Shown: positions 1 to 64,000, counted from the stretch's first letter. The stretch is DNA of 64,000 bases from Candidatus Multivorans sp. (GCA_965224025.1 OZ245033.1:608001-672000); one strand, 5' to 3'. Notes: a model not told the origin generated them from the letters alone. A program made the numbers and translations.

Positions 1-1399
1 GATCGCCGCACCCTTGAGCGGATCGTCCGCCCACTGGTACTCGGGAAGGAGCGTCACCCGCAGGATCCGGCCCGCGACGGCGGCTATACCCAGCGCCGCG
101 ACGCCCGAGGTCGCGACCAGCACGGTGCTCTCGGCAGTGAGCAGGCGTACGACTCCCCATCGGCCCGCGCCGAGCGCGAGCCGGACGGCGAGCTCGCGGC
201 GACGAGCCGCGACCCGCAGCATCAGGAGATTCGACATGTTCACGATCGCCAGGAGGAGCACGACCAGCGTGACGCCTCCCCACGGCGAGGGGCAGTTGCA
301 TCGATTCCTCCAAAGGGGAGGGGCCGCGGCTCTGCATCAGGGGGCCCAGTACCGCGGTCACGTCCGGGTCGTACCAGTCCGAAGGCCACGTTTCGGCGCG
401 CTGCGCCCGAACTAGTGCGGTCGCCGCGTCTGCAGCGGCTTCCGGCGTGACGCCCGCTGCCGTCCGGACGAGCGGCGTAACTGGATAGCCGCTCCCTGGG
501 TCGTCCCAACCGTCGCCTCGGTCGGCCCTGGCCGCGAGATGAAAAGGCAGCCAGACGTCCGGTGCGTTTGGATCGGGCCCTGAGAAGCCGCGCGGCAGGA
601 CGCCGACGATCACGTAGGTGACCTCGTCGAGTTCGAGCGTGGTTCCGAGAGCGTCGGGGGAGCGACCGAACCGCCGGTGCCAGTAGCGGTCGCTGATCAC
701 CGCGACCGGCGCCGCCCCGGGGACGTCGTCGCCGGGACCAAGCAGCGTTCCATGAGCGGGCTGAACACCGAGAAACCGGAAGAACTCACCGGTCGCCGAA
801 GCAGCCTGGAGGCGCTCGGCGGTTTGGCCGGCGCCGTTGTGCAGGGGCCAGGGAGAGCTGCCGTAGCCGGCGACGGCCTCGAATTGGTCGGTAGCCGCGC
901 GTAGCTCGGTGAACTCGTCCCAGTTCAACGTGTCGTCCGCAAAGACTGGCCCAGTGAACTGGCCCAGGTCATCCGGATACCGTTCGCGAATCCAGACTCG
1001 GTGAATCTCTTCGGGACGTTCGATGTGCGGCGGCTGGAGAAAGAGCCGCGACAACATCTCGTACATCGCCGCGTTGAGCCCGATTCCCAGCGCCAGCGTG
1101 AGGACCACCGTGCAGGTGTAGCCGGTGTTGCGCCGCATCATCTGGAATGCGGTACGGAAGTCCCGGAGCAAACGCTCTGCCGGTGCCCAGCCCCAGGTCT
1201 CCCGGGTCAGTTCGCGAATCAGCATGACGTTGCCGAAACGGCGCCTTGCCTGGGCGTGTGCCTGTTCAGGAGGAAACCCGACCTCGATCCGTTCTTCCGC
1301 CTCCTCGGCGAGGTGGAAGCGGATCTCCTCTTCGAGTTCGGCGTCTCGCTGCTGGCGGTCCCAGCTCGAACGCAGGCGAAATAGGAACTGCTTCAGCAT
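1..1399 (-). pseudogene. ADOP/MacB-type ABC permease, copy 1 (runs off the window edge; +1 frameshift near 278-281)
   Basis: Manual translation from ATG 1399 gives MLKQFLFRLRSSWDRQQRDAELEEEIRFHL...GVLPRGFSGPDPNAPDVWLP...MQLPLAVG. An extra G then shifts GGVTLVVLLLAIVNMSNLLMLRVAARRRELAVR into another frame. Paralogous to the next two genes. Confidence 0.85.
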
Positions 1400-1413
1400 C
1401 GGGTTTGGCGGTG

Positions 1414-4146
1414 TTACTCCGCTTCCAGAGCCCGCCGGGGATCAGCGCGCGCGGCCCGGCGGGCCGGAAGGAAGGAGGCCATCACGGCGACGGCAAGGAG
1501 TACCAGCGCCGCGGCGCCGAACGCCAGCGGGTCGCGGGGAGTACGGCCGTCGAAGAGCAGCGGTTCGACGAAGCGACCCGCCCACAACGCGGCGAGCGTG
1601 CCGGCCGCGACACCGGTCGCCGCGAGGGAGACACCGCGCGTCAGTACGACGCGCAGGAGATTGGACGCCCTGGCGCCCAGGGCGCGACGGATGCCGAACT
1701 CGTGTTCGCGCTGTCGTACGCCGAAGGCGATGACGGCATAGAGCCCGATGGCTGCGAGCAACACGGCGAGCGTCGCGGAGGCGGCGAACAGGCGCGTGCC
1801 GGTTCTCCAGGCGCGAATGCGCGATGCGAACTGTGTGGAGAGGTTCCGGACGTGGTGTCCCGGCAGTTCAGGAAACAGTTCGGCCAGGGCGCCAAGCACC
1901 GGCGCCTCGACGCGCCCGGGGCTTGACGCGGTGCGGACGATCAGCGCACGCTGGATGCTCGTCCATCCCGACAGGGCCGGGTCGGATGACGCCTGGGCGA
2001 TGGGCAGGTAGTAGACCGGGTCAGTCTCAGGCAGAGCCCAATTCACTACGGGTTCCACCACGCCGACCACCGTCGTACAGTCGGCGTCGCTGCCGACGAA
2101 CAGACAACGGCCGACGGCGCTCCGACGAGGCCAGACCTGCTGGGCGAACGAGGTATTGACGACCGCGACCTTCTGCGTCCCTTCGCGGTCCCACTCCGTG
2201 AAGCCACGCCCTTCCCGAATGTCCAGACCGGCGACGTCAAAGAAGTTGGCCGTCGTGAGATTCACATGGGGGCCGGAGCGGAACGGCAGGCGGTCGAGCC
2301 CCTCGATGCGCAGGTCGCCGTACGCCGCACCACTTCCCGACATCGGTGAACTCGTACCCTGTGCAACATCAAGCACCTCCGGCACATCCCGTAGGCGGGC
2401 CTCCATGGCATGGACTGCGCTCTCGTCGAGCGGTGCGCCGTCCAGGCCATCCAGACGGGTGTCACCGTGAAAGCTCCCCAGTGTCACCGTGAGCAGGTGC
2501 TCCTTCGCGTAGCCGACGTCCACCTGGCGCGCCGCCTCGAATGAACGGAAGAACACGGCCGTTCCGCTGAGCAGGACGACCGACAGCGCGGCCTGGACCA
2601 CGATCAGGCCGGTGCGGACGGGCGTTCCGAGCGCGCGGGCGCCCCGCGAGCTGTCGAGCTTCTCGATTCCCCGGCTGCGCGCCGCGTACACGGCGGGAGC
2701 GAGGGCCGCCGTCAGGCCGATCCCAAGCACGGCGATTCCGGTGAAACCGATTGCCGTGACGCCCAGCGGATCTTCGGCCCACTGGTAGCTCGGCAGGAGC
2801 GTGCGCCGAAGGGCGTCGCCGGTGACCGCGGCAACTGCCAGCGCAACGACGCCGGAGAGGGCGGCGAGCACCAGGCTCTCCGTCACCAGGAGACGTCCGA
2901 TTCCCCATCGTCCCAGGCCTAGCGCGTAGCGCACCGCCAACTCGCGTCGCCTGGCAGCGACCCGCAGCATCAGCAGGTTCGACATGTTGACGGCCGCGAT
3001 GAGGAGCACCACGAAGGTGATGCCGCCTGCGATCAGCGGCAGGCGCATGTGGCGCCGCAGCGTGGTGGGGCCGCGGGTTCTAAGGATCGGGCCGAGAGCC
3101 ACGGTCGCCTCTTGGTCCAGGGAGTCCGAGAGCCGCGAGCCGGCACGCGCCGCCCGGACGGCGGCCGTCACCGCGGCGCTGGCGGCCTCCTCCGTCGCGC
3201 CGGGCGCCAGCCGGACGAATGGAGTGAGGTAGAAGGTGGTTCCGTACCGTCTCCAACTGTTCCCTCGGCTGGCCGTTGCCGCGTGTTCAAGAGGCAGCCA
3301 TACGTCGACTGCGTTGGAGCGGGGCCCGGAGAAGCCGGGCGGCAGCACGCCGACGACGAAGTAGGTGACGTCGTCGAAGCTGAGGGTGGTGCCGAGCGCT
3401 TCCTCCGCGCTGCCGAACCGCTGCCGCCGGTAGCCGTCGCTGATCACGGCGACGGGCTGCGCCGCCGGATCGTCGTCCTCGGCAGCGATCAACCTTCCGA
3501 CCGTCGGAGCCACGCCAAGGAAGTCGAGGAACTCGCCCGTGACCCAGGAGACCGTGAGGTTCTCGGCGCGTTGACCGCGTCCGTTCGTCCTGAACGAGAC
3601 TCTGTGGCCCGCGACGCCGTCGATCAGTGCGTTGTCGGCGCTCAGGGCGTTGAAGTCGAGCCACTGCATCGCATCGACTACCCAGGTGCGTCCGGTGGAG
3701 GCGCCCCGATCGTCTGGACCGATGCGCTCGCTGACCCAGAGGCGATGAACGCCGTCCGGGTCCTCGATGTGGGGTGGCGCTCGAACAAAGAGGCGGGACA
3801 GCATCTCGTACATCGGGGCGTTGAGCCCGATGCCGAGCGCCAGGGTGAGGACGACGGCGCAGGTGTAGCCGCTGTTGTGTCGCATCATCCGGAAGGCGGC
3901 GCGGATGTCCCGGAGGATTCGCTCCGCGGGCGCCCAGCCCCAGGTCTCGCGGGTCTGCTCGCGAATCAGCGTGACGTTGCCGAAGTTGCGTCGTGCTTCA
4001 ACATGGGCCCGTTCGGGAGGCACGCCGGTCTCGATCTGTTCCTCCGTTTCCTCGGCGAGATGGAAGCGGATCTCTTCTTCAAGCTCGGTGTCCCGCTGCT
4101 GGCGGTTCCAGCTCGAACGCAGGCGAAACAGGAACTGCTTCAGCAT
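1414..4146 (-). CDS. ADOP/MacB-type ABC permease (duplicated MacB_PCD/FtsX), copy 2
   Basis: ELEEEIRFHL N-terminus, LTLALGIG, NMSNLL..RRRELAVR and EFGIRRALGA motifs, ending RAARADPRRALEAE. Start placed at ATG 4146 by homology with copy 1. Confidence 0.93.
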   Translation of the reverse strand: MLKQFLFRLRSSWNRQQRDTELEEEIRFHLAEETEEQIETGVPPERAHVEARRNFGNVTLIREQTRETWGWAPAERILRDIRAAFRMMRHNSGYTCAVVLTLALGIGLNAPMYEMLSRLFVRAPPHIEDPDGVHRLWVSERIGPDDRGASTGRTWVVDAMQWLDFNALSADNALIDGVAGHRVSFRTNGRGQRAENLTVSWVTGEFLDFLGVAPTVGRLIAAEDDDPAAQPVAVISDGYRRQRFGSAEEALGTTLSFDDVTYFVVGVLPPGFSGPRSNAVDVWLPLEHAATASRGNSWRRYGTTFYLTPFVRLAPGATEEAASAAVTAAVRAARAGSRLSDSLDQEATVALGPILRTRGPTTLRRHMRLPLIAGGITFVVLLIAAVNMSNLLMLRVAARRRELAVRYALGLGRWGIGRLLVTESLVLAALSGVVALAVAAVTGDALRRTLLPSYQWAEDPLGVTAIGFTGIAVLGIGLTAALAPAVYAARSRGIEKLDSSRGARALGTPVRTGLIVVQAALSVVLLSGTAVFFRSFEAARQVDVGYAKEHLLTVTLGSFHGDTRLDGLDGAPLDESAVHAMEARLRDVPEVLDVAQGTSSPMSGSGAAYGDLRIEGLDRLPFRSGPHVNLTTANFFDVAGLDIREGRGFTEWDREGTQKVAVVNTSFAQQVWPRRSAVGRCLFVGSDADCTTVVGVVEPVVNWALPETDPVYYLPIAQASSDPALSGWTSIQRALIVRTASSPGRVEAPVLGALAELFPELPGHHVRNLSTQFASRIRAWRTGTRLFAASATLAVLLAAIGLYAVIAFGVRQREHEFGIRRALGARASNLLRVVLTRGVSLAATGVAAGTLAALWAGRFVEPLLFDGRTPRDPLAFGAAALVLLAVAVMASFLPARRAARADPRRALEAE

Positions 4147-4160
4147 CCCGTGTGGCGGTG

Positions 4161-6878
4161 TTACTCGGCCTCCAGCGCTCGACGAGGGTCGGCGCGAGAG
4201 GCCCGGCGGGCGGGTAGCAACGAGGCCATCGCCGCGATGGTCAGGAGCACCAGCGCCGCGACGGCGAATGCGAGCGGGTCGCGGGGAGTCCTGCCGTCGA
4301 AGAGCAGCGGTTCGACGAACCTGCCGGCCCACAACGCGGCGAGCGTGCCGGCCACGACACCGGCCGCCGCCAGCCCGAAGCCTCGCGCGAGCACCATGCG
4401 CAGGAGGCGCGACGCCCTGGCGCCCAGGGCCCGACGGATGCCGAACTCGAGTTCACGCTGGCGTACGCCGAACGCGATGACCGCGTAGAGCCCGATGGCG
4501 GCGAGGAGCACCGCCAGCGCGGCGGAGGCGCCGAACAGACGCGTTCCGATGGTCCACGTACGGATGCGCGGCGCGAACACGGTCTGGAGGCTTCGGACGC
4601 TGTGGCGCGGCAGGTCGGGGAACAGATCCGCCAGGGCGAGGAGCGTTGGCTGCACTACTCGCCCGGGGTTCCCGCGAGTCCGCACGATCAACGTACGCAT
4701 GTTGTTGACGAAGCTGGCCTGAATGGTGTTCGACGAAGCCTGGGAGATAGGCAGGTAGTAGACCGCGGCGCGGTCGGCGTCCAACAGGCCTTTGTCGAGG
4801 GCGGATTCAACGACGCCGACTACCGTCGTGCAGTCGGTGGAGGCGTCGCCGAAAAAGAGGCACTGGCCCACGGCGCCTGTGCCAGGCCAGACGCCGCGAG
4901 CAAACGTCGTGTCTACGACCGCGACCCGCTGGGTCTCCGCGCGATCCCACTCCGTAAGACCACGACCTTCCAAGACCGCCAGGCCTGCTACGCGAAAGAA
5001 GTTGGGCGTCGTGAGGCTCACATAGGGGCCTTCGGTGAACGGCAGGCGATCCAGCCCTTCGACCCGCGGTGCCGGCATCGCTGCCATCGACCACATCGGT
5101 GAGTTCGTTCCCTGGGCGACCTCGAGGACTTCCGGCAGTGACTGGAGTCGAGTCTCCAATGCGTTGATGTTGGTCTCGTGAAGCGATCTCGGGGCGCGAA
5201 AGCCCGCCAGGTCCACCGTGATCAGATTCTCCTTCGCGTAGCCGACGTCCACATGGCGCGCTGCCTCGAATGAGCGGTAGAAGATGGCCGCGCCGCTGAG
5301 CAGGATCAGCGACAGTGCGGCTTGCACGACGATCAGACCGGTACGGATCGGCATGCCGAGTACCGGGGCGCCTCGCGAACTGTCGAGCTTCTCGATGCCG
5401 CGGCTCCGCACTGCATACACGGCGGGGGCCAGGGCCGCCCCGAGGCCGATGACGAGTACGGCGGCTGCGGTGAAGCCGATCGCTGTGCCGTCCAGCGGCT
5501 CTTGGGCCCACCCAAGGCCTGGCAAGAGCGTGACCCGCAGAGGGCGGCCGGCAAGCGCGGCCACGACCAGCGCAGCTACGCCGGAGAGCGCGGAGAGCAC
5601 GACGCTCTCGATAACCAGCAGGCGTCCCACGCCCCATCTTCCCGCGCCGAGTGCATTGCGAACGGCAAGCTCCCGTCGACGGGCCGCGACCCGCACCATC
5701 AGCAGGTTCGACATGTTGGCGGTCGCGATCAGGAGCACGACCAGGGCCGCGCCGCCCACGACCAGGGGCAGGTGCATCTGACCCGGCAACGCGCCGGGTC
5801 CGCGGTTCCGCAGTAGTGGACCCAGCATCACGGTTGGCTCGGGGTCCCGTGCCTCCGGCATCCGCGAAGTGGCTCGCGCCGCGCGTACAGCGGCGGTTGC
5901 CGCGGCGGCCGCCGGTTCAGCCCTCACTCCGGGCGCCAGGCGCGCCAATGCCGTCAGGGAGAATCCAGTGAGCGACTGCCTCCATGAGTCGCCGCGGATG
6001 GCGGTGGCCGCGACCTGGAGAGGCAACCAGATCTCGGCTGCGTTGGGGTCGGGGCCGGAGAAGCCGGGCGGCAGGACGCCGACGATGACGTACGTAACGT
6101 CGTTGAAGCTGAGTCTCGAGCCGAGGGCATCGGGTGAACGCTCGAAGCCTTGCCGCCAGTAGGCATCGCTGATCACCGCGGCCGGTGTCGCCGCCGAATC
6201 GTCGTCTTCGGGTTGCAGCAGCCTGCCCAGGGCAGGTTGAATCCCCAGGAGCGCGAAGAGCTCTCCGGTTACCGAGGAAACCTGCAAGTCCTCGGCGGTC
6301 TGGCCGCGGCCGTTTTGCATCCGTACGGGAGCCGTGTAGCCGGCGACAGCGCTGAACCGGTCGGGGTCATCGCGGAGCGAGCTGAACTCCGCCCAGTCCA
6401 TTCGGTCTCTGGTGGCAGAAGGGCCCGTGAAGACCCCCCGGTCAACCGCATCGTCCCTTTCCCGCACCCAGATGCGGTGAATCCCCTCCGGATCCTCGAT
6501 GTGTGGGGGCGCCTGGAGGAACAGCCGGGAAAGCAGATCGTACGTCGCGGCGTTCAGTCCGATGCCCAGTGCCAGGGTCAGGACCACGGCGCAGGTGTAG
6601 CCGGTGTTGCGTCGCATCGTCCGGAACGAGGAGCCGATGTCCTTGAGGAGGCGCTCCACGGGCGCCCAGCCCCAGGTCTCGCGGGTCCGCTCGCGAATCA
6701 GCGTGACGTTGCCGAAGTTGCGCCGTGCCTCGGCGTGGGCCCGTTCGGGAGGCACGCCAGTCTCGATCTGTTCTTCCGTTTCCTCGGCGAGATGGAAACG
6801 GATCTCCTCGTCTAGCTCGACATCCTTGCGTCGCCGGGACCAGATGGAGCGCAGTCGGTTGTAGAGCGGCCGCAGCAT
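4161..6878 (-). CDS. ADOP/MacB-type ABC permease, copy 3
   Basis: Same motif set as copy 2. ATG 6878 (MLRPLYNRLRSIW) lies just downstream of padR. Confidence 0.93.
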   Translation of the reverse strand: MLRPLYNRLRSIWSRRRKDVELDEEIRFHLAEETEEQIETGVPPERAHAEARRNFGNVTLIRERTRETWGWAPVERLLKDIGSSFRTMRRNTGYTCAVVLTLALGIGLNAATYDLLSRLFLQAPPHIEDPEGIHRIWVRERDDAVDRGVFTGPSATRDRMDWAEFSSLRDDPDRFSAVAGYTAPVRMQNGRGQTAEDLQVSSVTGELFALLGIQPALGRLLQPEDDDSAATPAAVISDAYWRQGFERSPDALGSRLSFNDVTYVIVGVLPPGFSGPDPNAAEIWLPLQVAATAIRGDSWRQSLTGFSLTALARLAPGVRAEPAAAAATAAVRAARATSRMPEARDPEPTVMLGPLLRNRGPGALPGQMHLPLVVGGAALVVLLIATANMSNLLMVRVAARRRELAVRNALGAGRWGVGRLLVIESVVLSALSGVAALVVAALAGRPLRVTLLPGLGWAQEPLDGTAIGFTAAAVLVIGLGAALAPAVYAVRSRGIEKLDSSRGAPVLGMPIRTGLIVVQAALSLILLSGAAIFYRSFEAARHVDVGYAKENLITVDLAGFRAPRSLHETNINALETRLQSLPEVLEVAQGTNSPMWSMAAMPAPRVEGLDRLPFTEGPYVSLTTPNFFRVAGLAVLEGRGLTEWDRAETQRVAVVDTTFARGVWPGTGAVGQCLFFGDASTDCTTVVGVVESALDKGLLDADRAAVYYLPISQASSNTIQASFVNNMRTLIVRTRGNPGRVVQPTLLALADLFPDLPRHSVRSLQTVFAPRIRTWTIGTRLFGASAALAVLLAAIGLYAVIAFGVRQRELEFGIRRALGARASRLLRMVLARGFGLAAAGVVAGTLAALWAGRFVEPLLFDGRTPRDPLAFAVAALVLLTIAAMASLLPARRASRADPRRALEAE

Positions 6879-6895
6879 CGCCTCGGACTCCCGGC

Positions 6896-7237
6896 TCAGT
6901 CCGCCGGGCGAAGAACCCTGGTGACGGCGACCGAGAGCTGCTGCCACCGCGACTGCTCGACCACGAGTTGCCGGCGCCCGGTCCTGGTGAGGCGGTAGTA
7001 CCTGGCCCGCTTGCCCTTGTCGGAGGTCTTCCACTCCGCCACGATCCAGCCGCGCGCCTCCAGCCGGTGAAGCGCCGGATACAGCGATCCGGTCTCGATG
7101 CGGAGCGCGTCTTCCGACACCCGCTGGATGTGTCCGGCGATCGCGTGGCCGTGTGCCGGGCCGTAGACCAGTGTGCGCAGGATGAGCAGGTCCAGGGTTC
7201 CATAGAGAAGCTGATTGCGGGGACTTGCTGGCGTCAT
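6896..7237 (-). CDS. PadR-family transcriptional regulator (acidobacterial type)
   Basis: LLYGTLDLLILRTL..GPAHGHAI..GSLYPALHRLE..RARYYRLTRTGRRQL is the PadR winged-helix signature. Typical partner of ADOP permeases. Confidence 0.95.
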   Translation of the reverse strand: MTPASPRNQLLYGTLDLLILRTLVYGPAHGHAIAGHIQRVSEDALRIETGSLYPALHRLEARGWIVAEWKTSDKGKRARYYRLTRTGRRQLVVEQSRWQQLSVAVTRVLRPAD

Positions 7238-7241
7238 GGTA

Positions 7242-7276
7242 TAGACAAACTACTCCATATGACGTAGATTGTCTAC
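7242..7276. promoter_or_regulatory. Paired palindromic operator in the 42-bp divergent padR/ABC intergenic region
   Basis: TAGACAAACTAC (7242-7253) and GTAGATTGTCTA (7264-7275) are 11/12 inverted repeats. GTAGA-TTG-TCTAC is itself palindromic. Confidence 0.65.
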
Positions 7277-7279
7277 ACC

Positions 7280-7951
7280 ATGAATACGCTGATTCATCTG
7301 GAGAACGTCTCCAAGGTCTTCTACACGGACGAGGTCGAAACCCACGCGCTCGATGGAGTCACCCTGGACATCTGCTCCGGCGAGTACGTGGCGGTTTCCG
7401 GGCCTTCGGGCTGCGGCAAGTCGACCCTGCTGTCGATCCTCGGCCTGCTCGATACGCCGACGGCCGGCGACTACACGCTGAACGGCTATCCGGTGGCGCA
7501 GTTCCGGCAGTCGGAGCGAGCGCGAATCCGCAACCGCGAGATCGGCTTCATCTTCCAGAACTTCAACCTGATCGGCGACCTGACCGTGTACGAGAACGTC
7601 GAGCTCCCGCTCACCTACCGGGGAATCCGGCCGAGGGAGCGGCGCGAGCTGGTGGGCGAGGCACTGGAGAAGGTGGAGATGGCGCCGCGCGCGAAGCACC
7701 TGCCGAGCCAGCTCTCCGGGGGGCAGCAGCAGCGGGTCGCCGTCGCCCGCGCCGTGGCCGGCCAGCCGTCGATCCTGCTTGCCGACGAGCCGACCGGCAA
7801 CCTCGACTCGAGGAACGGCGGCGCGGTGATGGACCTGCTGCGGACGCTGCACGCGGAAGGATCGACGATCTGCATGGTGACTCACGATCCCCGGTACGCC
7901 GACTATGCCGAGCGGGAGATACACCTCTTCGACGGGCGGGCGACGACCTGA
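7280..7951 (+). CDS. ABC transporter ATP-binding protein (LolD/MacB-like)
   Basis: Walker [18 protein letters not shown] signature, Walker [16 protein letters not shown] switch. Confidence 0.97.
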
Positions 7952-7976
7952 CGGGCAGGCCATCCTGGCGACCGGA

Positions 7977-9230
7977 ATGGACATCGCGAGACCGGACCTG
8001 GCGCGGAAGAAGAAGTTCCGCCGGGTGACGTATTTCTCCGTCGGCGGCGTCCTGCTCGTGCTGGTCACGCTCGCTTTGCAGCAGGTACAGCCGTCGGTGC
8101 CGCGCGTCGACCGCGACGCCTTGTACATCGACACCGTGCGGCGAGGCCCGATGGTCCGGGAGGTGCGGGGCCGGGGAACGCTGGTGCCGGAGAAGATCCG
8201 CTGGATTCCGGCGACGACGGAGGGGAACGTAGAGAGGATCGTGATCGATCCGGGCGCCGAGGTGACGCCGGATTCGGTCATCGTGGAACTCAGCAACCCC
8301 GAACTCGAGCACCAAGCCAGGGAAGCTGAGCTCAATCTGCGCGCCGCCGAGGCCCGGTACGAGAACCGGAAGGTGGAACTCGACAGCGAGCTTCTGATGC
8401 AGCGCGCGGGGCTCGCCAGCGTCGAAGCCGCGCTGGTCGTCGCCCGGCTCGAGGCGGACGCCGACGCCGAGCTGGCGAAGGACGGTCTGGCTTCGGCCAT
8501 CGAGCTCCAGCGGGCGCAGGCGTCGAAGCGGGAACACGAAACGCGCTTTGCACTGGAGGAGGAGCGCCTCGGCATCGCGGAAACGACGAAGGCCGCCAAG
8601 CTCGCCGTCGAGCGGGCGGAAGTGGATCGTCTACGCGCGATCTGGCAACTTCGGCTCGATCAGGTCGCGGCCCTGCAGGTCCGGGCCGGCATGCACGGCG
8701 TCCTCCAGCAGGTGCCAGTCGAGGAGGGGCAGCGCGTTACCGCGGGTACGAGCCTGGCCCGCGTCGGCGACCCGACGGCGCTGAAGGCCGAACTGCGGAT
8801 TGCCGAGACCCAGGCGAAGGACGTCCAGATCGGACAGGTCGCGACGGTCGACACGCGAAACGGGATCGTCCCCGGAAGGGTGGTCCGGATCGATCCGGCG
8901 GTGGAAGAGGGGACGGTGACGGTCGACGTTGCTCTGGAAGGCGACCTGCCGCGCGGGGCGCGGCCGGACTTGACCGTAGCCGGCACGATCGAGCTCGAGC
9001 GGCTCGAGGACGTGCTCTTCGTCGGTCGGCCCGTCGTCGGTCAGGAACAGAGCGAAGTCAGTCTCTTCCGACTCGACGGCGAGGGGAACGGCGCTGCTCG
9101 CACGCGCGTGCTCCTGGGCCGAAGCTCGGCCAACACGATCGAGGTGGTCGACGGGCTGCTACCGGGCGACATTGTGGTGCTGTCGGACATGTCCGCATGG
9201 GACGAGTTCGACCGAGTCCGCATCGACTAG
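7977..9230 (+). CDS. HlyD/MacA-like periplasmic adaptor (membrane fusion protein)
   Basis: MDIARPD start, N-terminal TM segment, VRGRGTLVP, coiled-coil hairpin and lipoyl-like halves. Follows the ABC ATPase. Confidence 0.92.
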   Translation: MDIARPDLARKKKFRRVTYFSVGGVLLVLVTLALQQVQPSVPRVDRDALYIDTVRRGPMVREVRGRGTLVPEKIRWIPATTEGNVERIVIDPGAEVTPDSVIVELSNPELEHQAREAELNLRAAEARYENRKVELDSELLMQRAGLASVEAALVVARLEADADAELAKDGLASAIELQRAQASKREHETRFALEEERLGIAETTKAAKLAVERAEVDRLRAIWQLRLDQVAALQVRAGMHGVLQQVPVEEGQRVTAGTSLARVGDPTALKAELRIAETQAKDVQIGQVATVDTRNGIVPGRVVRIDPAVEEGTVTVDVALEGDLPRGARPDLTVAGTIELERLEDVLFVGRPVVGQEQSEVSLFRLDGEGNGAARTRVLLGRSSANTIEVVDGLLPGDIVVLSDMSAWDEFDRVRID

Positions 9231-9403
9231 CCCATCCAGAAGCCCTTGCGGTGCGAGACGCCGAGCACCTTCTTGCACAGGGCGCAGAAGTAGACGTACC
9301 GCTTGCCGAGGAGTCCCGAGATGGCCCGGAACTGAAGGCGCACGGGCTGCTCGCAGTGCGGGCATAGGGGCGTGATGTCGTTGCGTTCTTCAGCCTGCAT
9401 CAT
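9227..9403 (-). CDS. Small zinc-ribbon-like protein (58 aa, below the ORF-track cutoff)
   Basis: MMQAEERNDITPLCPHCEQPVRLQFRAISGLLGKRYVYFCALCKKVLGVSHRKGFWMG*. Two CxxC motifs and an AAGGAGA SD just upstream. Confidence 0.8.
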   Translation of the reverse strand: MMQAEERNDITPLCPHCEQPVRLQFRAISGLLGKRYVYFCALCKKVLGVSHRKGFWMG

Positions 9404-9418
9404 GGGTTGTCTCCTTGT

Positions 9419-10885
9419 TCAGGCGAGGACTTCGCGGATCACCCGCGCCTTCTCGACGCCGGTCAGCCGGGCGTCCAGGCCGCGGTGCCGGTGGGTGAAC
9501 CGCTCGTGGTCGATGCCGAACAGGTGCAGGATCGTCGCCTGGAAATCGTGGACGTGGACCGGGTCCTTGACGATGTTGTAAGAGAAGTCGTCGGTCTCGC
9601 CGTGGACGACGCCGCCCGCAACGCCGCCGCCGGCCATCCAGATGCTGTAGCAGCGGGGATGGTGGTCGCGGCCGTAGTCCTCGGCGGTCAGGGCCCCCTG
9701 GGAGTAGATGGTGCGCCCGAACTCGCCGCCCCAGATGACCAGGGTCTCGTCGAACAGGCCGCGTTCCTTGAGGTCCTGGATCAGGGCCCAGGCCGCGCGG
9801 TCGACATCGCGCGCCTGCGCGGGTAGCACCATCGGCAGCTTGGAATGGACATCCCATCCGCGGTGGTAGATCTGGACGAACCGCACGCCGCGCTCGACGA
9901 GGCGCCTCGCCATCAGTGCCGCGTTCTGGAACTTGCCGGGTTGCTTTGCTTCCTCGCCCCAGCGTTCGAACGTGCTGTCGGGTTCGCTTGACAGGTCGGC
10001 CATCTCGGGCACCGAAGACTGCATGCGGAACGCCATCTCGTACTGCTCGATGCGGGCCAGGGTCTCCGGATCGCCGACCTGGGCGTGGCGCAGCCGGTTC
10101 AGCTCGCTCATTCCGTCGAGCACGCGGCGGCGCACCGCGGGCGAGACCCCTTGCGGGTCCTTGAGGTAGAGGACCGGCTCGTCCCCGGTCTGCAACCCGA
10201 CCCCGGCGTACTCGGGCGACAGGAAACCGGAACTCCACAGCTTCGCCGAGATCGCCTGCAGGCCGGCCGCGGGATGGCTGCGTTCCGCGTTCATCACCAC
10301 GAAGGTGGGCAGGTTCTCGTTCATGCTGCCGAGGCCGTACGCGAACCAGGAGCCGATGCAGGGGCGGCCAGGGATCTGCTGGCCGGTCTGGATGAAGGTG
10401 ATGCCCGGCTCGTGGTTGATCGCGTCGGTGTGCATCGAGCGGATGATCGCGATGTCGTCCGCCATGCTCGCCGTGTGGGGCAGGAGCTCGGAGAACCAGG
10501 CGCCGCTCTCGCCGTGCTGCGAGAACTCGAAGACGGACGGCGCGATGGGGAAGCGCGACTGTCCGGACGTCATCGTCGTCAGGCGCTGCCCCTGCCGGAT
10601 CGAGTCGGGCAGGTCCTGGTCGAAGTACTCCTTCATCTTCGGCTTGTAGTCGAGCAGGTCCATCTGCGGCGGCGCGCCCATCATGTGAAGGTAGATGCAC
10701 TGCTTCGCCTTCGGCGCGAAGTGCGGCAGACCGGGCAGGCCGCCGACTTGGTCACGGGCGGTGGTCAGCGCGAAAGCGTCCTCTGCGAACAGGTTGGCCA
10801 GCGCCAGGCCGCCGATCCCGCGGGCGGCGGTGCCGAAGAACTGACGCCTCGTCTCGGCTCGAACGGTTTCCTTGAGTGGGTCCAT
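9419..10885 (-). CDS. DUF1501 domain protein (sulfatase-like fold, Tat-like signal)
   Basis: TRRQFFG Tat-like motif, PHFAPKAKQCIYLHM.GAP, ARRLVERGVRFVQ, WDVH, GEFGRT, GRDHHP. Confidence 0.93.
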   Translation of the reverse strand: MDPLKETVRAETRRQFFGTAARGIGGLALANLFAEDAFALTTARDQVGGLPGLPHFAPKAKQCIYLHMMGAPPQMDLLDYKPKMKEYFDQDLPDSIRQGQRLTTMTSGQSRFPIAPSVFEFSQHGESGAWFSELLPHTASMADDIAIIRSMHTDAINHEPGITFIQTGQQIPGRPCIGSWFAYGLGSMNENLPTFVVMNAERSHPAAGLQAISAKLWSSGFLSPEYAGVGLQTGDEPVLYLKDPQGVSPAVRRRVLDGMSELNRLRHAQVGDPETLARIEQYEMAFRMQSSVPEMADLSSEPDSTFERWGEEAKQPGKFQNAALMARRLVERGVRFVQIYHRGWDVHSKLPMVLPAQARDVDRAAWALIQDLKERGLFDETLVIWGGEFGRTIYSQGALTAEDYGRDHHPRCYSIWMAGGGVAGGVVHGETDDFSYNIVKDPVHVHDFQATILHLFGIDHERFTHRHRGLDARLTGVEKARVIREVLA

Positions 10886-10903
10886 CTTCGGCGCCTCCAG
10901 CAG

Positions 10904-13900
10904 CTACTTGTTCAGGGCCTCGTCCAGGTTCATCAGTTGGCTTGCCAGCATCGTCCATGCCGCCGACTCAGGGGCTGCCAGCGCGGCATCGTGGGCCGAC
11001 TCGCCTGTAGCGACGAGCTTCTTCGCACCGGCCTCGTCGGAGCGGTAGAGGTCGATCAGGCCGTCGTACGTCTGCCGCGCGACCGCCCGTTCGGCGTCGT
11101 CGAAGGGCCGGGACAGGAGCCGGGTAGTGACGTAGTCGAGCCGGCGGTCGAAGTCGTCGCCGGCTTCCCGCATCGCCCGCTGGGCGAGGAACCGCGACGC
11201 CTCGACGAACTGCGTGTCGTTCATCACCACGAGCGCCTGGAGCGGCGTGTTCGTGCGCTCGCGGCGGACCACCGAGTGCTCGCGGTTGCCGGCGTCGAAG
11301 ATCGTCATCGAGGGCGGCGGCGCGGCGCGCTTCCAGAAGGTGTAGAGGCTGCGCCGGTGGAGCTTGTCCCCTGAGTCTCTTCGGTAACGGCACGTGTTGC
11401 TCGAGTTCATCGCCACGCGTTCCCAGTGGCCTTCCGGCTGGTACGGCTTGACGCTCGGTCCGCCGATCGTGCGCACCAGGAGACCGCTGGCGGCGAGCGC
11501 CGTGTCGCGCACCATCTCGGCGTCCATCCGGAAACGGGGGCCGCGCGAGAGCAGCCGGTTCTGGGGATCGCGCTCCAGCTTGTCCGGTGTGAGAGTGGCC
11601 GCCTGCCGGTAGGTCGACGAGGTCACCAGCCGCCGGAAGAAGCCCTTGACGTCCCAGCCCGACTCCCGGAACTCCGTCGCCAGGTAGTCGAGAAGCTCGG
11701 GGTGCGACGGCACCTCCCCCTGGGCGCCGAAGTCCTCGCTGGTCGCTACGAGCCCGGTGCCGAAGACCTGCTGCCAGAAGCGGTTCACGGTGACTCGCGC
11801 CGTCAGCGGGTTCGCCTCGTCCACCAGCCAGTGCGCCAGCCCGAGCCGGTTGCGGGGGAGGCCTTCCGGCATCGGTGGCAGCGCTGCCGGCGTTCCCGCG
11901 AGCACCCGCTCGCGCGGCTGGTCGTACATGCCGCGGTGGAGGACGTGGGCGGCCGCCTCGCTCCCTGGAATCTCCTGCATGACGTGGGTGACCGTGCCGC
12001 GGCGCCGCAGTTCGCGCCACTCCTTGTCGATCTCCAGTCTGCGGGTGACCAGCCGGCGGTACTCCTCGTCCTCTGAGTTCACGTAGCTCAACAGGAGACG
12101 ATGCCGGTCGTCGTAGGTCAGTTCCGCCGGTGTCTTGCTCGCGGCCGTTCGGATCGCGCCCCACTCCGAGATGACCCTGGCTTCCTCGACGGACAGGGCG
12201 CGGTCGAAGACGCGCACGTCGGCGACGCCGCCGCCGGCGAAGGACTGGGCCTTGCCCTCGCTCCTCAGGTCGTGGCGTCCGAGGTAGAACGGTCGGTCGG
12301 TGAGGATGCTGCCCTCGACCCTGGTGAAGAACTCGCTGCCCTGTTCGGCAACCCGCTCGCCGTCGCGGTAGATGTGCAGGCCTCCGCGCTCGCCGGAACC
12401 GTCATGGGTGACGACGATGTGGCTCCATTCGCCCGGGGTGAGCCGCTGCGTGTTGTTGGGGTTGATCGAAATGCTCGTCGCTCCGCGGCCCGGGCCGGCG
12501 CGATCGCCCCTGAGGCGAAAACTCAGTTCGCGCGCGCCGAGGGTGATCTGCCAGCCGCGGTTGGCGTCGTGGGGGTCGCTCTGGCTGGCGACGGTGTAGC
12601 TGCCCTCGGCCTCGGTCATGTAGATCCACATCGCCAGGGAGAACGGCGTGTCGGTGTCGATCTCGAGCGGCGGCAGTTCGGCCGACCCCTTGTCGCCGAA
12701 GAAGAGGGCAGGCAGGCCGTTCGGTCCGGGTTCAATGCGCACGGCCTCGTGGAGAGCGATCGGCTGGCGTTCTTCATTGGTGACTGCTGCCGGTTGCTCA
12801 CCGTCGAGATCGAGCCTCAGGAGCTCGGAAGTAACTCCGAGAGGTGCTTCGATCTCGCGATGGCCGTCGCTCGCAATCCACTCGGCAAACGTCGGTTCGA
12901 CCGCGTCGAGGCGCTCCGTCATCGCGTCCTCGAGCTCGCCGACCTCTGCGCGCAGCCGGTACCAGGTGTCGCGGTCGTCGTCCCGCGGCACCACCAAGGT
13001 CGGCGGCGGGTCGGAGATGTTGCCGTCCATCACGTACTGCGTGGTGTTGCGGAAGAACGCGGTCAGCGCGTAGAACTCACGTTGGCTGACGGGATCGAAC
13101 TTGTGGTCGTGGCAGGTCGCGCAGCCGACGGTCAGCCCCAGGAAGACGCTGCCGATCGTCTCGGCGCGGTCCTTGGCGTAGATCGCCTCGTACTCCTCGA
13201 CCAGCACGCCGCCTTCGTTGGTCGTGATGTTGTTGCGCTGCAGGCCGGTGGCGATCAACTGGTCGAGGGTGGGGTCTTCCAGCAGGTCGCCGGCGATCTG
13301 GTCGACGGTGAACTCGTTGAACGGCTGGTTCTCGTTGAACGCCTTGATGACCCAGTCCCGGTAGGCGTACATTTCCCGGTAGTTGTCGTTGTGGATGCCG
13401 TGGGTGTCCCCGTAGCGGGCGGCGTCGAGCCAGTAGCGGGCGCGGTGCTCGCCCCAGTGGGCCGAGGCGAGCAGACGGTCGACGAGCCGTTCGTAGGCGC
13501 CTTCCTCCGTGTCGTCGAGGAAGGTCGCGAGCGTGCCCGGGTCGGGAGGCAGGCCGGTCAGGTCGAGGGCAATGCGACGGGCGAGCGTGCGCCGGTCGGC
13601 TTCTGCGGTCGGGGTGAGTTCCTCCGCTTCGAGACGCGCCAGGACGAAGCGGTCGAGGGGATCGTGAATCCAGGCTTCGTCGTCGACCGTGGGCGCGGCC
13701 GGCCGGTCGGTCGGCTTGAACGACCAGTGCTGGTCCCAGGCGGCCCCCTGCTCGACCCAGCGCTTGAGGAGATCGATCTGTTCAGAGGAGAGCGACTTGT
13801 TCGAGGTCTCGGGCGGCATCCGCCGGATCGCGTCCGCGTGGGTGATGCGCTCGACCAGGAGGCTTGCAGAGGCGTCGCCGGGAACGACCGCCGGGTCGCG

Positions 13901-14206
13901 CGGCCGGTTGCTGCGCCCGGCGGGAGGCCGGGGGCTGAACGCGCCGTCGCGAGTGTCCAGCCTCAGGTCAGCCTCACGCGTCGCCTCGTCGGGACCGTGG
14001 CAGGCGAAGCAGTTGTCCGAGAGGATCGGCCGGACGTCGCGCTGGAAGTCGACGGTGGGCGCGGGCTCGGCGGCCGCGACGGCCTCGGTTGACGGCGGAG
14101 CGGAAACCGTCAGGAGCGCGCTCGCCAGCGCAACTAGCGGCAGGCGAACGGCCTCACGGGAAACCACTCGTGGAGCGGCGACTCCGAGTGACGCGAACGG
14201 GTTCAT
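10904..14206 (-). CDS. PSD1/planctomycete cytochrome c protein (PSCyt1 + DUF1549 + LamG-like + DUF1553)
   Basis: VDFQRDVRPILSDNCFACHGPD, second heme motif CATCHDHKFDP, WLDAARYGDT, NPLTARVTVNRFWQ, TNTPLQAL. Start uncertain. Confidence 0.93.
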   Translation of the reverse strand: MNPFASLGVAAPRVVSREAVRLPLVALASALLTVSAPPSTEAVAAAEPAPTVDFQRDVRPILSDNCFACHGPDEATREADLRLDTRDGAFSPRPPAGRSNRPRDPAVVPGDASASLLVERITHADAIRRMPPETSNKSLSSEQIDLLKRWVEQGAAWDQHWSFKPTDRPAAPTVDDEAWIHDPLDRFVLARLEAEELTPTAEADRRTLARRIALDLTGLPPDPGTLATFLDDTEEGAYERLVDRLLASAHWGEHRARYWLDAARYGDTHGIHNDNYREMYAYRDWVIKAFNENQPFNEFTVDQIAGDLLEDPTLDQLIATGLQRNNITTNEGGVLVEEYEAIYAKDRAETIGSVFLGLTVGCATCHDHKFDPVSQREFYALTAFFRNTTQYVMDGNISDPPPTLVVPRDDDRDTWYRLRAEVGELEDAMTERLDAVEPTFAEWIASDGHREIEAPLGVTSELLRLDLDGEQPAAVTNEERQPIALHEAVRIEPGPNGLPALFFGDKGSAELPPLEIDTDTPFSLAMWIYMTEAEGSYTVASQSDPHDANRGWQITLGARELSFRLRGDRAGPGRGATSISINPNNTQRLTPGEWSHIVVTHDGSGERGGLHIYRDGERVAEQGSEFFTRVEGSILTDRPFYLGRHDLRSEGKAQSFAGGGVADVRVFDRALSVEEARVISEWGAIRTAASKTPAELTYDDRHRLLLSYVNSEDEEYRRLVTRRLEIDKEWRELRRRGTVTHVMQEIPGSEAAAHVLHRGMYDQPRERVLAGTPAALPPMPEGLPRNRLGLAHWLVDEANPLTARVTVNRFWQQVFGTGLVATSEDFGAQGEVPSHPELLDYLATEFRESGWDVKGFFRRLVTSSTYRQAATLTPDKLERDPQNRLLSRGPRFRMDAEMVRDTALAASGLLVRTIGGPSVKPYQPEGHWERVAMNSSNTCRYRRDSGDKLHRRSLYTFWKRAAPPPSMTIFDAGNREHSVVRRERTNTPLQALVVMNDTQFVEASRFLAQRAMREAGDDFDRRLDYVTTRLLSRPFDDAERAVARQTYDGLIDLYRSDEAGAKKLVATGESAHDAALAAPESAAWTMLASQLMNLDEALNK

Positions 14207-14262
14207 GGAGAAGGTAGAGATTAACCGATGGCTGCTGGCCCGTTCCTGGGCTTCAGGAGAGA

Positions 14263-14826
14263 ATGAACGCGCCCCGGAGGAGCCGAGCCGTGATCGAAGA
14301 AGTCCTGTCCTTTTGGTTTGAACAGAACGGCCCCGAGCAGTGGTGGACCAGGGATCCGCGGTTCGACGCGGCGATCCGCTCACGGTTCGGGGCCCTGCAC
14401 GGGCGGGCGGTCCTGGGAGAGCTCGACGGCTGGCGCGACACGCCCGACGGTCGCCTGGCCGAGATCGTCGTGCTCGACCAGTTCTCACGCAACCTCTACC
14501 GCGGCGACCCGCGCGCCTTCGGGGCCGACGGGATGGCGCTGGCACTGGCGCAGGAGGCGGTGCGGATCGGCGCCGATCAAGCCGTGCCGCCTGTGAAGCG
14601 GCCGTTCTTCTACATGCCCTACCAGCACAGCGAATCGCCGCGAATCCACGAGGTCGCGGTCGCGCTGTTCGAGGGTCTGGCGGACCCGGAGACCTTGGAC
14701 TTCGAACGGCGGCACAAGGCGATCATTGATCGGTTCGGCCGCTACCCTCATCGCAACCAGTCGCTGGGCCGCGCCTCGACCGCGGAGGAGATTGCCTTCC
14801 TCAAGGAGCCAGGTTCCTCGTTCTGA
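14263..14826 (+). CDS. DUF924 family protein
   Basis: VLSFWF, LAEIVVLDQFSRNLYR, FFYMPYQHSE, IIDRFGRYPHRN..LGR.ST. Confidence 0.93.
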   Translation: MNAPRRSRAVIEEVLSFWFEQNGPEQWWTRDPRFDAAIRSRFGALHGRAVLGELDGWRDTPDGRLAEIVVLDQFSRNLYRGDPRAFGADGMALALAQEAVRIGADQAVPPVKRPFFYMPYQHSESPRIHEVAVALFEGLADPETLDFERRHKAIIDRFGRYPHRNQSLGRASTAEEIAFLKEPGSSF

Positions 14827-14827
14827 G

Positions 14828-15349
14828 ATGAGGGAGCGTTTACCATTGGCCGTCGTTCCTGCGATTGCGGTGATGGCGTTGGCGTGCGCGACCATGGCGT
14901 CCACCACGCCGGGCTTGGTGCCGCCGGCCGCGCCCGCCGAGCAGCTACCGGCCGTGGAACCGGAGCCCGCGCCGGCCGCCGCTCCGACTTCGGTCCTCGA
15001 CGGCATCTTCACCGAAGCCCAGGCCCAACGCGGCCGGGCTTCGTACGGCGAGCACTGCGCCGAATGCCACGGCGAGGGCCTCGGCGGCGGCGAGATGGCG
15101 CCGGGATTGACCGGCGTCGCGTTCAGGTTTCGGTGGCGCGGGCTCAAGGTCGCCGACATCTACGCCAGCATCCAGTCGACCATGCCGCCGGAAGAACCCG
15201 GGACGCTCGGCGCCCAGGAGTACATCGACATCGTCGCCTTCCTGCTGAGCGCGACCGGCTACCCGACCGGCTACCCGACCGGCGATCGGGATTTTGCCGC
15301 GGACTCCGCGCTGTTGGAGGGTATTGCGGTCGAGCGGATACCTCCATAG
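14828..15349 (+). CDS. Monoheme cytochrome c, probable lipoprotein
   Basis: Lipobox-like ALAC, DGIFTEAQAQRG, CAECHG heme motif, distal Met in TMPP. Confidence 0.88.
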   Translation: MRERLPLAVVPAIAVMALACATMASTTPGLVPPAAPAEQLPAVEPEPAPAAAPTSVLDGIFTEAQAQRGRASYGEHCAECHGEGLGGGEMAPGLTGVAFRFRWRGLKVADIYASIQSTMPPEEPGTLGAQEYIDIVAFLLSATGYPTGYPTGDRDFAADSALLEGIAVERIPP

Positions 15350-15443
15350 GGTAAGCGGCCGTTTGACGCGCGGTTTGCCGGGGGTCGAGTCATACGAGTC
15401 GTGCGGCAGCTCCCAACGATCCAGGGTTGAAGGTGTGAGCACG

Positions 15444-17885
15444 ATGGGTGGTCTTGAACCATTTGGCCTTTTCTGCGCGCCCAAGGGGCGCTTGGTCGCC
15501 GGGTTGTTCTTCTCTCTGTACCTCGGATTGCCCGTCCAGGCGAGTGCCCAACAGACCGGCACGATTAACGGGACAGTGGTCGCTGGCGAGGACGGGCGGC
15601 CCGTTGCCGAGGCCCTCGTGACGATCGAAGGGGAGAGTCCCTCGGCGGTCACGAACGCGGTCGGCCGCTTCGAGATCTCCGGCGTGCCCGCGGGCGCCGC
15701 GGCGCTGACCGTCCAGGCACCCGGCTACCTGGAGCTTCAGGTCCCGGATGTGCAGGTGACTTCGGGCTCCGCGACGACCGTGACCATCGAGCTGGCCGCG
15801 ACGCCCAACTTCCTGGAACGCGTCCAGGTGACGGCGAGCAAGGCGCCGCTCAGCGTCGGCGAGATCGCGGCCCAGGCGGACATCGTCGAGCGGTCGGCGA
15901 TCGACGAGCGTGGCGACCAGCGGCTGACGCAGGCGATTTCCCACGTTCCCGGCGTGATCGTGAGCACCCAGGCGGGTTCGTTCGAGTCCGTCATGTTGCG
16001 CGGGCTTCCGCGCGGCGGCAACGAGTTCACGAACACGCTGCTGCTGGTCGACGGCGTACCGCAGACGGACTCGCGGAACAGCTCGCGCGTCGTCAACCTG
16101 CCGATTCACGACGCCGACAGCATCGAGGTCGTGCGCGGACCGAATTCGGCGCTCTACGGGCGGACCGCCATCGGCGGCGCGGTGAATGTCCGCACGGGCG
16201 AGCCGACGGCCGACGGCCGCTATGGGCTCGATCTGACCGGCGGCGACTTCGACTACTTCAAGGGGGCGGCCCGGGCGTCGGGTCCGGTCGGCGACTGGGG
16301 CGGCTACTTCGTGTCCGCGTCGAGCGAGCGGAACACGGGCTTCTACACCGGGACGTCGGACTTCGAAGTCGACCAGACGTCGATCTTCGGCAAGCTGACC
16401 TTCGTGGCCGACGCGAAGTCGTTCGGCAAGGTGAGCGTGAACCGGGTGAGGTCCGCTCAGAGCCTGCCGACGAACGTACCGATCATCGGCGGCCGGTTCC
16501 TGAGCGACATCGATCCGCGCTTCGACCGGTTGACCGACCTGAACGTGCCCGGCACGAACTACCGGCAGAAGGAAGATCGCTTCACCGCGCACTACACGCG
16601 GCAGTTCACGGACCAGGTCGGGTGGGTGAACGTGCTGGGGTTCCGCGAGATCCAGTACAGGTTCATCGACTCGGGCGACATCACGGGCGCGCCCTTCGAC
16701 CTGGCCGCCAACACGCTCACCCAGTATCCGTTCGAGCTGCAGACCGACGAGGACATCTTCTACGGGGAATCGCGGATCGAGAGCGACTTCTTGGCCGGTG
16801 TCGACATGTACCTGATGCTGGGCGGTTCGTACGAGCGAACCACCGGATTCGGCGCCGGGAACCTGATGTACACGGACGCCGACACCTTCGGCCGGCCGCT
16901 CGACTACCTGAATCCCGTCCATCCGCCCCGGTCCGAGTGGGAGTTCTTCCGGTTCGGCGGCAACGACTACAACCTCGGCGTCACGGGCTTCTTCGGGCAG
17001 TGGGGCGTCGAGCCGACGGATCGGCTGATGTTGACGGCCGGCGGCCGCTACGACCGGCTGGATCTGGAGAACACGCTGACGTTCCGGGACGGCGACCCCG
17101 TGGTGGAAGACAGTTTCGACGCCTTCAGCCCGAAGTTCGGCGCGATCGTGAAGCTGCTGCCCGATGGCGCCGCCGCCAGCGTGAATCTCTACGCGCAGTA
17201 CTCCGAGGCGTTCCTGCCGCCGCGCCGTCCGAGCGGTCTTCGACCCGGCGACGACGAGATCGAGCTCAACCCGGAGGACATCGACAACTTCGAGGTCGGG
17301 ATCAAGAGCAGCCTTCTCGACGGGCGGCTCTCGCTCGAGGGCACCTGGTTCGACATGACGCGGGACGGCATCGTGCACAGCGTCCGGCAGGGACCCTTCT
17401 TCGTCCCGACGAACGCGGGCGAGCACGAGTACACGGGGTTCGAGCTTGGGGCGCGCTATGCGGCGTCGTCGCGGGTTGCGCTATACGCGAACGCGGCTCT
17501 TTACGACAACCGCTTCGGCGACTTCAGGATCGAGAGTTCCGGCGGCGTCACCGACCTGTCCGGAAACCGCCTGCCGATCGCGCCGGATCAGGTCCTCAAC
17601 GGCGGCATCGAGTTCTCGCCGGCAGACGTCTGGAAGGTCCGTGTCGACGTCAAGCACGTCGGCGACGTGGCGGTCGATCAGGGCAACACGTTCGAGCTCG
17701 ACCCATACACCCTGCTGGACGCCTCGGTGTCGTGGTGGGTCTCGGACGCGATTCGCCTCACCCTGTCGGCGCACAACCTGCTCGACGAGGAGTACTACTG
17801 GAACGGAGACACCTCGCGGGCCGAGTCGGCTGATCCGGGGGCGCCGCGGCAGGTACTGCTGGGCGCCTCGTTCTCGTTCCGTTGA
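15444..17885 (+). CDS. TonB-dependent receptor
   Basis: Signal peptide ASA-QQ, carboxypeptidase-regulatory-like domain, plug LLLVDGVP..IEVVRGPNSALYG, C-terminal NLLDEEY..PRQVLLGASFSF. Confidence 0.95.
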   Translation: MGGLEPFGLFCAPKGRLVAGLFFSLYLGLPVQASAQQTGTINGTVVAGEDGRPVAEALVTIEGESPSAVTNAVGRFEISGVPAGAAALTVQAPGYLELQVPDVQVTSGSATTVTIELAATPNFLERVQVTASKAPLSVGEIAAQADIVERSAIDERGDQRLTQAISHVPGVIVSTQAGSFESVMLRGLPRGGNEFTNTLLLVDGVPQTDSRNSSRVVNLPIHDADSIEVVRGPNSALYGRTAIGGAVNVRTGEPTADGRYGLDLTGGDFDYFKGAARASGPVGDWGGYFVSASSERNTGFYTGTSDFEVDQTSIFGKLTFVADAKSFGKVSVNRVRSAQSLPTNVPIIGGRFLSDIDPRFDRLTDLNVPGTNYRQKEDRFTAHYTRQFTDQVGWVNVLGFREIQYRFIDSGDITGAPFDLAANTLTQYPFELQTDEDIFYGESRIESDFLAGVDMYLMLGGSYERTTGFGAGNLMYTDADTFGRPLDYLNPVHPPRSEWEFFRFGGNDYNLGVTGFFGQWGVEPTDRLMLTAGGRYDRLDLENTLTFRDGDPVVEDSFDAFSPKFGAIVKLLPDGAAASVNLYAQYSEAFLPPRRPSGLRPGDDEIELNPEDIDNFEVGIKSSLLDGRLSLEGTWFDMTRDGIVHSVRQGPFFVPTNAGEHEYTGFELGARYAASSRVALYANAALYDNRFGDFRIESSGGVTDLSGNRLPIAPDQVLNGGIEFSPADVWKVRVDVKHVGDVAVDQGNTFELDPYTLLDASVSWWVSDAIRLTLSAHNLLDEEYYWNGDTSRAESADPGAPRQVLLGASFSFR

Positions 17886-18054
17886 GCGGCGGCGGCGAGC
17901 CCGACGCCGAGAGCACGTCTGGCGAGTTCCGGCCGCCGCCCCCGAACCAACCGCCGCGCTGGGCCGAGGTGGAGCAGTTCAGCATTACTATGTGAATGTT
18001 GAAGCTCTGATCCGAGGCGGCGAATCCGGCTGGGCCCGGGGCAGGGAGTTCTGC

Positions 18055-18414
18055 ATGAATGAAGTCAGATCGATCCAGAACCTGCCGAATCAGACCGGTG
18101 CGCTCGACCCGCGCGTCCTCGACGACATCGTCAGGCGTGTAGTGGAGGTTGCGGCGCCCGAGCAAATCATCCTGTTCGGCTCTGCCGCACGCGGCGAGAT
18201 GGGGCCGCACAGCGATGTCGATCTGCTGGTCGTGGTTGAGACCGGCGACACGCATCGGCTCACGGGAGACATCTATGGAAACCTCTTCGGTGTGGGTGCG
18301 CCTGTCGACGTCATAGTGGCCTCGCCGGAGCATGTCGAGCGATATCGCGACACTCATGCGCTCGTGATCAAGCCGGCCCTTCGGGAAGGAAGGGTGATCT
18401 ACGGTGCCTACTGA
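18055..18414 (+). CDS. Minimal nucleotidyltransferase (MNT antitoxin-like)
   Basis: IILFGSAARG..SDVDLLVV motif. Overlaps the downstream HEPN gene. Confidence 0.9.
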   Translation: MNEVRSIQNLPNQTGALDPRVLDDIVRRVVEVAAPEQIILFGSAARGEMGPHSDVDLLVVVETGDTHRLTGDIYGNLFGVGAPVDVIVASPEHVERYRDTHALVIKPALREGRVIYGAY

Positions 18415-18892
18415 GGTCTTTCCCCCGGAGGACCCACGCGAGTGGATGAACCGCGCCCGTAGCGATCTAACCTTGGCGAAGAACCGGCTTGCGGGCGTCT
18501 ACCTCGCTGATCTCTGCTTCCATGCTCAGCAGGCGGCCGAGAAGGCGGTCAAGGCGCTGATGATCGAGCGCGACATCGAGTTTCCGTATGTTCACGATCT
18601 GACCCACCTCCTCGGCTTGCTGAGCGAGGCGGGATTCGTTGTGCCTGAAGAGATCCTGGCGGCAAAGGAACTGACTCGGTATGCGACGTTCACCCGCTAT
18701 CCCGGCCTGGGCGACCGAGTCTCCGATCGCCAGTACGCCGACGGGCTCAGGATCGCCGATACTGTTGTGCGTTGGGCCGAGGCTGCCTTTGAGGATTCGC
18801 GTCTGGCTCTGGACCGACCAAACGATCCCGCCGACCCGGATCTCGACTGGGAAGACGTCAAGGACGAACTGCTCGATCAGGATCAGGAGTAG
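18404..18892 (+). CDS. HEPN domain protein (MNT-HEPN pair)
   Basis: WMNRARSDL..CFHAQQAAEKAVKA..HDL..RYP motifs. GTG start overlaps the MNT gene. Confidence 0.9.
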   Translation: MPTEVFPPEDPREWMNRARSDLTLAKNRLAGVYLADLCFHAQQAAEKAVKALMIERDIEFPYVHDLTHLLGLLSEAGFVVPEEILAAKELTRYATFTRYPGLGDRVSDRQYADGLRIADTVVRWAEAAFEDSRLALDRPNDPADPDLDWEDVKDELLDQDQE

Positions 18893-18904
18893 CGCCGTCG
18901 CTGC

Positions 18905-20680
18905 CTAAGGACCGGCGTACTCCAGCGCGAAGACGAACAGATTGTTCGCGAAACCCGGCTTCAACTCCGGCGTGAGCCGCAGGAAGCTCGACGTGGTCGC
19001 CGAGATACCGGTGCTCACCGCCACGTACTGCGTGCCGTCGACGGCATAGGTGATCGGGTAGCCGGTCACGGGCGCGCCGAGGTTGACCTCCCACAGCACC
19101 TCGCCGGTCTCCTGGCTGTAGGCCTTGAAACGGCCGTTCACATCACCGCCGAAGAGCAGTCCGCCGCCGGTGGCGACGAGTGATGTCGTCGACGCGCGCT
19201 GCTCGTGGAGCCACACCGTCTTGCCGGTCTCGGCCGAGATCGCGTAGACGGTGCCGAGGTTCTCCGTCCCCGGCGCCAGTTCGTGGCGGACGCTCAGGGC
19301 GTAGATCGTGTGGGAGGCGCTCGGGTCCGTCGTCGTCAGCGTCGGCATGCACATGTTCCGCAGCGGGTAGTACAGCGTGTTCGTCTCCGGGCTATAGGCG
19401 CCGGCCTCCCAGTCCTTGCCGCCGTGCATGTTGGGGCAGATGAGCCGCTCTTCTTCCAGGGCGTTGAAGATGACCTCGGGGTTCTCGGTCGCCTTGCCGG
19501 TCTCGCCGTCGATGCTCTGGATCACGTTCTGGTAGACGGTCGGCCGCGCCCAGAGGAACTCTCCGGTCTCGCGGTCGATGGAGTAGACGAGAGCCGTCTT
19601 GCCGGGGATGCCGGTGATCACCTTGCGGACCTCGCGGTGTTCGATGTTCGGGTTGATCCAGGCCACCTCGTCGGGGTCGGGGGCCACCGCGGTATCAACG
19701 ATCACGCGCTCGAACGGATGGTCCAGATCCCAGTGGTCGTTCATGTGCTGGTAGTGCCAGACGATCTCGCCGGTGTCGCCGTCGAGAGCGAGCGTGGAGT
19801 TGTGGTAGAGGTGCGTCTTGTCCGTACCGCCGAGCATGAACTTGGGCGCCGGGGCGGTGACCGACGTGCCGGCGAAGAGCAGGTTGAGTTCCGGGTCGTA
19901 GCTCGGCGGCATCCAGGAGCCGACGTGGGCCCGTTCTTTGAACGGCACGTCGCCCCAGGTCTCGTTGCCCGGTTCGCCGGGCGCCGGAATCGTGCGGCGC
20001 CGCCACACCTCCTCGCCGGTCAGCGCGTCGTGGGCTGTGATCACGCAGGCGTCGGGCCCGCCGCGCGGCGAGCAACTGCGGCCGGAGAACGCCTTCCCAT
20101 TGCCGATGATCGGGCCGGCGCCCTGCAGTGCGGGGTGGGTCCGGTAGTCCAGGACCATCGTCTCCCAGACCATCTTTCCGCTCTCCGCGTCGAGCGCGAA
20201 GAGGTGATCGTCGACGCTGGTGTCGATGATCAGGTTCGCGTAGATCGCGATGTTCCGGTTGTTCTCGGACAGGAAGCCCCCGACGTGCTCCTTCGCGTCG
20301 TCGGGGATCTTGCGGCGGTGCTCCCAGATCAGGTCGCCTGTCGCCGCGTCGAGCGCCTGGATCACATCGTCCGGGTTCGGCATGTACATGACGCCCCGGT
20401 ACGCGAGGGGCGTGCCCGTCTGGCTGCCGTCGTTGAGCGAGCGGGTCCACACCATGCGCAGGTCGCCGACGTTCTCCGGCGTGATCTGATCGAGCGGGCT
20501 GTAGCCCCAGCCGTTCGCGGTGCGCCGCCACATGAGCCAGTCCTCGGGCGCCGGGTTCTCGAGCATCTCGTCGGTGACCGGGACGAAGGCGTCGCCGGAC
20601 TGGGCGTGGACGACGGCGAGGCTCAGTAGCTGAGCGAAGACCGCGGCGGCGACGATCGGGTATCCGTACCGGTTCTGCAT
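18905..20680 (-). CDS. PQQ-dependent dehydrogenase (quinoprotein alcohol dehydrogenase-like beta-propeller)
   Basis: Signal peptide, WLMWRRT..GWGYSPLDQIT, repeated ALDxxTG..W docking motifs, PITYAVDGTQYVAV. Confidence 0.93.
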   Translation of the reverse strand: MQNRYGYPIVAAAVFAQLLSLAVVHAQSGDAFVPVTDEMLENPAPEDWLMWRRTANGWGYSPLDQITPENVGDLRMVWTRSLNDGSQTGTPLAYRGVMYMPNPDDVIQALDAATGDLIWEHRRKIPDDAKEHVGGFLSENNRNIAIYANLIIDTSVDDHLFALDAESGKMVWETMVLDYRTHPALQGAGPIIGNGKAFSGRSCSPRGGPDACVITAHDALTGEEVWRRRTIPAPGEPGNETWGDVPFKERAHVGSWMPPSYDPELNLLFAGTSVTAPAPKFMLGGTDKTHLYHNSTLALDGDTGEIVWHYQHMNDHWDLDHPFERVIVDTAVAPDPDEVAWINPNIEHREVRKVITGIPGKTALVYSIDRETGEFLWARPTVYQNVIQSIDGETGKATENPEVIFNALEEERLICPNMHGGKDWEAGAYSPETNTLYYPLRNMCMPTLTTTDPSASHTIYALSVRHELAPGTENLGTVYAISAETGKTVWLHEQRASTTSLVATGGGLLFGGDVNGRFKAYSQETGEVLWEVNLGAPVTGYPITYAVDGTQYVAVSTGISATTSSFLRLTPELKPGFANNLFVFALEYAGP

Positions 20681-20741
20681 CGGGAACCTCTCTTCTGTGT
20701 GGCCGGAGCCGTAGAGTATTGCCCGGTAACCTGCGGGGCGG

Positions 20742-21080
20742 AGCCGGCCTCCGGCCGGCGCGTTTCCTGGCCGCCTTCGCCGGCAGCGGACCAGAAGGTC
20801 CGCGCACCCAGAGATACGGCGCGGGTCTGGCGAGGCTCTCTACACAAACGACACGGTCTTACCGCCGCCACGAGGAGAAGGTGCCGGCCTGCGGCCGGCC
20901 GGTGGTCTGGCCGCCTTCGGCGGCAGCGGACCGGAAGGTCCGCGCACCCAGAGCGCCACCTTTCCCGGATGGAGAGTCTCTACTGCAGATCCGCCACTTG
21001 AAGTGACGCCATGACGGTTGCAGAACAGAAGCGCGCTCTCGTTGCAGCGTATCTCTGGGTGCGCGGACCTTCTGGTCCGC
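20742..21080. repeat. REP/REPIN-like palindrome cluster
   Basis: GCGGACC(A/G)GAAGGTCCGCGCACCCAG at 20786 and 20926 (140-bp period), plus an inverted copy at 21055-21080. 20786-20818 and 21048-21080 form a 33-bp inverted repeat. Confidence 0.85.
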
Positions 21081-21187
21081 ATCGCCCGGAGTGATGCTCG
21101 CGCAATCTCGGCAGGCAGGCGATGTCGCCGACAACTCGCGCTCGCTGCTTCGCAGCGGCTCGCCAGTACAGGTGCCAGCTAGGCTAG

Positions 21188-24019
21188 CTGGCAACGCCGC
21201 ACAAGAAGCTCGCTTTCGCCTCGGCTGCCGTAGCGGCAGCCGCTCTGTTCGCCCTATGTCCGTCCGTTCCGGCGCAGGAAGCCGGTGCGCTCGCCGGCGA
21301 CGGCGTCACCTCGCTCCTCGTCCGCCTTGGCGTGAACGACAGTGCGGCCCGCGACTGGGACGGCTCGCTCGAGATCTCGGGCGGCGAGTTGCTCGGCCTC
21401 CGCGACTGGCGGCCGCGGCCCGCCAACGAGGTCGAGGGCAGCATCTGGAAGCTTGCCAGCTACAAGGGCCAGAACTTCACCCCCCGCGCCATCCACGACA
21501 CCCAGACCGTCGGTCCGGTCGAGTACTACCGGTCGCCCGGACTGGTCGTCGACGTGCGGGGCAACGGCGGCTCGCGCCTGATGTTCGCCACCGCCAACGG
21601 CGAGTTCGAGGTCCGGCTTGCCGATGTTGCGTTCGGTCGTCGGCTGCGGTTCCTGGGCGGCGACGTGACGGTCGAGCGCGTGCCGGGTGTGGAGCGGATG
21701 ACCTCCGACGAGTACCAGAACGACTTCGCCACGATCCTCGGCAGTGACGGCGACGAGGTCTGGGCCGCCTGGCTCGGCTACCGCGACAACGCGAACGAGG
21801 TGCTCGCGCGGCGCTTCGACGGACAGGGCTGGGGAGAGGTCGAGACCCTGACGGAGCAGCCCGGCGATCACTATCTCGTGAAGATGGGCCGCGACGGGGA
21901 CGGCCGCCCCTGGGTCTTCTACTCGGCTCAGGTCGACGGTAACTGGGACCTCTACGCCCGCGTCCTCGACGCCGACGCCTGGTCGCCGGCGGAACGACTG
22001 ACCGAGGCGCCGCAGCCGGACGTCTTCCACAACCTGGCGACGGACGCCGAAGGCAATCTCTGGGTAGTCTGGCAGGGCTTCCGCGACGGCGCCGCCGACA
22101 TCTTTGCCCGCCGCCACGACGGCAAGCGCCGGTCCGAGGCGGAACAGGTCTCGTCGTCGCCGGCGAACGACTGGGAGCCGGTGATTGTCGCCGACTCGAA
22201 GGGCGGCGTCTACGTCGGCTGGGACAGCTACGGCGCCGGCAACTACGACGTGCTGGTCCGCCGCCATGCCGGCGGCGAGTGGGGAGAGGAGATGCCGGTC
22301 GCCGCGACGGCCAAGTACGAGGCGCACCTGAGCCTCGCCGTCGACGGACAGGACCGGGTCTGGGCGGCGTGGAACGAGAGCGGGGTGAACTGGGGGAAGG
22401 ACACCGGCTGGGTGCTCAACCGGGAGGGCACGCGGCTCTACGAGTGGCGCACGATGAATGTCGCGGTCCACGACGGCTGGGAATGGCGGTCGCCGGCCCC
22501 GGACTTGGGCGAGGCGCTACCCGAGGAACTCCACGGGTACAACGACTTCCCCGTGCTGTTCCCGGACGCCGACGGACGCATCTGGCTCCATTTCCGGCAC
22601 CGGACCACTCGACAGGCCGACATCCTCAGCGAGTCCCCGGCCCACCGGGCCGCCTGGGAAGTCTGGAGCACGACGCTCCAGGGCGACCGCTGGCTCCGGC
22701 CGCAGCACATCCCGATGACTCGCTTTCGGCAGGATGCCCGCTGGGGCCTGGCATCGGACGGCAGCGGCGATGTCTGGGCGGTCTGGCCGACGGACAACCG
22801 GGACTACGACGGCTTCCTGTTCGAACACGCCGACATCTACGCCGCGAAACTGCCTCGGCTCGAGACGAAGGTCGTGTCTCCGAAGCTGGTGGCCCGCATC
22901 GTCGACGAGGTGCCGGCCTACGTGATCCACGAGAACGAGGAGGAAGACCTGGAGAGGATCCGCGGCTACGAGATCGAGTCCGAAGGGAAGACGTACCGCA
23001 TCTACCGGGGCGACACCCACCGGCACACCGAGATCTCGATGGACGGCAACAACGACGGTTCCCTGATCCAGACCTACCGCTACGCGATGGACGCCGGCGG
23101 GCTCGACTTCCTCCTGGCCAGCGAACACAACTTCCTGGGCGGCCCGGACATCGACTACATCAACTGGCTCCTGCACCAGACGGTCGACGTGTTCTCGGTC
23201 TCCGGCCGCTTCCAGCCCTTCTACGGCTACGAACGGAGCATCTCCTTCCCCGATGGGCACCGGAACATCCTGTTCGCGGAGCGCGGCAAGCCGACGCTGC
23301 CGGTCACCGACGCGGAGCGGGCCCACGAGGAGGGCGCGGCGAGGCTCTACGAGTACCTGAAGGAGCAGAAGGGCATCGCCATCTCCCACACCTCTGCCTC
23401 GAACATGGGCACCGACTGGCGCGACAACGACCCGGAGGTGGAGCCCCTGGTCGAGCTCTACCAGGGCGACCGGGTCTCCAACGAGTACGAGGGCGCGCCG
23501 CGCGCCGCCCGCACCGGCAACCTGCGCTCGGCGCCGGGCGGCTTCCAGCCCGCGGGCTACGTCTGGAACGCCTGGGCCAAGGGCTACAAGCTCGGTGTCC
23601 AGGCGGCGTCGGACCACCTGTCGACGCATATCTCCTACGCCGCCACGATCGCCGAAGAGTTCACGCGCGAGGGCATGCTCGACGCGATGAGGAAGCGGCA
23701 CAGCTACGGCGCGACGGACAACATCGTCCTCGACTACCGTCTGCGGACCGGCGGCAGAGAGTACCTCCAGGGCGACATCCTGACCGCGGACGGGGACTTC
23801 CGGCTCAGCGTCCGCGTCATCGGCACGACGCCCATCCGCCAGATCGACATCATCCGCGACCAGACCTTCCTGTACAACCGCCAGAATCTCGAAGCCGACG
23901 TCAGCCTCGAGTTCGCCGACGCCGACGTCGAACCGGGCGAGCACCTCTACTACGTGCGGGTGATCCAGGTCGACGGCAACATGGCCTGGTCGTCGCCGAT
24001 CTGGGTGACGGTGGAGTAA
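21188..24019 (+). CDS. Secreted beta-propeller + PHP-like metallohydrolase (DUF3604-like); probable CTG start
   Basis: C-terminal GDTHRHT, SEH, GYE, GHRN, ASDH, RHSYGAT, YYVRV.Q.DG..AWSSPIW. The signal peptide is only obtained from CTG 21188. The ORF track starts at GTG 21332. Confidence 0.8.
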   Translation: MATPHKKLAFASAAVAAAALFALCPSVPAQEAGALAGDGVTSLLVRLGVNDSAARDWDGSLEISGGELLGLRDWRPRPANEVEGSIWKLASYKGQNFTPRAIHDTQTVGPVEYYRSPGLVVDVRGNGGSRLMFATANGEFEVRLADVAFGRRLRFLGGDVTVERVPGVERMTSDEYQNDFATILGSDGDEVWAAWLGYRDNANEVLARRFDGQGWGEVETLTEQPGDHYLVKMGRDGDGRPWVFYSAQVDGNWDLYARVLDADAWSPAERLTEAPQPDVFHNLATDAEGNLWVVWQGFRDGAADIFARRHDGKRRSEAEQVSSSPANDWEPVIVADSKGGVYVGWDSYGAGNYDVLVRRHAGGEWGEEMPVAATAKYEAHLSLAVDGQDRVWAAWNESGVNWGKDTGWVLNREGTRLYEWRTMNVAVHDGWEWRSPAPDLGEALPEELHGYNDFPVLFPDADGRIWLHFRHRTTRQADILSESPAHRAAWEVWSTTLQGDRWLRPQHIPMTRFRQDARWGLASDGSGDVWAVWPTDNRDYDGFLFEHADIYAAKLPRLETKVVSPKLVARIVDEVPAYVIHENEEEDLERIRGYEIESEGKTYRIYRGDTHRHTEISMDGNNDGSLIQTYRYAMDAGGLDFLLASEHNFLGGPDIDYINWLLHQTVDVFSVSGRFQPFYGYERSISFPDGHRNILFAERGKPTLPVTDAERAHEEGAARLYEYLKEQKGIAISHTSASNMGTDWRDNDPEVEPLVELYQGDRVSNEYEGAPRAARTGNLRSAPGGFQPAGYVWNAWAKGYKLGVQAASDHLSTHISYAATIAEEFTREGMLDAMRKRHSYGATDNIVLDYRLRTGGREYLQGDILTADGDFRLSVRVIGTTPIRQIDIIRDQTFLYNRQNLEADVSLEFADADVEPGEHLYYVRVIQVDGNMAWSSPIWVTVE

Positions 24020-24051
24020 CCCTGGGAACGCGGGTGGCGCGCCCGAGTGGC

Positions 24052-25248
24052 TCAGTGGTCCCGCGCGTAGTGCTGCCGGAGCAGGTCCTTGCCGTAGTCG
24101 TTGCCGTTCGGAGTCCGCACCACGGCATGGATGTGCTGGCGGATGGGCCCGCGGCCTTCGACGAGATGGCGGATGCCGACGGGCCGCTGGTGGTCGAACT
24201 CGATCAGGATGACCGGGCTGTGGATGCGGTAGTAGAAGACCGAATCGTCGCCGGTGCCGCCGATCCAGGCGAAGTGGGACTCGTCGAGGTGGGCCTCGAC
24301 TTCGTCCATCCGCACCCGGGCGTGCTCGTCTCGCATGTTGTGGACGTAGATGCCGATCAGGTCGAGCAGTTGCTCCCTGGCCTCGGCTGACAGTTCGGCG
24401 GCGGGGATACCCGCATAGTCGAGGACGATGTTGTCGCTGAACGCCTCGCCGAGGTTGTTGTTGCCGTCCTTGGAGGTCTCGACGATCGCCTTCGCGCGCT
24501 GCTCTTCGGTCAGGGAACGGATCAGCGCCAGACCGTGGTCCTGCTCCCGTTGCATGATCACGGTTCCCTTGAACTTCCCGGACTCGGCGATCACCGGTTC
24601 GGAGCCGACGAACAGCGGCGTCATGACGACCTGGTCACCGAGCACGAAGTAGTTGATGATCAGGTGGTGGCCGTCGACCTGCCAGCCCCAGGGCTGGTCG
24701 GCCGATGGTTCGCCCATCACGGTGATCCAGTACAGCCACTCGTTGTACTCGGCGAAGTTGTCGTTGTTCAGTTCGCCGAGGGTGCGGTTGAGGTTCATGA
24801 TGTCGCGGCTCAGCTTCAGGCCGTCCGCGCTCAGCGAGGCGCGCATCAGGCCGAAGGCGGCTTCGCGCTGGCTGGCGTCCATCTCGTCGAAGCCGACTCC
24901 CTGGCGCACGTAGAAGTGCTGGTTCATCCACTTGCGCCATTCGTCGTCGGCTATCGGGAACGTCGTCTTGGCGCGCTGCTCGGTGGAGAGGGCTGCCAGG
25001 AACGTCTCGGCGGCGAGGCGGACCGGCTCCGTCGACACGCCGGTCGACTCGATCTTGAACAGGCCGCGCTGGATGCCGGAGCTGGCGTGGATGCCGACGT
25101 ACGGGTCGTCGGCGAGGCGGGCGTCGATTTGCCGGCTGCGCTCCCGCATCCGGTCGGCACGGTCGCCGGGTCGTTGGGCGAACGCGGCATCGACCGCGAG
25201 CGCACCGAGAGCGGTCAGGAACACCACGCGAAGGGCTGTGACTCTCAT
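24052..25248 (-). CDS. DUF3500 domain protein
   Basis: Signal peptide AFA-Q, WGWQVDGHHL, TPLFVGSEP, FYYRIHSPVILIEFDHQ, HIHAVVRTPNGNDYG. Confidence 0.9.
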   Translation of the reverse strand: MRVTALRVVFLTALGALAVDAAFAQRPGDRADRMRERSRQIDARLADDPYVGIHASSGIQRGLFKIESTGVSTEPVRLAAETFLAALSTEQRAKTTFPIADDEWRKWMNQHFYVRQGVGFDEMDASQREAAFGLMRASLSADGLKLSRDIMNLNRTLGELNNDNFAEYNEWLYWITVMGEPSADQPWGWQVDGHHLIINYFVLGDQVVMTPLFVGSEPVIAESGKFKGTVIMQREQDHGLALIRSLTEEQRAKAIVETSKDGNNNLGEAFSDNIVLDYAGIPAAELSAEAREQLLDLIGIYVHNMRDEHARVRMDEVEAHLDESHFAWIGGTGDDSVFYYRIHSPVILIEFDHQRPVGIRHLVEGRGPIRQHIHAVVRTPNGNDYGKDLLRQHYARDH

Positions 25249-25291
25249 GGAATCACTCTACTGCGCGGTGCGCCGCGACTATTCTCCGCGG

Positions 25292-26685
25292 CTACTCGAA
25301 GAAGCGAGCCAGCACGACGTAGCGGATGACCAGCAGCGCCATCGCGGCCTCGAACGCGAAGACGACCCAGAGTCCGATGTGGGTCAGCCGCCGGGGCCGG
25401 ATCCGCGGGTCCATCTTCGTTCGCTGGAGCCACAGGGTGGCGCCGCACTGGACCGGCAGAAGGATCGCCGAGGTCAGAGCGCCGACCATGATCAGGACGA
25501 CGAAGTCGGTGACGAAGTAATAGATCCCGAAGGCGGCGAGCGGCAGGAAGACCAGGTAGCCGCGGATGATCTTCTTGCGCAGCGCCAGGTTCGAGCGCTC
25601 GATCAGGCCCATCTCCATCAGGTAGTCGGGGATCGTCCGGCCGCCGCCGCCGGCGCCCGAGAGCACGGTCGAGAACAGGATGAAGAAGGCGCCGATGGCG
25701 AAGATCCACACCGCCCACAGGCCGAGGGTCTGGGTGAAGATGTTGGAGAGCGCGCCGATCGTCTCGTCGTTGCCCTCGGGCGTCAGCCCCATCTTGTTCA
25801 GCACCCCGGCGCCGAGGACGTAGTAGGGGATCGTGGCGCAGGTGACGACGATGAGCGCCAGCCAGACGTCGGTGTGGAGCACCCGCATCCAGCCCCGCGC
25901 GTGGGACTCCCAGTTGGGGTCGCTGCGGTCCGCGCCGAGCAGGCTCGGGTAGCCCTTCTCGACGCACCAGTAGGTGTAGGAGGAGATGTCGCCCGAGGTC
26001 GTGCCCGTGTAGCCGTAGGCGGAGAGGGCCAGGGCCGCGAACACGACGAAGAGCGTCATGTCCGGCTTCATGCCGCCCAGAATCTCGCCGGGCGTCGTGC
26101 GGACTCCGTGAACTGCATCGCGACGAGGCAGACCAGGGTGCAGAAGGTGAACGCGATGACCAGGGGCACCATGACCCGCTCCAGCCACTTGTAGGAGCCG
26201 GTGCCGAGGATGATCGAGCCGGCGACGGCGATGAGGAACGTGCAGAGGACCCCGCCGATCTCGACGTTCGCCAGCGAGGCGAGGAAGGACATCGACTGGC
26301 CGGCGCCGCCGATGATGCCGCCGAGGCCCATCGTCCCCGGGACGTAGGCGAGCAAGCCGAGCCAGATCGGCCACGAGATCCGCCAGATACGCCCCGGCAG
26401 CCGGTTGATCGCACGCAGGTAGGTGTCGCCCGACTCGATCGTGTAGCGCGCCAACTCCGCCTGCACCAGGGACTTGCACCAGCACGACAGGAGCATCCAC
26501 CACAGCAGTGTGAAGCCGGCGGCGGCGCCCAGGCTGGTCGTGAGCACCAGTTCCCCCGTGCCGATCGCGGCGCCGGTGACGATCAGACTCGGTCCCAGGT
26601 ACTTCAGCCGGTCCCGGAACCTCACCGGCGGGGCCACGGCCTCGCCGTGGCGGACGGTGTACGGATCGAGTACTTGATTGGCCAG
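25292..26685 (-). pseudogene. NRAMP-family divalent metal transporter, -1 frameshift near 26101-26104
   Basis: N-terminal half (DPY..LGPSLIVTGAAIGTGELV, ORF 26068-26637) and C-terminal half (TTPGEILGG..YTYWCVEKGY, frame ending 25292) join at MQFTE/RTTPGE. Confidence 0.85.
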
Positions 26686-26871
26686 AAGGGGCTTCCGGAG
26701 CGTCTGGGGGCGCTGTGGAAGCGCCGGTCTGGGGTGGGTGCGGAGGGAGGGTATCAGCCGCGCCGCCGCCTCTTCCGCTCCGACGAAGGACGACGCCTGA
26801 GCCTCTCAACGCCGGTGGCCAGTGACGGATAGTGTCGGGGCGATGAAACCCACAGACATCCGGATCAGGCA

Positions 26872-27939
26872 ATGAGAGCGGTGTTCTCCCTCGTGGCCCT
26901 CTCCCTCACCGCCTCCCTGACCGCCCTGTCCTGCGCGGCCCCCGACGCCGAGCCCGCATCCGCCACCGACGCCGCCGCACCAGTCCGCGTCGAACGCCTC
27001 CTCGGCGCCCCCATCGTCGGCCCGGGCCTCGACCCGAGCCTCGGCGAGAACATCCAGGGGCCGTCACTCATCCTCGTGCCCGACTGGGTTGCCGACCCGC
27101 TCGGCCGCTACTACCTCTACTTCGCCGACCACAAGGGCCACTACATCCGCCTCGCGTACGCCGACGACCTGCTCGGGCCGTGGTCGATCCATGTGCCGGG
27201 CAGCCTGCAGATCGAGCACTCGCACTTTCTGGTCGAGCCGCCGGAGGTGACGCCCGAGATCGTCGCCGAGTGGGAGGCGCGCCGGGGCGTCAAGATCTCC
27301 CACGACATCCAGAAGGAGATCACGGCGACCCACATCGCGTCGCCGGACGTGCACGTGGACGTTGGAGACAAGCGGATCGTCATGTACTTCCACGGCCTGG
27401 AAGGCGTCGGCACCCAGGTCTCCCGGGTCGCCACGTCGACCGACGGCGTCCACTTCGAGGCGCAGCCACAAACGCTGGGCCGCACCTACATGCGCATCTT
27501 CCGCCACGGCGGGTGGACCTACTCCCTGGCCATGCCCGGCCAGTTCTACCGGTCCGCGGACGGCTTCACGAACTTCGAACAGGGGCCGCTGCTGTTCAAC
27601 CCGGACATGCGCCACTCGGCGCTGCTGCTGCGCGGCCAAACGCTGTGGGTGTTCTGGACCCAGGTCGGCGAAGTGCCCGAGCGCATCCTGCTGAGCAGCA
27701 TCGACCTCTCCGACGACTGGATGAGCTGGAGCGAGACCGACCCCGTCGAGGTTCTGCGACCCGAGCGCGACTGGGAGGGCGCCGACGCTCCCCTTGAACC
27801 GTCGGTTCGCAGCACCGCCTACGGTCAGGTCAACCAGTTGCGCGACCCGGCGATCTACGAGGAGGACGACCGCGTCTTCCTGCTCTACGCCGTCGCCGGC
27901 GAGAGCGGCATCGCGATTGCCGAGGTCTTCTTCGAGTGA
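26872..27939 (+). CDS. Lipoprotein with glycoside hydrolase-like five-bladed beta-propeller
   Basis: Lipobox LSC, NIQGPSLI.VPDW, YYLYFADHKG, HIASPDVH, QLRDPAI motifs. Confidence 0.75.
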   Translation: MRAVFSLVALSLTASLTALSCAAPDAEPASATDAAAPVRVERLLGAPIVGPGLDPSLGENIQGPSLILVPDWVADPLGRYYLYFADHKGHYIRLAYADDLLGPWSIHVPGSLQIEHSHFLVEPPEVTPEIVAEWEARRGVKISHDIQKEITATHIASPDVHVDVGDKRIVMYFHGLEGVGTQVSRVATSTDGVHFEAQPQTLGRTYMRIFRHGGWTYSLAMPGQFYRSADGFTNFEQGPLLFNPDMRHSALLLRGQTLWVFWTQVGEVPERILLSSIDLSDDWMSWSETDPVEVLRPERDWEGADAPLEPSVRSTAYGQVNQLRDPAIYEEDDRVFLLYAVAGESGIAIAEVFFE

Positions 27940-29401
27940 CCCTGGAGCCGCGCCAGTGGGTGCGCCGGCGCCGTCGGCGGCATCCGCTCGCAGCGACGCT
28001 ATGTTGGTTGCAGCAGCGAGTATCGCCGGCACCGGCGCCGTACCTGTCGGTGCGCGGGCCTTCTGGCCCGCATCCGGTTCCGCTCCGGCTCCTCGCAATC
28101 GCCTTCGCAGTCGCCGCCACCCTTGCCGCCTGCACCCCCGACCAACCCGCCATCGACGGTGCCGGCACAATCACCATCGCCGGCGCCACCCTGATCGACG
28201 GCACCGGCGCGCCGCCGATCGAAGACGCCGTCGTCATCGTCCGCGGCGACCGGATCGAGCGCGCCGGCGCAGCGGCCGATGTCGCGGTTCCCGAGGGCGG
28301 CGAAGTGATCGACGCTACCGGCAAGTTCCTGATCCCCGGTTTGGTCGACCTCCACAACCACTACCGCGACGGCTTGGAGGAATGGGCGTGGGCATTGCAG
28401 CGCCACTCCGGCGTCCTGACCGCCCGCAGTCTCGGCTCCGACCACGGCGGCACCCCGGCGATGATCGCCCAGGCGCGGGCCGGCAACGTCCCGGCGCCGC
28501 GCATCTTCACCGCCGGGGTCGGTTTCTCGCACCCCGAAGGCTTCCCGCCGGGCAAGCGGGGCCCGGCCACCGAAGACGAGGCCCGCGAGATGGTGCGCGA
28601 GCTCGCCGCCGGGGAAGTCGACCTGATCAAGATGTGGGTCGACACCTTCCTCGACACGCGCCCGAAGATCGAGCCCGGGATCCGCGCGGCGATCGCCGAC
28701 GAGGCGGCGCAGCACGGCATCCCGGTTTCGGCGCACGTGTTCTTTGAAGACGACGTCTGGCAACTGGTCGACGCCGGGGTCCGGTCCTTCGTCCACGGCG
28801 TGCGCGACCAGGAGATCGACGACGAGTTCGTGCGGATGGCGCAGGAGAACGAACTCTCCTTCGCACCCGCGCTGGGCCAGGCGAAGACCACCTGGTACGT
28901 CGCCGAGCACCCGGAACTGCTGGACGATCCGGAACTCGTGGCCGGTCTCCAGCCGCCGCTGCTGGAACGCCTCCGCGACCCGGAGTACCGGGCCGGCATG
29001 CTCGCCAGCGACAACACCGGCAAGCGCCGCGTCGCCTTCGACTACGTGACGAAGTTCGTCCGTCGGCTGATCGAAGCCGGAGTCACCATCACGGTCGGCT
29101 CCGACAGCGGCGCCGGCAACATCGCCTACGGCTGGGGCACCCACCACGAGCTGGAAGCCCTGGTCGAGGACGGCGGTCTGACACCGCTCCAGGCCCTCGC
29201 CGCCGCGGGTGCCAACGCCGCTGGCGTCCTTACCGACGACCCCGACTTCGGGTCGATTGCCGAGAGCAAGGCCGCGGACCTGATTCTATTTCAGCCGATC
29301 CCGTGGCCGACATCCGCAACACGACGCAGATCGAGCGCGTGATGCAGGCGGGCGTGTGGCTTGAACGCGGGTTGCCCTCGTTCTCGGAACCGGCGGAATA
29401 G
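27936..29401 (+). CDS. Amidohydrolase-family lipoprotein (as assembled stops at 29342; frameshift near 29290)
   Basis: IDATGKFLIPGLVDLHNH, IKMW, AH, SFVH, GSDSG, GSIAESKAADLI. The expected tail ADPVADIRNTTQIERVMQAG lies in another frame, ending TAG 29401. Confidence 0.88.
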
Positions 29402-29562
29402 CAGCGGCTCAGCCCTGGCGACGACGTCCGTCCCTCGGAACCCGAGTGGCGCGATACCGCGCTACCCGCGAACCAGTTCGTGTGCCCGTCATCGGGCGCA
29501 CGAATGGAACCCGGGAATCCTGCCCGCATCCGGCGCCGAACGCCGGTCTGGTTGGAGACGGT

Positions 29563-30735
29563 CTAGACATGGTCGTTCCCCAGCCGCACCTCGAACACCC
29601 GCAACGTGGGAACCCGCCAATCCGGCGTATGGCTCACGACGTAGACCTGCCGCCGGTCGTCCATGGCGAGGACGGCGTGGTCGAGTCCGTCCTCGAGCAT
29701 CTCCCGGGTCAGAAGGTCGCTCTGCAGGCGGTGGAGCAGTTCGCCGTCGGGCGAGAACGTCTGCATGAGGATCGCGTCGTGCCCTTGATCGAGCCGAACC
29801 CGCAGGAACTGGACCAAGGAACCGCCGCGGGTCGAGAACAGGCCCAGGCTCCTGTGGACGGCCTCGTAGCGAGTGAAGCCGGATCTCGAATAGACGGTGA
29901 CCGCGGCTTTCGATGAAGAATGGCGCGGCGGCGTTGTGGCGCCTCCTTCTATTGCCGGCCGCGGTACGGACAGCGTTTTCGGCGCACTTTTCGTAGTCCC
30001 CAAGTGCTGCAGAGCGGGTCCGGGGGGCTGGTACCCGGTCACGACTCCGCGGAAACGCCACGGGCTGTTCCGGCTCTCCTGGCCGAACAGGTAGATGCTG
30101 CCTTCGTAGTAGGCGGGCGAGTACGCGATCTGGACACTGCCGACTGGAGTGAACGATCCCTTGTTCGAGGAGGCCCGGAAGTGGAGCCCGGGCGTCGGCT
30201 GCTGGTTCAGGGAGAGTTCGGCCGATCCGAACTCGGCTTCGAGTTCCAGCGCCGCCCGGCTTGCCTGGTGGAACAGGAGCCCGCGGGCGTTCAGGTCCGG
30301 TTGGGGCGCATGGGTCCTTGGGGTGCTGTTGTAGAGCAGTAGCAGGGAGTCGGGGCCCCATGGCTTGAGTCGGCTGACGTGCTGGGCGTCCTCGGGAAGA
30401 GTCAGCTCACCGAGGAAGTCTCCAGCGGTTGACCACGAGGACAGTGCGCCCCTCGCGTTGTCGACGATCGCCAGTTCGTCAGGGCCGACGAGCGACATCG
30501 GGCCGATGGCTAGGAACTGGCCCGGATCCCGGCCGCGGGCTCCGAACCGCCGCAACGGCCGGCCGCCACCATCGAACGCCTTGACCGTCATGCTCGCCAT
30601 ATCGGCGACGTAGACGTGGCCGCGACGGTCCACTGTGATCGCGGACGGGTTGCCGAGAACGAAGCCGGGCTCGGAGTCGCTTCCGATCCGTGCCTTCTCC
30701 TCGAGGAAGTCGCCGCGGCCGTCCGGTTCGGTCAT
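29563..30735 (-). CDS. 6-bladed beta-propeller (NHL-like) protein
   Basis: NPSAITVDRRGHVYVAD..VKAFDGGG..RRFGARGRDPGQF NHL-type repeat. Confidence 0.75.
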   Translation of the reverse strand: MTEPDGRGDFLEEKARIGSDSEPGFVLGNPSAITVDRRGHVYVADMASMTVKAFDGGGRPLRRFGARGRDPGQFLAIGPMSLVGPDELAIVDNARGALSSWSTAGDFLGELTLPEDAQHVSRLKPWGPDSLLLLYNSTPRTHAPQPDLNARGLLFHQASRAALELEAEFGSAELSLNQQPTPGLHFRASSNKGSFTPVGSVQIAYSPAYYEGSIYLFGQESRNSPWRFRGVVTGYQPPGPALQHLGTTKSAPKTLSVPRPAIEGGATTPPRHSSSKAAVTVYSRSGFTRYEAVHRSLGLFSTRGGSLVQFLRVRLDQGHDAILMQTFSPDGELLHRLQSDLLTREMLEDGLDHAVLAMDDRRQVYVVSHTPDWRVPTLRVFEVRLGNDHV

Positions 30736-31367
30736 TGCTTGAGGATCTTCTCGATCAGAGCTTTCTTCGACGCAACGGGAACAGGGCCCAGCCCCCGGTT
30801 TGCCACCAGCACCCGCACGACGGCCCGGCCACTGGCGGTGTTCGCCACGACCATCTGCCCGAAGTTGCGGTTGCCCTGGAAGTCCGTGAGCAGGCTCTCG
30901 AGCTCGGAAGACGCACGGATCAGGGTGGGCAGATCGATCTCGTGGGCCAGAAGAAACCGCTCTACCTGGTCTTTGTCGTCTTCCAACATCAGGAGCACGG
31001 AGGCGATCCGGCCGCCCGTGATGTCGCGAAACATCCGGTCGAACTCGACCGGGTCGTTGAAGTCCGCCGAATGCGACTGCCGGTTTGCGGTGAAGACCGC
31101 GAGGAACGGCGGGACCTTCGCGAGGGGCGGGTGCTTTCCTACCGGTTTCAGCCCGAGGATTTCACTGGCACGGAGCGGCTCGTCGATCCACTCGTAGTCG
31201 ACTGCGATGAGGTCTTGGCGGTCATCCCCATCGTCGGGATCGGAGTCCGGGCCGGAGGAGATGCCCTGCCTGGTTGAGACCCACCGGGAGCGAGCGATGG
31301 CGGCGATCAGTGCGCAGACGGAGAGGAGGCCGAGAAGAACCGGTAGGAGTTGGTCAAGGCTCGACAC
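30732..31367 (-). CDS. Hypothetical membrane-anchored protein
   Basis: N-terminal TM segment. The stop overlaps the next start (ATGA). No motif recognised. Confidence 0.6.
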   Translation of the reverse strand: MSSLDQLLPVLLGLLSVCALIAAIARSRWVSTRQGISSGPDSDPDDGDDRQDLIAVDYEWIDEPLRASEILGLKPVGKHPPLAKVPPFLAVFTANRQSHSADFNDPVEFDRMFRDITGGRIASVLLMLEDDKDQVERFLLAHEIDLPTLIRASSELESLLTDFQGNRNFGQMVVANTASGRAVVRVLVANRGLGPVPVASKKALIEKILKQ

Positions 31368-31385
31368 TCTGTTCGGCGCGGCTTC

Positions 31386-32837
31386 CTACCGGCACTCCGC
31401 CGACATCACCTCCGACTCGATGATCACGCCGCAGATGTGGCTCGTGTACTCGAAGGGATCGCCGTCGAAGAGGGCGAGGTCGGCGTCCTTGCCGACTTCG
31501 ATCGAGCCGACCCGGTCGTCGATGCCGAGGATGCGGGCCGGGCTCAGAGTGATCGCTTCGAGCGCGCGCTCCTGGCCGAGGCCGTTGGCGGCGGCGATGG
31601 CGGCTTCCCAGAGCAGGACGCGGGTCTTCGGGACGTAGCCCTCGAAACCGGTCTGGAGCGCGAACGGGATGCCGGCGTCGGCGAACTGGGCGGCGGTTTC
31701 GTAGGAACCGTTGCGCACCCGGCTCATCGTCGCGTGGAGGACGACGGGCACGCCGGCCTCGCGGATCTCGTCGAGCAGCAGGTAGGACTCGGCGGCGCCG
31801 TCGAGCACGAGGTCGAAGCCGAACTCGCGCTGCAAGCGCATGGCGGCGGCGATCTCAGGCACGGTGTTGGCGGTGATCAGCAGCGACAGCTCGCCTTCCA
31901 GGACTTGGCCCAGGGCCTCCTTGGCGAGGTCGCGTGCCGGCGGCTGCGGGGCGGGCTTCTCGTCGCCGTCATGGTGACCCTCGGAGTCCTCGTCGTCGCC
32001 GTCGTCGTTTGACGACACTGCGTCACCGGATTGTTCGGCCCCAGGGCCCTCGGATGCGGGCAGGATGCCCGCGTTCCCAGGGTCCTCCGCCTTGCGCACC
32101 TGCTCCATGTACGCCTGAGCGCCGATCAGGGCGCTTCGCAGCATCGCCACGCCCTTGGAAGACGTCCCCGGCGACTGGAAGTTGGAGGACACCGCGTTGC
32201 CGAGCGTGGAAGCGAGCATGCGCGCGGGCACGAGGGTCGCTTCATCTACGTTCCGGCCGCGGGTCTTGGCGATCATCGTCTGGCCGCTGACGAGAGCCCC
32301 GGGGCCGTGGCCGGTGTGCAGCGTCGTGACGCCGTAGGAGCGCACCCACTCGACCAGGGTTTCGTTTGCGTCATAGGCGTCGATCGCGCGCAGGTCGGGC
32401 TGGATCGGCGACGACCGTTCGAGCTGGTCCTGGTCGCGGACCGGGCCGACGTTGCTGTTCAGCGCCCCGGAGAGGCCGACCACCGAGTGTGGGTCGACCA
32501 GGCCGGGGGTGACGACGGCGGCTTCCAGAACGTCGACGCCGTCGGGGATGTTCGCGTCGGCGGCCGGGCCGACCCATTCGATCTTGCCGTCCGCGCCGGC
32601 GATGACGACGGCGTTTTCAATCGGCGGTCCGGACACGGTGTGCAGGATGCCCGCCCGAACCGCAACCTGAGCGGCAGCGGTGCTGCCGGCCAGAATCGTC
32701 AGGGCGGCAGTCGCCAGGAGCGTTCGCGGCGTGTTCGCTGCGCTGTTGCGCAGGGAACGCCGGGCATGCGGATGCGGGCAGGATGCCCGCGTTCCCAGGG
32801 GGCGGAACTTGTTCCAGGCAAGCGCTGTGCGCTTCAT
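31386..32837 (-). CDS. Amidohydrolase-family protein
   Basis: VTPGLVDPHSVVG, GVTT, ITLSPARILGIDDRVGSIEVGKDADLALFDGDP. Confidence 0.92.
   Translation of the reverse strand: MKRTALAWNKFRPLGTRASCPHPHARRSLRNSAANTPRTLLATAALTILAGSTAAAQVAVRAGILHTVSGPPIENAVVIAGADGKIEWVGPAADANIPDGVDVLEAAVVTPGLVDPHSVVGLSGALNSNVGPVRDQDQLERSSPIQPDLRAIDAYDANETLVEWVRSYGVTTLHTGHGPGALVSGQTMIAKTRGRNVDEATLVPARMLASTLGNAVSSNFQSPGTSSKGVAMLRSALIGAQAYMEQVRKAEDPGNAGILPASEGPGAEQSGDAVSSNDDGDDEDSEGHHDGDEKPAPQPPARDLAKEALGQVLEGELSLLITANTVPEIAAAMRLQREFGFDLVLDGAAESYLLLDEIREAGVPVVLHATMSRVRNGSYETAAQFADAGIPFALQTGFEGYVPKTRVLLWEAAIAAANGLGQERALEAITLSPARILGIDDRVGSIEVGKDADLALFDGDPFEYTSHICGVIIESEVMSAECR
32051..32082. repeat. REP-like palindrome inside a coding sequence
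   Basis: CGGATGCGGGCAGGATGCCCGCGTTCCCAGGG, identical to 32769-32800. Confidence 0.85.
32769..32800. repeat. REP-like palindrome in the 5' coding region
   Basis: Identical 32-mer to 32051-32082. Near-identical inverted copy at 62212-62244. Confidence 0.85.
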
Positions 32838-34186
32838 CGTGTCTCTCCCCCGAGCAACTGCCGGGTCATCTCTTCTTCCTCTGCCGTGGTCCGGTAGACC
32901 TTGTAGCCGCCGACCGCGTACTTGCGGTGGTCCGGGTTCGAGCGGTCGTAGATCATCGTTCCCTCGACCCAGGTCTGCTCGACCTTCGAGTAGACGCTGA
33001 GCGGGTCACCGGAGAGGACGATGAAGTCCGCGTCCTTGCCGATTTCGAGCGAGCCGATCCGGTCCTCCAGGCCGAGCATCCGCGCCGGGGCCAGGGTCAG
33101 GCCCTCGATTGCCTTCTCGCGCGACATGCCGTAGCGGACGGCGATCGCGGCGGCCCGGAACAGGAGCCGGGAGTCGGTCACGGAGTCGTCCGTGTTGAAG
33201 GCGACGTCGACTCCGGCCTGTTCGAGCAGGGCGCCCATCTCCATGTTCCAGTCGATCACCTCTTCCTTGCCGCCCGGAGAGTCGATCCAGGTGATCGAAA
33301 CCGGCACGCCGGCCGCCGCGAGTTCCTCGGCGACTTTCCACGACTCCGTGCCGTGCTGCACGACGACCCGGAACCCGAACTCCTCCTTGAGCCGCAAGAC
33401 GGTGGCGATGTCGTTGTGGCGGTGGGTGTGGTGCTGGACGATCCGGTCGCCCGCCAGCACCTGGGCCAGCGCCTCCATGCGCAGGTCGCGCCTGGCCGGC
33501 TCGCTGCCCTCTTCGTCCTCTTCTTCGCTCGCTTCCGCCTCGGCCATCTTCTCCCGGTACTCGACCGCCTCGTGGTAGAGGTTGCGCACCAGAGCCGCCG
33601 ACTTGGAGCGCGTGCCCGGGAAGGGCGGCGAGCCGATCGAGTTCGTGCCGTTCGCCATCTTCATGCCGCCGCAGATGCCGTTGATCGGGTCGTCGCAGTA
33701 GAGCCAGTCCTCGATCGTGCGGGCGCCGTCGCGGAGCTTGACGTAGGCGGTCTGCCCGGACATCAGGTGCCCTGAGCCCGACATGATGTTCAGCGTCGTG
33801 ATGCCGCCGGATCGGGCGCGCCAGATGCTGTCCGCGGCGACGTCGATCGAGTCGAGGTTCCTCACGTCCGGGTGGAGCGGCGCGGATCGGTCGCCCCCGG
33901 ATACCGAGCCGACGTGAGAGTGGGTGTCGACGAGGCCCGGCATGAGGACCTTGCCCGAAACGTCGTGCTCGACCGCCCCGCGCGGCGTGCGGGTGTCGGG
34001 GCCGCCGACGTCGACGATCTTGCCGCCCTGGACCACCAGGACGCCGCCGTCGATCGGCGGACCGGCGATGGGCAGCAGCCGGGCGCCGCGGAGTACGTGG
34101 GGGTCCTCCTGGGCGGTTGCGGGTATCGCGGCACCGAGTGCCGATAGCGCAACGCCGAACAGGAACGTGGCGGGGTGTCTTCTCAT
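32834..34186 (-). CDS. Amidohydrolase-family protein
   Basis: Signal peptide ATA-Q, MPGLVDTHSHVG, KMANGTN, QHHTHR, GSLEIGKDADF. Confidence 0.93.
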   Translation of the reverse strand: MRRHPATFLFGVALSALGAAIPATAQEDPHVLRGARLLPIAGPPIDGGVLVVQGGKIVDVGGPDTRTPRGAVEHDVSGKVLMPGLVDTHSHVGSVSGGDRSAPLHPDVRNLDSIDVAADSIWRARSGGITTLNIMSGSGHLMSGQTAYVKLRDGARTIEDWLYCDDPINGICGGMKMANGTNSIGSPPFPGTRSKSAALVRNLYHEAVEYREKMAEAEASEEEDEEGSEPARRDLRMEALAQVLAGDRIVQHHTHRHNDIATVLRLKEEFGFRVVVQHGTESWKVAEELAAAGVPVSITWIDSPGGKEEVIDWNMEMGALLEQAGVDVAFNTDDSVTDSRLLFRAAAIAVRYGMSREKAIEGLTLAPARMLGLEDRIGSLEIGKDADFIVLSGDPLSVYSKVEQTWVEGTMIYDRSNPDHRKYAVGGYKVYRTTAEEEEMTRQLLGGETR

Positions 34187-34318
34187 ACGGGTTCCTCGAG
34201 TGGGTGGGACTGGCGTTTGCGAGTCCGAGCCTTTAGCGGCACAGACTGGGCGCGGCACCCTCGCCGGCTGCCGCCGCGGGCGGCCAGGTAGACGCGCCGC
34301 GGAGCGGCGACGATACCG

Positions 34319-35539
34319 CTAGCGGCGGAAGGACGGATCAAGGTCGATACGGTACACCGCCTCGCGCGGGCGGTCGCCGTTCCGGCTGCCGCCCCAGAGG
34401 ACGTGGACGGCGATCTGATCGCCGCGTGGGCTCCACGCCAGGTCGCCGACGTAGGTGTGGCCGAGGCTGTACTCGGATGCCGGGTCGTTGAAGAAGGTGA
34501 GCCGGCGCTTGTTCGAACCGTCCGCGTCCATCAGCCACAGTTCACGGCGGGCGGCAGGCGGCACGATCTGATCGGGCTCCGTGCCGCGGATCTCCGCGTT
34601 CGAGGTGAAGGCCAGGTGGCGGCCGGTCGGCGACAGGCGGGCGTACTCGTCGGCGCCGCCTCGTGAATGAGTGAGACGTTCGGGCTCGCCGCCGTCGAAA
34701 CGCAGCCGGTAGAGGTCGAGGGTGTCGGGCGACTGCCCGGGTTCGAGGTTCGCCGCGACCAGGGCCCCGCGGTCGTCGGGTGTGTAGCCCTGGGGAACGA
34801 TCAGCGCGTCGGCGGACACCGGGTGCGACTGGATCCGGCGCAGTTTGGGGATGCCGCTCCGGTTGATCTGGTACTGGGCGCTGCGCAATTGCCAGGCGCC
34901 GTAGCGGCCCTTGCGCGCCTTCATCCGCTCGCTCCAGAGCAGCCGGCCGCTGTCGAACGCGAAGTGGGGGTCGAGCACCGCCGAACCGCTCGCCGCGAAC
35001 CGGGTGAGCAGGGTGAAGTGCTTGCCCTTGCGATCGATGTCGTAGAGCTCGCTGTGGACGCTCCGGTCGGGGGTCAGGAGCTGCAACGGATCGGCCACGA
35101 ACTTGAGCCGCTTGGGGCGGCTCTGCACCTGGACGACCAGCCGCTCGCCCGAGGTGTGCCACACCGGGTTCATCGCGTTGTCCTTGCGCAGCGCGTACAT
35201 GTCGCAGGTCAGGCAGCGCTCGGAGAGGCGGTCCGTGGACGTGACGTAGACGTCGTAGCGGCCGTCTTCTCCGGCCTTGTCGTAGGCCAGCCACTCGCCC
35301 TGGCGCGACCAGTCGACACGGGCGCCGCCGTCGATCCAGCGCTCGATGCGAATTACCTCCGGGGCTTCCGGGTCCGCTGCTCTCGCCGGCGCCGCGGCGC
35401 CGGCGAGAGCAGCCGCCAGAGCAAGCTTGACGGCGATGACGAGCAGGGTGACGAGGCCGCCCAGGACGCCCGCGTCGCCGATCGCCAGAGATGAACTCCA
35501 AGCCTTCGGAGGACGCTCGCGAACGGATGCTCTGACCAT
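34319..35539 (-). CDS. TolB-like (PD40) beta-propeller protein
   Basis: DWSRQGEWLAY, NPVWHTSG, LSPTGRHLAFTS, LWLMDADGSNKRRLT, AWSPRGDQI. Start uncertain. Confidence 0.85.
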   Translation of the reverse strand: MVRASVRERPPKAWSSSLAIGDAGVLGGLVTLLVIAVKLALAAALAGAAAPARAADPEAPEVIRIERWIDGGARVDWSRQGEWLAYDKAGEDGRYDVYVTSTDRLSERCLTCDMYALRKDNAMNPVWHTSGERLVVQVQSRPKRLKFVADPLQLLTPDRSVHSELYDIDRKGKHFTLLTRFAASGSAVLDPHFAFDSGRLLWSERMKARKGRYGAWQLRSAQYQINRSGIPKLRRIQSHPVSADALIVPQGYTPDDRGALVAANLEPGQSPDTLDLYRLRFDGGEPERLTHSRGGADEYARLSPTGRHLAFTSNAEIRGTEPDQIVPPAARRELWLMDADGSNKRRLTFFNDPASEYSLGHTYVGDLAWSPRGDQIAVHVLWGGSRNGDRPREAVYRIDLDPSFRR

Positions 35540-35665
35540 CGGAGGCAGACTACCAGCGGGTGGCGCGGTCGCCCCGGTGGTACGGGAAGAACGCACCGTA
35601 GTCCGAAGCTCGAGGCGCCGCCCGCGCGGGGCGCGCCGTGGCGCGCTGCTAGCGTCTTCCGCATC

Positions 35666-36793
35666 ATGGGCAACGATGCCGGGTCCCGGCCGCGAGCCGG
35701 CTTCGCCGTTCCGATCCTCCTCGCCCTCTGGATCGTCGGTTCGGCGCCCTTCCTGGGCCGTTTGACCCGATGGATTCAGGAGGAGGTCGATCGTTCGCTC
35801 CTGGTCATCGTGCCGGCAATCCTGTTCTGGATCGCGGCGGCGGCCTTCGTCGTCTGGGTGGTTCGTTCCAGAAGCTGGCTGCGGTGGACGAACTACGGCG
35901 CGCTCGCCGTCGGGGCGGTCTGGGCCGCGGTGCAGGCGACGGCGATGGCCCGGGGGCGCCCCGAGGAGTCGGCGCTCGAACGGATGCACCTCGTGCTGTA
36001 CGGGCTCGTCGCCTTGCTGCTCTACCGCGCCTTCCTCCGCGGCGGCCGGTCCGCCATCGCTGCGGCGTTCTCGACTGCCGTTCTGACCTCGCTGGTCGGC
36101 GTCGCGGACGAGTTCGTGCAGTGGCTCGTCTGGGTCCGCGTAGGCGACTTCCATGACTGTCTGCTCAACGCCTCGGCCGCCGGCTGCGGCGTCGTGTTCG
36201 GCACCGGCCTGTTCGGGTTCGACACCCGGCCGCCTGCGCTCGCGGAACGGCGGACCATCGCCGCACTGTGGGTTGTCCTCGTCGCTGCGTCAGTGGGCCT
36301 CGTCGACCTGACGAACCTCGGCCACCTCATCTCCGACCCGGAACTCGGGCGCTTCCGCAGCTACTACGGCGCTGAGCGGCTCGAACGCCTGAACGAGAAT
36401 CGCCGCGCCCGCTGGGCCACGGAACCGCCGCGCATGCCGCCCTTTCAGCCCTGGCACATTGAGGACCACTTCCTGTCGGAAGCCGCGTGGCACGTCCAGG
36501 CCCGAAACGAGGCCTTCGACGCCGAAGACTGGCCCACCGCCGCCGCCGAAGAGGCGATCCTCAACCGGTACTACCCGGCCGTGCTGGAACTCCGCACGCC
36601 CGACGGTCCCGCGCGCTATGCGTACTCGGAGGCGAGCTTGCTGCGGTTGGAGCAGGAGGGCGTGGCCCCGGTTCCGAGCTACGTCAGCGCTGCCAGCGGC
36701 AGCCGGATCTGGATCTGGCCACGCTTCGTCGTCTTGGGTCTGGTCGTGCTAGCGGTCGGCCTCGGTTCGCTGGTTCTTGGACGCTGGGACTGA
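35666..36793 (+). CDS. VanZ-like multi-pass membrane protein
   Basis: ERMHLVLYG, GVADEFVQWLV..RVGDFHD.LLN VanZ-type motifs. Confidence 0.75.
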   Translation: MGNDAGSRPRAGFAVPILLALWIVGSAPFLGRLTRWIQEEVDRSLLVIVPAILFWIAAAAFVVWVVRSRSWLRWTNYGALAVGAVWAAVQATAMARGRPEESALERMHLVLYGLVALLLYRAFLRGGRSAIAAAFSTAVLTSLVGVADEFVQWLVWVRVGDFHDCLLNASAAGCGVVFGTGLFGFDTRPPALAERRTIAALWVVLVAASVGLVDLTNLGHLISDPELGRFRSYYGAERLERLNENRRARWATEPPRMPPFQPWHIEDHFLSEAAWHVQARNEAFDAEDWPTAAAEEAILNRYYPAVLELRTPDGPARYAYSEASLLRLEQEGVAPVPSYVSAASGSRIWIWPRFVVLGLVVLAVGLGSLVLGRWD

Positions 36794-36840
36794 TTGGGAT
36801 GACTCTCTCTCTCTCTCCGCGCTTGTCGGGTCTGCTAAGG

Positions 36841-37398
36841 TGGAATTGCCCCGTTTCCGTGGACAGTTTGTGTCTAGGGAATCAGGCAGTCTCTTGGTAC
36901 GCGCGTTCTCGAAGTTGACGGGAGACCGGTGTCCGATGGCGGAGTGTCTCCGTATCGGGTTGTACCAGCCCTCGATGTAGCGGAAGATCTCCGCTTGGGC
37001 TTCGGCGTGGTTGCAGAAGGCGGTGCGGTCGATCAGCTCGCATTCGAGGCTGGCGATCCTTCCGGCCCGTGTCCCGAGCGAACCAGGCCGTGGCTCTTGC
37101 CAGGATCTTCCGCTCCTCGCGCAGCCGGCGAACCTCGCGCCGCAGCCGGCGCAACTCCTCACGCTCCGCCGTCGTGCTGCCGTCACTCCGGCGCCCGTCA
37201 TCACGGTCCGCCCGTGCAACTCAGTTGCGGACCGACTGCGCTGAAGGCTCGAACTCGCGGGCTACGTGGTCCGGGCTACGCCCGGACCAGATCCACAGCC
37301 TGCTGTCGGTACTCTGCCGGGTACCGGCTCCTTCTTCTCGACGTCGTGGACATCGCCTCCTCCAAGGATGAAGTGTCCACGAAACCGGGGCAGGCTCA
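36841..37398 (-). mobile_element. Internally deleted IS3-family element (558 bp)
   Basis: TG...CA imperfect 25-bp IRs (36841-36865 and 37374-37398). orfA is decayed (YPAEYRQQAVDLV..AREFEPSAQ..EELRRLRRE, with a frameshift and TGA) and is joined to the orfB tail (IFRYIEGWYNPIRRHSAIG). Confidence 0.88.
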
Positions 37399-37443
37399 CG
37401 GCTGAAGGTCAAGGGAGAGTCTCAACGAACTAGGGGAAAGTAG

Positions 37444-38582
37444 ATGAAACAGTGGACACTCAGAATACTCACGCGACGACCAGTTGGGCCGCCAATCCAA
37501 GTTGTGGTTAGCTTGGTCTTCCTTTTCTCGCTGACCGTGGTGATCCAGGCGGCCGCGCAGCCCGCGAGAGTGGGCGACCGGGATGCTCCGATCTGGATTG
37601 CGGCATCGGGTGTCCTATACCGGGATGGCTCCTTCAGGGACTCTTGGAGCCTGAGCGGGGAGATTCGGGAGCAAGTGCGGAAACAGTCCGAGGCCTTTGC
37701 TGTTGCCTACCCGCTTGGAGTCCAAGCAGAGGAGGAGTTGGAGGATGGGGCGAGGCCGCCGCGGGAACTCTGCGCCGGCGTGCCTCCCCTCGATCCCGAT
37801 AGCCCGCGAGCACGCGCCAAGTTGTTTGCCGACGAGCGGTTCTACGACTTCGACTTGACGGTGCTGACATCGAAGGTAGCGGTTGTGGCCACGGTGTCGG
37901 ATCTGATCCCCGGTTTTCTGGCCAACGGTGATCCCGGTCTGCTCTTGGAGTTGTCCGAAGTGGTGCCACTGCATGTTCGTTCCGAGCTACCGTCCTACAC
38001 GCTGATTCCAACCGATCAGGTGATGATTCGAGGCCGGGCGTTCTGCGCGGACGAACTGCGGGCAGAGTATTCTTACGAGCGGCCGGAGGTCGGCGATCGT
38101 GTTGTCTTGATCGGTTCGTTGTGGGCTAGGGAGAACGTCGTCAGGGCGTGGTTCTACTATGAAGGACGTTTTGCGGTGGCAAGAGGGGAGAAGCACAACG
38201 AGCCGGCTCTGGACTGGGCCACCGGCTACGAGCCCTACGTTGCGGGGGTCTCGATCTCTCGCTTGTCCCGCACGTCCCGGACCAGACGTTGTCGGGTTTG
38301 CACGACTACTTCGACCACTTGCAGGCGAGCGGGCTGTTCGAGTGGGTAGAGCATGTGCTTCCCGATCCGCATGTCGACTCGGAGTCTCGCGAGCGGCTCT
38401 TTCGGGCATGGAAGGTCAGTCGGGAAGCGGGGTGCAGGCCACTGGCGGCGCGCGAGGAGACACCCGGTAGCTGGCGGCTTGTTCGGTTCGAGTGTGGCCC
38501 GTTGGCTGTCACGCAACTCCAGACCTTTCGTTCCGTTACGCAGGAATTCGCGGCGCTTCGTGGTGAAGGAGAGGCGCAATGA
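37444..38582 (+). pseudogene. Hypothetical secreted protein, probable frameshift at the G5 run 38244-38248
   Basis: SD and signal peptide (AAA-Q). Protein-like sequence continues in the frame of ORF 38289-38582, whose stop overlaps the next ATG. Confidence 0.6.
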
Positions 38583-38791
38583 GGTCACTGACCATCACGA
38601 TATGTTGCCTCTTGATTCCTAATATCAATCCGCCCGGTCCTGGTGGTGGTGGCCCGAAGCCCGGGCCGCCTCCGCATGTGACGCGGCAGCCGCCTGGCGG
38701 CGGCGGCGTTCCGAAGGTTTGCACGGTAGAAAGGGTTTGTGTGGACGATGGATTCGACGAGGTTTGCACGGACACTCTAACCTGTGAGTAG
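38579..38791 (+). CDS. Small Pro/Gly- and Cys-rich peptide (70 aa)
   Basis: AAGGAGAGG SD, ATGA coupling, hydrophobic N-terminus, C-x5-C-x8-C-x5-C tail. Confidence 0.65.
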   Translation: MRSLTITICCLLIPNINPPGPGGGGPKPGPPPHVTRQPPGGGGVPKVCTVERVCVDDGFDEVCTDTLTCE

Positions 38792-39011
38792 CGGCAACCT
38801 GTGAGTAGCGGCGCGCCTGCCGCACTCGGGTTGGGGATCTCAACGGTCGCGATCTCGGCATCGGGCCAGACCACCAAGGTGGGCGATCGGGTCGCTCCGG
38901 TCTGGGCCGCGGCGTCGCGAGGGTTGTTGGAAGCGCGGTTCGGCTTGTCGAGAGCTGTCGGCACGGCACGCGCGGACTGCGTGCAGCCCTCTCGCGGGTG
39001 ACGCCGCAGCT

Positions 39012-40121
39012 TCAGGAGCAGCCCTCGCGCGTTTCATCGATCAGGCCGTCGACGACCGCGTTCAGGTCGGCCTCTTCGGCCCGTCTCAACTGGCGGTCGG
39101 CGCTCGTGCCCTCGGCGAGGATGGTGTGGACGTACTCGGCTTCCTTGCGGATGCCGAGTTCGTCCAGTACGTCGTCGACGAACTCCATCAACTCCCGGAT
39201 CAGGAACCGTAGCGGCACCTCCTCGGCCTTGCCGAAGTCGATCATCTTGCCGTCGATGCCGTATCTCATCGCGCGCCACTTGTTCTCGTAGAGCAGGTGA
39301 CGGGGGTAGCGCCTCCAGGCCTGGTTGTTGCGGCGCAGGCGGATCAACTTGCCGACGATCGCCATGAACAGGGCCGTCAGGCACAGCGCCTCCTCGATCT
39401 TCGTGCAGACGTCGCAGACCCGGAACTCGATGGTCGGGAACTTGGGATGGGGCCGGACGTCCCACCAGATCTGGGTGGGTTCCTCGATGCATCTGGTCTG
39501 AACGAGCACGTTCACGAGCCGCTCGTACTCGGCGTAGGACCGGAGCGAGGGCGGCAGACCGGAGCGGGGGAGACTCTCGAAGACCACCGAGCGGTAGGAC
39601 TTGAGTCCGGTCTTGCGCCCCTGCCAGAGGGGCGAACTCGTCGACAGGGCGAGCAGATGGGGCAGGAAGTAGAGCGACTGGTCCATCACGTCGATGCGCA
39701 GGTCCCTGTCCGGCACCCCGACGTGGACGTGCATGCCGAAGATCAGCATGCGCCGGGCGACGTCGCCGAAGTTCTCCTGCAGAGTGATGTAGCGCTGGGC
39801 ATCGGTGACGTCCTGCTCGCGCCAGGAGGAGAAGGGATGGGTGCTGGCGGCGGCGATTCGGAGGCCGTTGCGGGACGCCAGGTGGGAAATCGATCGCCGC
39901 AGGCGGATGAGTTCCTGGCGGGCCTCCCCGATCGTGCGGCAGACGTCGCTGCCCACTTCGACCTGGCACTGCAACTGCTCCGCCTTGATCTGCTCCTGGA
40001 GAACGATCTGACCCTGTTCGAGGAACTTCTGGATGAAGGGCTTCAGTTCCCGGCTCTCCGGGTCGATGATCTGGTACTCCTCCTCGATGCCGATCGTCAG
40101 CTCGGGAAGCTTCGTCTGCAT
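39012..40121 (-). CDS. ybdK: Carboxylate-amine ligase (GCS2/YbdK family)
   Basis: TIGIEEEYQ, FGMHVHVG, LLALSTSSP, WWDVRPHP, TIEFRVCD, ENKWRA.RYG. Confidence 0.95.
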   Translation of the reverse strand: MQTKLPELTIGIEEEYQIIDPESRELKPFIQKFLEQGQIVLQEQIKAEQLQCQVEVGSDVCRTIGEARQELIRLRRSISHLASRNGLRIAAASTHPFSSWREQDVTDAQRYITLQENFGDVARRMLIFGMHVHVGVPDRDLRIDVMDQSLYFLPHLLALSTSSPLWQGRKTGLKSYRSVVFESLPRSGLPPSLRSYAEYERLVNVLVQTRCIEEPTQIWWDVRPHPKFPTIEFRVCDVCTKIEEALCLTALFMAIVGKLIRLRRNNQAWRRYPRHLLYENKWRAMRYGIDGKMIDFGKAEEVPLRFLIRELMEFVDDVLDELGIRKEAEYVHTILAEGTSADRQLRRAEEADLNAVVDGLIDETREGCS

Positions 40122-40269
40122 GGTTCTTCTCCTCTACAGGGGAAGTTGTGCCTGGACTAGGAACGCTCGCAAGACTATCCGGCTGTGCTGGATGAGGGCC
40201 GGCGTTGCGGCCGCCCGAGCCGGTCTTTGCGGGAGCCCGCCTCCTCGCTCTGATACCGTCCCCGACTCA

Positions 40270-42051
40270 ATGAGCTGGTTCGCGACCATTGCCTCGCGTC
40301 CGCTTGTTCGTCGCCTGATCGCCGGCTGCCTCGCCCCCGCCGTCCTGCTCGGAGTCGCCTGCACCGGGGCTGAATCGGCGCGCGATGCCGAGGGCACTTC
40401 GGCCTGGAGCCTTGAAGGCAAGGCGCTGGCAGCGGAAGGGGAGCACGGGATGGTCGTCAGTGGTCATGGTCTGGCCTCCGAAGCCGGCGCCCGCGTCCTG
40501 GAACGGGGCGGCAACGCGATCGACGCGGCGGTGGCGGTCGGCTTCGCCCTGGCGGCGGTGCTGCCGGCTGCGGGCAACATCGGCGGCGGCGGCTTCCTGG
40601 TCCACCGGTCGAACGACGGCGAGATCCGCGCGCTCGACTACCGCGAGAAGGCGCCCGGAGCCGCCACCCGGGACATGTTCCTCGACGACAATGGCAAGGT
40701 CACCGAAAGCGCGGTCATCGGCCATCTTGCGGCCGGCGTGCCCGGATCCGTGGCCGGGCTGTGGGAGATGCACCGGGGGTACGGCTCCATGGCCTGGGTC
40801 GATCTGGTGGCCCCCGCGATCGAGTTTGCCCGCGGCCACGAGGTCGACGAGGTCCGGTCGCGGAGCCTCGGGTCGGCGGCCGAACGGCTCAACCGGTTTC
40901 CGGCCAGCGCCGAGCAGTTCCTGAACGCTGGCGAGGCGCCGGCGCCGGGGACGCTGCTGGAACAGCCCGACCTGGCAGCCACCCTGACGGCGATCGCCGA
41001 GCAGGGTCCGGACGGCTTCTACCGTGGCCCGGTCGCCGACCTGATCGTGGCCGAGATGGAGAGGGGCGGAGGCCTCATTTCGCACCAGGATCTCGCGGAC
41101 TACGCGCCGGTCTGGCGGGCGCCGGTCGAGGTCGAGTACCGCGGCCACACGATTTACTCCATGCCGCCGGTTTCGTCCGGCGGCTTGACCCTGGGCCTGA
41201 TCCTGAACGTGCTGGAGGGCTGGGATTCCCTGCCTCCGTTCGGCAGCGCCGAGCTGATCCACCTGGAGGCCGAAACGATGCGGCTCGCGTTCCGTGACCG
41301 CAACACGTTGCTCGGCGACCCGGACTTCGTCGACGTGCCGCGGGCCCAGTTCGAGTCCCAGGACTACGCCGGCGGGCTGCGGGCGCAAATCGATCCGGAC
41401 CGGGCGCAGCCGCTGCCACCGGTCGAGGTGGCGCCGCCGCGGGAAAGCACCGAGACGACGCACTACTCCGTGGTGGACCGCTGGGGCAACGCGGCCTCGA
41501 TCACCACCACGATCAACAGCGGCTACGGCAACGCGGTCACGGTCACCGGCGCCGGGTTCCTGCTCAACAACGAGATGGACGACTTCGCGGCCTCGCCGGG
41601 CCAGCCGAACCAGTTCGGGTTGGTGGAGGGCGAGAACAACGCGATCGTCCCCGGCAAACGGATGCTGTCGTCGATGACCCCGAGCATCGTCCTCGACCCG
41701 GAGGGCGAACTGATGATGGTTGTGGGCACCCCCGGCGGCCCGACGATCATCACCACCGTCTACCACGTGATCTCGAACGTTATCGACCACGGCATGACCC
41801 TGCGGGAGGCGGTCGAGAGTCCGCGGGTGCATCATCAGGCGTGGCCGGACCAGGTGTTCTACGAGGAAGGCGGTCTTTCCGCCGAAACGCTCGAGGGTCT
41901 GGCCGCGCGCGGCCACGAGCTGTTCGAGCGCGGCTTGAGCGGCGACGTGTCGGCGATCCGGGTGAGGGAAGAGGCGCTCGTCGGCGTCGCCGATCCGCGG
42001 CGGGGAGGCGGCGTCAGCGCGCCGCGGGGAGAGGCGCCCGCGGGCGGGTAG
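40270..42051 (+). CDS. ggt: Gamma-glutamyltransferase
   Basis: GGNAIDAAVA, GNIGGGGF, DYREKAP, ETTHYSVVD nucleophile, LNNEMDDF, KRMLSSMTP, GTPGG. Confidence 0.97.
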   Translation: MSWFATIASRPLVRRLIAGCLAPAVLLGVACTGAESARDAEGTSAWSLEGKALAAEGEHGMVVSGHGLASEAGARVLERGGNAIDAAVAVGFALAAVLPAAGNIGGGGFLVHRSNDGEIRALDYREKAPGAATRDMFLDDNGKVTESAVIGHLAAGVPGSVAGLWEMHRGYGSMAWVDLVAPAIEFARGHEVDEVRSRSLGSAAERLNRFPASAEQFLNAGEAPAPGTLLEQPDLAATLTAIAEQGPDGFYRGPVADLIVAEMERGGGLISHQDLADYAPVWRAPVEVEYRGHTIYSMPPVSSGGLTLGLILNVLEGWDSLPPFGSAELIHLEAETMRLAFRDRNTLLGDPDFVDVPRAQFESQDYAGGLRAQIDPDRAQPLPPVEVAPPRESTETTHYSVVDRWGNAASITTTINSGYGNAVTVTGAGFLLNNEMDDFAASPGQPNQFGLVEGENNAIVPGKRMLSSMTPSIVLDPEGELMMVVGTPGGPTIITTVYHVISNVIDHGMTLREAVESPRVHHQAWPDQVFYEEGGLSAETLEGLAARGHELFERGLSGDVSAIRVREEALVGVADPRRGGGVSAPRGEAPAGG

Positions 42052-42120
42052 CGGGCCGCGCATGAGTGCTCGGCGCTTCCTGGCTGCGGAGACGTCACGC
42101 CGCGTGGTTGGCGAGATCCC

Positions 42121-45100
42121 ATGAGTGGCCGGCGCATCTTCGCCGCGGTGACGGTCGGTCACCTCGGAATCGACATCTTCAACAGCATGGGGCCGGTGCT
42201 GCTGGCCTTCCTGAAGGCGCCGCTCGGCTTGAGCGCCGCGCAGATCGGGCTTGCGGTGGGACTGTTCCAGGTCCTGGCCGGCACCACGCAGCCGGCCTTC
42301 GGCTGGCTGGTCGACCGGGTCGGCAGCCGCTTCCTGGGACCGTTCAGCGTCGCCTTCAACCTGGGGTGCATGGCGCTGGCGGTCGCTGCCGCCGCCGCGA
42401 CGGGGAGCTTCGGGCTGTTCCTCATTCCGTTCGCCCTCGCCGCGGTCGCCTCCGGCGCCTTCCATCCCCTGGGCGTGATGCACTCCAGTACGGTGAACGT
42501 GGCCCGCTCGGCCACGTTCACCGCCATCTTCTTCTTCTGCGGTCAGGTCGGGCTCACGACCGGGCCGTACCTGGCGGGGCTGGCTCTTGACCGGGCGGGG
42601 CTGACCGGGATCTTCTGGCTCGTGCTGATCGTGGCGCCCGTGCCTCTGTTCATGGCCTTCGCGATGGGGCCGCGACGATTCCACGCGGCGCCCCTGGCGG
42701 CGCAGCCGGAGGAGAAGCCGGAGGCTGCCGGTTCCGGAACTCCCGGCCCGCGGCCCCCCGTGCGGGTCGGGTTGATGGCCCTCCTGGCCCTCGTGTTCGC
42801 CAGCCGGTCCTGGGCGGTTTTCGGAACGATCGCGTTTCTTCCCCTCCTGCTGGCCGAACAGGGCTTCAGCTCCAGAGCCCAGGGACTCGCCAGCGGCATG
42901 TTTCTGCTGGGCGGCGCGGTGACCGCCGTCTTCGCCGGGGAATGGGCTGACCGCTGGGGTCGACGTCCGGTGGTCTTCCTGACCACGTTGCTCGGCGCCC
43001 TGCTCCTGGTCTTCCTGCCCGGCTCCGGCAACTGGACCTTTGCGCTGGCGCTGCCGTGCGGGGCCCTGCTGGGAGCGTCGCACTCGATTCTGATCGTCAT
43101 GGCCCAGTCGCTGCTGCCCTGGCGCCGGGGCCTGGCCTCGGGGACGGCGCTCGGCTTCCTGTTCGCGACCGGCGGGATCGCCACCTGGACGATCGGGGAA
43201 CTCGCCGATCGCTTCGAACTGGCCGCCGTGCTGCAGGCCGGCGCCGTCGTGGGCCTCGTGTCCGCCTGCGCCTCGCTGCTCCTGCCGAAACGGGAGCCGG
43301 CGCGACTGGCCGCGGCGCCGGCGGTTACGGCGGTGGTCGTGCTCGCGGTCGCGGCTTCGGTTCTTGCCTCGCCGCGACCGGCGTGGGCCCAGTTGAACGG
43401 CGAGATCAACGGGCAGGTGCGGAACGAGGCCACCGGAGAGCCTCTCGCCGGAGCCGAGATAAGAATCACGGGGGAGCAGTTGTACAGCCCGAGGATCGTC
43501 CGTGTCGGTGCCGGCGGCGGTTACCGGGCGCCGGGGCTGCCGCCCGGCAGCTACGGCGTGGAGGCGAGCCTGGAGGGGTTTGCGACCTCCGCGGCGGAGA
43601 ACCTGATCCTGGTCACCGGCGGTGTGCTGAGGGTCGACTTCGGTCTTCGCGCCGGCGGAGCCTCGAGTCTCGACTTCGTGTCGTCGCCCCTGCTCGACAT
43701 GGTCACCGGCAGCGACGGCAACGTTCTGACCGGAGACGACCTGCGGGAACTGCCCGGCTCGACGGCGGCGGTGAACCTGGACCTCGCCACGGGTCTGGAC
43801 GCGGTTGCCGGCGGACTGGCGGTCAGCGGCTGGTCTCCCGGACTCGCCAACTATCGGATCGACGGACAGGAAACGGCCATCGCTACCCGCGAAGCGACAG
43901 CGGTGGACCTCCATTGGGTCGATCAGGTACGCGTGCGGACGATGGACTTCGGGGCGGCTCTGGCCGGCCCGCACATCGACCTGATCACGCGGACCGGCGA
44001 CACGGCCTGGCGGGTGAACGGCGGCCTGTCGGCTGTCGAGCCGCTGGACCGGGCCGAGAGGCCGGCTCTGCGCCAGCAGGCCGGTGAGCAGGTTTCCTTC
44101 GGCGGCACCGACAGCAGGAAGATCTTCGGCGAAGAGGCCTACGTCTTCGTCGGCGGACCTCTGCGCGACGAGCGCGCGAGGGCGTTCGGCGGCCATTCGG
44201 TGGGCCGGGCCAGCGGCGTCTTCGATCTGTTCCTGGCCGGCGCGCCACTGACATGGCGGGAGACGACGGAGCTGTCGGTGGGCAAACTGGACTGGTGGGC
44301 CGGTTCGGCCAGCAACCTGAGCCTCAAGCATCACGAGGGGTCCACGGAACTGGATGGCCGTCGGCCCGCCCTGCTGGTGCTTCCCGACGGCGACGGTGTC
44401 GAGAGCAGGCGTTCCAGTCACCAGACGACGAGTCTGAACATCGAGTGGGGCATCACGGATCGGCTGTGGCTCCGGCTCTTCGGCGGCCGCTCCGACCTTC
44501 GCGATCGCGCCGATCCCTGGCAGGACACGGGCGCCTACTTCGTGGCGCCGGCCCCGGGTTTCGTCGCGGGCTCTTTGCGCCCCCGGGCCGCGGGCCCGCT
44601 GCGGCGGTTGGCGGCTCGCCGGAACTGGGCCGTGGAACCGTCGTTCTTCCTGTTCGATCACACGCTGGAGGTCGGCGTTCAGGGTACCCGCGGCGATCTG
44701 CAACTGCTGCGCTCCGATCATCCGGGACGGGAACTGCGGATTCCCGGCGGCCCCCTGCCGGACTGGCGCGGCGAGCCTCTCGGAGCGGGCGGTTTGCGGC
44801 AGGAGAAGCGGGCGCTCTATGTCCAGGACGCCTGGCGCCTGGCGGGAGTGTTCGACAGGCGCCTGACTCTGCATCTCGGCTTGCGCGCCGAGAAGGAGTC
44901 GACCGGGCCGCTCGAACTCGGCCTCGGCGATCGCACGGAACCCCGGATGGGCTTCGTCTGGGACGTCACCGAACGCGGCAAGTGGAAGGTCTACGGAGGC
45001 GCTGCCTGGTGGCACGTGGACGCCTACCGCCCCGTAGCCGGTCTAGCGGGCATCGACGGACTCGCGGCATTGCGGACGGCGGGATACTCCGGTTCGCCCC

Positions 45101-46068
45101 TGGTCTTCGAGCATGCCGCCGTCGATTCCGACCTGCGTCCCGGGCGGGTGCGGGAGGTCCAGTTGGGAACGAGATACCAGTTTCTGCCGGACGTGGTGAT
45201 TTCCGCGCGCCTTGCCCGTCGCCGGCTGCGCGACGGCATCCGGCTGGTTCCGGTGGAAGATGGCGGCGCGATCGTGCCGACGCTCCTGACGCCCGGCTTG
45301 GGCGCCGGTATGGGCGCCTGGGGAGGCGCGAGCCGCGATCTGCCGCGGCTGCAGCAGGACTGGTGGGGCGCCGAGCTCGGCGCGAACGTCGGTTTCGACC
45401 CGGCCTGGCGCGTTCACTTCACCTATCTTCTGAGTCGGCTTACGGGCAACCACGAGGCCGGCGGCCTGGCGCTCCAGGCCTTCAGTGGCACGGATGTTCA
45501 TCCGGGCGTGGCGGCGTTGGACCTCTGCTCGTCGCCGGTGCCCTGTGACGTCTTCGACGTGACAAACGAGAGTCGGCGCCTCGGAGTCGACCGCGAGCAC
45601 CAGCTCGCCGGCTGGCTCGTGCTGTCTCCCGGCGACCGGTTGGTTGCGGCCCTCGTCTACCGGTTCCGCACCGGCGGGTCGTACGTTCCGCGGACCATGG
45701 CGGTACGGGTCGACGAGGAGAACCGGATTCTCAGCACCGGACTCGCTCCGTTGCCTCCCGGTCCGGAGACACCGGTCAAGAGTTCGGACCTGAAGCGGGC
45801 GGACCTCGCGGTGACTCTGCGCATCCCCCTGCGCTCCGAGCATCGGCGGCTCGCGTTCTTCGCCGAGGCGCTGAACATCTTCGACCAGGACGCCGCCACC
45901 GAGCTCTGGCCCCTCGCCTACTTCGACCCGGTGCTGATCGGCGCTGGGGCCGGAAGCGCCGCGGACGCCGTCGCCGAGCAGCAGCCCAGGCGGGACGGCC
46001 GGGAAGGCCTCCCGGCAGCGTTCCAGAACAGCCGGCGGGTGCGGGCCGGGTTGCGGCTCCAGTTCTGA
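42121..46068 (+). CDS. MFS transporter (Fsr-like) fused in frame to a TonB-dependent-receptor-like outer-membrane protein
   Basis: aa 1 to about 390: MFS with QPAFGWLVDRVG, SGAFHP, ADRWGRR. Then a signal-peptide-like segment ending AWA-Q, a GEINGQV..GEPLAGA..LPPGSYGVEASLEGF domain, YVQDAWR..LTLHLGLR, PRMGFVWD, and the terminus RRVRAGLRLQF. Confidence 0.85.
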   Translation: MSGRRIFAAVTVGHLGIDIFNSMGPVLLAFLKAPLGLSAAQIGLAVGLFQVLAGTTQPAFGWLVDRVGSRFLGPFSVAFNLGCMALAVAAAAATGSFGLFLIPFALAAVASGAFHPLGVMHSSTVNVARSATFTAIFFFCGQVGLTTGPYLAGLALDRAGLTGIFWLVLIVAPVPLFMAFAMGPRRFHAAPLAAQPEEKPEAAGSGTPGPRPPVRVGLMALLALVFASRSWAVFGTIAFLPLLLAEQGFSSRAQGLASGMFLLGGAVTAVFAGEWADRWGRRPVVFLTTLLGALLLVFLPGSGNWTFALALPCGALLGASHSILIVMAQSLLPWRRGLASGTALGFLFATGGIATWTIGELADRFELAAVLQAGAVVGLVSACASLLLPKREPARLAAAPAVTAVVVLAVAASVLASPRPAWAQLNGEINGQVRNEATGEPLAGAEIRITGEQLYSPRIVRVGAGGGYRAPGLPPGSYGVEASLEGFATSAAENLILVTGGVLRVDFGLRAGGASSLDFVSSPLLDMVTGSDGNVLTGDDLRELPGSTAAVNLDLATGLDAVAGGLAVSGWSPGLANYRIDGQETAIATREATAVDLHWVDQVRVRTMDFGAALAGPHIDLITRTGDTAWRVNGGLSAVEPLDRAERPALRQQAGEQVSFGGTDSRKIFGEEAYVFVGGPLRDERARAFGGHSVGRASGVFDLFLAGAPLTWRETTELSVGKLDWWAGSASNLSLKHHEGSTELDGRRPALLVLPDGDGVESRRSSHQTTSLNIEWGITDRLWLRLFGGRSDLRDRADPWQDTGAYFVAPAPGFVAGSLRPRAAGPLRRLAARRNWAVEPSFFLFDHTLEVGVQGTRGDLQLLRSDHPGRELRIPGGPLPDWRGEPLGAGGLRQEKRALYVQDAWRLAGVFDRRLTLHLGLRAEKESTGPLELGLGDRTEPRMGFVWDVTERGKWKVYGGAAWWHVDAYRPVAGLAGIDGLAALRTAGYSGSPLVFEHAAVDSDLRPGRVREVQLGTRYQFLPDVVISARLARRRLRDGIRLVPVEDGGAIVPTLLTPGLGAGMGAWGGASRDLPRLQQDWWGAELGANVGFDPAWRVHFTYLLSRLTGNHEAGGLALQAFSGTDVHPGVAALDLCSSPVPCDVFDVTNESRRLGVDREHQLAGWLVLSPGDRLVAALVYRFRTGGSYVPRTMAVRVDEENRILSTGLAPLPPGPETPVKSSDLKRADLAVTLRIPLRSEHRRLAFFAEALNIFDQDAATELWPLAYFDPVLIGAGAGSAADAVAEQQPRRDGREGLPAAFQNSRRVRAGLRLQF

Positions 46069-46104
46069 TTGATCTACCCGGCGGGGGAGAGGGGCGTCAG
46101 CGCC

Positions 46105-46491
46105 CTACCACGAGATCCGCACCGGATACTGGGAGACCAGCCTGTCCGGTGTGACCAGCGTCATCCCGTGCTCGATCGCCTGGCAGATCAGTAGGCGGTC
46201 GAAGGGGTCCTTGTGGAGGGGCGGGAGACGTTGTAGCTGCAGAGCGCTCGCTTCATCGAAGGGAAGGCTCTCAAAACCGTGGCGCCTGCGCTGTTCGGGC
46301 ACGAAGAGCTGAGGATCCTGTGGTAACGGCAATCGGCCGAGTCCGTGTTTCACGGCGATTTCCCAAGCCGATGATGCGCTGAGATATACGGTGTACGCCG
46401 GGTCGGACACGGAGCTTCGGACGGTCGCCGGCAGCCTGCGGTCATCCAGGCACCACCAGAGGAAGGTGCAGGTGTCGAGTAGCAGCTTCAC
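46105..46491 (-). CDS. vapC: VapC PIN-domain toxin
   Basis: MKLLLDTCTFLW, SSAWEIAVK, HKDPFDRLLICQA. GTG overlaps the antitoxin stop. Confidence 0.95.
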   Translation of the reverse strand: MKLLLDTCTFLWWCLDDRRLPATVRSSVSDPAYTVYLSASSAWEIAVKHGLGRLPLPQDPQLFVPEQRRRHGFESLPFDEASALQLQRLPPLHKDPFDRLLICQAIEHGMTLVTPDRLVSQYPVRISW

Positions 46492-46745
46492 TCGCCGGGG
46501 AAGACCGGTCCGTTCTCGAAGGCTTCGATGAAGTCGTCCGGCAGCGGATCGAAGAACGACTCCGGGATCGTGAACTGTCCGCGGCACAGTCCAATGGGTC
46601 GGGGCTTCTTGCGCTCCCGCGGCAGCGGCCGGATCTCGGCGACCGGCTTGTTGCGACGGCAGAGGATGATCGTCTCGCCTTCCTTGAGTTCGGCGATGTG
46701 GTGGGACAGGTGGGTCTTCGCTTCGTGCATGTTGAGGCGCTTCAT
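46488..46745 (-). CDS. Phd/YefM-family antitoxin
   Basis: NMHEAKTHLS..GETIILCRRNKPVAEIRP..FFDPLPDD. Confidence 0.93.
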   Translation of the reverse strand: MKRLNMHEAKTHLSHHIAELKEGETIILCRRNKPVAEIRPLPRERKKPRPIGLCRGQFTIPESFFDPLPDDFIEAFENGPVFPGE

Positions 46746-46922
46746 GGTTGGAAACCTAGTTCAGTAGTGGCTCGATGTCAACATCGGGCGACTGAACCCG
46801 CAGCTCGGCAGCGGCCGCAGGCCTTGCGGCCGGCGCGTCTTTCCAGCCGCCTGCGGCGGCAGCCGGCGGGGACGCCGGTGCAGTCGGTCCGCAGCCAGAT
46901 CCCTCGGCGATCACCCGGATTG

Positions 46923-49649
46923 CTACACTAGGCCGCTCAACCGCCGGAGCGCCGCCAGCAGGTCGGGCTTCTTCGTCAACACACCGCGCAGCGGGTCGGT
47001 CTTGAGCTTCTTCAACCGTTCGGGCAGCGACCGGATGTCGTGGTTTCGCAGGTCGAGGCCGGGTTTGACCTCGGACCAGCGGAGCGGCGTCGAGACCGGG
47101 GCGGCGGGCAACGGCCTGACGCTGAACGGGGCGACGAGCAACCGGCCGCGGCCGTTCTGGACGAAATCGATGTAGACCCTGCCGCCGCGGCGTTCGGGGT
47201 TGCGGGTGACGGTGGCGATGTCGGGCAACTGGCGGCAGATGATCTGGGCGATGAGTTGGCCGAGGCCGCGGGACTGTTCGAAGGTGCAGGCGCCGCCGAG
47301 CGGCAGGAGCACGTGCAGGCCGCTTGAACCGCTGGTCTTGACGAAGCTGGGCAGCTTGATCCGCCGGCACAGGCGGCGGATGGCCACGGCGATCTTGATC
47401 ACGTCCTCGAACGGGGCGTCCTTGGGGTCGAGGTCGAGGATGCACCAGTCGGGCTGGCCGAGCTGGTGCAGCCGGCTCGACCAGACGTGGAGGACGATCG
47501 CGCCCAGGTTGGCGATGTAGATCAGGCTCTCCCGGTCTTGGCAGACGAAGTAGTCGACTTCCTTGTCCGTTCGCGGGCTGACGAGCTTGACCGTGTGCAG
47601 CCAGTCGGGCGCGAAGTCGGGTGCGTTCTTCTGGAAGAACGATTTGCCATCGATTCCGTCGGGGTAGCGGGTCATCACCAGCGGACGGTCGGTGAGGTAG
47701 GGCTGCATCGCGTCGGCGATGGCGGCGTAGAAGTCGATCAGGTCGCCTTTGGTGTAGCCCTCGGCGGGCCAGAACACCTTGGACCTGTTCGTCACCTCGA
47801 CGCGGCGCTCGGGCGGTGGCGGCGGGTCGGTGCCCGGGGCTCGCGGCCCGGCGCGGCGCACGCAGTCCTCGATCGGCTTGTCGTCCCGCAGCCGGAGGAA
47901 GACCGGGTGCCGGAGCATGCCGTGGGGCGTCCACTCCTTGTAGCGGACCTCGCAGATCAGTTCCGGGTTCGGATCGATCCAGGTCTGGTCTTCGATCCGG
48001 CCGTCCAGGAGATCGTCGTCGGTGAGAACGGCCGCGGCCGGCGGGTCCGTCGACGGCGAACCGCAGGAGTTCGGGGTTGTCGGGGAGGCGTTCGCGCTCG
48101 CGGGGCTCGCCTGAGCGTCCTCGACCCCTCGCGGCGCGCGGCAGGGCGGGGTTTCGCGGCGCAGCGTGCCCAGGCGTTCCGCCAGCTCCGCCAGGTCCGC
48201 ATCGCTGAAGCCCGTGCCGACACGCCCGGCGTAGACCAGTCCACCCTGCTCGCCGCTGCCCGGCCGTCCAGGTGCGAGCTCCGGGTCCCAGACGGCGAGG
48301 TGCAGCGAGCCCAAGCCGACCCGGCTGCCCTTGGGAGGCGACATGCCGACGATCACGAGGTCGGCCGTCTGCTCGGTGCGGAGCTTGACCCACGACGACG
48401 AGCGGCGGCCGACGTAGAGGGAGTCGCCGTCCTTGGCCATCGCTCCCTCGAGTCCCATGGCCGTCACCTGCTCGAAGAACGCCTCGCCCCGTTCCTCGAT
48501 GTGGTCCGAGTAACGGAGCGGTCCGGCCGGGGGCAGCACCTTCGCCAGCAGGGCCTTGCGTTCCAGGAGCGGCAGCGACCGCAGGTCCGATCCCTCGAAC
48601 GCCACGAGATCGAAGGCGAACAGGGTCGCGGGCCGGCGCACCGCGGCTCGTTCGATGTCGACCGGGCGGCTGAGCAGGGCGCGCGTCTGCAACCGGGCGA
48701 AGCTCGGCCTGCCGCCGACGTTGAGGACCGTGACCTCGCCGTCCAGGACGAGAGACCGCACCGGCAGCGCCCGCAGGGACCGGGTGAGCTCCGGGTAGAG
48801 CGCGGTCACGTCGCCGCCGTTCCGGTAGCGAAGGAAGACGCTGCCGCCTTCCTTCGCCGCCACCAGCCGGTAGCCGTCGTACTTCAACTCGTAGATCCAG
48901 CCTTCGCGGGAGAACGGCCGGTCGCCGGTGACCGCGAGCATCAACGGCAGCGAGCGCGGATCGACCCGCCGGCGGCGCGCTTCCGAGGCGCCGACCTCGA
49001 CGCGAACCTCCTCGATTCGCTCGCAGCCGTCCCGGAGCTCCTCGACGGTCAGGCCGGAGAGCACGGACTGCTGCGCCAGGTCGTCCTCGCCGCCGTCCGC
49101 GCCGGCCCCGTCGTTCGCACCGTCGCCCGATTGCGGCCGCGCGGCGGCGTCCGGCTTCTTCATCAGCAACCACTGGCTGCCGTCCTCCGTCTGGCGGCGG
49201 CCGTCGGTGCGGAACAGGGTCCAGACGCCGCGCAACTTGTAGCCGTGGAGTTCAAAGAGGAGCTTGCCGTTCTCCATGCCGGCGACCGGGTCCTCGAGCG
49301 GCCTCCAGCGCCCGCCGTCCCACACGATCATCGCCCCGGCGCCGTAGTTGCCGGCGGGGATCGATCCCTCGAAGTCGGCGTACTCCAGCGGGTGGTCCTC
49401 GGTGGCCACCGCCAGACGCTTGACCTCGGGGTCGAGGCTGGGCCCCCTCGGTACGGCCCAGGACTTCAGCGTGCCTTCGAGTTCCAGGCGCAGGTCGAAG
49501 TGGACGCGGCGGGCGGCGTGCTTCTGGACCACGAAGCGGCCGGCGCCGGTCCCCGTCGCGGGACCGAAAGGCTCCGGCGTCGCCTCGCTCGATCGCTTGC
49601 GGCGGTAGGCCTCGAGATTGCCGCTGTGCGGGCCAGGCATCCGCGGCAT
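46923..49649 (-). CDS. ligD: NHEJ DNA ligase D (phosphoesterase-ligase-polymerase)
   Basis: FVVQKHAARRVHFDLRLE (PE domain), ELKYDGYR (ligase), RYPDGI, DLDP, KTSGSSGLH (polymerase). Confidence 0.96.
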   Translation of the reverse strand: MPRMPGPHSGNLEAYRRKRSSEATPEPFGPATGTGAGRFVVQKHAARRVHFDLRLELEGTLKSWAVPRGPSLDPEVKRLAVATEDHPLEYADFEGSIPAGNYGAGAMIVWDGGRWRPLEDPVAGMENGKLLFELHGYKLRGVWTLFRTDGRRQTEDGSQWLLMKKPDAAARPQSGDGANDGAGADGGEDDLAQQSVLSGLTVEELRDGCERIEEVRVEVGASEARRRRVDPRSLPLMLAVTGDRPFSREGWIYELKYDGYRLVAAKEGGSVFLRYRNGGDVTALYPELTRSLRALPVRSLVLDGEVTVLNVGGRPSFARLQTRALLSRPVDIERAAVRRPATLFAFDLVAFEGSDLRSLPLLERKALLAKVLPPAGPLRYSDHIEERGEAFFEQVTAMGLEGAMAKDGDSLYVGRRSSSWVKLRTEQTADLVIVGMSPPKGSRVGLGSLHLAVWDPELAPGRPGSGEQGGLVYAGRVGTGFSDADLAELAERLGTLRRETPPCRAPRGVEDAQASPASANASPTTPNSCGSPSTDPPAAAVLTDDDLLDGRIEDQTWIDPNPELICEVRYKEWTPHGMLRHPVFLRLRDDKPIEDCVRRAGPRAPGTDPPPPPERRVEVTNRSKVFWPAEGYTKGDLIDFYAAIADAMQPYLTDRPLVMTRYPDGIDGKSFFQKNAPDFAPDWLHTVKLVSPRTDKEVDYFVCQDRESLIYIANLGAIVLHVWSSRLHQLGQPDWCILDLDPKDAPFEDVIKIAVAIRRLCRRIKLPSFVKTSGSSGLHVLLPLGGACTFEQSRGLGQLIAQIICRQLPDIATVTRNPERRGGRVYIDFVQNGRGRLLVAPFSVRPLPAAPVSTPLRWSEVKPGLDLRNHDIRSLPERLKKLKTDPLRGVLTKKPDLLAALRRLSGLV

Positions 49650-49814
49650 TCTCCCAGAAGCTGGACTGTCCGGAGTGTCGGACCATCTCGCCGGGCTCCG
49701 GGAACGCGGTCGTCTTGCCCGAATCCGGTGCGAGCGCCGGACTCTGGGATTGTCCTGTCAACGGAGCTTGCGGACACCACCGCCGAGCGGTTTCGATGCT
49801 ATGCTTCGCCGTCT

Positions 49815-50771
49815 ATGCCTGCTCGTACCATTGGCGCCGGCACCGTATCGTTCGGCTTGGTCTCGATTCCGGTTCGCTTGTACTCCACGTCGGAGACCTC
49901 GGGCGCGGTGCGCTTCAACATGCTGGACCCGACGGACAACACGCGGGTCAAGCAGCAGTTGGTCAACCAGCGGACCGGCACCGAGGTGAAGCGCAAGGAG
50001 ACGATCAAGGGTTACGAGTTCGGCAAGGGGCAGTACGTCACGTTCAGCAACGAGGAGATCAAGGAACTCCAGGAGAAGGCCTCGCCGGCGATCGAAATCA
50101 CCGAGTTCGTGCCGCTTGCGGAAGTCGAGCCGATCTACTTCGAGAAGTCGTACTACCTGGGGCCGGAGAAGGGCGGCGAGCGCGCCTACCGGCTGCTCAG
50201 CGAGGCAATGCGGAAGGCGGGCCGCTCGGCGCTGGCCAAGCACGCGGCCCGCGGCAAGCAGTATCTCGTCATGTTGCGGCCGTACGCGCAGGGCCTGCTC
50301 ATGCAGCAACTGAAGTACGAGGACGAGTTGAAGTCCTTCGGCGAAGTGCCCCTGGGTGAAGAGACGGAGCTCAAGCCCGGCGAACTCGACCTCGCCGTGC
50401 AACTGATCGAGCAGATTGCCTCCGACGAGTTCACGCCCGAGCAGTACACGGACGAAGTGCGCAAGCGGCTGTGGGAGGCGATTCAGAGCAAGATCGAGGG
50501 CCGCGAGGTGGCCGAGGACGAAACGGAGGCGCCGCAGGCGCAGATCATCGACCTGATGGAGGCGCTCAAGGCGAGCCTCTCGAAGGACGGCGACGGCGAC
50601 AAGGAGTCGGCTGCCCGCAAGCCGAAGGCCGGCTCGCGCAAGGCCGGTTCCCGAAAGGCCGGGGCCGATGCCAAGGCGGCCAAGAAGAAAGCCGCCGGCA
50701 GCAAGACGACTAGCAAGAAGCGCACGCGCCGGGCGAAGACGGAACCGGCGCGCAGGACCGCGGTTGGTTGA
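49815..50771 (+). CDS. ku: NHEJ Ku protein
   Basis: SFGLVSIPVRLY, IKGYEFGKGQYV, YFEKSYYL, IIDLMEALKASL, Lys-rich tail. Confidence 0.96.
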   Translation: MPARTIGAGTVSFGLVSIPVRLYSTSETSGAVRFNMLDPTDNTRVKQQLVNQRTGTEVKRKETIKGYEFGKGQYVTFSNEEIKELQEKASPAIEITEFVPLAEVEPIYFEKSYYLGPEKGGERAYRLLSEAMRKAGRSALAKHAARGKQYLVMLRPYAQGLLMQQLKYEDELKSFGEVPLGEETELKPGELDLAVQLIEQIASDEFTPEQYTDEVRKRLWEAIQSKIEGREVAEDETEAPQAQIIDLMEALKASLSKDGDGDKESAARKPKAGSRKAGSRKAGADAKAAKKKAAGSKTTSKKRTRRAKTEPARRTAVG

Positions 50772-50969
50772 CGTGAGCCGCCGTCAGTGAAGCCCTCAGG
50801 GCGAGGGCGCCGGCGCAGCCGCGGCGGCGTTCGTTCAATCGACTGGATCCGCGCCCGCACACGGGCAGGGAGCGGCTAAGGTAGCGCTTCGTCTCCCGTC
50901 ATCCGCGGGCTAGGCCCTTCGGCCGCGCAATAGCAGAACCGACCAGCAGTCAACACAGGAGTCTTCGAG

Positions 50970-51497
50970 ATCGCACCCCCATCCAGAGAGCCGCGCATCA
51001 ACCACCGGATCCGGAAAAGCCCGGTACGGCTCATCGATCAGGACGGTACCCAGGTGGGTGTCGTCGCCTTGGATCAAGCCAGGACGCGCGCTCAGGCGGC
51101 GCGTCTCGATCTCGTCGAAGTGGGTCCCAACACGGACCCGCCCGTGGTCCGTATCCTGGACTGGGGCAAGGTCAAGTTCGAACGCGACAAGAAGAAGAAG
51201 GAGTCGCGGAAGAAGGCGGCGACGATCGATCTGAAGGAGGTCAAGTACCGCCCTACGATCGACCCGCACGACTACCAGATCAAGACCGACCGGGCGCTGC
51301 GCTTCCTGCGCGAGGGCAAGAAGGTCAAGGTCACGATCTTCTTCCGCTACCGGCAACTGCGCCGGCCTGAACTCGGCGTCGCCATTCTGGACAAGGTGAG
51401 CGCGGCGATCGACGGAGTTGGCGAGGTCGAGACGCGCTCCGGACTCGAGGGCCGTCAGATGACGATGATCCTCAACCCGACTCCGCAAGAGGACTGA
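50970..51497 (+). CDS. infC: Translation initiation factor IF-3 (ATC start)
   Basis: PRINHRIR..VRLID..LDLVEV..PPVVRILDWGK..KEVKYRPTI..HDY..KVKVTIFFR. In-frame ATC at 50970 lies 8 nt after AGGAG. Confidence 0.95.
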   Translation: MAPPSREPRINHRIRKSPVRLIDQDGTQVGVVALDQARTRAQAARLDLVEVGPNTDPPVVRILDWGKVKFERDKKKKESRKKAATIDLKEVKYRPTIDPHDYQIKTDRALRFLREGKKVKVTIFFRYRQLRRPELGVAILDKVSAAIDGVGEVETRSGLEGRQMTMILNPTPQED

Positions 51498-51579
51498 GGA
51501 CGCATCAGGGCGGAGCAGCGGCTCGGGGCGAAGTTCCGCCGTGGGCTGGCACCGAGACGCGGATGTGCGGGATGCTGAC

Positions 51580-52158
51580 ATGAACTTGCGCGTCCCCGTT
51601 GTCGTCTTCGCGGTGCTGGTCGCACTCTGTGCGGTCGTTCTGGCTGTCGCCCTCACGGACGAGCCGGCCGATGGCCGCGGGATCGACCACCCCGGGTTCG
51701 GGACGATGCGCCAGGGCGGCGATTCCGACCGCCACGACGCCGTTCTCCCCCTGGGTTGGCTCTACGGCACGCTGTCGATCGTCCTCTTCGCGGGTCTGAT
51801 GGCGCTGGGCCTTCGACGCGGCGGCCGACTGCCGGGGGGTAGCGGTGCGGCCCTGCTGGTCGGCCTGGCGCTGGTCGTTCTGGTCTTCACGCTCCTGGTT
51901 CTGAGCTACCGCGCCTACGTCGCGCCCGACGCCGCGCGGACGCTGTTCGGCTCCTTCCCGCGACCCTCGGCCTGGATGCTCTACGGCCTGTGGCCCGTCC
52001 CCCTCGTCTTTGCCGCGCTCTACATGCGGAACTTCGATCGCTGGGTGATCAGCGAGGACGAGGTGGCCGAGTTCGAGCAGTTGGTGGCGGAGTCGCGTCG
52101 GGGAAGGGCCTCCGGCGGAGGCGCGGACGAGGCGGCCGGCAGCCCGGGCGAACGGTAG
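51580..52158 (+). CDS. Hypothetical membrane protein upstream of the SSS transporter
   Basis: About 4 TM segments. Its stop directly abuts the SSS ATG. Confidence 0.75.
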   Translation: MNLRVPVVVFAVLVALCAVVLAVALTDEPADGRGIDHPGFGTMRQGGDSDRHDAVLPLGWLYGTLSIVLFAGLMALGLRRGGRLPGGSGAALLVGLALVVLVFTLLVLSYRAYVAPDAARTLFGSFPRPSAWMLYGLWPVPLVFAALYMRNFDRWVISEDEVAEFEQLVAESRRGRASGGGADEAAGSPGER

Positions 52159-53640
52159 ATGGAAGGCGGCGGCAACAACGTCATCCTGGCCTGCATCGGC
52201 CTCTATCTCGTGGTCTGCGTCGGCGTCGGACTGTGGGCGCTGCGGCGCACGAAGTCGACGAAGGACTTCTTCATGGCCGGCCGCGACCTGGGGATCATCG
52301 TCACCGCCCTGGCTGTGTTCTCCAGCACGCTGTCGGGCTTCGGATTCGTCGGCGGCCCGGGGCTTGTCTACCGCATGGGCATGAGCTCGCTGTGGATGGT
52401 GATCTGCTCGTCGGTGGGTTACGTGATCGCGTTCTACCTGCTCGGCAAGCGCCTGCGGCTGTTCGCGGAGCTGCGTGACTCGATCTCGCTGCCCGACGCC
52501 GTGGCGGCCCGCTACAAGAGCCAGTGGAGCCGGGGGCTGACGGCACTCGCCATCCTGCTCGGCGTGATGGGCTACCTGGGAACCCAGATCCTGGCCATGG
52601 CGACGGTCCTCCAGGACATTCTCCAGCGCAGCTTCGGACCGATCAGCATCGGGGCCTGCGTCGCCTTCTCATGTGCCGTGCTCGTGTTCTACTGCGTTAC
52701 CGGGGGCATCATCGCTTCGGTCTACACCGACCTCATCCAGGGCTTCGTCATGATGGTGGCGGCAGTGCTGGTGCTGCTGGCCGCGGTCGCGGCGATAGAC
52801 GGCGGCTTCGCCGGCATGAGCGAGACGATCATGGCCGACGACGCGGAGGCGATGGGGCCGTGGGGCACGGCCGGGATGATGAACTCGCTCTCCTGGTACT
52901 TCGTCTTCGCCCTCGGCCTGGCCGGGCAACCGCACATCATCACGAAGATGATGATGTGCCGCCGGGTGCGGGACGCGCGCAGCATTCTGCCGGTTTCCAT
53001 CGCGGCCTACGCGGTCTCGGCCCTGTTGTGGATCAGCATCGGCCTGGTGATGCGGGCCTTGGTGCTTCAGGGGACCCACCCGGAGATTCCAGGCGCCGAC
53101 GCGGCGGCGCCGCAGTTCCTGCAGGCGTTCGCTCATCCGCTCCTCGCCGGCGTCGTCTTCGCGGGCTTGTTCGCGGCGATCATGTCGACCGCGGACGGCT
53201 TCCTGAACATCGGCGCCGCGGCCGTCGTCCACGACATTCCGCGCGCCCTCTTCGGCCGCTCGCTCAGGAACGAACTGCGGTGGGCCCGGATCGTGACCGT
53301 GATCATCGCCGTCGCGGCTTCCCTGTTCGCCCTCTACAGCGGCCAGGACCTCGTCGCCCTGCTCGGCGCCTTCGGCTGGGGCACCTTCGCCGCCGCCCTG
53401 GTGCCCGCGGTGGCCATCGGCTTCAACTGGAAACGCGCCACCGCGACAGCGGCCAACGTGGCCATCGGCTCCAGCCTGGCGATCAACTTCGGGGTTCAGG
53501 TCTCGAGTTTGCCGGTGCCGTACGGCATCGACGTCGGCGCCCTCTCCCTCCTCGTCTCCCTGACCCTCTTCTTCGGCATCTCCCTGCTGTCCAAACCGCC
53601 GCAACTCGACCGCGATATCGCGGCGGTCATGGACATGTAG
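52159..53640 (+). CDS. Sodium:solute symporter (PutP-like)
   Basis: DFFMAGRDLG, SGFGFVGGPG, YTDLIQG, GQPHI, FAAIMSTAD. Confidence 0.95.
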   Translation: MEGGGNNVILACIGLYLVVCVGVGLWALRRTKSTKDFFMAGRDLGIIVTALAVFSSTLSGFGFVGGPGLVYRMGMSSLWMVICSSVGYVIAFYLLGKRLRLFAELRDSISLPDAVAARYKSQWSRGLTALAILLGVMGYLGTQILAMATVLQDILQRSFGPISIGACVAFSCAVLVFYCVTGGIIASVYTDLIQGFVMMVAAVLVLLAAVAAIDGGFAGMSETIMADDAEAMGPWGTAGMMNSLSWYFVFALGLAGQPHIITKMMMCRRVRDARSILPVSIAAYAVSALLWISIGLVMRALVLQGTHPEIPGADAAAPQFLQAFAHPLLAGVVFAGLFAAIMSTADGFLNIGAAAVVHDIPRALFGRSLRNELRWARIVTVIIAVAASLFALYSGQDLVALLGAFGWGTFAAALVPAVAIGFNWKRATATAANVAIGSSLAINFGVQVSSLPVPYGIDVGALSLLVSLTLFFGISLLSKPPQLDRDIAAVMDM

Positions 53641-53860
53641 CGCGGTTCCACTCCGCGTTCTCCCCATCGGGCTTGGCCCTCAGGGTTGGCTACGAACGCC
53701 TGAAAGTGACTGCCGACCGCCGGTAGACAGCGTCTAGCCCGAAGTTCTGAGGCTCCTGGGGCCTCCTCGTCGTCGAGAGGCGTTGCAGTGCTTGGGTTTT
53801 CGGGTGTTGGGCCGCCCCTGTTTTCCGCCATTGGTAGCCATGTAATGATCTCGTGGCATG

Positions 53861-53889
53861 TAGACATTCTGAATGGTTTCGTCTACAAT
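53861..53889 (+). promoter_or_regulatory. Sigma70-like promoter of the transposase
   Basis: TAGACA-N17-TACAAT, ending 8 nt before ATG 53898. Confidence 0.7.
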
Positions 53890-53897
53890 GAGAAGCC

Positions 53898-55616
53898 ATG
53901 TACATCGAACGGGTACCCAACCGAAACTCACCACCAGCCGTCCTGCTGAGAGAGTCCTACCGACAGGACGGAAAGGTCAAGAAACGCACTCTCGCCAACC
54001 TCTCCAAGTGGCCCGACCAACTCGTCGAAGGACTCAGAACCCTGCTCAAGGGAGGAGTCGCCCTGCCTTCGCTCGAGGCAGCCTTCGAGATCCTGCGCGC
54101 CAGACCGCACGGCCACGTCGCCGCCGTCCTCGGCGCGGCCCGAAGCCTCGGCCTCGAACGGCTCCTCGATCGACGGCCCTCGCGCGAGCGGGCGCTGGCG
54201 CTGGCCATGATCGCGGCCCGCATCCTCGAGCCGCGATCCAAGCTCGCCACCGCCCGCGGACTCGCAAGCGAGACCATGAGCCACACCCTCGGCGAGGAAC
54301 TCGGCGTGCAGGAGGCCTCGGCCGACGAACTCTACGGCGCCATGGACTGGCTGCTCGAAAAACAGCCGCGCATCGAGCGGACTCTTGCCCGGCGGCATCT
54401 GGAAGACGGCTCGCTGGTGCTCTGCGACGTGACCTCGGTCTACTTTGAGGGCAGGAAGTGCACGCTGGCCAGGCACGGCTACTCCAGGGACAAGAAGAGA
54501 GGCAAGGTCCAGATCGTCTTCGGCCTGCTCTGCAGCCGGGACGGATGCCCGGTCGCGGTCGAGGTATTCGAGGGCAACACGGCCGATCCGACGACCCTGA
54601 ACGCCCAGGTGCAGAAGCTCCGCGACCGCTTCTCGCTGGAGAGGATCGTGATGGTCTCAGACCGGGGCCTGATCACCGACGCGCGCATCCGCGAGGACCT
54701 CGACCCCGCGGGCCTGTCCTGGATCAGCGCCCTGCGCGCGCCGGCGATCAGGACGCTGGCCCAGGAAGGCCACCTGCAACTGTCGCTCTTCGACCAGCGG
54801 AAGATGGCCGAGATCAGGGTTCCGGAGCTGTACCCGAAGGAGCGCCTCGTGGTGTGCCGGAACCCGCTTCTGGCGGAGGAACGCGGCCGCAAGCGCCAGG
54901 AGCTTCTCGAAGCCACCGAGCGCAAGCTCGACGCCGTCGTTGCGGCGACGCGGCGCAAGAAGAACCCCCTGCGCGGCAAGGACGCCATCGCCGTGCGCGC
55001 GGACCGCGCCCGGGGCGCCTACAAGGTCGGCAAGCACTTCGAGGTCGAGATCGAAGAGGACGGCTTCCAATACCGCCGCAACGAGGCGCGCATCGCCGAG
55101 GAAGCCGCTCTCGACGGCTTCTACGTCATCCGCACCAACGTCCCCGAAGACGAACTGCCGGCAGCCGATGCGGTCCGCGCCTACAAGAGCCTCAGCCGCG
55201 TCGAACGCGCCTTCCGCTCCTACAAGAGCGTCGACCTCAAAGTGCGCCCCGTCCACCATCGCCCGGCCTCGAGGGTGCGCGCCCATGTCTTCCTCTGCAT
55301 GCTCGCCTACTACGTCGAGTGGCACATGCGCCGGACCCTGGCGCCCATCCTCTTCGACGACCAACGCCGCGACGACCAACGCGAGTCGCCAGTCGATCCC
55401 GCGCGCAGGTCGCCCGAGGCGATGGCCAAGGCCAACTCCCGGAGGACCCCCGACGGACTCCCCGTCCACAGCTTCCAGACCTTGCTCGCCGACCTGGCCA
55501 CGCTGACCCGAAACCGGGTGCGGATGCACGGCGACGCCGACTCCACAGCCGACGTCCTCGCACGGCCCACTCCACTCCAGAACGAAGCCTTCAAGCTACT
55601 CGGCATCCGCCCCTGA
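53898..55616 (+). CDS. IS1634-family DDE transposase
   Basis: MYIERVPNRNSPPAVLLRESYR, DVTSVYFEG, GYSRD, VSDRG, VERAFR, RVRAHVFLCMLAY. Confidence 0.95.
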   Translation: MYIERVPNRNSPPAVLLRESYRQDGKVKKRTLANLSKWPDQLVEGLRTLLKGGVALPSLEAAFEILRARPHGHVAAVLGAARSLGLERLLDRRPSRERALALAMIAARILEPRSKLATARGLASETMSHTLGEELGVQEASADELYGAMDWLLEKQPRIERTLARRHLEDGSLVLCDVTSVYFEGRKCTLARHGYSRDKKRGKVQIVFGLLCSRDGCPVAVEVFEGNTADPTTLNAQVQKLRDRFSLERIVMVSDRGLITDARIREDLDPAGLSWISALRAPAIRTLAQEGHLQLSLFDQRKMAEIRVPELYPKERLVVCRNPLLAEERGRKRQELLEATERKLDAVVAATRRKKNPLRGKDAIAVRADRARGAYKVGKHFEVEIEEDGFQYRRNEARIAEEAALDGFYVIRTNVPEDELPAADAVRAYKSLSRVERAFRSYKSVDLKVRPVHHRPASRVRAHVFLCMLAYYVEWHMRRTLAPILFDDQRRDDQRESPVDPARRSPEAMAKANSRRTPDGLPVHSFQTLLADLATLTRNRVRMHGDADSTADVLARPTPLQNEAFKLLGIRP

Positions 55617-55718
55617 AGCCGACGTACCCAGTACAAGACACCGCCGAACAACTGAAAACGCCCACCACTACAGGCGATTTCACGACTTGAAGCTCAGAAC
55701 TTCGGTCTAGCCTGCGCA

Positions 55719-55878
55719 GGGGTTCAGGGGGAGGGGGCCCAAGTGGCTCGGAGCGAGCGACGGCCGAGTTCTTCCGTAGGACGATGGCCAACCGGAGCGA
55801 GCGGAGTGCAGTGAGCGCACCCCCCATCGCCTTCCGACAAAGCGCGAGCGGCACCTGGGACCCCTCCCCCTGAACCCC
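55719..55878. repeat. 160-bp element with 27-bp terminal inverted repeats (MITE- or REPIN-like)
   Basis: GGGGTTCAGGGGGAGGGGGCCCAAGTG and CACCTGGGACCCCTCCCCCTGAACCCC, 25/27 complementary. Confidence 0.75.
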
Positions 55879-56030
55879 GAAACGCGCGGGCGGGTGCTAC
55901 CGCAACGCCCTAGATTCCTTGAACGAGCGTGGTCTTTACAGTTGAGGCAAGTTTCACCCAGAGCCATGCATCGATACGTCGGCTCGCGTAGCCCGCAAGG
56001 ACATGCTCGTCGGTCTGAGGCGAAGCCTCG

Positions 56031-57902
<1,872 letters not shown>

Positions 57903-58029
57903 GACTGACGGCAGTGGCCGCGGGTCTTCTGACCCGCGGGGGACTTGGCGCCGCGAAGCGGCGACCATCGTCCGGCACCAGACTCCGCGCGTGCTCCCGG
58001 TTTCGGCTCGCCGACCGGAGCACGCGGCG

Positions 58030-59730
58030 GTGCGTCTGCTGCTGCTCGGCGCGGCAGTTGTGTGCGCGCAGGGGGCCTTCCCCGGTCTTGCCGCGCCGGT
58101 TCGGGCGCAAGCGATCGAGGCGCCGATCGATGTACTGGACTACCGCTTCGAGCTGAAGCTCTCCGATACCAGCGACGAGATCGAGGGCCGGGCGGCGATC
58201 GGCTTCCGCGTTCTTCGGGCGGTCTCGGAGGTCGAGTTCGATCTGGATGATCCCGACGGAGAGGCTGGCGGCGAGGCCGGTGGCGTCGAGGCGCCCGGCG
58301 ACGGAGGGCAGGCGGCGGGCGGCATGGTCGTGTCCGCGGTGGCGCTGGCTGAACCGCCGGGGAGGACCTCGGACGCCGAGCGTTCTCTGTCGTTCCGGCA
58401 GGAGGATGGTCGTCTCCATGTCCACCTGGGCCGCGAAGCCGGGGCCGGCCAGGTGTTCCGGATCGAGGTGCGCTACCGCGGCGTGCCCGCCGACGGCCTG
58501 ACCATCGGCGTGAACCGGCACGGCGACCGGACCTTCTTCGCCGACAACTGGCCGAACCGGGCCCACCACTGGCTGCCGGTGGTCGATCACCCGTCGGACA
58601 AGGCGCTGGTCTCGTTCGCGGTCACCGCTCCGGCGCACTACCAGGTCGTCGCCACCGGAGCGTTCGTTGCGGCCATCGACCTGGAGGAAGGCCTGAGGCG
58701 GACCGAGTGGCGTAGCCGGGCGCCGGTCGCCACCAAGGTCATTGCGATCGGCGCCGCGCGCTTCGTCCGCCACCGGCAGGGGGTGGTGGACGGCGTGCCG
58801 GTGGAGACCTGGGTCTACCCGCAGGACCGGGAAGTCGGCCTGCGGGCGTTCGCGCCCGCCGCCCGGGTGGTGGGCAAGTTCGAGCGGCGGCTGGGCGAGT
58901 ACCCCTACGCCAAGCTCGCCAACGTGCAGACGACGACCCGCTGGGGCGGCCTGGAGAACGCGGGCAACGTGTTCTACGACGAGGACGCGATCGACAACGA
59001 GAACGGGATCGAGACCTTGATCGCCCACGAGGTCGCCCACCAGTGGTTCGGCGACGCGGTGACCGAGAGCGACTGGCCGCACGTCTGGCTCAGCGAGGGC
59101 TTCGCGACCTATTTGACCGCCTGCTACCTGGAGTGGACCTACGGCCGCGACCGCTTTCGCGGGCAGATGGACGCGGCGCGCGAGCGGGTACTCAAGTACC
59201 TGGAACAGGCGCCGGACTCGGTTATCGTGCCGGAGGCCGTGCCCGATCCGCGGCGTCTCCTCAGCCCGAACGTCTACCAGAAGGCCGCGTGGGTGCTGCA
59301 CATGCTCCGCGGCGAAGTCGGCGGAGGCACCTTCTGGAAGGGCATGAGGACGTACTACCAGCGCTTCCGCGATCGGAACGCCTCGACCGCCGACTTCGCT
59401 GCAGTCATGGAGGAGGTGTCCGGCCAACGGCTCGACTGGTTCTTCGATCAGTGGCTCTACCGGCCCGGCGTGCCCGAACTCGAGATCGAGTGGAAGTTCG
59501 ACGCCGCGGCGTCGACGGTCGAGTTCGATGTGAGGCAACTCGGACCGACGATCTACCGGCTGCCGCTGGACGTGGAGGCCGTGCTCGCCGATGCCGGTAC
59601 CGTGCGCGGACGAGTCGATGTCGAGGGGGAACGAACCGCGGCGACCGTGCCGGTGCCCGAAAGGCCGGCGCGGCTTCTGATCGACCCGGACGGCTGGCTG
59701 CTGATGCGGAACGCGACTGTTCAGAAGTGA
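58030..59730 (+). CDS. M1-family zinc aminopeptidase
   Basis: GGLEN, HEVAHQWFG..WLSEGFATY, VYQKAAWVLHMLR. Start uncertain (GTG 58030 follows GGAG). Confidence 0.94.
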   Translation: MRLLLLGAAVVCAQGAFPGLAAPVRAQAIEAPIDVLDYRFELKLSDTSDEIEGRAAIGFRVLRAVSEVEFDLDDPDGEAGGEAGGVEAPGDGGQAAGGMVVSAVALAEPPGRTSDAERSLSFRQEDGRLHVHLGREAGAGQVFRIEVRYRGVPADGLTIGVNRHGDRTFFADNWPNRAHHWLPVVDHPSDKALVSFAVTAPAHYQVVATGAFVAAIDLEEGLRRTEWRSRAPVATKVIAIGAARFVRHRQGVVDGVPVETWVYPQDREVGLRAFAPAARVVGKFERRLGEYPYAKLANVQTTTRWGGLENAGNVFYDEDAIDNENGIETLIAHEVAHQWFGDAVTESDWPHVWLSEGFATYLTACYLEWTYGRDRFRGQMDAARERVLKYLEQAPDSVIVPEAVPDPRRLLSPNVYQKAAWVLHMLRGEVGGGTFWKGMRTYYQRFRDRNASTADFAAVMEEVSGQRLDWFFDQWLYRPGVPELEIEWKFDAAASTVEFDVRQLGPTIYRLPLDVEAVLADAGTVRGRVDVEGERTAATVPVPERPARLLIDPDGWLLMRNATVQK

Positions 59731-59754
59731 CCGCGCAGTACCATCAGGTCAATC

Positions 59755-60390
59755 ATGCGGCACACGGAACCCTCGGCGGCACAGGACTTTGAGCGGGTAC
59801 ATGCGGATAGCGCCTTCGGCGCCGTCCTGGCCGATCCGCCCTGGCAGTTCGTGAACCGGACCGGCAAGGTGGCGCCGGAGCACCGGCGGCTGAGCCGGTA
59901 TCCGACCCTGACGCAGCCGGAGATCGAGGCGATCCCTGTGGCTTCGGCCTGCGCCGGGGACGCCCACCTCTATCTCTGGGTGCCCAACGCTCTGCTGCAG
60001 GCAGGCCTGGACGTGATGGAGCACTGGGGCTTTACCTACAAGACGAACCTGGTCTGGCACAAGGTGCGCAAGGACGGTGGTCCCGATGGCCGCGGGGTCG
60101 GCTTCTACTTCCGGAACACGACGGAACTCGTCCTGTTCGGGGTCCGGGGCAAGCTGCGGACGCTTCCGCCGGGCAGGCGGCAGGTGAACATCATCCGCTC
60201 GCGCAAGCGGGAGCATTCCCGCAAGCCGGACGAACTCTACGAGATCATCGAAGCGTGCAGCCCCGGTCCGTACCTGGAGCTGTTCGCCCGCGGCCTCCGC
60301 TCGGAGCGATGGACCGCCTGGGGCAACCAGAGTGCCGACTACGAACCCGACTGGCCTACCTACGCGAATGCCAGCGGCGGCCGCCGCTGA
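59755..60390 (+). CDS. MT-A70-family N6-adenine methyltransferase
   Basis: LADPPW catalytic motif, HLYLWVPN, WGFTYKTN, EHSRKP, LELFARG. Confidence 0.93.
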   Translation: MRHTEPSAAQDFERVHADSAFGAVLADPPWQFVNRTGKVAPEHRRLSRYPTLTQPEIEAIPVASACAGDAHLYLWVPNALLQAGLDVMEHWGFTYKTNLVWHKVRKDGGPDGRGVGFYFRNTTELVLFGVRGKLRTLPPGRRQVNIIRSRKREHSRKPDELYEIIEACSPGPYLELFARGLRSERWTAWGNQSADYEPDWPTYANASGGRR

Positions 60391-60401
60391 AGGAGCTTCC
60401 C

Positions 60402-60689
60402 ATGTGCCGCAACATTCGCGTCCTCTACAACTTTGAGCCGCCGGCCAACCACGAGGAAGTGCGCGCGGCGGCGCTTCAGTACGTGCGCAAGGTCAGCGGT
60501 TCGACCAAACCGTCGCGCGCCAATGCGGCCGCCTTCGAGCAGGCCGTGGACGCCGTCGCCGACGCGACCGCCCGGCTGCTCGGAGAACTGACCACGAACG
60601 CGCCGGCCCGCAACCGCCAGGTCGAGGCCGAGAAGGCGAGGGAGCGCTGGCGGCGGCGCCAGCAGCGGGTGGCCGCTGCTTCGGGCTAG
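60402..60689 (+). CDS. DUF2277 domain protein
   Basis: MCRNIRVLYNFEPPA..EVRAAALQYVRKVSG..KPS; AAGGAG SD. Confidence 0.92.
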   Translation: MCRNIRVLYNFEPPANHEEVRAAALQYVRKVSGSTKPSRANAAAFEQAVDAVADATARLLGELTTNAPARNRQVEAEKARERWRRRQQRVAAASG

Positions 60690-60724
60690 GCGCGGCAGAA
60701 CTCCCAGAGACCGGCGCTTCGCGC

Positions 60725-60755
60725 CGGATGCGGGCCAGAAGGCCCGCGCACCCAG
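60725..60755. repeat. REP-like palindrome between convergent genes
   Basis: CGGATGCGGGCCAGAAGGCCCGCGCACCCAG; inverted relative of 28049-28075. Confidence 0.8.
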
Positions 60756-60766
60756 TTTCTGCCGCG

Positions 60767-62035
60767 CTAGCCGGCGGCCGCCGACTCCGCCCGCATCACG
60801 TCGTCGTAGTAGTCGATCACGCGGCGCACGTAGGCGCGCTTGTCGAGGTAGCCGCCGGGGTAGAAGCTGCGCTTGAAGCCGTAGATGATCACGTTGCGGA
60901 GGTCGTCCTGGGACAGGTTGAAGGCGTCGCAGGCGGAGGCGATCTCCTTGGTTACCGTGGTGCGTGACATGAGTCGGTTGTCGGTGCAGAGAGTCACCGA
61001 GAGGCGGTCCGCGATCATGCGGCCGAAGGGGTGGTCGGCGAACTTTCGCAGGTTCTGGATGCTCTGCAGGTTCGAGGTAATGCAGACCTCGAGGGTGATG
61101 CGGCGGTCGCTGATGTACTGCGTCAGGCTGCGGATGTAGCGCTCGGGATCCTTTGCCGCGGTCGAGTTCGGGTTGTCGTGGCGTAGCCGGTCCGCGGCGT
61201 AGAGATGCGTACCGTGTCCGATCCGGTCGGCGCCGAGCAGTGTGATGGCCTGGTAGATGCTCTCCGGCCCGTAGGCCTCGCCGGCGTGGACGGTCTTCAT
61301 CAGGAAGTTCTGCTGCGCGAACAGGTAGGCGTCGCGATGCAGCGAAGCCGGATTGCCGGCCTCGGCGCCGGCCAGGTCGAAAGCCACGATGGGCAGGCCG
61401 AGACGGTCCCGCGCCTCGACCACGGCTCGGGCCAGGGACAGCGAGGCCGCGGCGTGGACCTCCGGCTGCGTGAATCCCTGGAGGGCCGAGTAGAGCCCGC
61501 GGTAGTAGGGGCTGTGGCTGGGCGCGAACATCCGCAGCGCGCAGGCGATGATGCCGTAGCGGAAGGGCGGTTGGGCGCCGCTCTTGACGCCGTCGGTTGC
61601 CTCATGTTCCTTCCGCACGCGGTCCAGACCGCGGTCCACGGCCGCCAGGACGCCTGCCGTGTCGAGGTCGGGGACGGTGTGCAGTTGGGGCGCCAGCCGG
61701 ACCTCGACGTAGCAGACGCCCTCGGCCAGGTTGTCGGCGCCGAGTTCGTAGGCCGCGCGTTCCAGCGCCTCCGCGGTGCATAGCGCCGGCGACGTGTACG
61801 AGAACGCGCGGAGGTAGTCCTCCAGGTCGTCGTAGGTCTCCTTGAAGACGAGTTCCAGCAGACCTTCCGGAGTCTGGGAAGGCAGTTCGAGCCGGGCGTC
61901 CCGGGCCAGCTCGATCAGGGTGTCGAGGCGCAACGAGCCGTCGAGATGAACGTGGAGGTCGGTCTTCGGCAGCTTGCCGATCAGGTCGGCGGCCGGGACG
62001 GGTTCCTTCGGGTCGGTATGATTCGCAGTCTGCAT
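60767..62035 (-). CDS. add: Adenosine deaminase family protein
   Basis: LPKTDLHVHLDGS, FDLAGAE, TVHAGE, RIGHG, CTDN. Confidence 0.93.
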   Translation of the reverse strand: MQTANHTDPKEPVPAADLIGKLPKTDLHVHLDGSLRLDTLIELARDARLELPSQTPEGLLELVFKETYDDLEDYLRAFSYTSPALCTAEALERAAYELGADNLAEGVCYVEVRLAPQLHTVPDLDTAGVLAAVDRGLDRVRKEHEATDGVKSGAQPPFRYGIIACALRMFAPSHSPYYRGLYSALQGFTQPEVHAAASLSLARAVVEARDRLGLPIVAFDLAGAEAGNPASLHRDAYLFAQQNFLMKTVHAGEAYGPESIYQAITLLGADRIGHGTHLYAADRLRHDNPNSTAAKDPERYIRSLTQYISDRRITLEVCITSNLQSIQNLRKFADHPFGRMIADRLSVTLCTDNRLMSRTTVTKEIASACDAFNLSQDDLRNVIIYGFKRSFYPGGYLDKRAYVRRVIDYYDDVMRAESAAAG

Positions 62036-62211
62036 AGCGCAGTGTACAGGCACCTTGTGAATTGGCGACTTGCTGGGGAGCGAGACGATGAGGACGACCA
62101 GACGTTCCTTGCTGCGCGCCGAGTACCACAACGGCTGGCAGTTCCCGCAGTTGATGGGTGCCGAAGCGTCGGCCGGCTGAGTCGCCTTCGGGAAGCGCCA
62201 AACGCCGCTTG

Positions 62212-62244
62212 CCCTGGGAACGCGGGCATCCCTGCCCGCATCCG
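62212..62244. repeat. REP-like palindrome
   Basis: CCCTGGGAACGCGGGCATCCCTGCCCGCATCCG is the inverse of the 32-mer at 32051, plus one C. Confidence 0.85.
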
Positions 62245-62289
62245 GACTCTGAGCCGCCTGGGATCCTGCGTTCGCCCTGAGACCTTGAC

Positions 62290-63201
62290 ATGATCTCCCT
62301 CGAAGACCGCCGGCTCGGCGCCACGACCATCCTTTTCGGCGCCGGCGGCGGCAAGTACCCCGACAACAACGCGTTGCTGGTGGAAGGCGCCGGGTCGACG
62401 ATGCTGATCGACCCGTCGCTCGGGGTTCGCGTCCGCGGCCGGAGCGCCCTGCCCACCGTGGATCTGGTTCTGCTCAGTCACTGCCACGAGGATCACACCG
62501 CGGCGCTGCCGCTGTTTCGGGACGCGCCGGTCCACGTCCACGAGGAGGATATGTGCGGCCTCCTCGACTTCGACGGCTTTCTGGACATCTTCGGCGTCGA
62601 ACCGGAGAGTCGCGAGGAGTACGGGCGCTACCTGCAGACCACGTTCTTCTACGAGCCCCGGCCGGACGCCGTCCCGTTTCGCGACGGCGACCTGTTCGAC
62701 CTCGGCGGCGGCGTGTCGGTGCGCGTGATCCACACGCCCGGCCATACCCGGGGCCACTGCTGCTTCCTGATCGAGCCCGACGACGTTCTGTTCCTGGGGG
62801 ATATAGACCTCACCGGCTTCGGCCCCTACTACGGCGACGCCTGGTCCGACCTCGAAGCCTTCGAACGGTCGCTCGAACAGGTGCGCGGCATCGAAGCGGC
62901 GCACTATGTCACCGGCCACCACATCGGTTTACTCGACGACCGGGCCGCCTACCTGGGCCGCCTCGACCGCTGCATCGGGCGGATTGCCGATCGCGAGGGG
63001 CGCCTGGTCGAGTACCTGCGGGCGCCGCGGACGATGGACGACATCGTCGCTCACCGCTTCGTCTACCGGCCGCACGATCAGGGCGCGGGCATCCCGAAGG
63101 CCGAACGGCGCAGTGCGCAGCTCCACCTCGACCGTCTCGAGCGCGCCGGCCGGGTCGAGCGCAGGGGCGAGGCGTACCGGGCGCTCCACCAACATCCTTG
63201 A
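62290..63201 (+). CDS. MBL-fold metallo-hydrolase
   Basis: SHCHEDH, HTPGHT.GH, FLGD, TGH. Confidence 0.93.
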   Translation: MISLEDRRLGATTILFGAGGGKYPDNNALLVEGAGSTMLIDPSLGVRVRGRSALPTVDLVLLSHCHEDHTAALPLFRDAPVHVHEEDMCGLLDFDGFLDIFGVEPESREEYGRYLQTTFFYEPRPDAVPFRDGDLFDLGGGVSVRVIHTPGHTRGHCCFLIEPDDVLFLGDIDLTGFGPYYGDAWSDLEAFERSLEQVRGIEAAHYVTGHHIGLLDDRAAYLGRLDRCIGRIADREGRLVEYLRAPRTMDDIVAHRFVYRPHDQGAGIPKAERRSAQLHLDRLERAGRVERRGEAYRALHQHP

Positions 63202-63232
63202 TCAGGGAACGGAGTCGATGAGGAGGCCACGC

Positions 63233-63865
63233 ATGACGCTGAGTACGAGTCTCTTGGGCTCGGAACGCGTAGCGCGCCTCGGTGCAACCCTGATCGGTGT
63301 GACCCTGATCCGTGTGATGCTGATCGCCGGACCTCTGGCGGCAGCGCCTCCGGCTGAAGCCGAGCCGGTTGCCGAACAACTCCTCGATCCGGACGACATC
63401 TACCCGGTGACTTCGGACCAGTTCCAGGCCATCCTGGATCATCATCGGGGCAAGGTGGTCATGGTCAACATCTGGGCGACCTGGTGCAAACCCTGCCTGA
63501 ACGAACTGCCGGCCCTGAACGATCTGCAGAAGAACTACAGCCCGCGGGGTCTGGAGGTGCTCGCGGTCTCCGTGGACGATCCCAGGAAGATGAAGAAGAT
63601 CCGCGAGTACTTCAAGGAGCGCGCCCCCGATCTGACGTCCTACGTGGCAGTCGGCCCGCCGCCCGAGCGGGGGCGAAAGGGGAAGAAGCAGCGGTGGGAG
63701 GACTCGAGGAAGTTCATCCGCGCCTTCTATCAGGACTGGCCGTCCAAGTTTCCGACCACGCTGATCTTTGATGCAGAGGGGAAGCTCAAGGAGACCGTGA
63801 TCGGCTCGCGGAGTCACTTCCAGTTCGCAGTGTTGCTGCAAGGCGTGTGGGAAGACGGCGCCTGA
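63233..63865 (+). CDS. TlpA-family thiol-disulfide oxidoreductase
   Basis: GKVVMVNIWATWCKPC, cis-Pro FPTT; AGGAGG SD before ATG 63233. Confidence 0.92.
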   Translation: MTLSTSLLGSERVARLGATLIGVTLIRVMLIAGPLAAAPPAEAEPVAEQLLDPDDIYPVTSDQFQAILDHHRGKVVMVNIWATWCKPCLNELPALNDLQKNYSPRGLEVLAVSVDDPRKMKKIREYFKERAPDLTSYVAVGPPPERGRKGKKQRWEDSRKFIRAFYQDWPSKFPTTLIFDAEGKLKETVIGSRSHFQFAVLLQGVWEDGA

Positions 63866-63959
63866 CGAAACGTCGCATCGGGGTCTATACTGCTGATCGC
63901 GTCAGGTTTCCTGCCGGCCGTTCCGGGCGCCGATCGTCCCATCAGGTAGGAGGTTTGGA

Positions 63960-64000
63960 TTGACCCTCAAGACACTGGCCCCGTTCTTGGTCCGGGCTTC
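63960..64000 (+). CDS. 5' start of an unidentified gene (truncated by the window)
   Basis: AGGAGG SD then TTG ACC CTC AAG. Upstream CTGACG-N18-TATACT promoter-like pair (63862-63891). Confidence 0.5.
   Translation, partial: MTLKTLAPFLVRA

What the first reader, a model, noticed from the sequence alone, without database searches (positions are those of the whole stretch)
42121..46068. Inner-membrane MFS fused to an outer-membrane TonB-receptor-like barrel via an internal signal peptide: candidate self-processing transenvelope polyprotein
Seen: one uninterrupted 1315-codon ORF. About 390 aa form a complete Fsr-like MFS. This is followed by KREPAR-LAAAPAVTAVVVLAVAASVLA-SPRPAWA|Q (basic n-region, hydrophobic h-region, A-x-A site; Q424 at about nt 43390). 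Then come a carboxypeptidase-regulatory-like domain and an Oar-type barrel ending in a BamA-type beta-signal (LRLQF). There is no stop codon or ATG at the junction. Known: MFS C-termini face the cytoplasm, so this segment is oriented correctly to act as a Sec signal cleaved by SPase I. Inference: one translation product yields two transporters in two membranes at 1:1 stoichiometry, or a tethered envelope-spanning channel. I do not recall this architecture being described. Alternatively, a recent deletion removed the MFS stop and the receptor start.
Basis: partly seen in the sequence, partly recalled or inferred. Interest (0 to 1): 0.88.

Follow-up and report, generated by a model that had tools for sequence, protein, structure and literature searches.

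The report
Inner-membrane pump fused to outer-membrane barrel
One gene in a genus of uncultured Acidobacteria encodes an inner-membrane transporter and an outer-membrane TonB-type barrel as a single chain joined by a retained secretion signal, so one translation product probably supplies both membranes.

Summary
Window 42121-46068 (+) is one 1315-codon ORF: a 12-helix Fsr-like MFS (1-392), a Sec-type signal segment (393-423, AWA|Q424), then a CarboxypepD_reg domain, plug and TonB-type barrel ending LRLQF.

It is not an artefact or a recent lesion. The uninterrupted fusion is present in 38 of 42 genomes of the genus (65-92% identity). Both halves are under purifying selection (dN/dS 0.10-0.24, dS up to about 1). 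Independent run contigs bridge the junction without indels.

In sister genera the MFS ortholog stands alone. In 6 of 11 loci examined it is followed at once, four times by a 4-nt NTGA stop/start overlap, by a signal-peptide-bearing CarboxypepD_reg barrel gene. The fusion therefore arose from a translationally coupled gene pair.

The linker keeps the -3/-1 signal-peptidase rule (A at -1 in 35/35, A/V at -3, eight different residues at -2). It aligns with the N-terminal signal peptides of stand-alone paralogs. No conserved internal start codon exists.

Best reading (about 0.75): a polyprotein cleaved by signal peptidase I into a 13-helix MFS and a free barrel. Cleavage, substrate and transport direction are untested. 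I found no description of this architecture.

The parts
42121..46068 (+). Whole fused ORF, 1315 codons plus stop
   Evidence: Uninterrupted orthologs in 38 of 42 genomes of the genus.
42121..43296 (+). Fsr-like MFS transporter domain, residues 1-392, 12 transmembrane helices, N- and C-termini cytoplasmic
   Evidence: Pfam MFS_1 95.2 bits. AF2 model has pLDDT mostly >90 over 1-390 with 12 helices. Foldseek finds MFS structures, TMt up to 0.81. K+R count is 18 on the cytoplasmic side against 6 outside. Stand-alone orthologs are about 400 aa.
43285..43305 (+). Basic cytoplasmic n-region PKREPAR (residues 389-395)
   Evidence: 2-3 K/R in 8 of the 9 linkers sampled.
43306..43368 (+). Hydrophobic h-region, the 13th helix (residues 396-416). 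Codon 396 is the probable relic of the barrel gene's start codon.
   Evidence: Hydropathy peak 2.32. Helix 400-415 in the AF2 model at low pLDDT 55-62. Codon 396 is CTG in 9, GTG in 1 and TTG in 1 of 11 loci.
43369..43389 (+). c-region SPRPAWA with the predicted signal-peptidase-I site between A423 and Q424 (nt 43389|43390)
   Evidence: -1 is A in 35/35; -3 is A in 34 and V in 1; -2 has 8 different residues; P at -4 in 30/35; +1 is Q, G or S; the site aligns with the A-x-A|Q sites of stand-alone paralogs.
43405..43647 (+). CarboxypepD_reg beta-sandwich (residues 429-509), the N-terminal extension of the barrel protein
   Evidence: Pfam 52.9 bits against a cut-off of 32.3. AF2 pLDDT 85-91.
43663..43686 (+). 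Candidate TonB box SSLDFVSS (residues 515-522)
   Evidence: Short strand at mature residues 94-96 in the model. The segment is conserved in the 12 family members printed of 35. Function not tested.
43687..44079 (+). Plug domain, approximate (residues about 523-653)
   Evidence: VIA-align: BtuB chain residues 6-594 (plug and barrel) align to model residues 73-892, Z 36.5, 521 of 549 residues. No Pfam Plug hit.
44095..46065 (+). TonB-type beta-barrel (residues about 659-1315), with the C-terminal beta-signal …RAGLRLQF at 46036-46065
   Evidence: Pfam TonB_dep_Rec_b-barrel 38.6 bits. AF2 pLDDT 84.2, pTM 0.85. Foldseek YddB E 1.9e-53. VIA-align Z 37.0 to Cir. C-terminus conserved.
40270..42051 (+). 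Upstream gamma-glutamyltranspeptidase gene. Start taken at Met80 of the 40033 open frame, which gives a hydrophobic export signal. Probable operon partner.
   Evidence: Pfam G_glu_transpept 544.6 bits. It lies directly upstream in all 15 genomes of the genus examined. The start is my inference.

Best explanation
The ORF is a genuine, anciently fixed gene fusion. It produces a two-membrane polyprotein.

Proposed mechanism:
1. The ribosome makes one 1315-aa chain.
2. The 12-helix Fsr-like MFS inserts co-translationally into the inner membrane and ends in the cytoplasm at the basic PKREPAR loop.
3. The next hydrophobic segment (396-416) is the former N-terminal signal peptide of the downstream gene. 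It enters SecYEG N-in/C-out and starts translocation of the 892-aa C-terminal part.
4. Signal peptidase I cuts after A-W-A423.
5. The signal segment stays attached to the MFS as a 13th helix.
6. The released CarboxypepD_reg-plug-barrel protein is taken to BamA through its C-terminal beta-signal and becomes an Oar-type TonB-dependent outer-membrane transporter.

The fusion arose when a frame-joining indel merged a translationally coupled (NTGA-overlapping) MFS-barrel gene pair. That pair still exists in sister genera.

Shown here: the fusion, its conservation, selection on both halves, homology of the linker to real signal peptides, and both folds. Inferred: translocation through the internal signal, cleavage, and final location.

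Function is inferred only from context. The two transporters serve one pathway. This is possibly uptake of a gamma-glutamyl compound that the co-transcribed exported GGT processes in the periplasm. I put that specific idea at about 0.3.
For: (1) Conservation. 38 of 42 genomes of the genus have an uninterrupted match to residues 1(2)-1315 at 65-92% identity. 32 of the 36 database hits (31 besides the query itself) cover 100% of the query at 1300-1336 aa.

(2) Selection. Nei-Gojobori dN/dS over 10 pairs of 11 loci is 0.10-0.23 for the MFS and 0.14-0.24 for the outer-membrane part, with dS 0.24-0.98.

(3) Assembly. Run contigs of 4028 nt (X1) and 3235 nt (X2) cover the junction with 0 differences. 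Contigs from two other studies (X3 579 nt, X4 1265 nt, about 90% identical) cross it with 0 gaps.

(4) Signal-peptide signature across 35 homologs with 29 distinct linkers: -1 A in 35/35, -3 A in 34 and V in 1, -2 with eight different residues, +1 never P, P at -4 in 30/35. The linker evolves faster than the flanking domains in 9 of 10 pairs (dN/dS 0.23-1.49, 31 codons, noisy). The first mature residues, LNGEINGQVR, are invariant in these 35.

(5) Eight stand-alone Oar-like paralogs in the same genome have N-terminal signal peptides. In 6 of the 8, the A-x-A|Q site aligns exactly with AWA|Q424.

(6) Ancestral state. Fifteen genomes of 12 sister genera have only a stand-alone MFS ortholog at 50-60% identity. 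In 6 of the 11 loci fetched, a signal-peptide plus CarboxypepD_reg barrel gene of 711-853 aa follows it. The junctions are ATGA, GTGA, GTGA and TTGA overlaps in four and a short spacer in two.

(7) No internal start. No in-frame ATG/GTG/TTG beside the signal is conserved: V380 is GTG in 9 of 11 and codon 396 is CTG in 9 of 11. Synonymous variation shows no dip at the junction, whereas it does dip at the true 5' end.

(8) Topology. There are 12 helices plus a 13th, and K+R is 18 inside against 6 outside.

(9) The barrel is a complete TonB-type transporter: AF2 pLDDT 84.2 and pTM 0.85, Foldseek E 1.9e-53, VIA-align Z 37.0 to Cir and Z 36.5 to BtuB residues 6-594.

(10) The machinery is present in the genome: two signal peptidase I genes, one BamA and nine TonB_C matches.

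(11) Context. GGT lies directly upstream in all 15 genomes of the genus examined. It lies about 1.4 kb upstream in 4 of the 6 sister-genus loci that also have the barrel gene.
Against: No experiment or proteomic datum shows cleavage or where the halves end up.

No SignalP-type predictor was available, so the site call rests on the -3/-1 rule and on homology. The hydrophobic stretch is long for a cleaved signal if LAAAPA is counted (about 21 residues). That length could favour a stable anchor.

The 13th helix is modelled with low confidence (pLDDT 55-62).

V370 is GTG in 11 of 11 loci, so one in-frame start-type codon upstream of the junction is conserved. It lies at the beginning of helix 12, and those 11 sequences are kin.

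Four of the 42 genomes lack the intact fusion. G008 is cut by contig ends. G012 has one frame break in the barrel and G017 has two. G011 is split exactly at the junction. The barrel may therefore be dispensable in some lineages, or these may be assembly errors.

The Pfam Plug and OMP_b-brl_4 models are not reached.

The substrate idea rests on gene neighbourhood only. Five of the 11 sister-genus loci have the MFS without a barrel gene or GGT nearby.
Confidence: 0.75

Rival explanations
1. Uncleaved tether. Segment 396-416 is a permanent 13th transmembrane anchor. The barrel stays covalently attached to the MFS, giving a single protein that spans the envelope.
For: The hydrophobic stretch is long, up to about 21 residues. 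There is no direct evidence of cleavage. A fusion would guarantee that the two transporters sit together.
Against: An anchor has no need for small residues at -1 and -3 with a free -2, yet this rule holds in 35 of 35 homologs with 29 distinct linkers. The beta-sandwich domain starts 5 residues after the site. Only about 10-20 flexible residues lie before the plug. By my own estimate that is too short to bridge a periplasm. G011 carries the two halves in different frames and both remain intact, with dN/dS about 0.3. The sister genera encode them as separate proteins.
Confidence: 0.1
2. Two proteins by internal initiation. The barrel is translated on its own from an in-frame start inside the ORF (GTG370, GTG380, or the relic CTG/GTG/TTG at codon 396). 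The read-through product would be a by-product.
For: GTG at codon 370 is invariant in 11 of 11 loci. Codon 396 aligns with the ancestral start and is GTG or TTG in 2 of 11. In G011 the barrel frame has only a CTG overlapping the MFS stop, CTGA.
Against: No canonical start beside the signal is conserved: 380 is GTC or GTA in 2 of 11, and 396 is CTG in 9 of 11. There is no loss of synonymous variation upstream of the junction, unlike at the true start. Without a stop codon there can be no termination-reinitiation. A start at 370 would place a whole extra helix ahead of the signal.
Confidence: 0.07
3. Artefact or decaying gene. A sequencing or assembly indel, or a recent deletion, joined two genes, and one half is not functional.
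For: A single-nucleotide difference does separate the fused and split states: 18 nt against 17 nt between the LP and L396 codons. Three genomes have frame breaks.
Against: 38 of 42 genomes carry the intact fusion. Independent run contigs have no gaps at the junction. dN/dS is 0.10-0.24 in both halves at dS up to about 1. The split copy in G011 is nested inside fused copies in both the MFS tree (99/85) and the barrel tree (SH-aLRT 100), so it is secondary.
Confidence: 0.02

Closest known systems
FbcH cytochrome b/c1 precursor of Bradyrhizobium japonicum (recalled from memory; the paper was not held, and searches did not find it)
   Same: A bacterial polytopic inner-membrane protein is followed in the same ORF by an internal signal peptide and a second exported protein. 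As I recall it, the two are separated by signal peptidase.
   Different: Both FbcH products stay in the inner membrane as subunits of one complex. Here the second product is an 892-aa outer-membrane barrel that must cross the periplasm and be assembled by BamA.
Oar of Myxococcus xanthus and the Oar-like CarboxypepD_reg-TonB-dependent transporters (PMC6434023, search listing and abstract only)
   Same: The layout is signal peptide, CarboxypepD_reg N-terminal domain, plug, barrel. Eight stand-alone paralogs with this layout are in the same genome. The nearest outside relative is a 990-aa stand-alone protein at 31% identity.
   Different: Oar-like proteins start with their signal peptide. Here the signal is internal, behind a 12-helix MFS. 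Oar is needed for secretion of the protease PopC; no such role is known here. The Pfam OMP_b-brl_4 model scores 16.2 bits against a cut-off of 30.
Outer-membrane TonB-dependent receptor plus inner-membrane MFS permease uptake pairs, such as FptA/FptX and RhtA/RhtX (recalled; FptA itself is among the fold matches)
   Same: A TonB-type barrel and an MFS permease are encoded side by side and act in series on one substrate.
   Different: Those are separate genes and proteins. The substrate here is unknown and there are no siderophore genes in the neighbourhood. Instead there are GGT and a GCS2-family ligase.
Fsr (fosmidomycin resistance) family of MFS transporters
   Same: JGI names the homologs 'FSR family fosmidomycin resistance protein-like MFS transporter'. 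The domain is about 400 aa with 12 helices.
   Different: No NCBIfam subfamily model comes near its cut-off; the best is 26.5 bits against 375. No solved structure is related by sequence. Direction and substrate cannot be read from the family name.
Viral glycoprotein polyproteins cut by host signal peptidase at internal signal peptides, such as the bunyavirus precursor (PMC7926653, abstract only)
   Same: One chain carries internal signal peptides and is cleaved by the host's signal peptidase to give separate membrane proteins.
   Different: That is a eukaryotic ER system whose products sit in one membrane. This is a bacterial two-membrane case.

Membership tests
Major facilitator superfamily (Pfam MFS_1) | Profile match above the curated cut-off | tested here: met
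   95.2 bits against 33.4.
Major facilitator superfamily (Pfam MFS_1) | Twelve transmembrane helices as two six-helix halves with a central cytoplasmic loop | tested here: met
   AF2 model shows helices 2-35, 39-67, 72-94, 97-124, 127-159, 162-182, then a loop 183-215, then 216-246, 251-279, 281-296, 303-331, 336-364, 367-385. Foldseek finds sialin, NorA, DgoT, FLVCR1 and GlpT with TMt 0.70-0.81.
Major facilitator superfamily (Pfam MFS_1) | Motif A (G-x-x-x-D-R-x-G-R-K/R type) in the cytoplasmic loops 2-3 and 8-9; the motif is recalled from memory | tested here: met
   GWLVDRVGSR at 61-70 and GEWADRWGRR at 273-282 in the translation. D65 is invariant; R70, R278 and R282 are nearly invariant (>=90%) in 81 aligned sequences.
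Fsr family (fosmidomycin-resistance-type MFS) | Membership by a curated subfamily model or tested efflux activity | tested here: inconclusive
   Only source names from JGI for homologs. No NCBIfam model is near its cut-off. Activity is not testable here.
TonB-dependent transporter | Beta-barrel of the TonB-receptor type above the Pfam cut-off | tested here: met
   PF00593 38.6 bits against 27.
TonB-dependent transporter | Barrel closed by an N-terminal plug domain | tested here: met
   Met by predicted structure only. BtuB residues 6-594 (plug and barrel) align over 521 of 549 residues, Z 36.5, rmsd 3.0. Cir gives Z 37.0. The Pfam Plug model gave no hit at E<=0.1.
TonB-dependent transporter | TonB box that pairs with the TonB C-terminal domain | tested here: inconclusive
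   A conserved candidate, SSLD[FL]VSS at 515-522, lies between the N-terminal domain and the plug and forms a short strand in the model. Binding was not tested. The genome has 9 TonB_C matches.
TonB-dependent transporter | C-terminal beta-signal ending in an aromatic residue | tested here: met
   …RAGLRLQF; the final RLQF is identical in the 11 of 35 family members printed that reach the C-terminus.
Oar-like (CarboxypepD_reg N-terminal extension) transporters | CarboxypepD_reg domain directly after the signal peptide | tested here: met
   PF13620 52.9 bits against 32.3 at residues 429-509, five residues after the predicted cleavage site.
Oar-like (CarboxypepD_reg N-terminal extension) transporters | OMP_b-brl_4 (PF25183) barrel model | tested here: inconclusive
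   16.2 bits against a cut-off of 30. The nearest full-length relatives are stand-alone proteins of about 990 aa at 31% identity.
Signal-peptidase-processed bacterial polyprotein (FbcH type) | One ORF, a polytopic first part ending in the cytoplasm, and an internal n-h-c signal with small residues at -1 and -3 | tested here: met
Signal-peptidase-processed bacterial polyprotein (FbcH type) | Demonstrated cleavage into two stable proteins | not testable with these tools
   No proteomic data and no RNA run are on hand.

The most novel reading that the evidence does not exclude
The fusion is more than a convenient joining of operon partners. Export of the outer-membrane barrel has become obligatorily co-translational and SRP-targeted, riding on the MFS. 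After cleavage the MFS keeps the former signal peptide as a 13th helix. Its short periplasmic tail, or the MFS periplasmic face, stays bound to the barrel's CarboxypepD_reg domain. This would give a physically coupled two-membrane conduit made at 1:1 from one chain. It would be a new way to build a trans-envelope transport system and the first assigned role for the N-terminal domain of Oar-type transporters.
Probability: 0.1. Interest if true: 0.85.

Novelty: new variant of a known kind. Interest (0 to 1): 0.62.

Why it matters
Outer-membrane beta-barrel proteins are normally made as separate precursors with an N-terminal signal peptide. Here a TonB-type barrel can only be made as the C-terminal 892 residues of a chain that begins with a 12-helix inner-membrane transporter. 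Selection has kept it that way through deep divergence within a genus.

If the cleavage model holds, this is a natural bacterial polyprotein that supplies two different membranes. It would be a ready-made test case for three questions:
- How does SecYEG/SecA handle a very long periplasmic domain after a polytopic protein?
- Can signal peptidase I use internal signals?
- Can an outer-membrane precursor be delivered co-translationally?

The fusion is also a 'Rosetta stone'. It ties an Fsr-like MFS, whose substrate is unknown, to one branch of the very large and poorly understood Oar-like transporter family of Acidobacteria. Through the conserved neighbour it also ties both to an exported gamma-glutamyltranspeptidase. 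That gives a concrete pathway hypothesis to test.

Public annotation calls these proteins only 'MFS transporter', so the architecture is hidden in databases at present.

Tried and rejected
1. Other lineages with the same fusion. A word-based search using the MFS half, restricted to proteins of 723-2302 aa, returned only the same family: 34 hits, all with the fused domain set. A full HMMER scan of 1.84 billion representatives with residues 393-1315 gave 6732 hits at E<=0.001, of which only the best 150 are listed. None of those 150 has an MFS-sized N-terminal extension apart from the family's own representative. The long ones are multi-repeat CarboxypepD_reg proteins. The ESM Atlas gave only stand-alone barrel clusters at a score of 0.75, which is lead level only. 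These searches cannot exclude distant fused forms ranked below 150.

2. Complex prediction of the MFS (1-423) with the first 140 mature residues of the barrel gave 'no answer' (score 0.00). This is not evidence either way.

3. RNA evidence. No RNA holder was listed, so nothing can be said about transcripts or internal transcription starts.

4. Promoter and terminator scan of 39800-46700 found 0 promoter-like sites and 4 terminator-like sites against 3.0 expected. It was uninformative.

5. G011 as the ancestral split state: rejected. It is nested among fused copies in the MFS tree (sister to P0033, support 99/85) and in the barrel tree (inside a clade with SH-aLRT 100). It may be a real secondary frameshift or an assembly error. 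I could not tell which.

6. PDB sequence search with the MFS half found 0 hits at E<=0.01.

7. Literature. Searches found no paper describing an MFS-TonB-receptor fusion or an inner/outer-membrane polyprotein. Searches did not find the FbcH paper and its DOI is not held, so that precedent is quoted from memory. Supplementary files were not consulted.

9. Rows left out. The trees used 32 full-length family proteins plus G065 and G011. Partial proteins P0031, P0034, P0035 and P0036 were dropped. The MFS tree used 15 outgroups chosen from the 120 stand-alone MFS proteins listed. dN/dS and codon analyses used 11 of the 12 loci returned; L010 was dropped because it is frameshifted. Four of the 15 sister-genus genomes (G041, G044, G045, G047) were not fetched for the neighbourhood check.

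Full report
**Observation.** The window has one open reading frame at 42121-46068 on the + strand. It has an ATG start, 1315 codons and no internal stop. Pfam finds three families above their curated cut-offs:
- MFS_1, 95.2 bits
- CarboxypepD_reg at 429-509, 52.9 bits
- TonB_dep_Rec_b-barrel at 766-1097, 38.6 bits

The DNA is about 70% G+C, where long chance ORFs are common. The domain content and the orthologs below show that this one is a gene.

**Is the fusion real?** Four lines of evidence say yes.

- *Database hits.* A whole-length search returned 36 hits. Of these, 32 (31 besides the query itself) cover 100% of the query at 1300-1336 aa and 69-88% identity. Where a source names them, the name is only 'MFS transporter', from Holophagales or Acidobacteria metagenome bins.
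- *Genomes.* In six-frame searches of genomes, 38 of 42 members of the window's genus have an uninterrupted match to residues 1(2)-1315 at 65-92% identity. Of the other four, G008 is cut by contig ends, G012 has one frame break in the barrel, G017 has two, and G011 is split exactly at the junction.
- *Run contigs.* Logan contigs of the runs that hold the window cover 42195-46100 (4028 nt) and 42195-45429 (3235 nt) with no difference. These runs are possibly its own source, so this is not independent of the organism, but it is a separate assembly. Contigs from two other studies, about 90% identical, cross the junction (43140-43718 and 43051-44303) without any gap.
- *Selection.* Pairwise Nei-Gojobori estimates on 11 loci give dN/dS 0.10-0.23 for the MFS and 0.14-0.24 for the outer-membrane part, at dS 0.24-0.98.

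So there is no stop or indel at the junction, the relatives are fused, and the barrel is not decaying.

**Where it came from.** Fifteen genomes from 12 other genera of the same family have only a stand-alone ortholog of the MFS, at 50-60% identity and ending near query residue 392-400. They have no close barrel ortholog at E<=1e-40. I fetched 11 of these loci.

In six of the 11, the MFS gene is followed at once by a gene of 711-853 aa that begins with a signal peptide and a CarboxypepD_reg domain. All six are above the Pfam cut-off. All six end in a beta-signal-like C-terminus. The junctions are:
- G054: stop and start overlap as ATGA
- G051: GTGA
- G053: GTGA
- G072: TTGA
- G049: AGGAGG and a TTG start lie a few bases after the stop
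- G050: a spacer of about 40 nt with a short tandem repeat

For five of these six, the best match in the window's genome is the barrel half of the fused gene. The matches are weak (E 2e-7 to 2e-13), so these barrels evolve fast. The other five loci have no such gene downstream.

The ancestral arrangement was therefore a translationally coupled MFS-barrel pair. A frame-joining indel just upstream of the NTGA overlap would produce exactly the fused form. Traces of this remain:
- Codon 396 of the fused genes aligns with the old start. It is CTG in 9 of 11 loci, GTG in one and TTG in one.
- It is still followed by A, giving an out-of-frame NTGA, in three of the 11.

**The split copy in G011.** In G011 the MFS ends …LPEPEREP-TGA. 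The barrel frame reads …T-L-K-A-G-P-P-L-S-A-V-V-V-A-L-T-I-V-P-G-L-F-R-A-Q-P-A-C-A|G-L-N-G-E-I-N-G. The only start-like codon is a CTG that overlaps the stop (CTGA). The database protein for that barrel (P0036, 868 aa) starts after the signal. Compared with the fused genes, the spacer between the LP and L396 codons is 17 nt instead of 18 nt.

G011 is nested among fused copies in both trees. In the MFS tree it is sister to P0033 with support 99/85. In the barrel tree, rooted on stand-alone relatives, it lies inside a clade with SH-aLRT 100. Both of its halves are intact with dN/dS about 0.3. I read it as a secondary one-base change or an assembly error, not the ancestral state. If it is real, it shows that the two halves can be kept as separate polypeptides.

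**The linker is a signal peptide.** Three observations support this.

- *Site rule.* Across 35 homologs with 29 distinct 31-residue linkers, position -1 is A in 35, -3 is A in 34 and V in one, and -2 takes eight different residues (W, T, R, H, A, V, S, M). Position +1 is Q, G or S, and P sits at -4 in 30. The n-region keeps 2-3 K/R in 8 of the 9 linkers sampled. This is the classical -3/-1 pattern of signal peptidase I sites (rule recalled from von Heijne's work).
- *Rate.* The hydrophobic core varies freely and the linker evolves faster than its flanks in 9 of 10 pairs, while LNGEINGQVR just after the site is invariant in these 35.
- *Homology.* Eight stand-alone Oar-like paralogs in the same genome have ordinary N-terminal signal peptides. 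In six of them, A-x-A|Q aligns exactly with AWA|Q424. The mature start Q-x-x-G-x-[ILV]-x-G-x-V aligns with QLNGEINGQV.

There is no Cys at +1, so it is not a lipoprotein signal. There is no general twin-arginine motif.

**Topology of the first half.** An AF2 model of residues 1-530 has pLDDT mostly above 90 for 1-390. It shows twelve helices and a central loop at 183-215, then a 13th helix at 400-415 with low confidence. Its fold matches solved MFS transporters. Using these helices, K+R number 18 on the predicted cytoplasmic side and 6 outside. The two motif-A-like loops, GWLVDRVGSR and GEWADRWGRR, fall on the cytoplasmic side. The C-terminus of helix 12 and the basic PKREPAR loop are therefore cytoplasmic. 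That is the orientation needed for the next hydrophobic segment to insert N-in/C-out. Stand-alone orthologs are about 400 aa, so nothing is missing from the MFS.

**The second half.** An AF2 model of the mature part (892 aa, 88-row alignment) has mean pLDDT 84.2 and pTM 0.85.
- Foldseek gives TonB-dependent transporters throughout, led by YddB at E 1.9e-53.
- VIA-align gives Z 37.0 to Cir.
- VIA-align gives Z 36.5 to BtuB, with BtuB residues 6-594 aligned over 521 of 549 residues. That range covers both plug and barrel.

The protein is therefore a complete plug-and-barrel transporter with an N-terminal CarboxypepD_reg sandwich, the Oar-like layout. A conserved segment SSLD[FL]VSS (515-522) sits where a TonB box should be, but its function is untested. 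The genome encodes two signal peptidase I genes, one BamA and nine TonB_C-containing frames.

**Internal initiation.** No in-frame ATG, GTG or TTG next to the signal is conserved. Codon 380 is GTG in 9 of 11 loci, and codons 405 and 407 vary. The number of distinct synonymous codons at invariant residues is 2.0-2.4 around the junction, the same as the gene average. It falls to 1.65-1.74 at the true 5' end. GTG at codon 370 is invariant in the 11 loci, but it lies at the start of helix 12 and those loci are kin. In most species the fused chain is therefore the only evident route to the barrel. Because the barrel is under selection, it has to be exported through the internal signal.

**Mechanism proposed.**
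1. The MFS inserts co-translationally.
2. Segment 396-416 engages the translocon.
3. The 892-aa domain is translocated.
4. Signal peptidase I cuts after A423.
5. The MFS keeps the signal as a 13th helix with a seven-residue periplasmic tail.
6. The barrel goes to BamA.

All six steps are inferred from general knowledge of Sec, signal peptidase I and BAM. The alternative that the chain stays uncut is less likely for two reasons. First, there is the -3/-1 conservation. Second, only about 100 residues, most of them a folded sandwich, lie between the membrane exit and the plug.

**Function.** The pairing of this MFS with a CarboxypepD_reg barrel predates the fusion, which argues that they work on one substrate. 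A gamma-glutamyltranspeptidase gene with an export signal ends 69 nt upstream in the window. It lies directly upstream in all 15 genomes of the genus that I examined. In four of the six sister-genus loci that have the barrel gene, it lies about 1.4 kb upstream, with a GGDEF-like gene in between. A GCS2-family ligase gene is divergent upstream.

A reasonable but weak hypothesis (about 0.3) has three steps:
1. The barrel imports a gamma-glutamyl compound.
2. GGT processes it in the periplasm.
3. The MFS takes up a product.

Export is not excluded. The Fsr name and the Oar precedent (PMC6434023, abstract only) both point that way.

**Comparison and novelty.** The nearest precedent I know is the cytochrome b/c1 precursor FbcH. 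I recall it from memory and could not retrieve the paper. Viral glycoprotein polyproteins use the same principle in the ER (PMC7926653, abstract). TonB-receptor plus MFS-permease pairs are known as separate genes (recalled). I found no fused MFS-TonB-receptor protein outside this family in the searches I could run, and no paper describing one. These searches have stated limits. I class the finding as a new variant of known kinds: a gene fusion of operon partners, and an internal-signal polyprotein. It is notable because the two products belong to different membranes.

**Side observation.** The two halves have discordant histories.
- P0007 and P0008 are 66-68% identical to the window's MFS but 88-90% identical to its barrel and 81-84% identical in the signal.
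- P0013-P0020 show the reverse, about 84% in the MFS against 68% in the barrel.
- The two trees place P0007 and P0008 in different clades, each with 100% support.

So there has been recombination near the junction, and the signal peptide travels with the barrel.

**Verdict.** The fusion is real and old. The polyprotein reading is well supported by comparison but has not been shown at the protein level. The substrate is unknown.

Noticed in passing
Family proteins P0001-P0035; window 42121-46068: The MFS and barrel halves have discordant relationships. P0007 and P0008 are 66-68% identical to the window in the MFS but 88-90% in the barrel; P0013-P0020 are about 84% against 68%. The two trees conflict with 100% support on each side. 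This implies recombination near the junction, with the signal peptide travelling with the barrel half.
   Followed up: partly
L013 (G011) about 5560-5600, minus strand: This is the only copy split at the junction. The MFS stop TGA overlaps an in-frame CTG of the barrel frame (CTGA) and no canonical start is nearby. Both halves are intact with dN/dS about 0.3. It could be a real secondary frameshift, use of a CTG start by coupling, or an assembly error.
   Followed up: partly
window 42491-42523 (+): A perfect 14-bp inverted repeat with a 5-nt loop lies inside the MFS coding region, around residues 124-135. The terminator scan flagged it. Its significance is unknown.
   Followed up: no
window 39012-40121 (-) and 40033-42051 (+): A GCS2-family glutamate-cysteine-ligase-like gene is divergent from a gamma-glutamyltranspeptidase gene that sits directly upstream of the fusion. 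This hints at a gamma-glutamyl or glutathione theme. GCS2 is also next to GGT in G011.
   Followed up: partly
window 46105-46587 (-), 46923-49649 (-), about 49850-50771 (+): Downstream lie a PIN-domain gene, a full LigD (phosphoesterase, ligase and primase-polymerase domains) and a Ku gene, which together make a non-homologous end-joining locus. The PIN gene is present downstream in 5 of the other 14 genomes of the genus examined.
   Followed up: no
L016 (G042) and L021 (G050), just after the MFS stop: Short tandem repeats fill the space after the stand-alone MFS gene. Units are about 25 nt in G042 and 12-15 nt in G050.
   Followed up: no
L019, L022, L024, L026, between GGT and the MFS: In the sister genera a gene of about 400 aa with a GGDEF-like C-terminus lies between GGT and the MFS. 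It is absent from that position in the window's genus. I read the GGDEF-like motif by eye and did not scan it.
   Followed up: no
L014 (G017) and L010/L015 (G012): The barrel half has frame breaks in these genomes: two in G017, near residues 637-657 and 816-819, and one in G012, near 1096-1103. The MFS half is intact in both. This may be loss of the barrel in some lineages or assembly errors.
   Followed up: no
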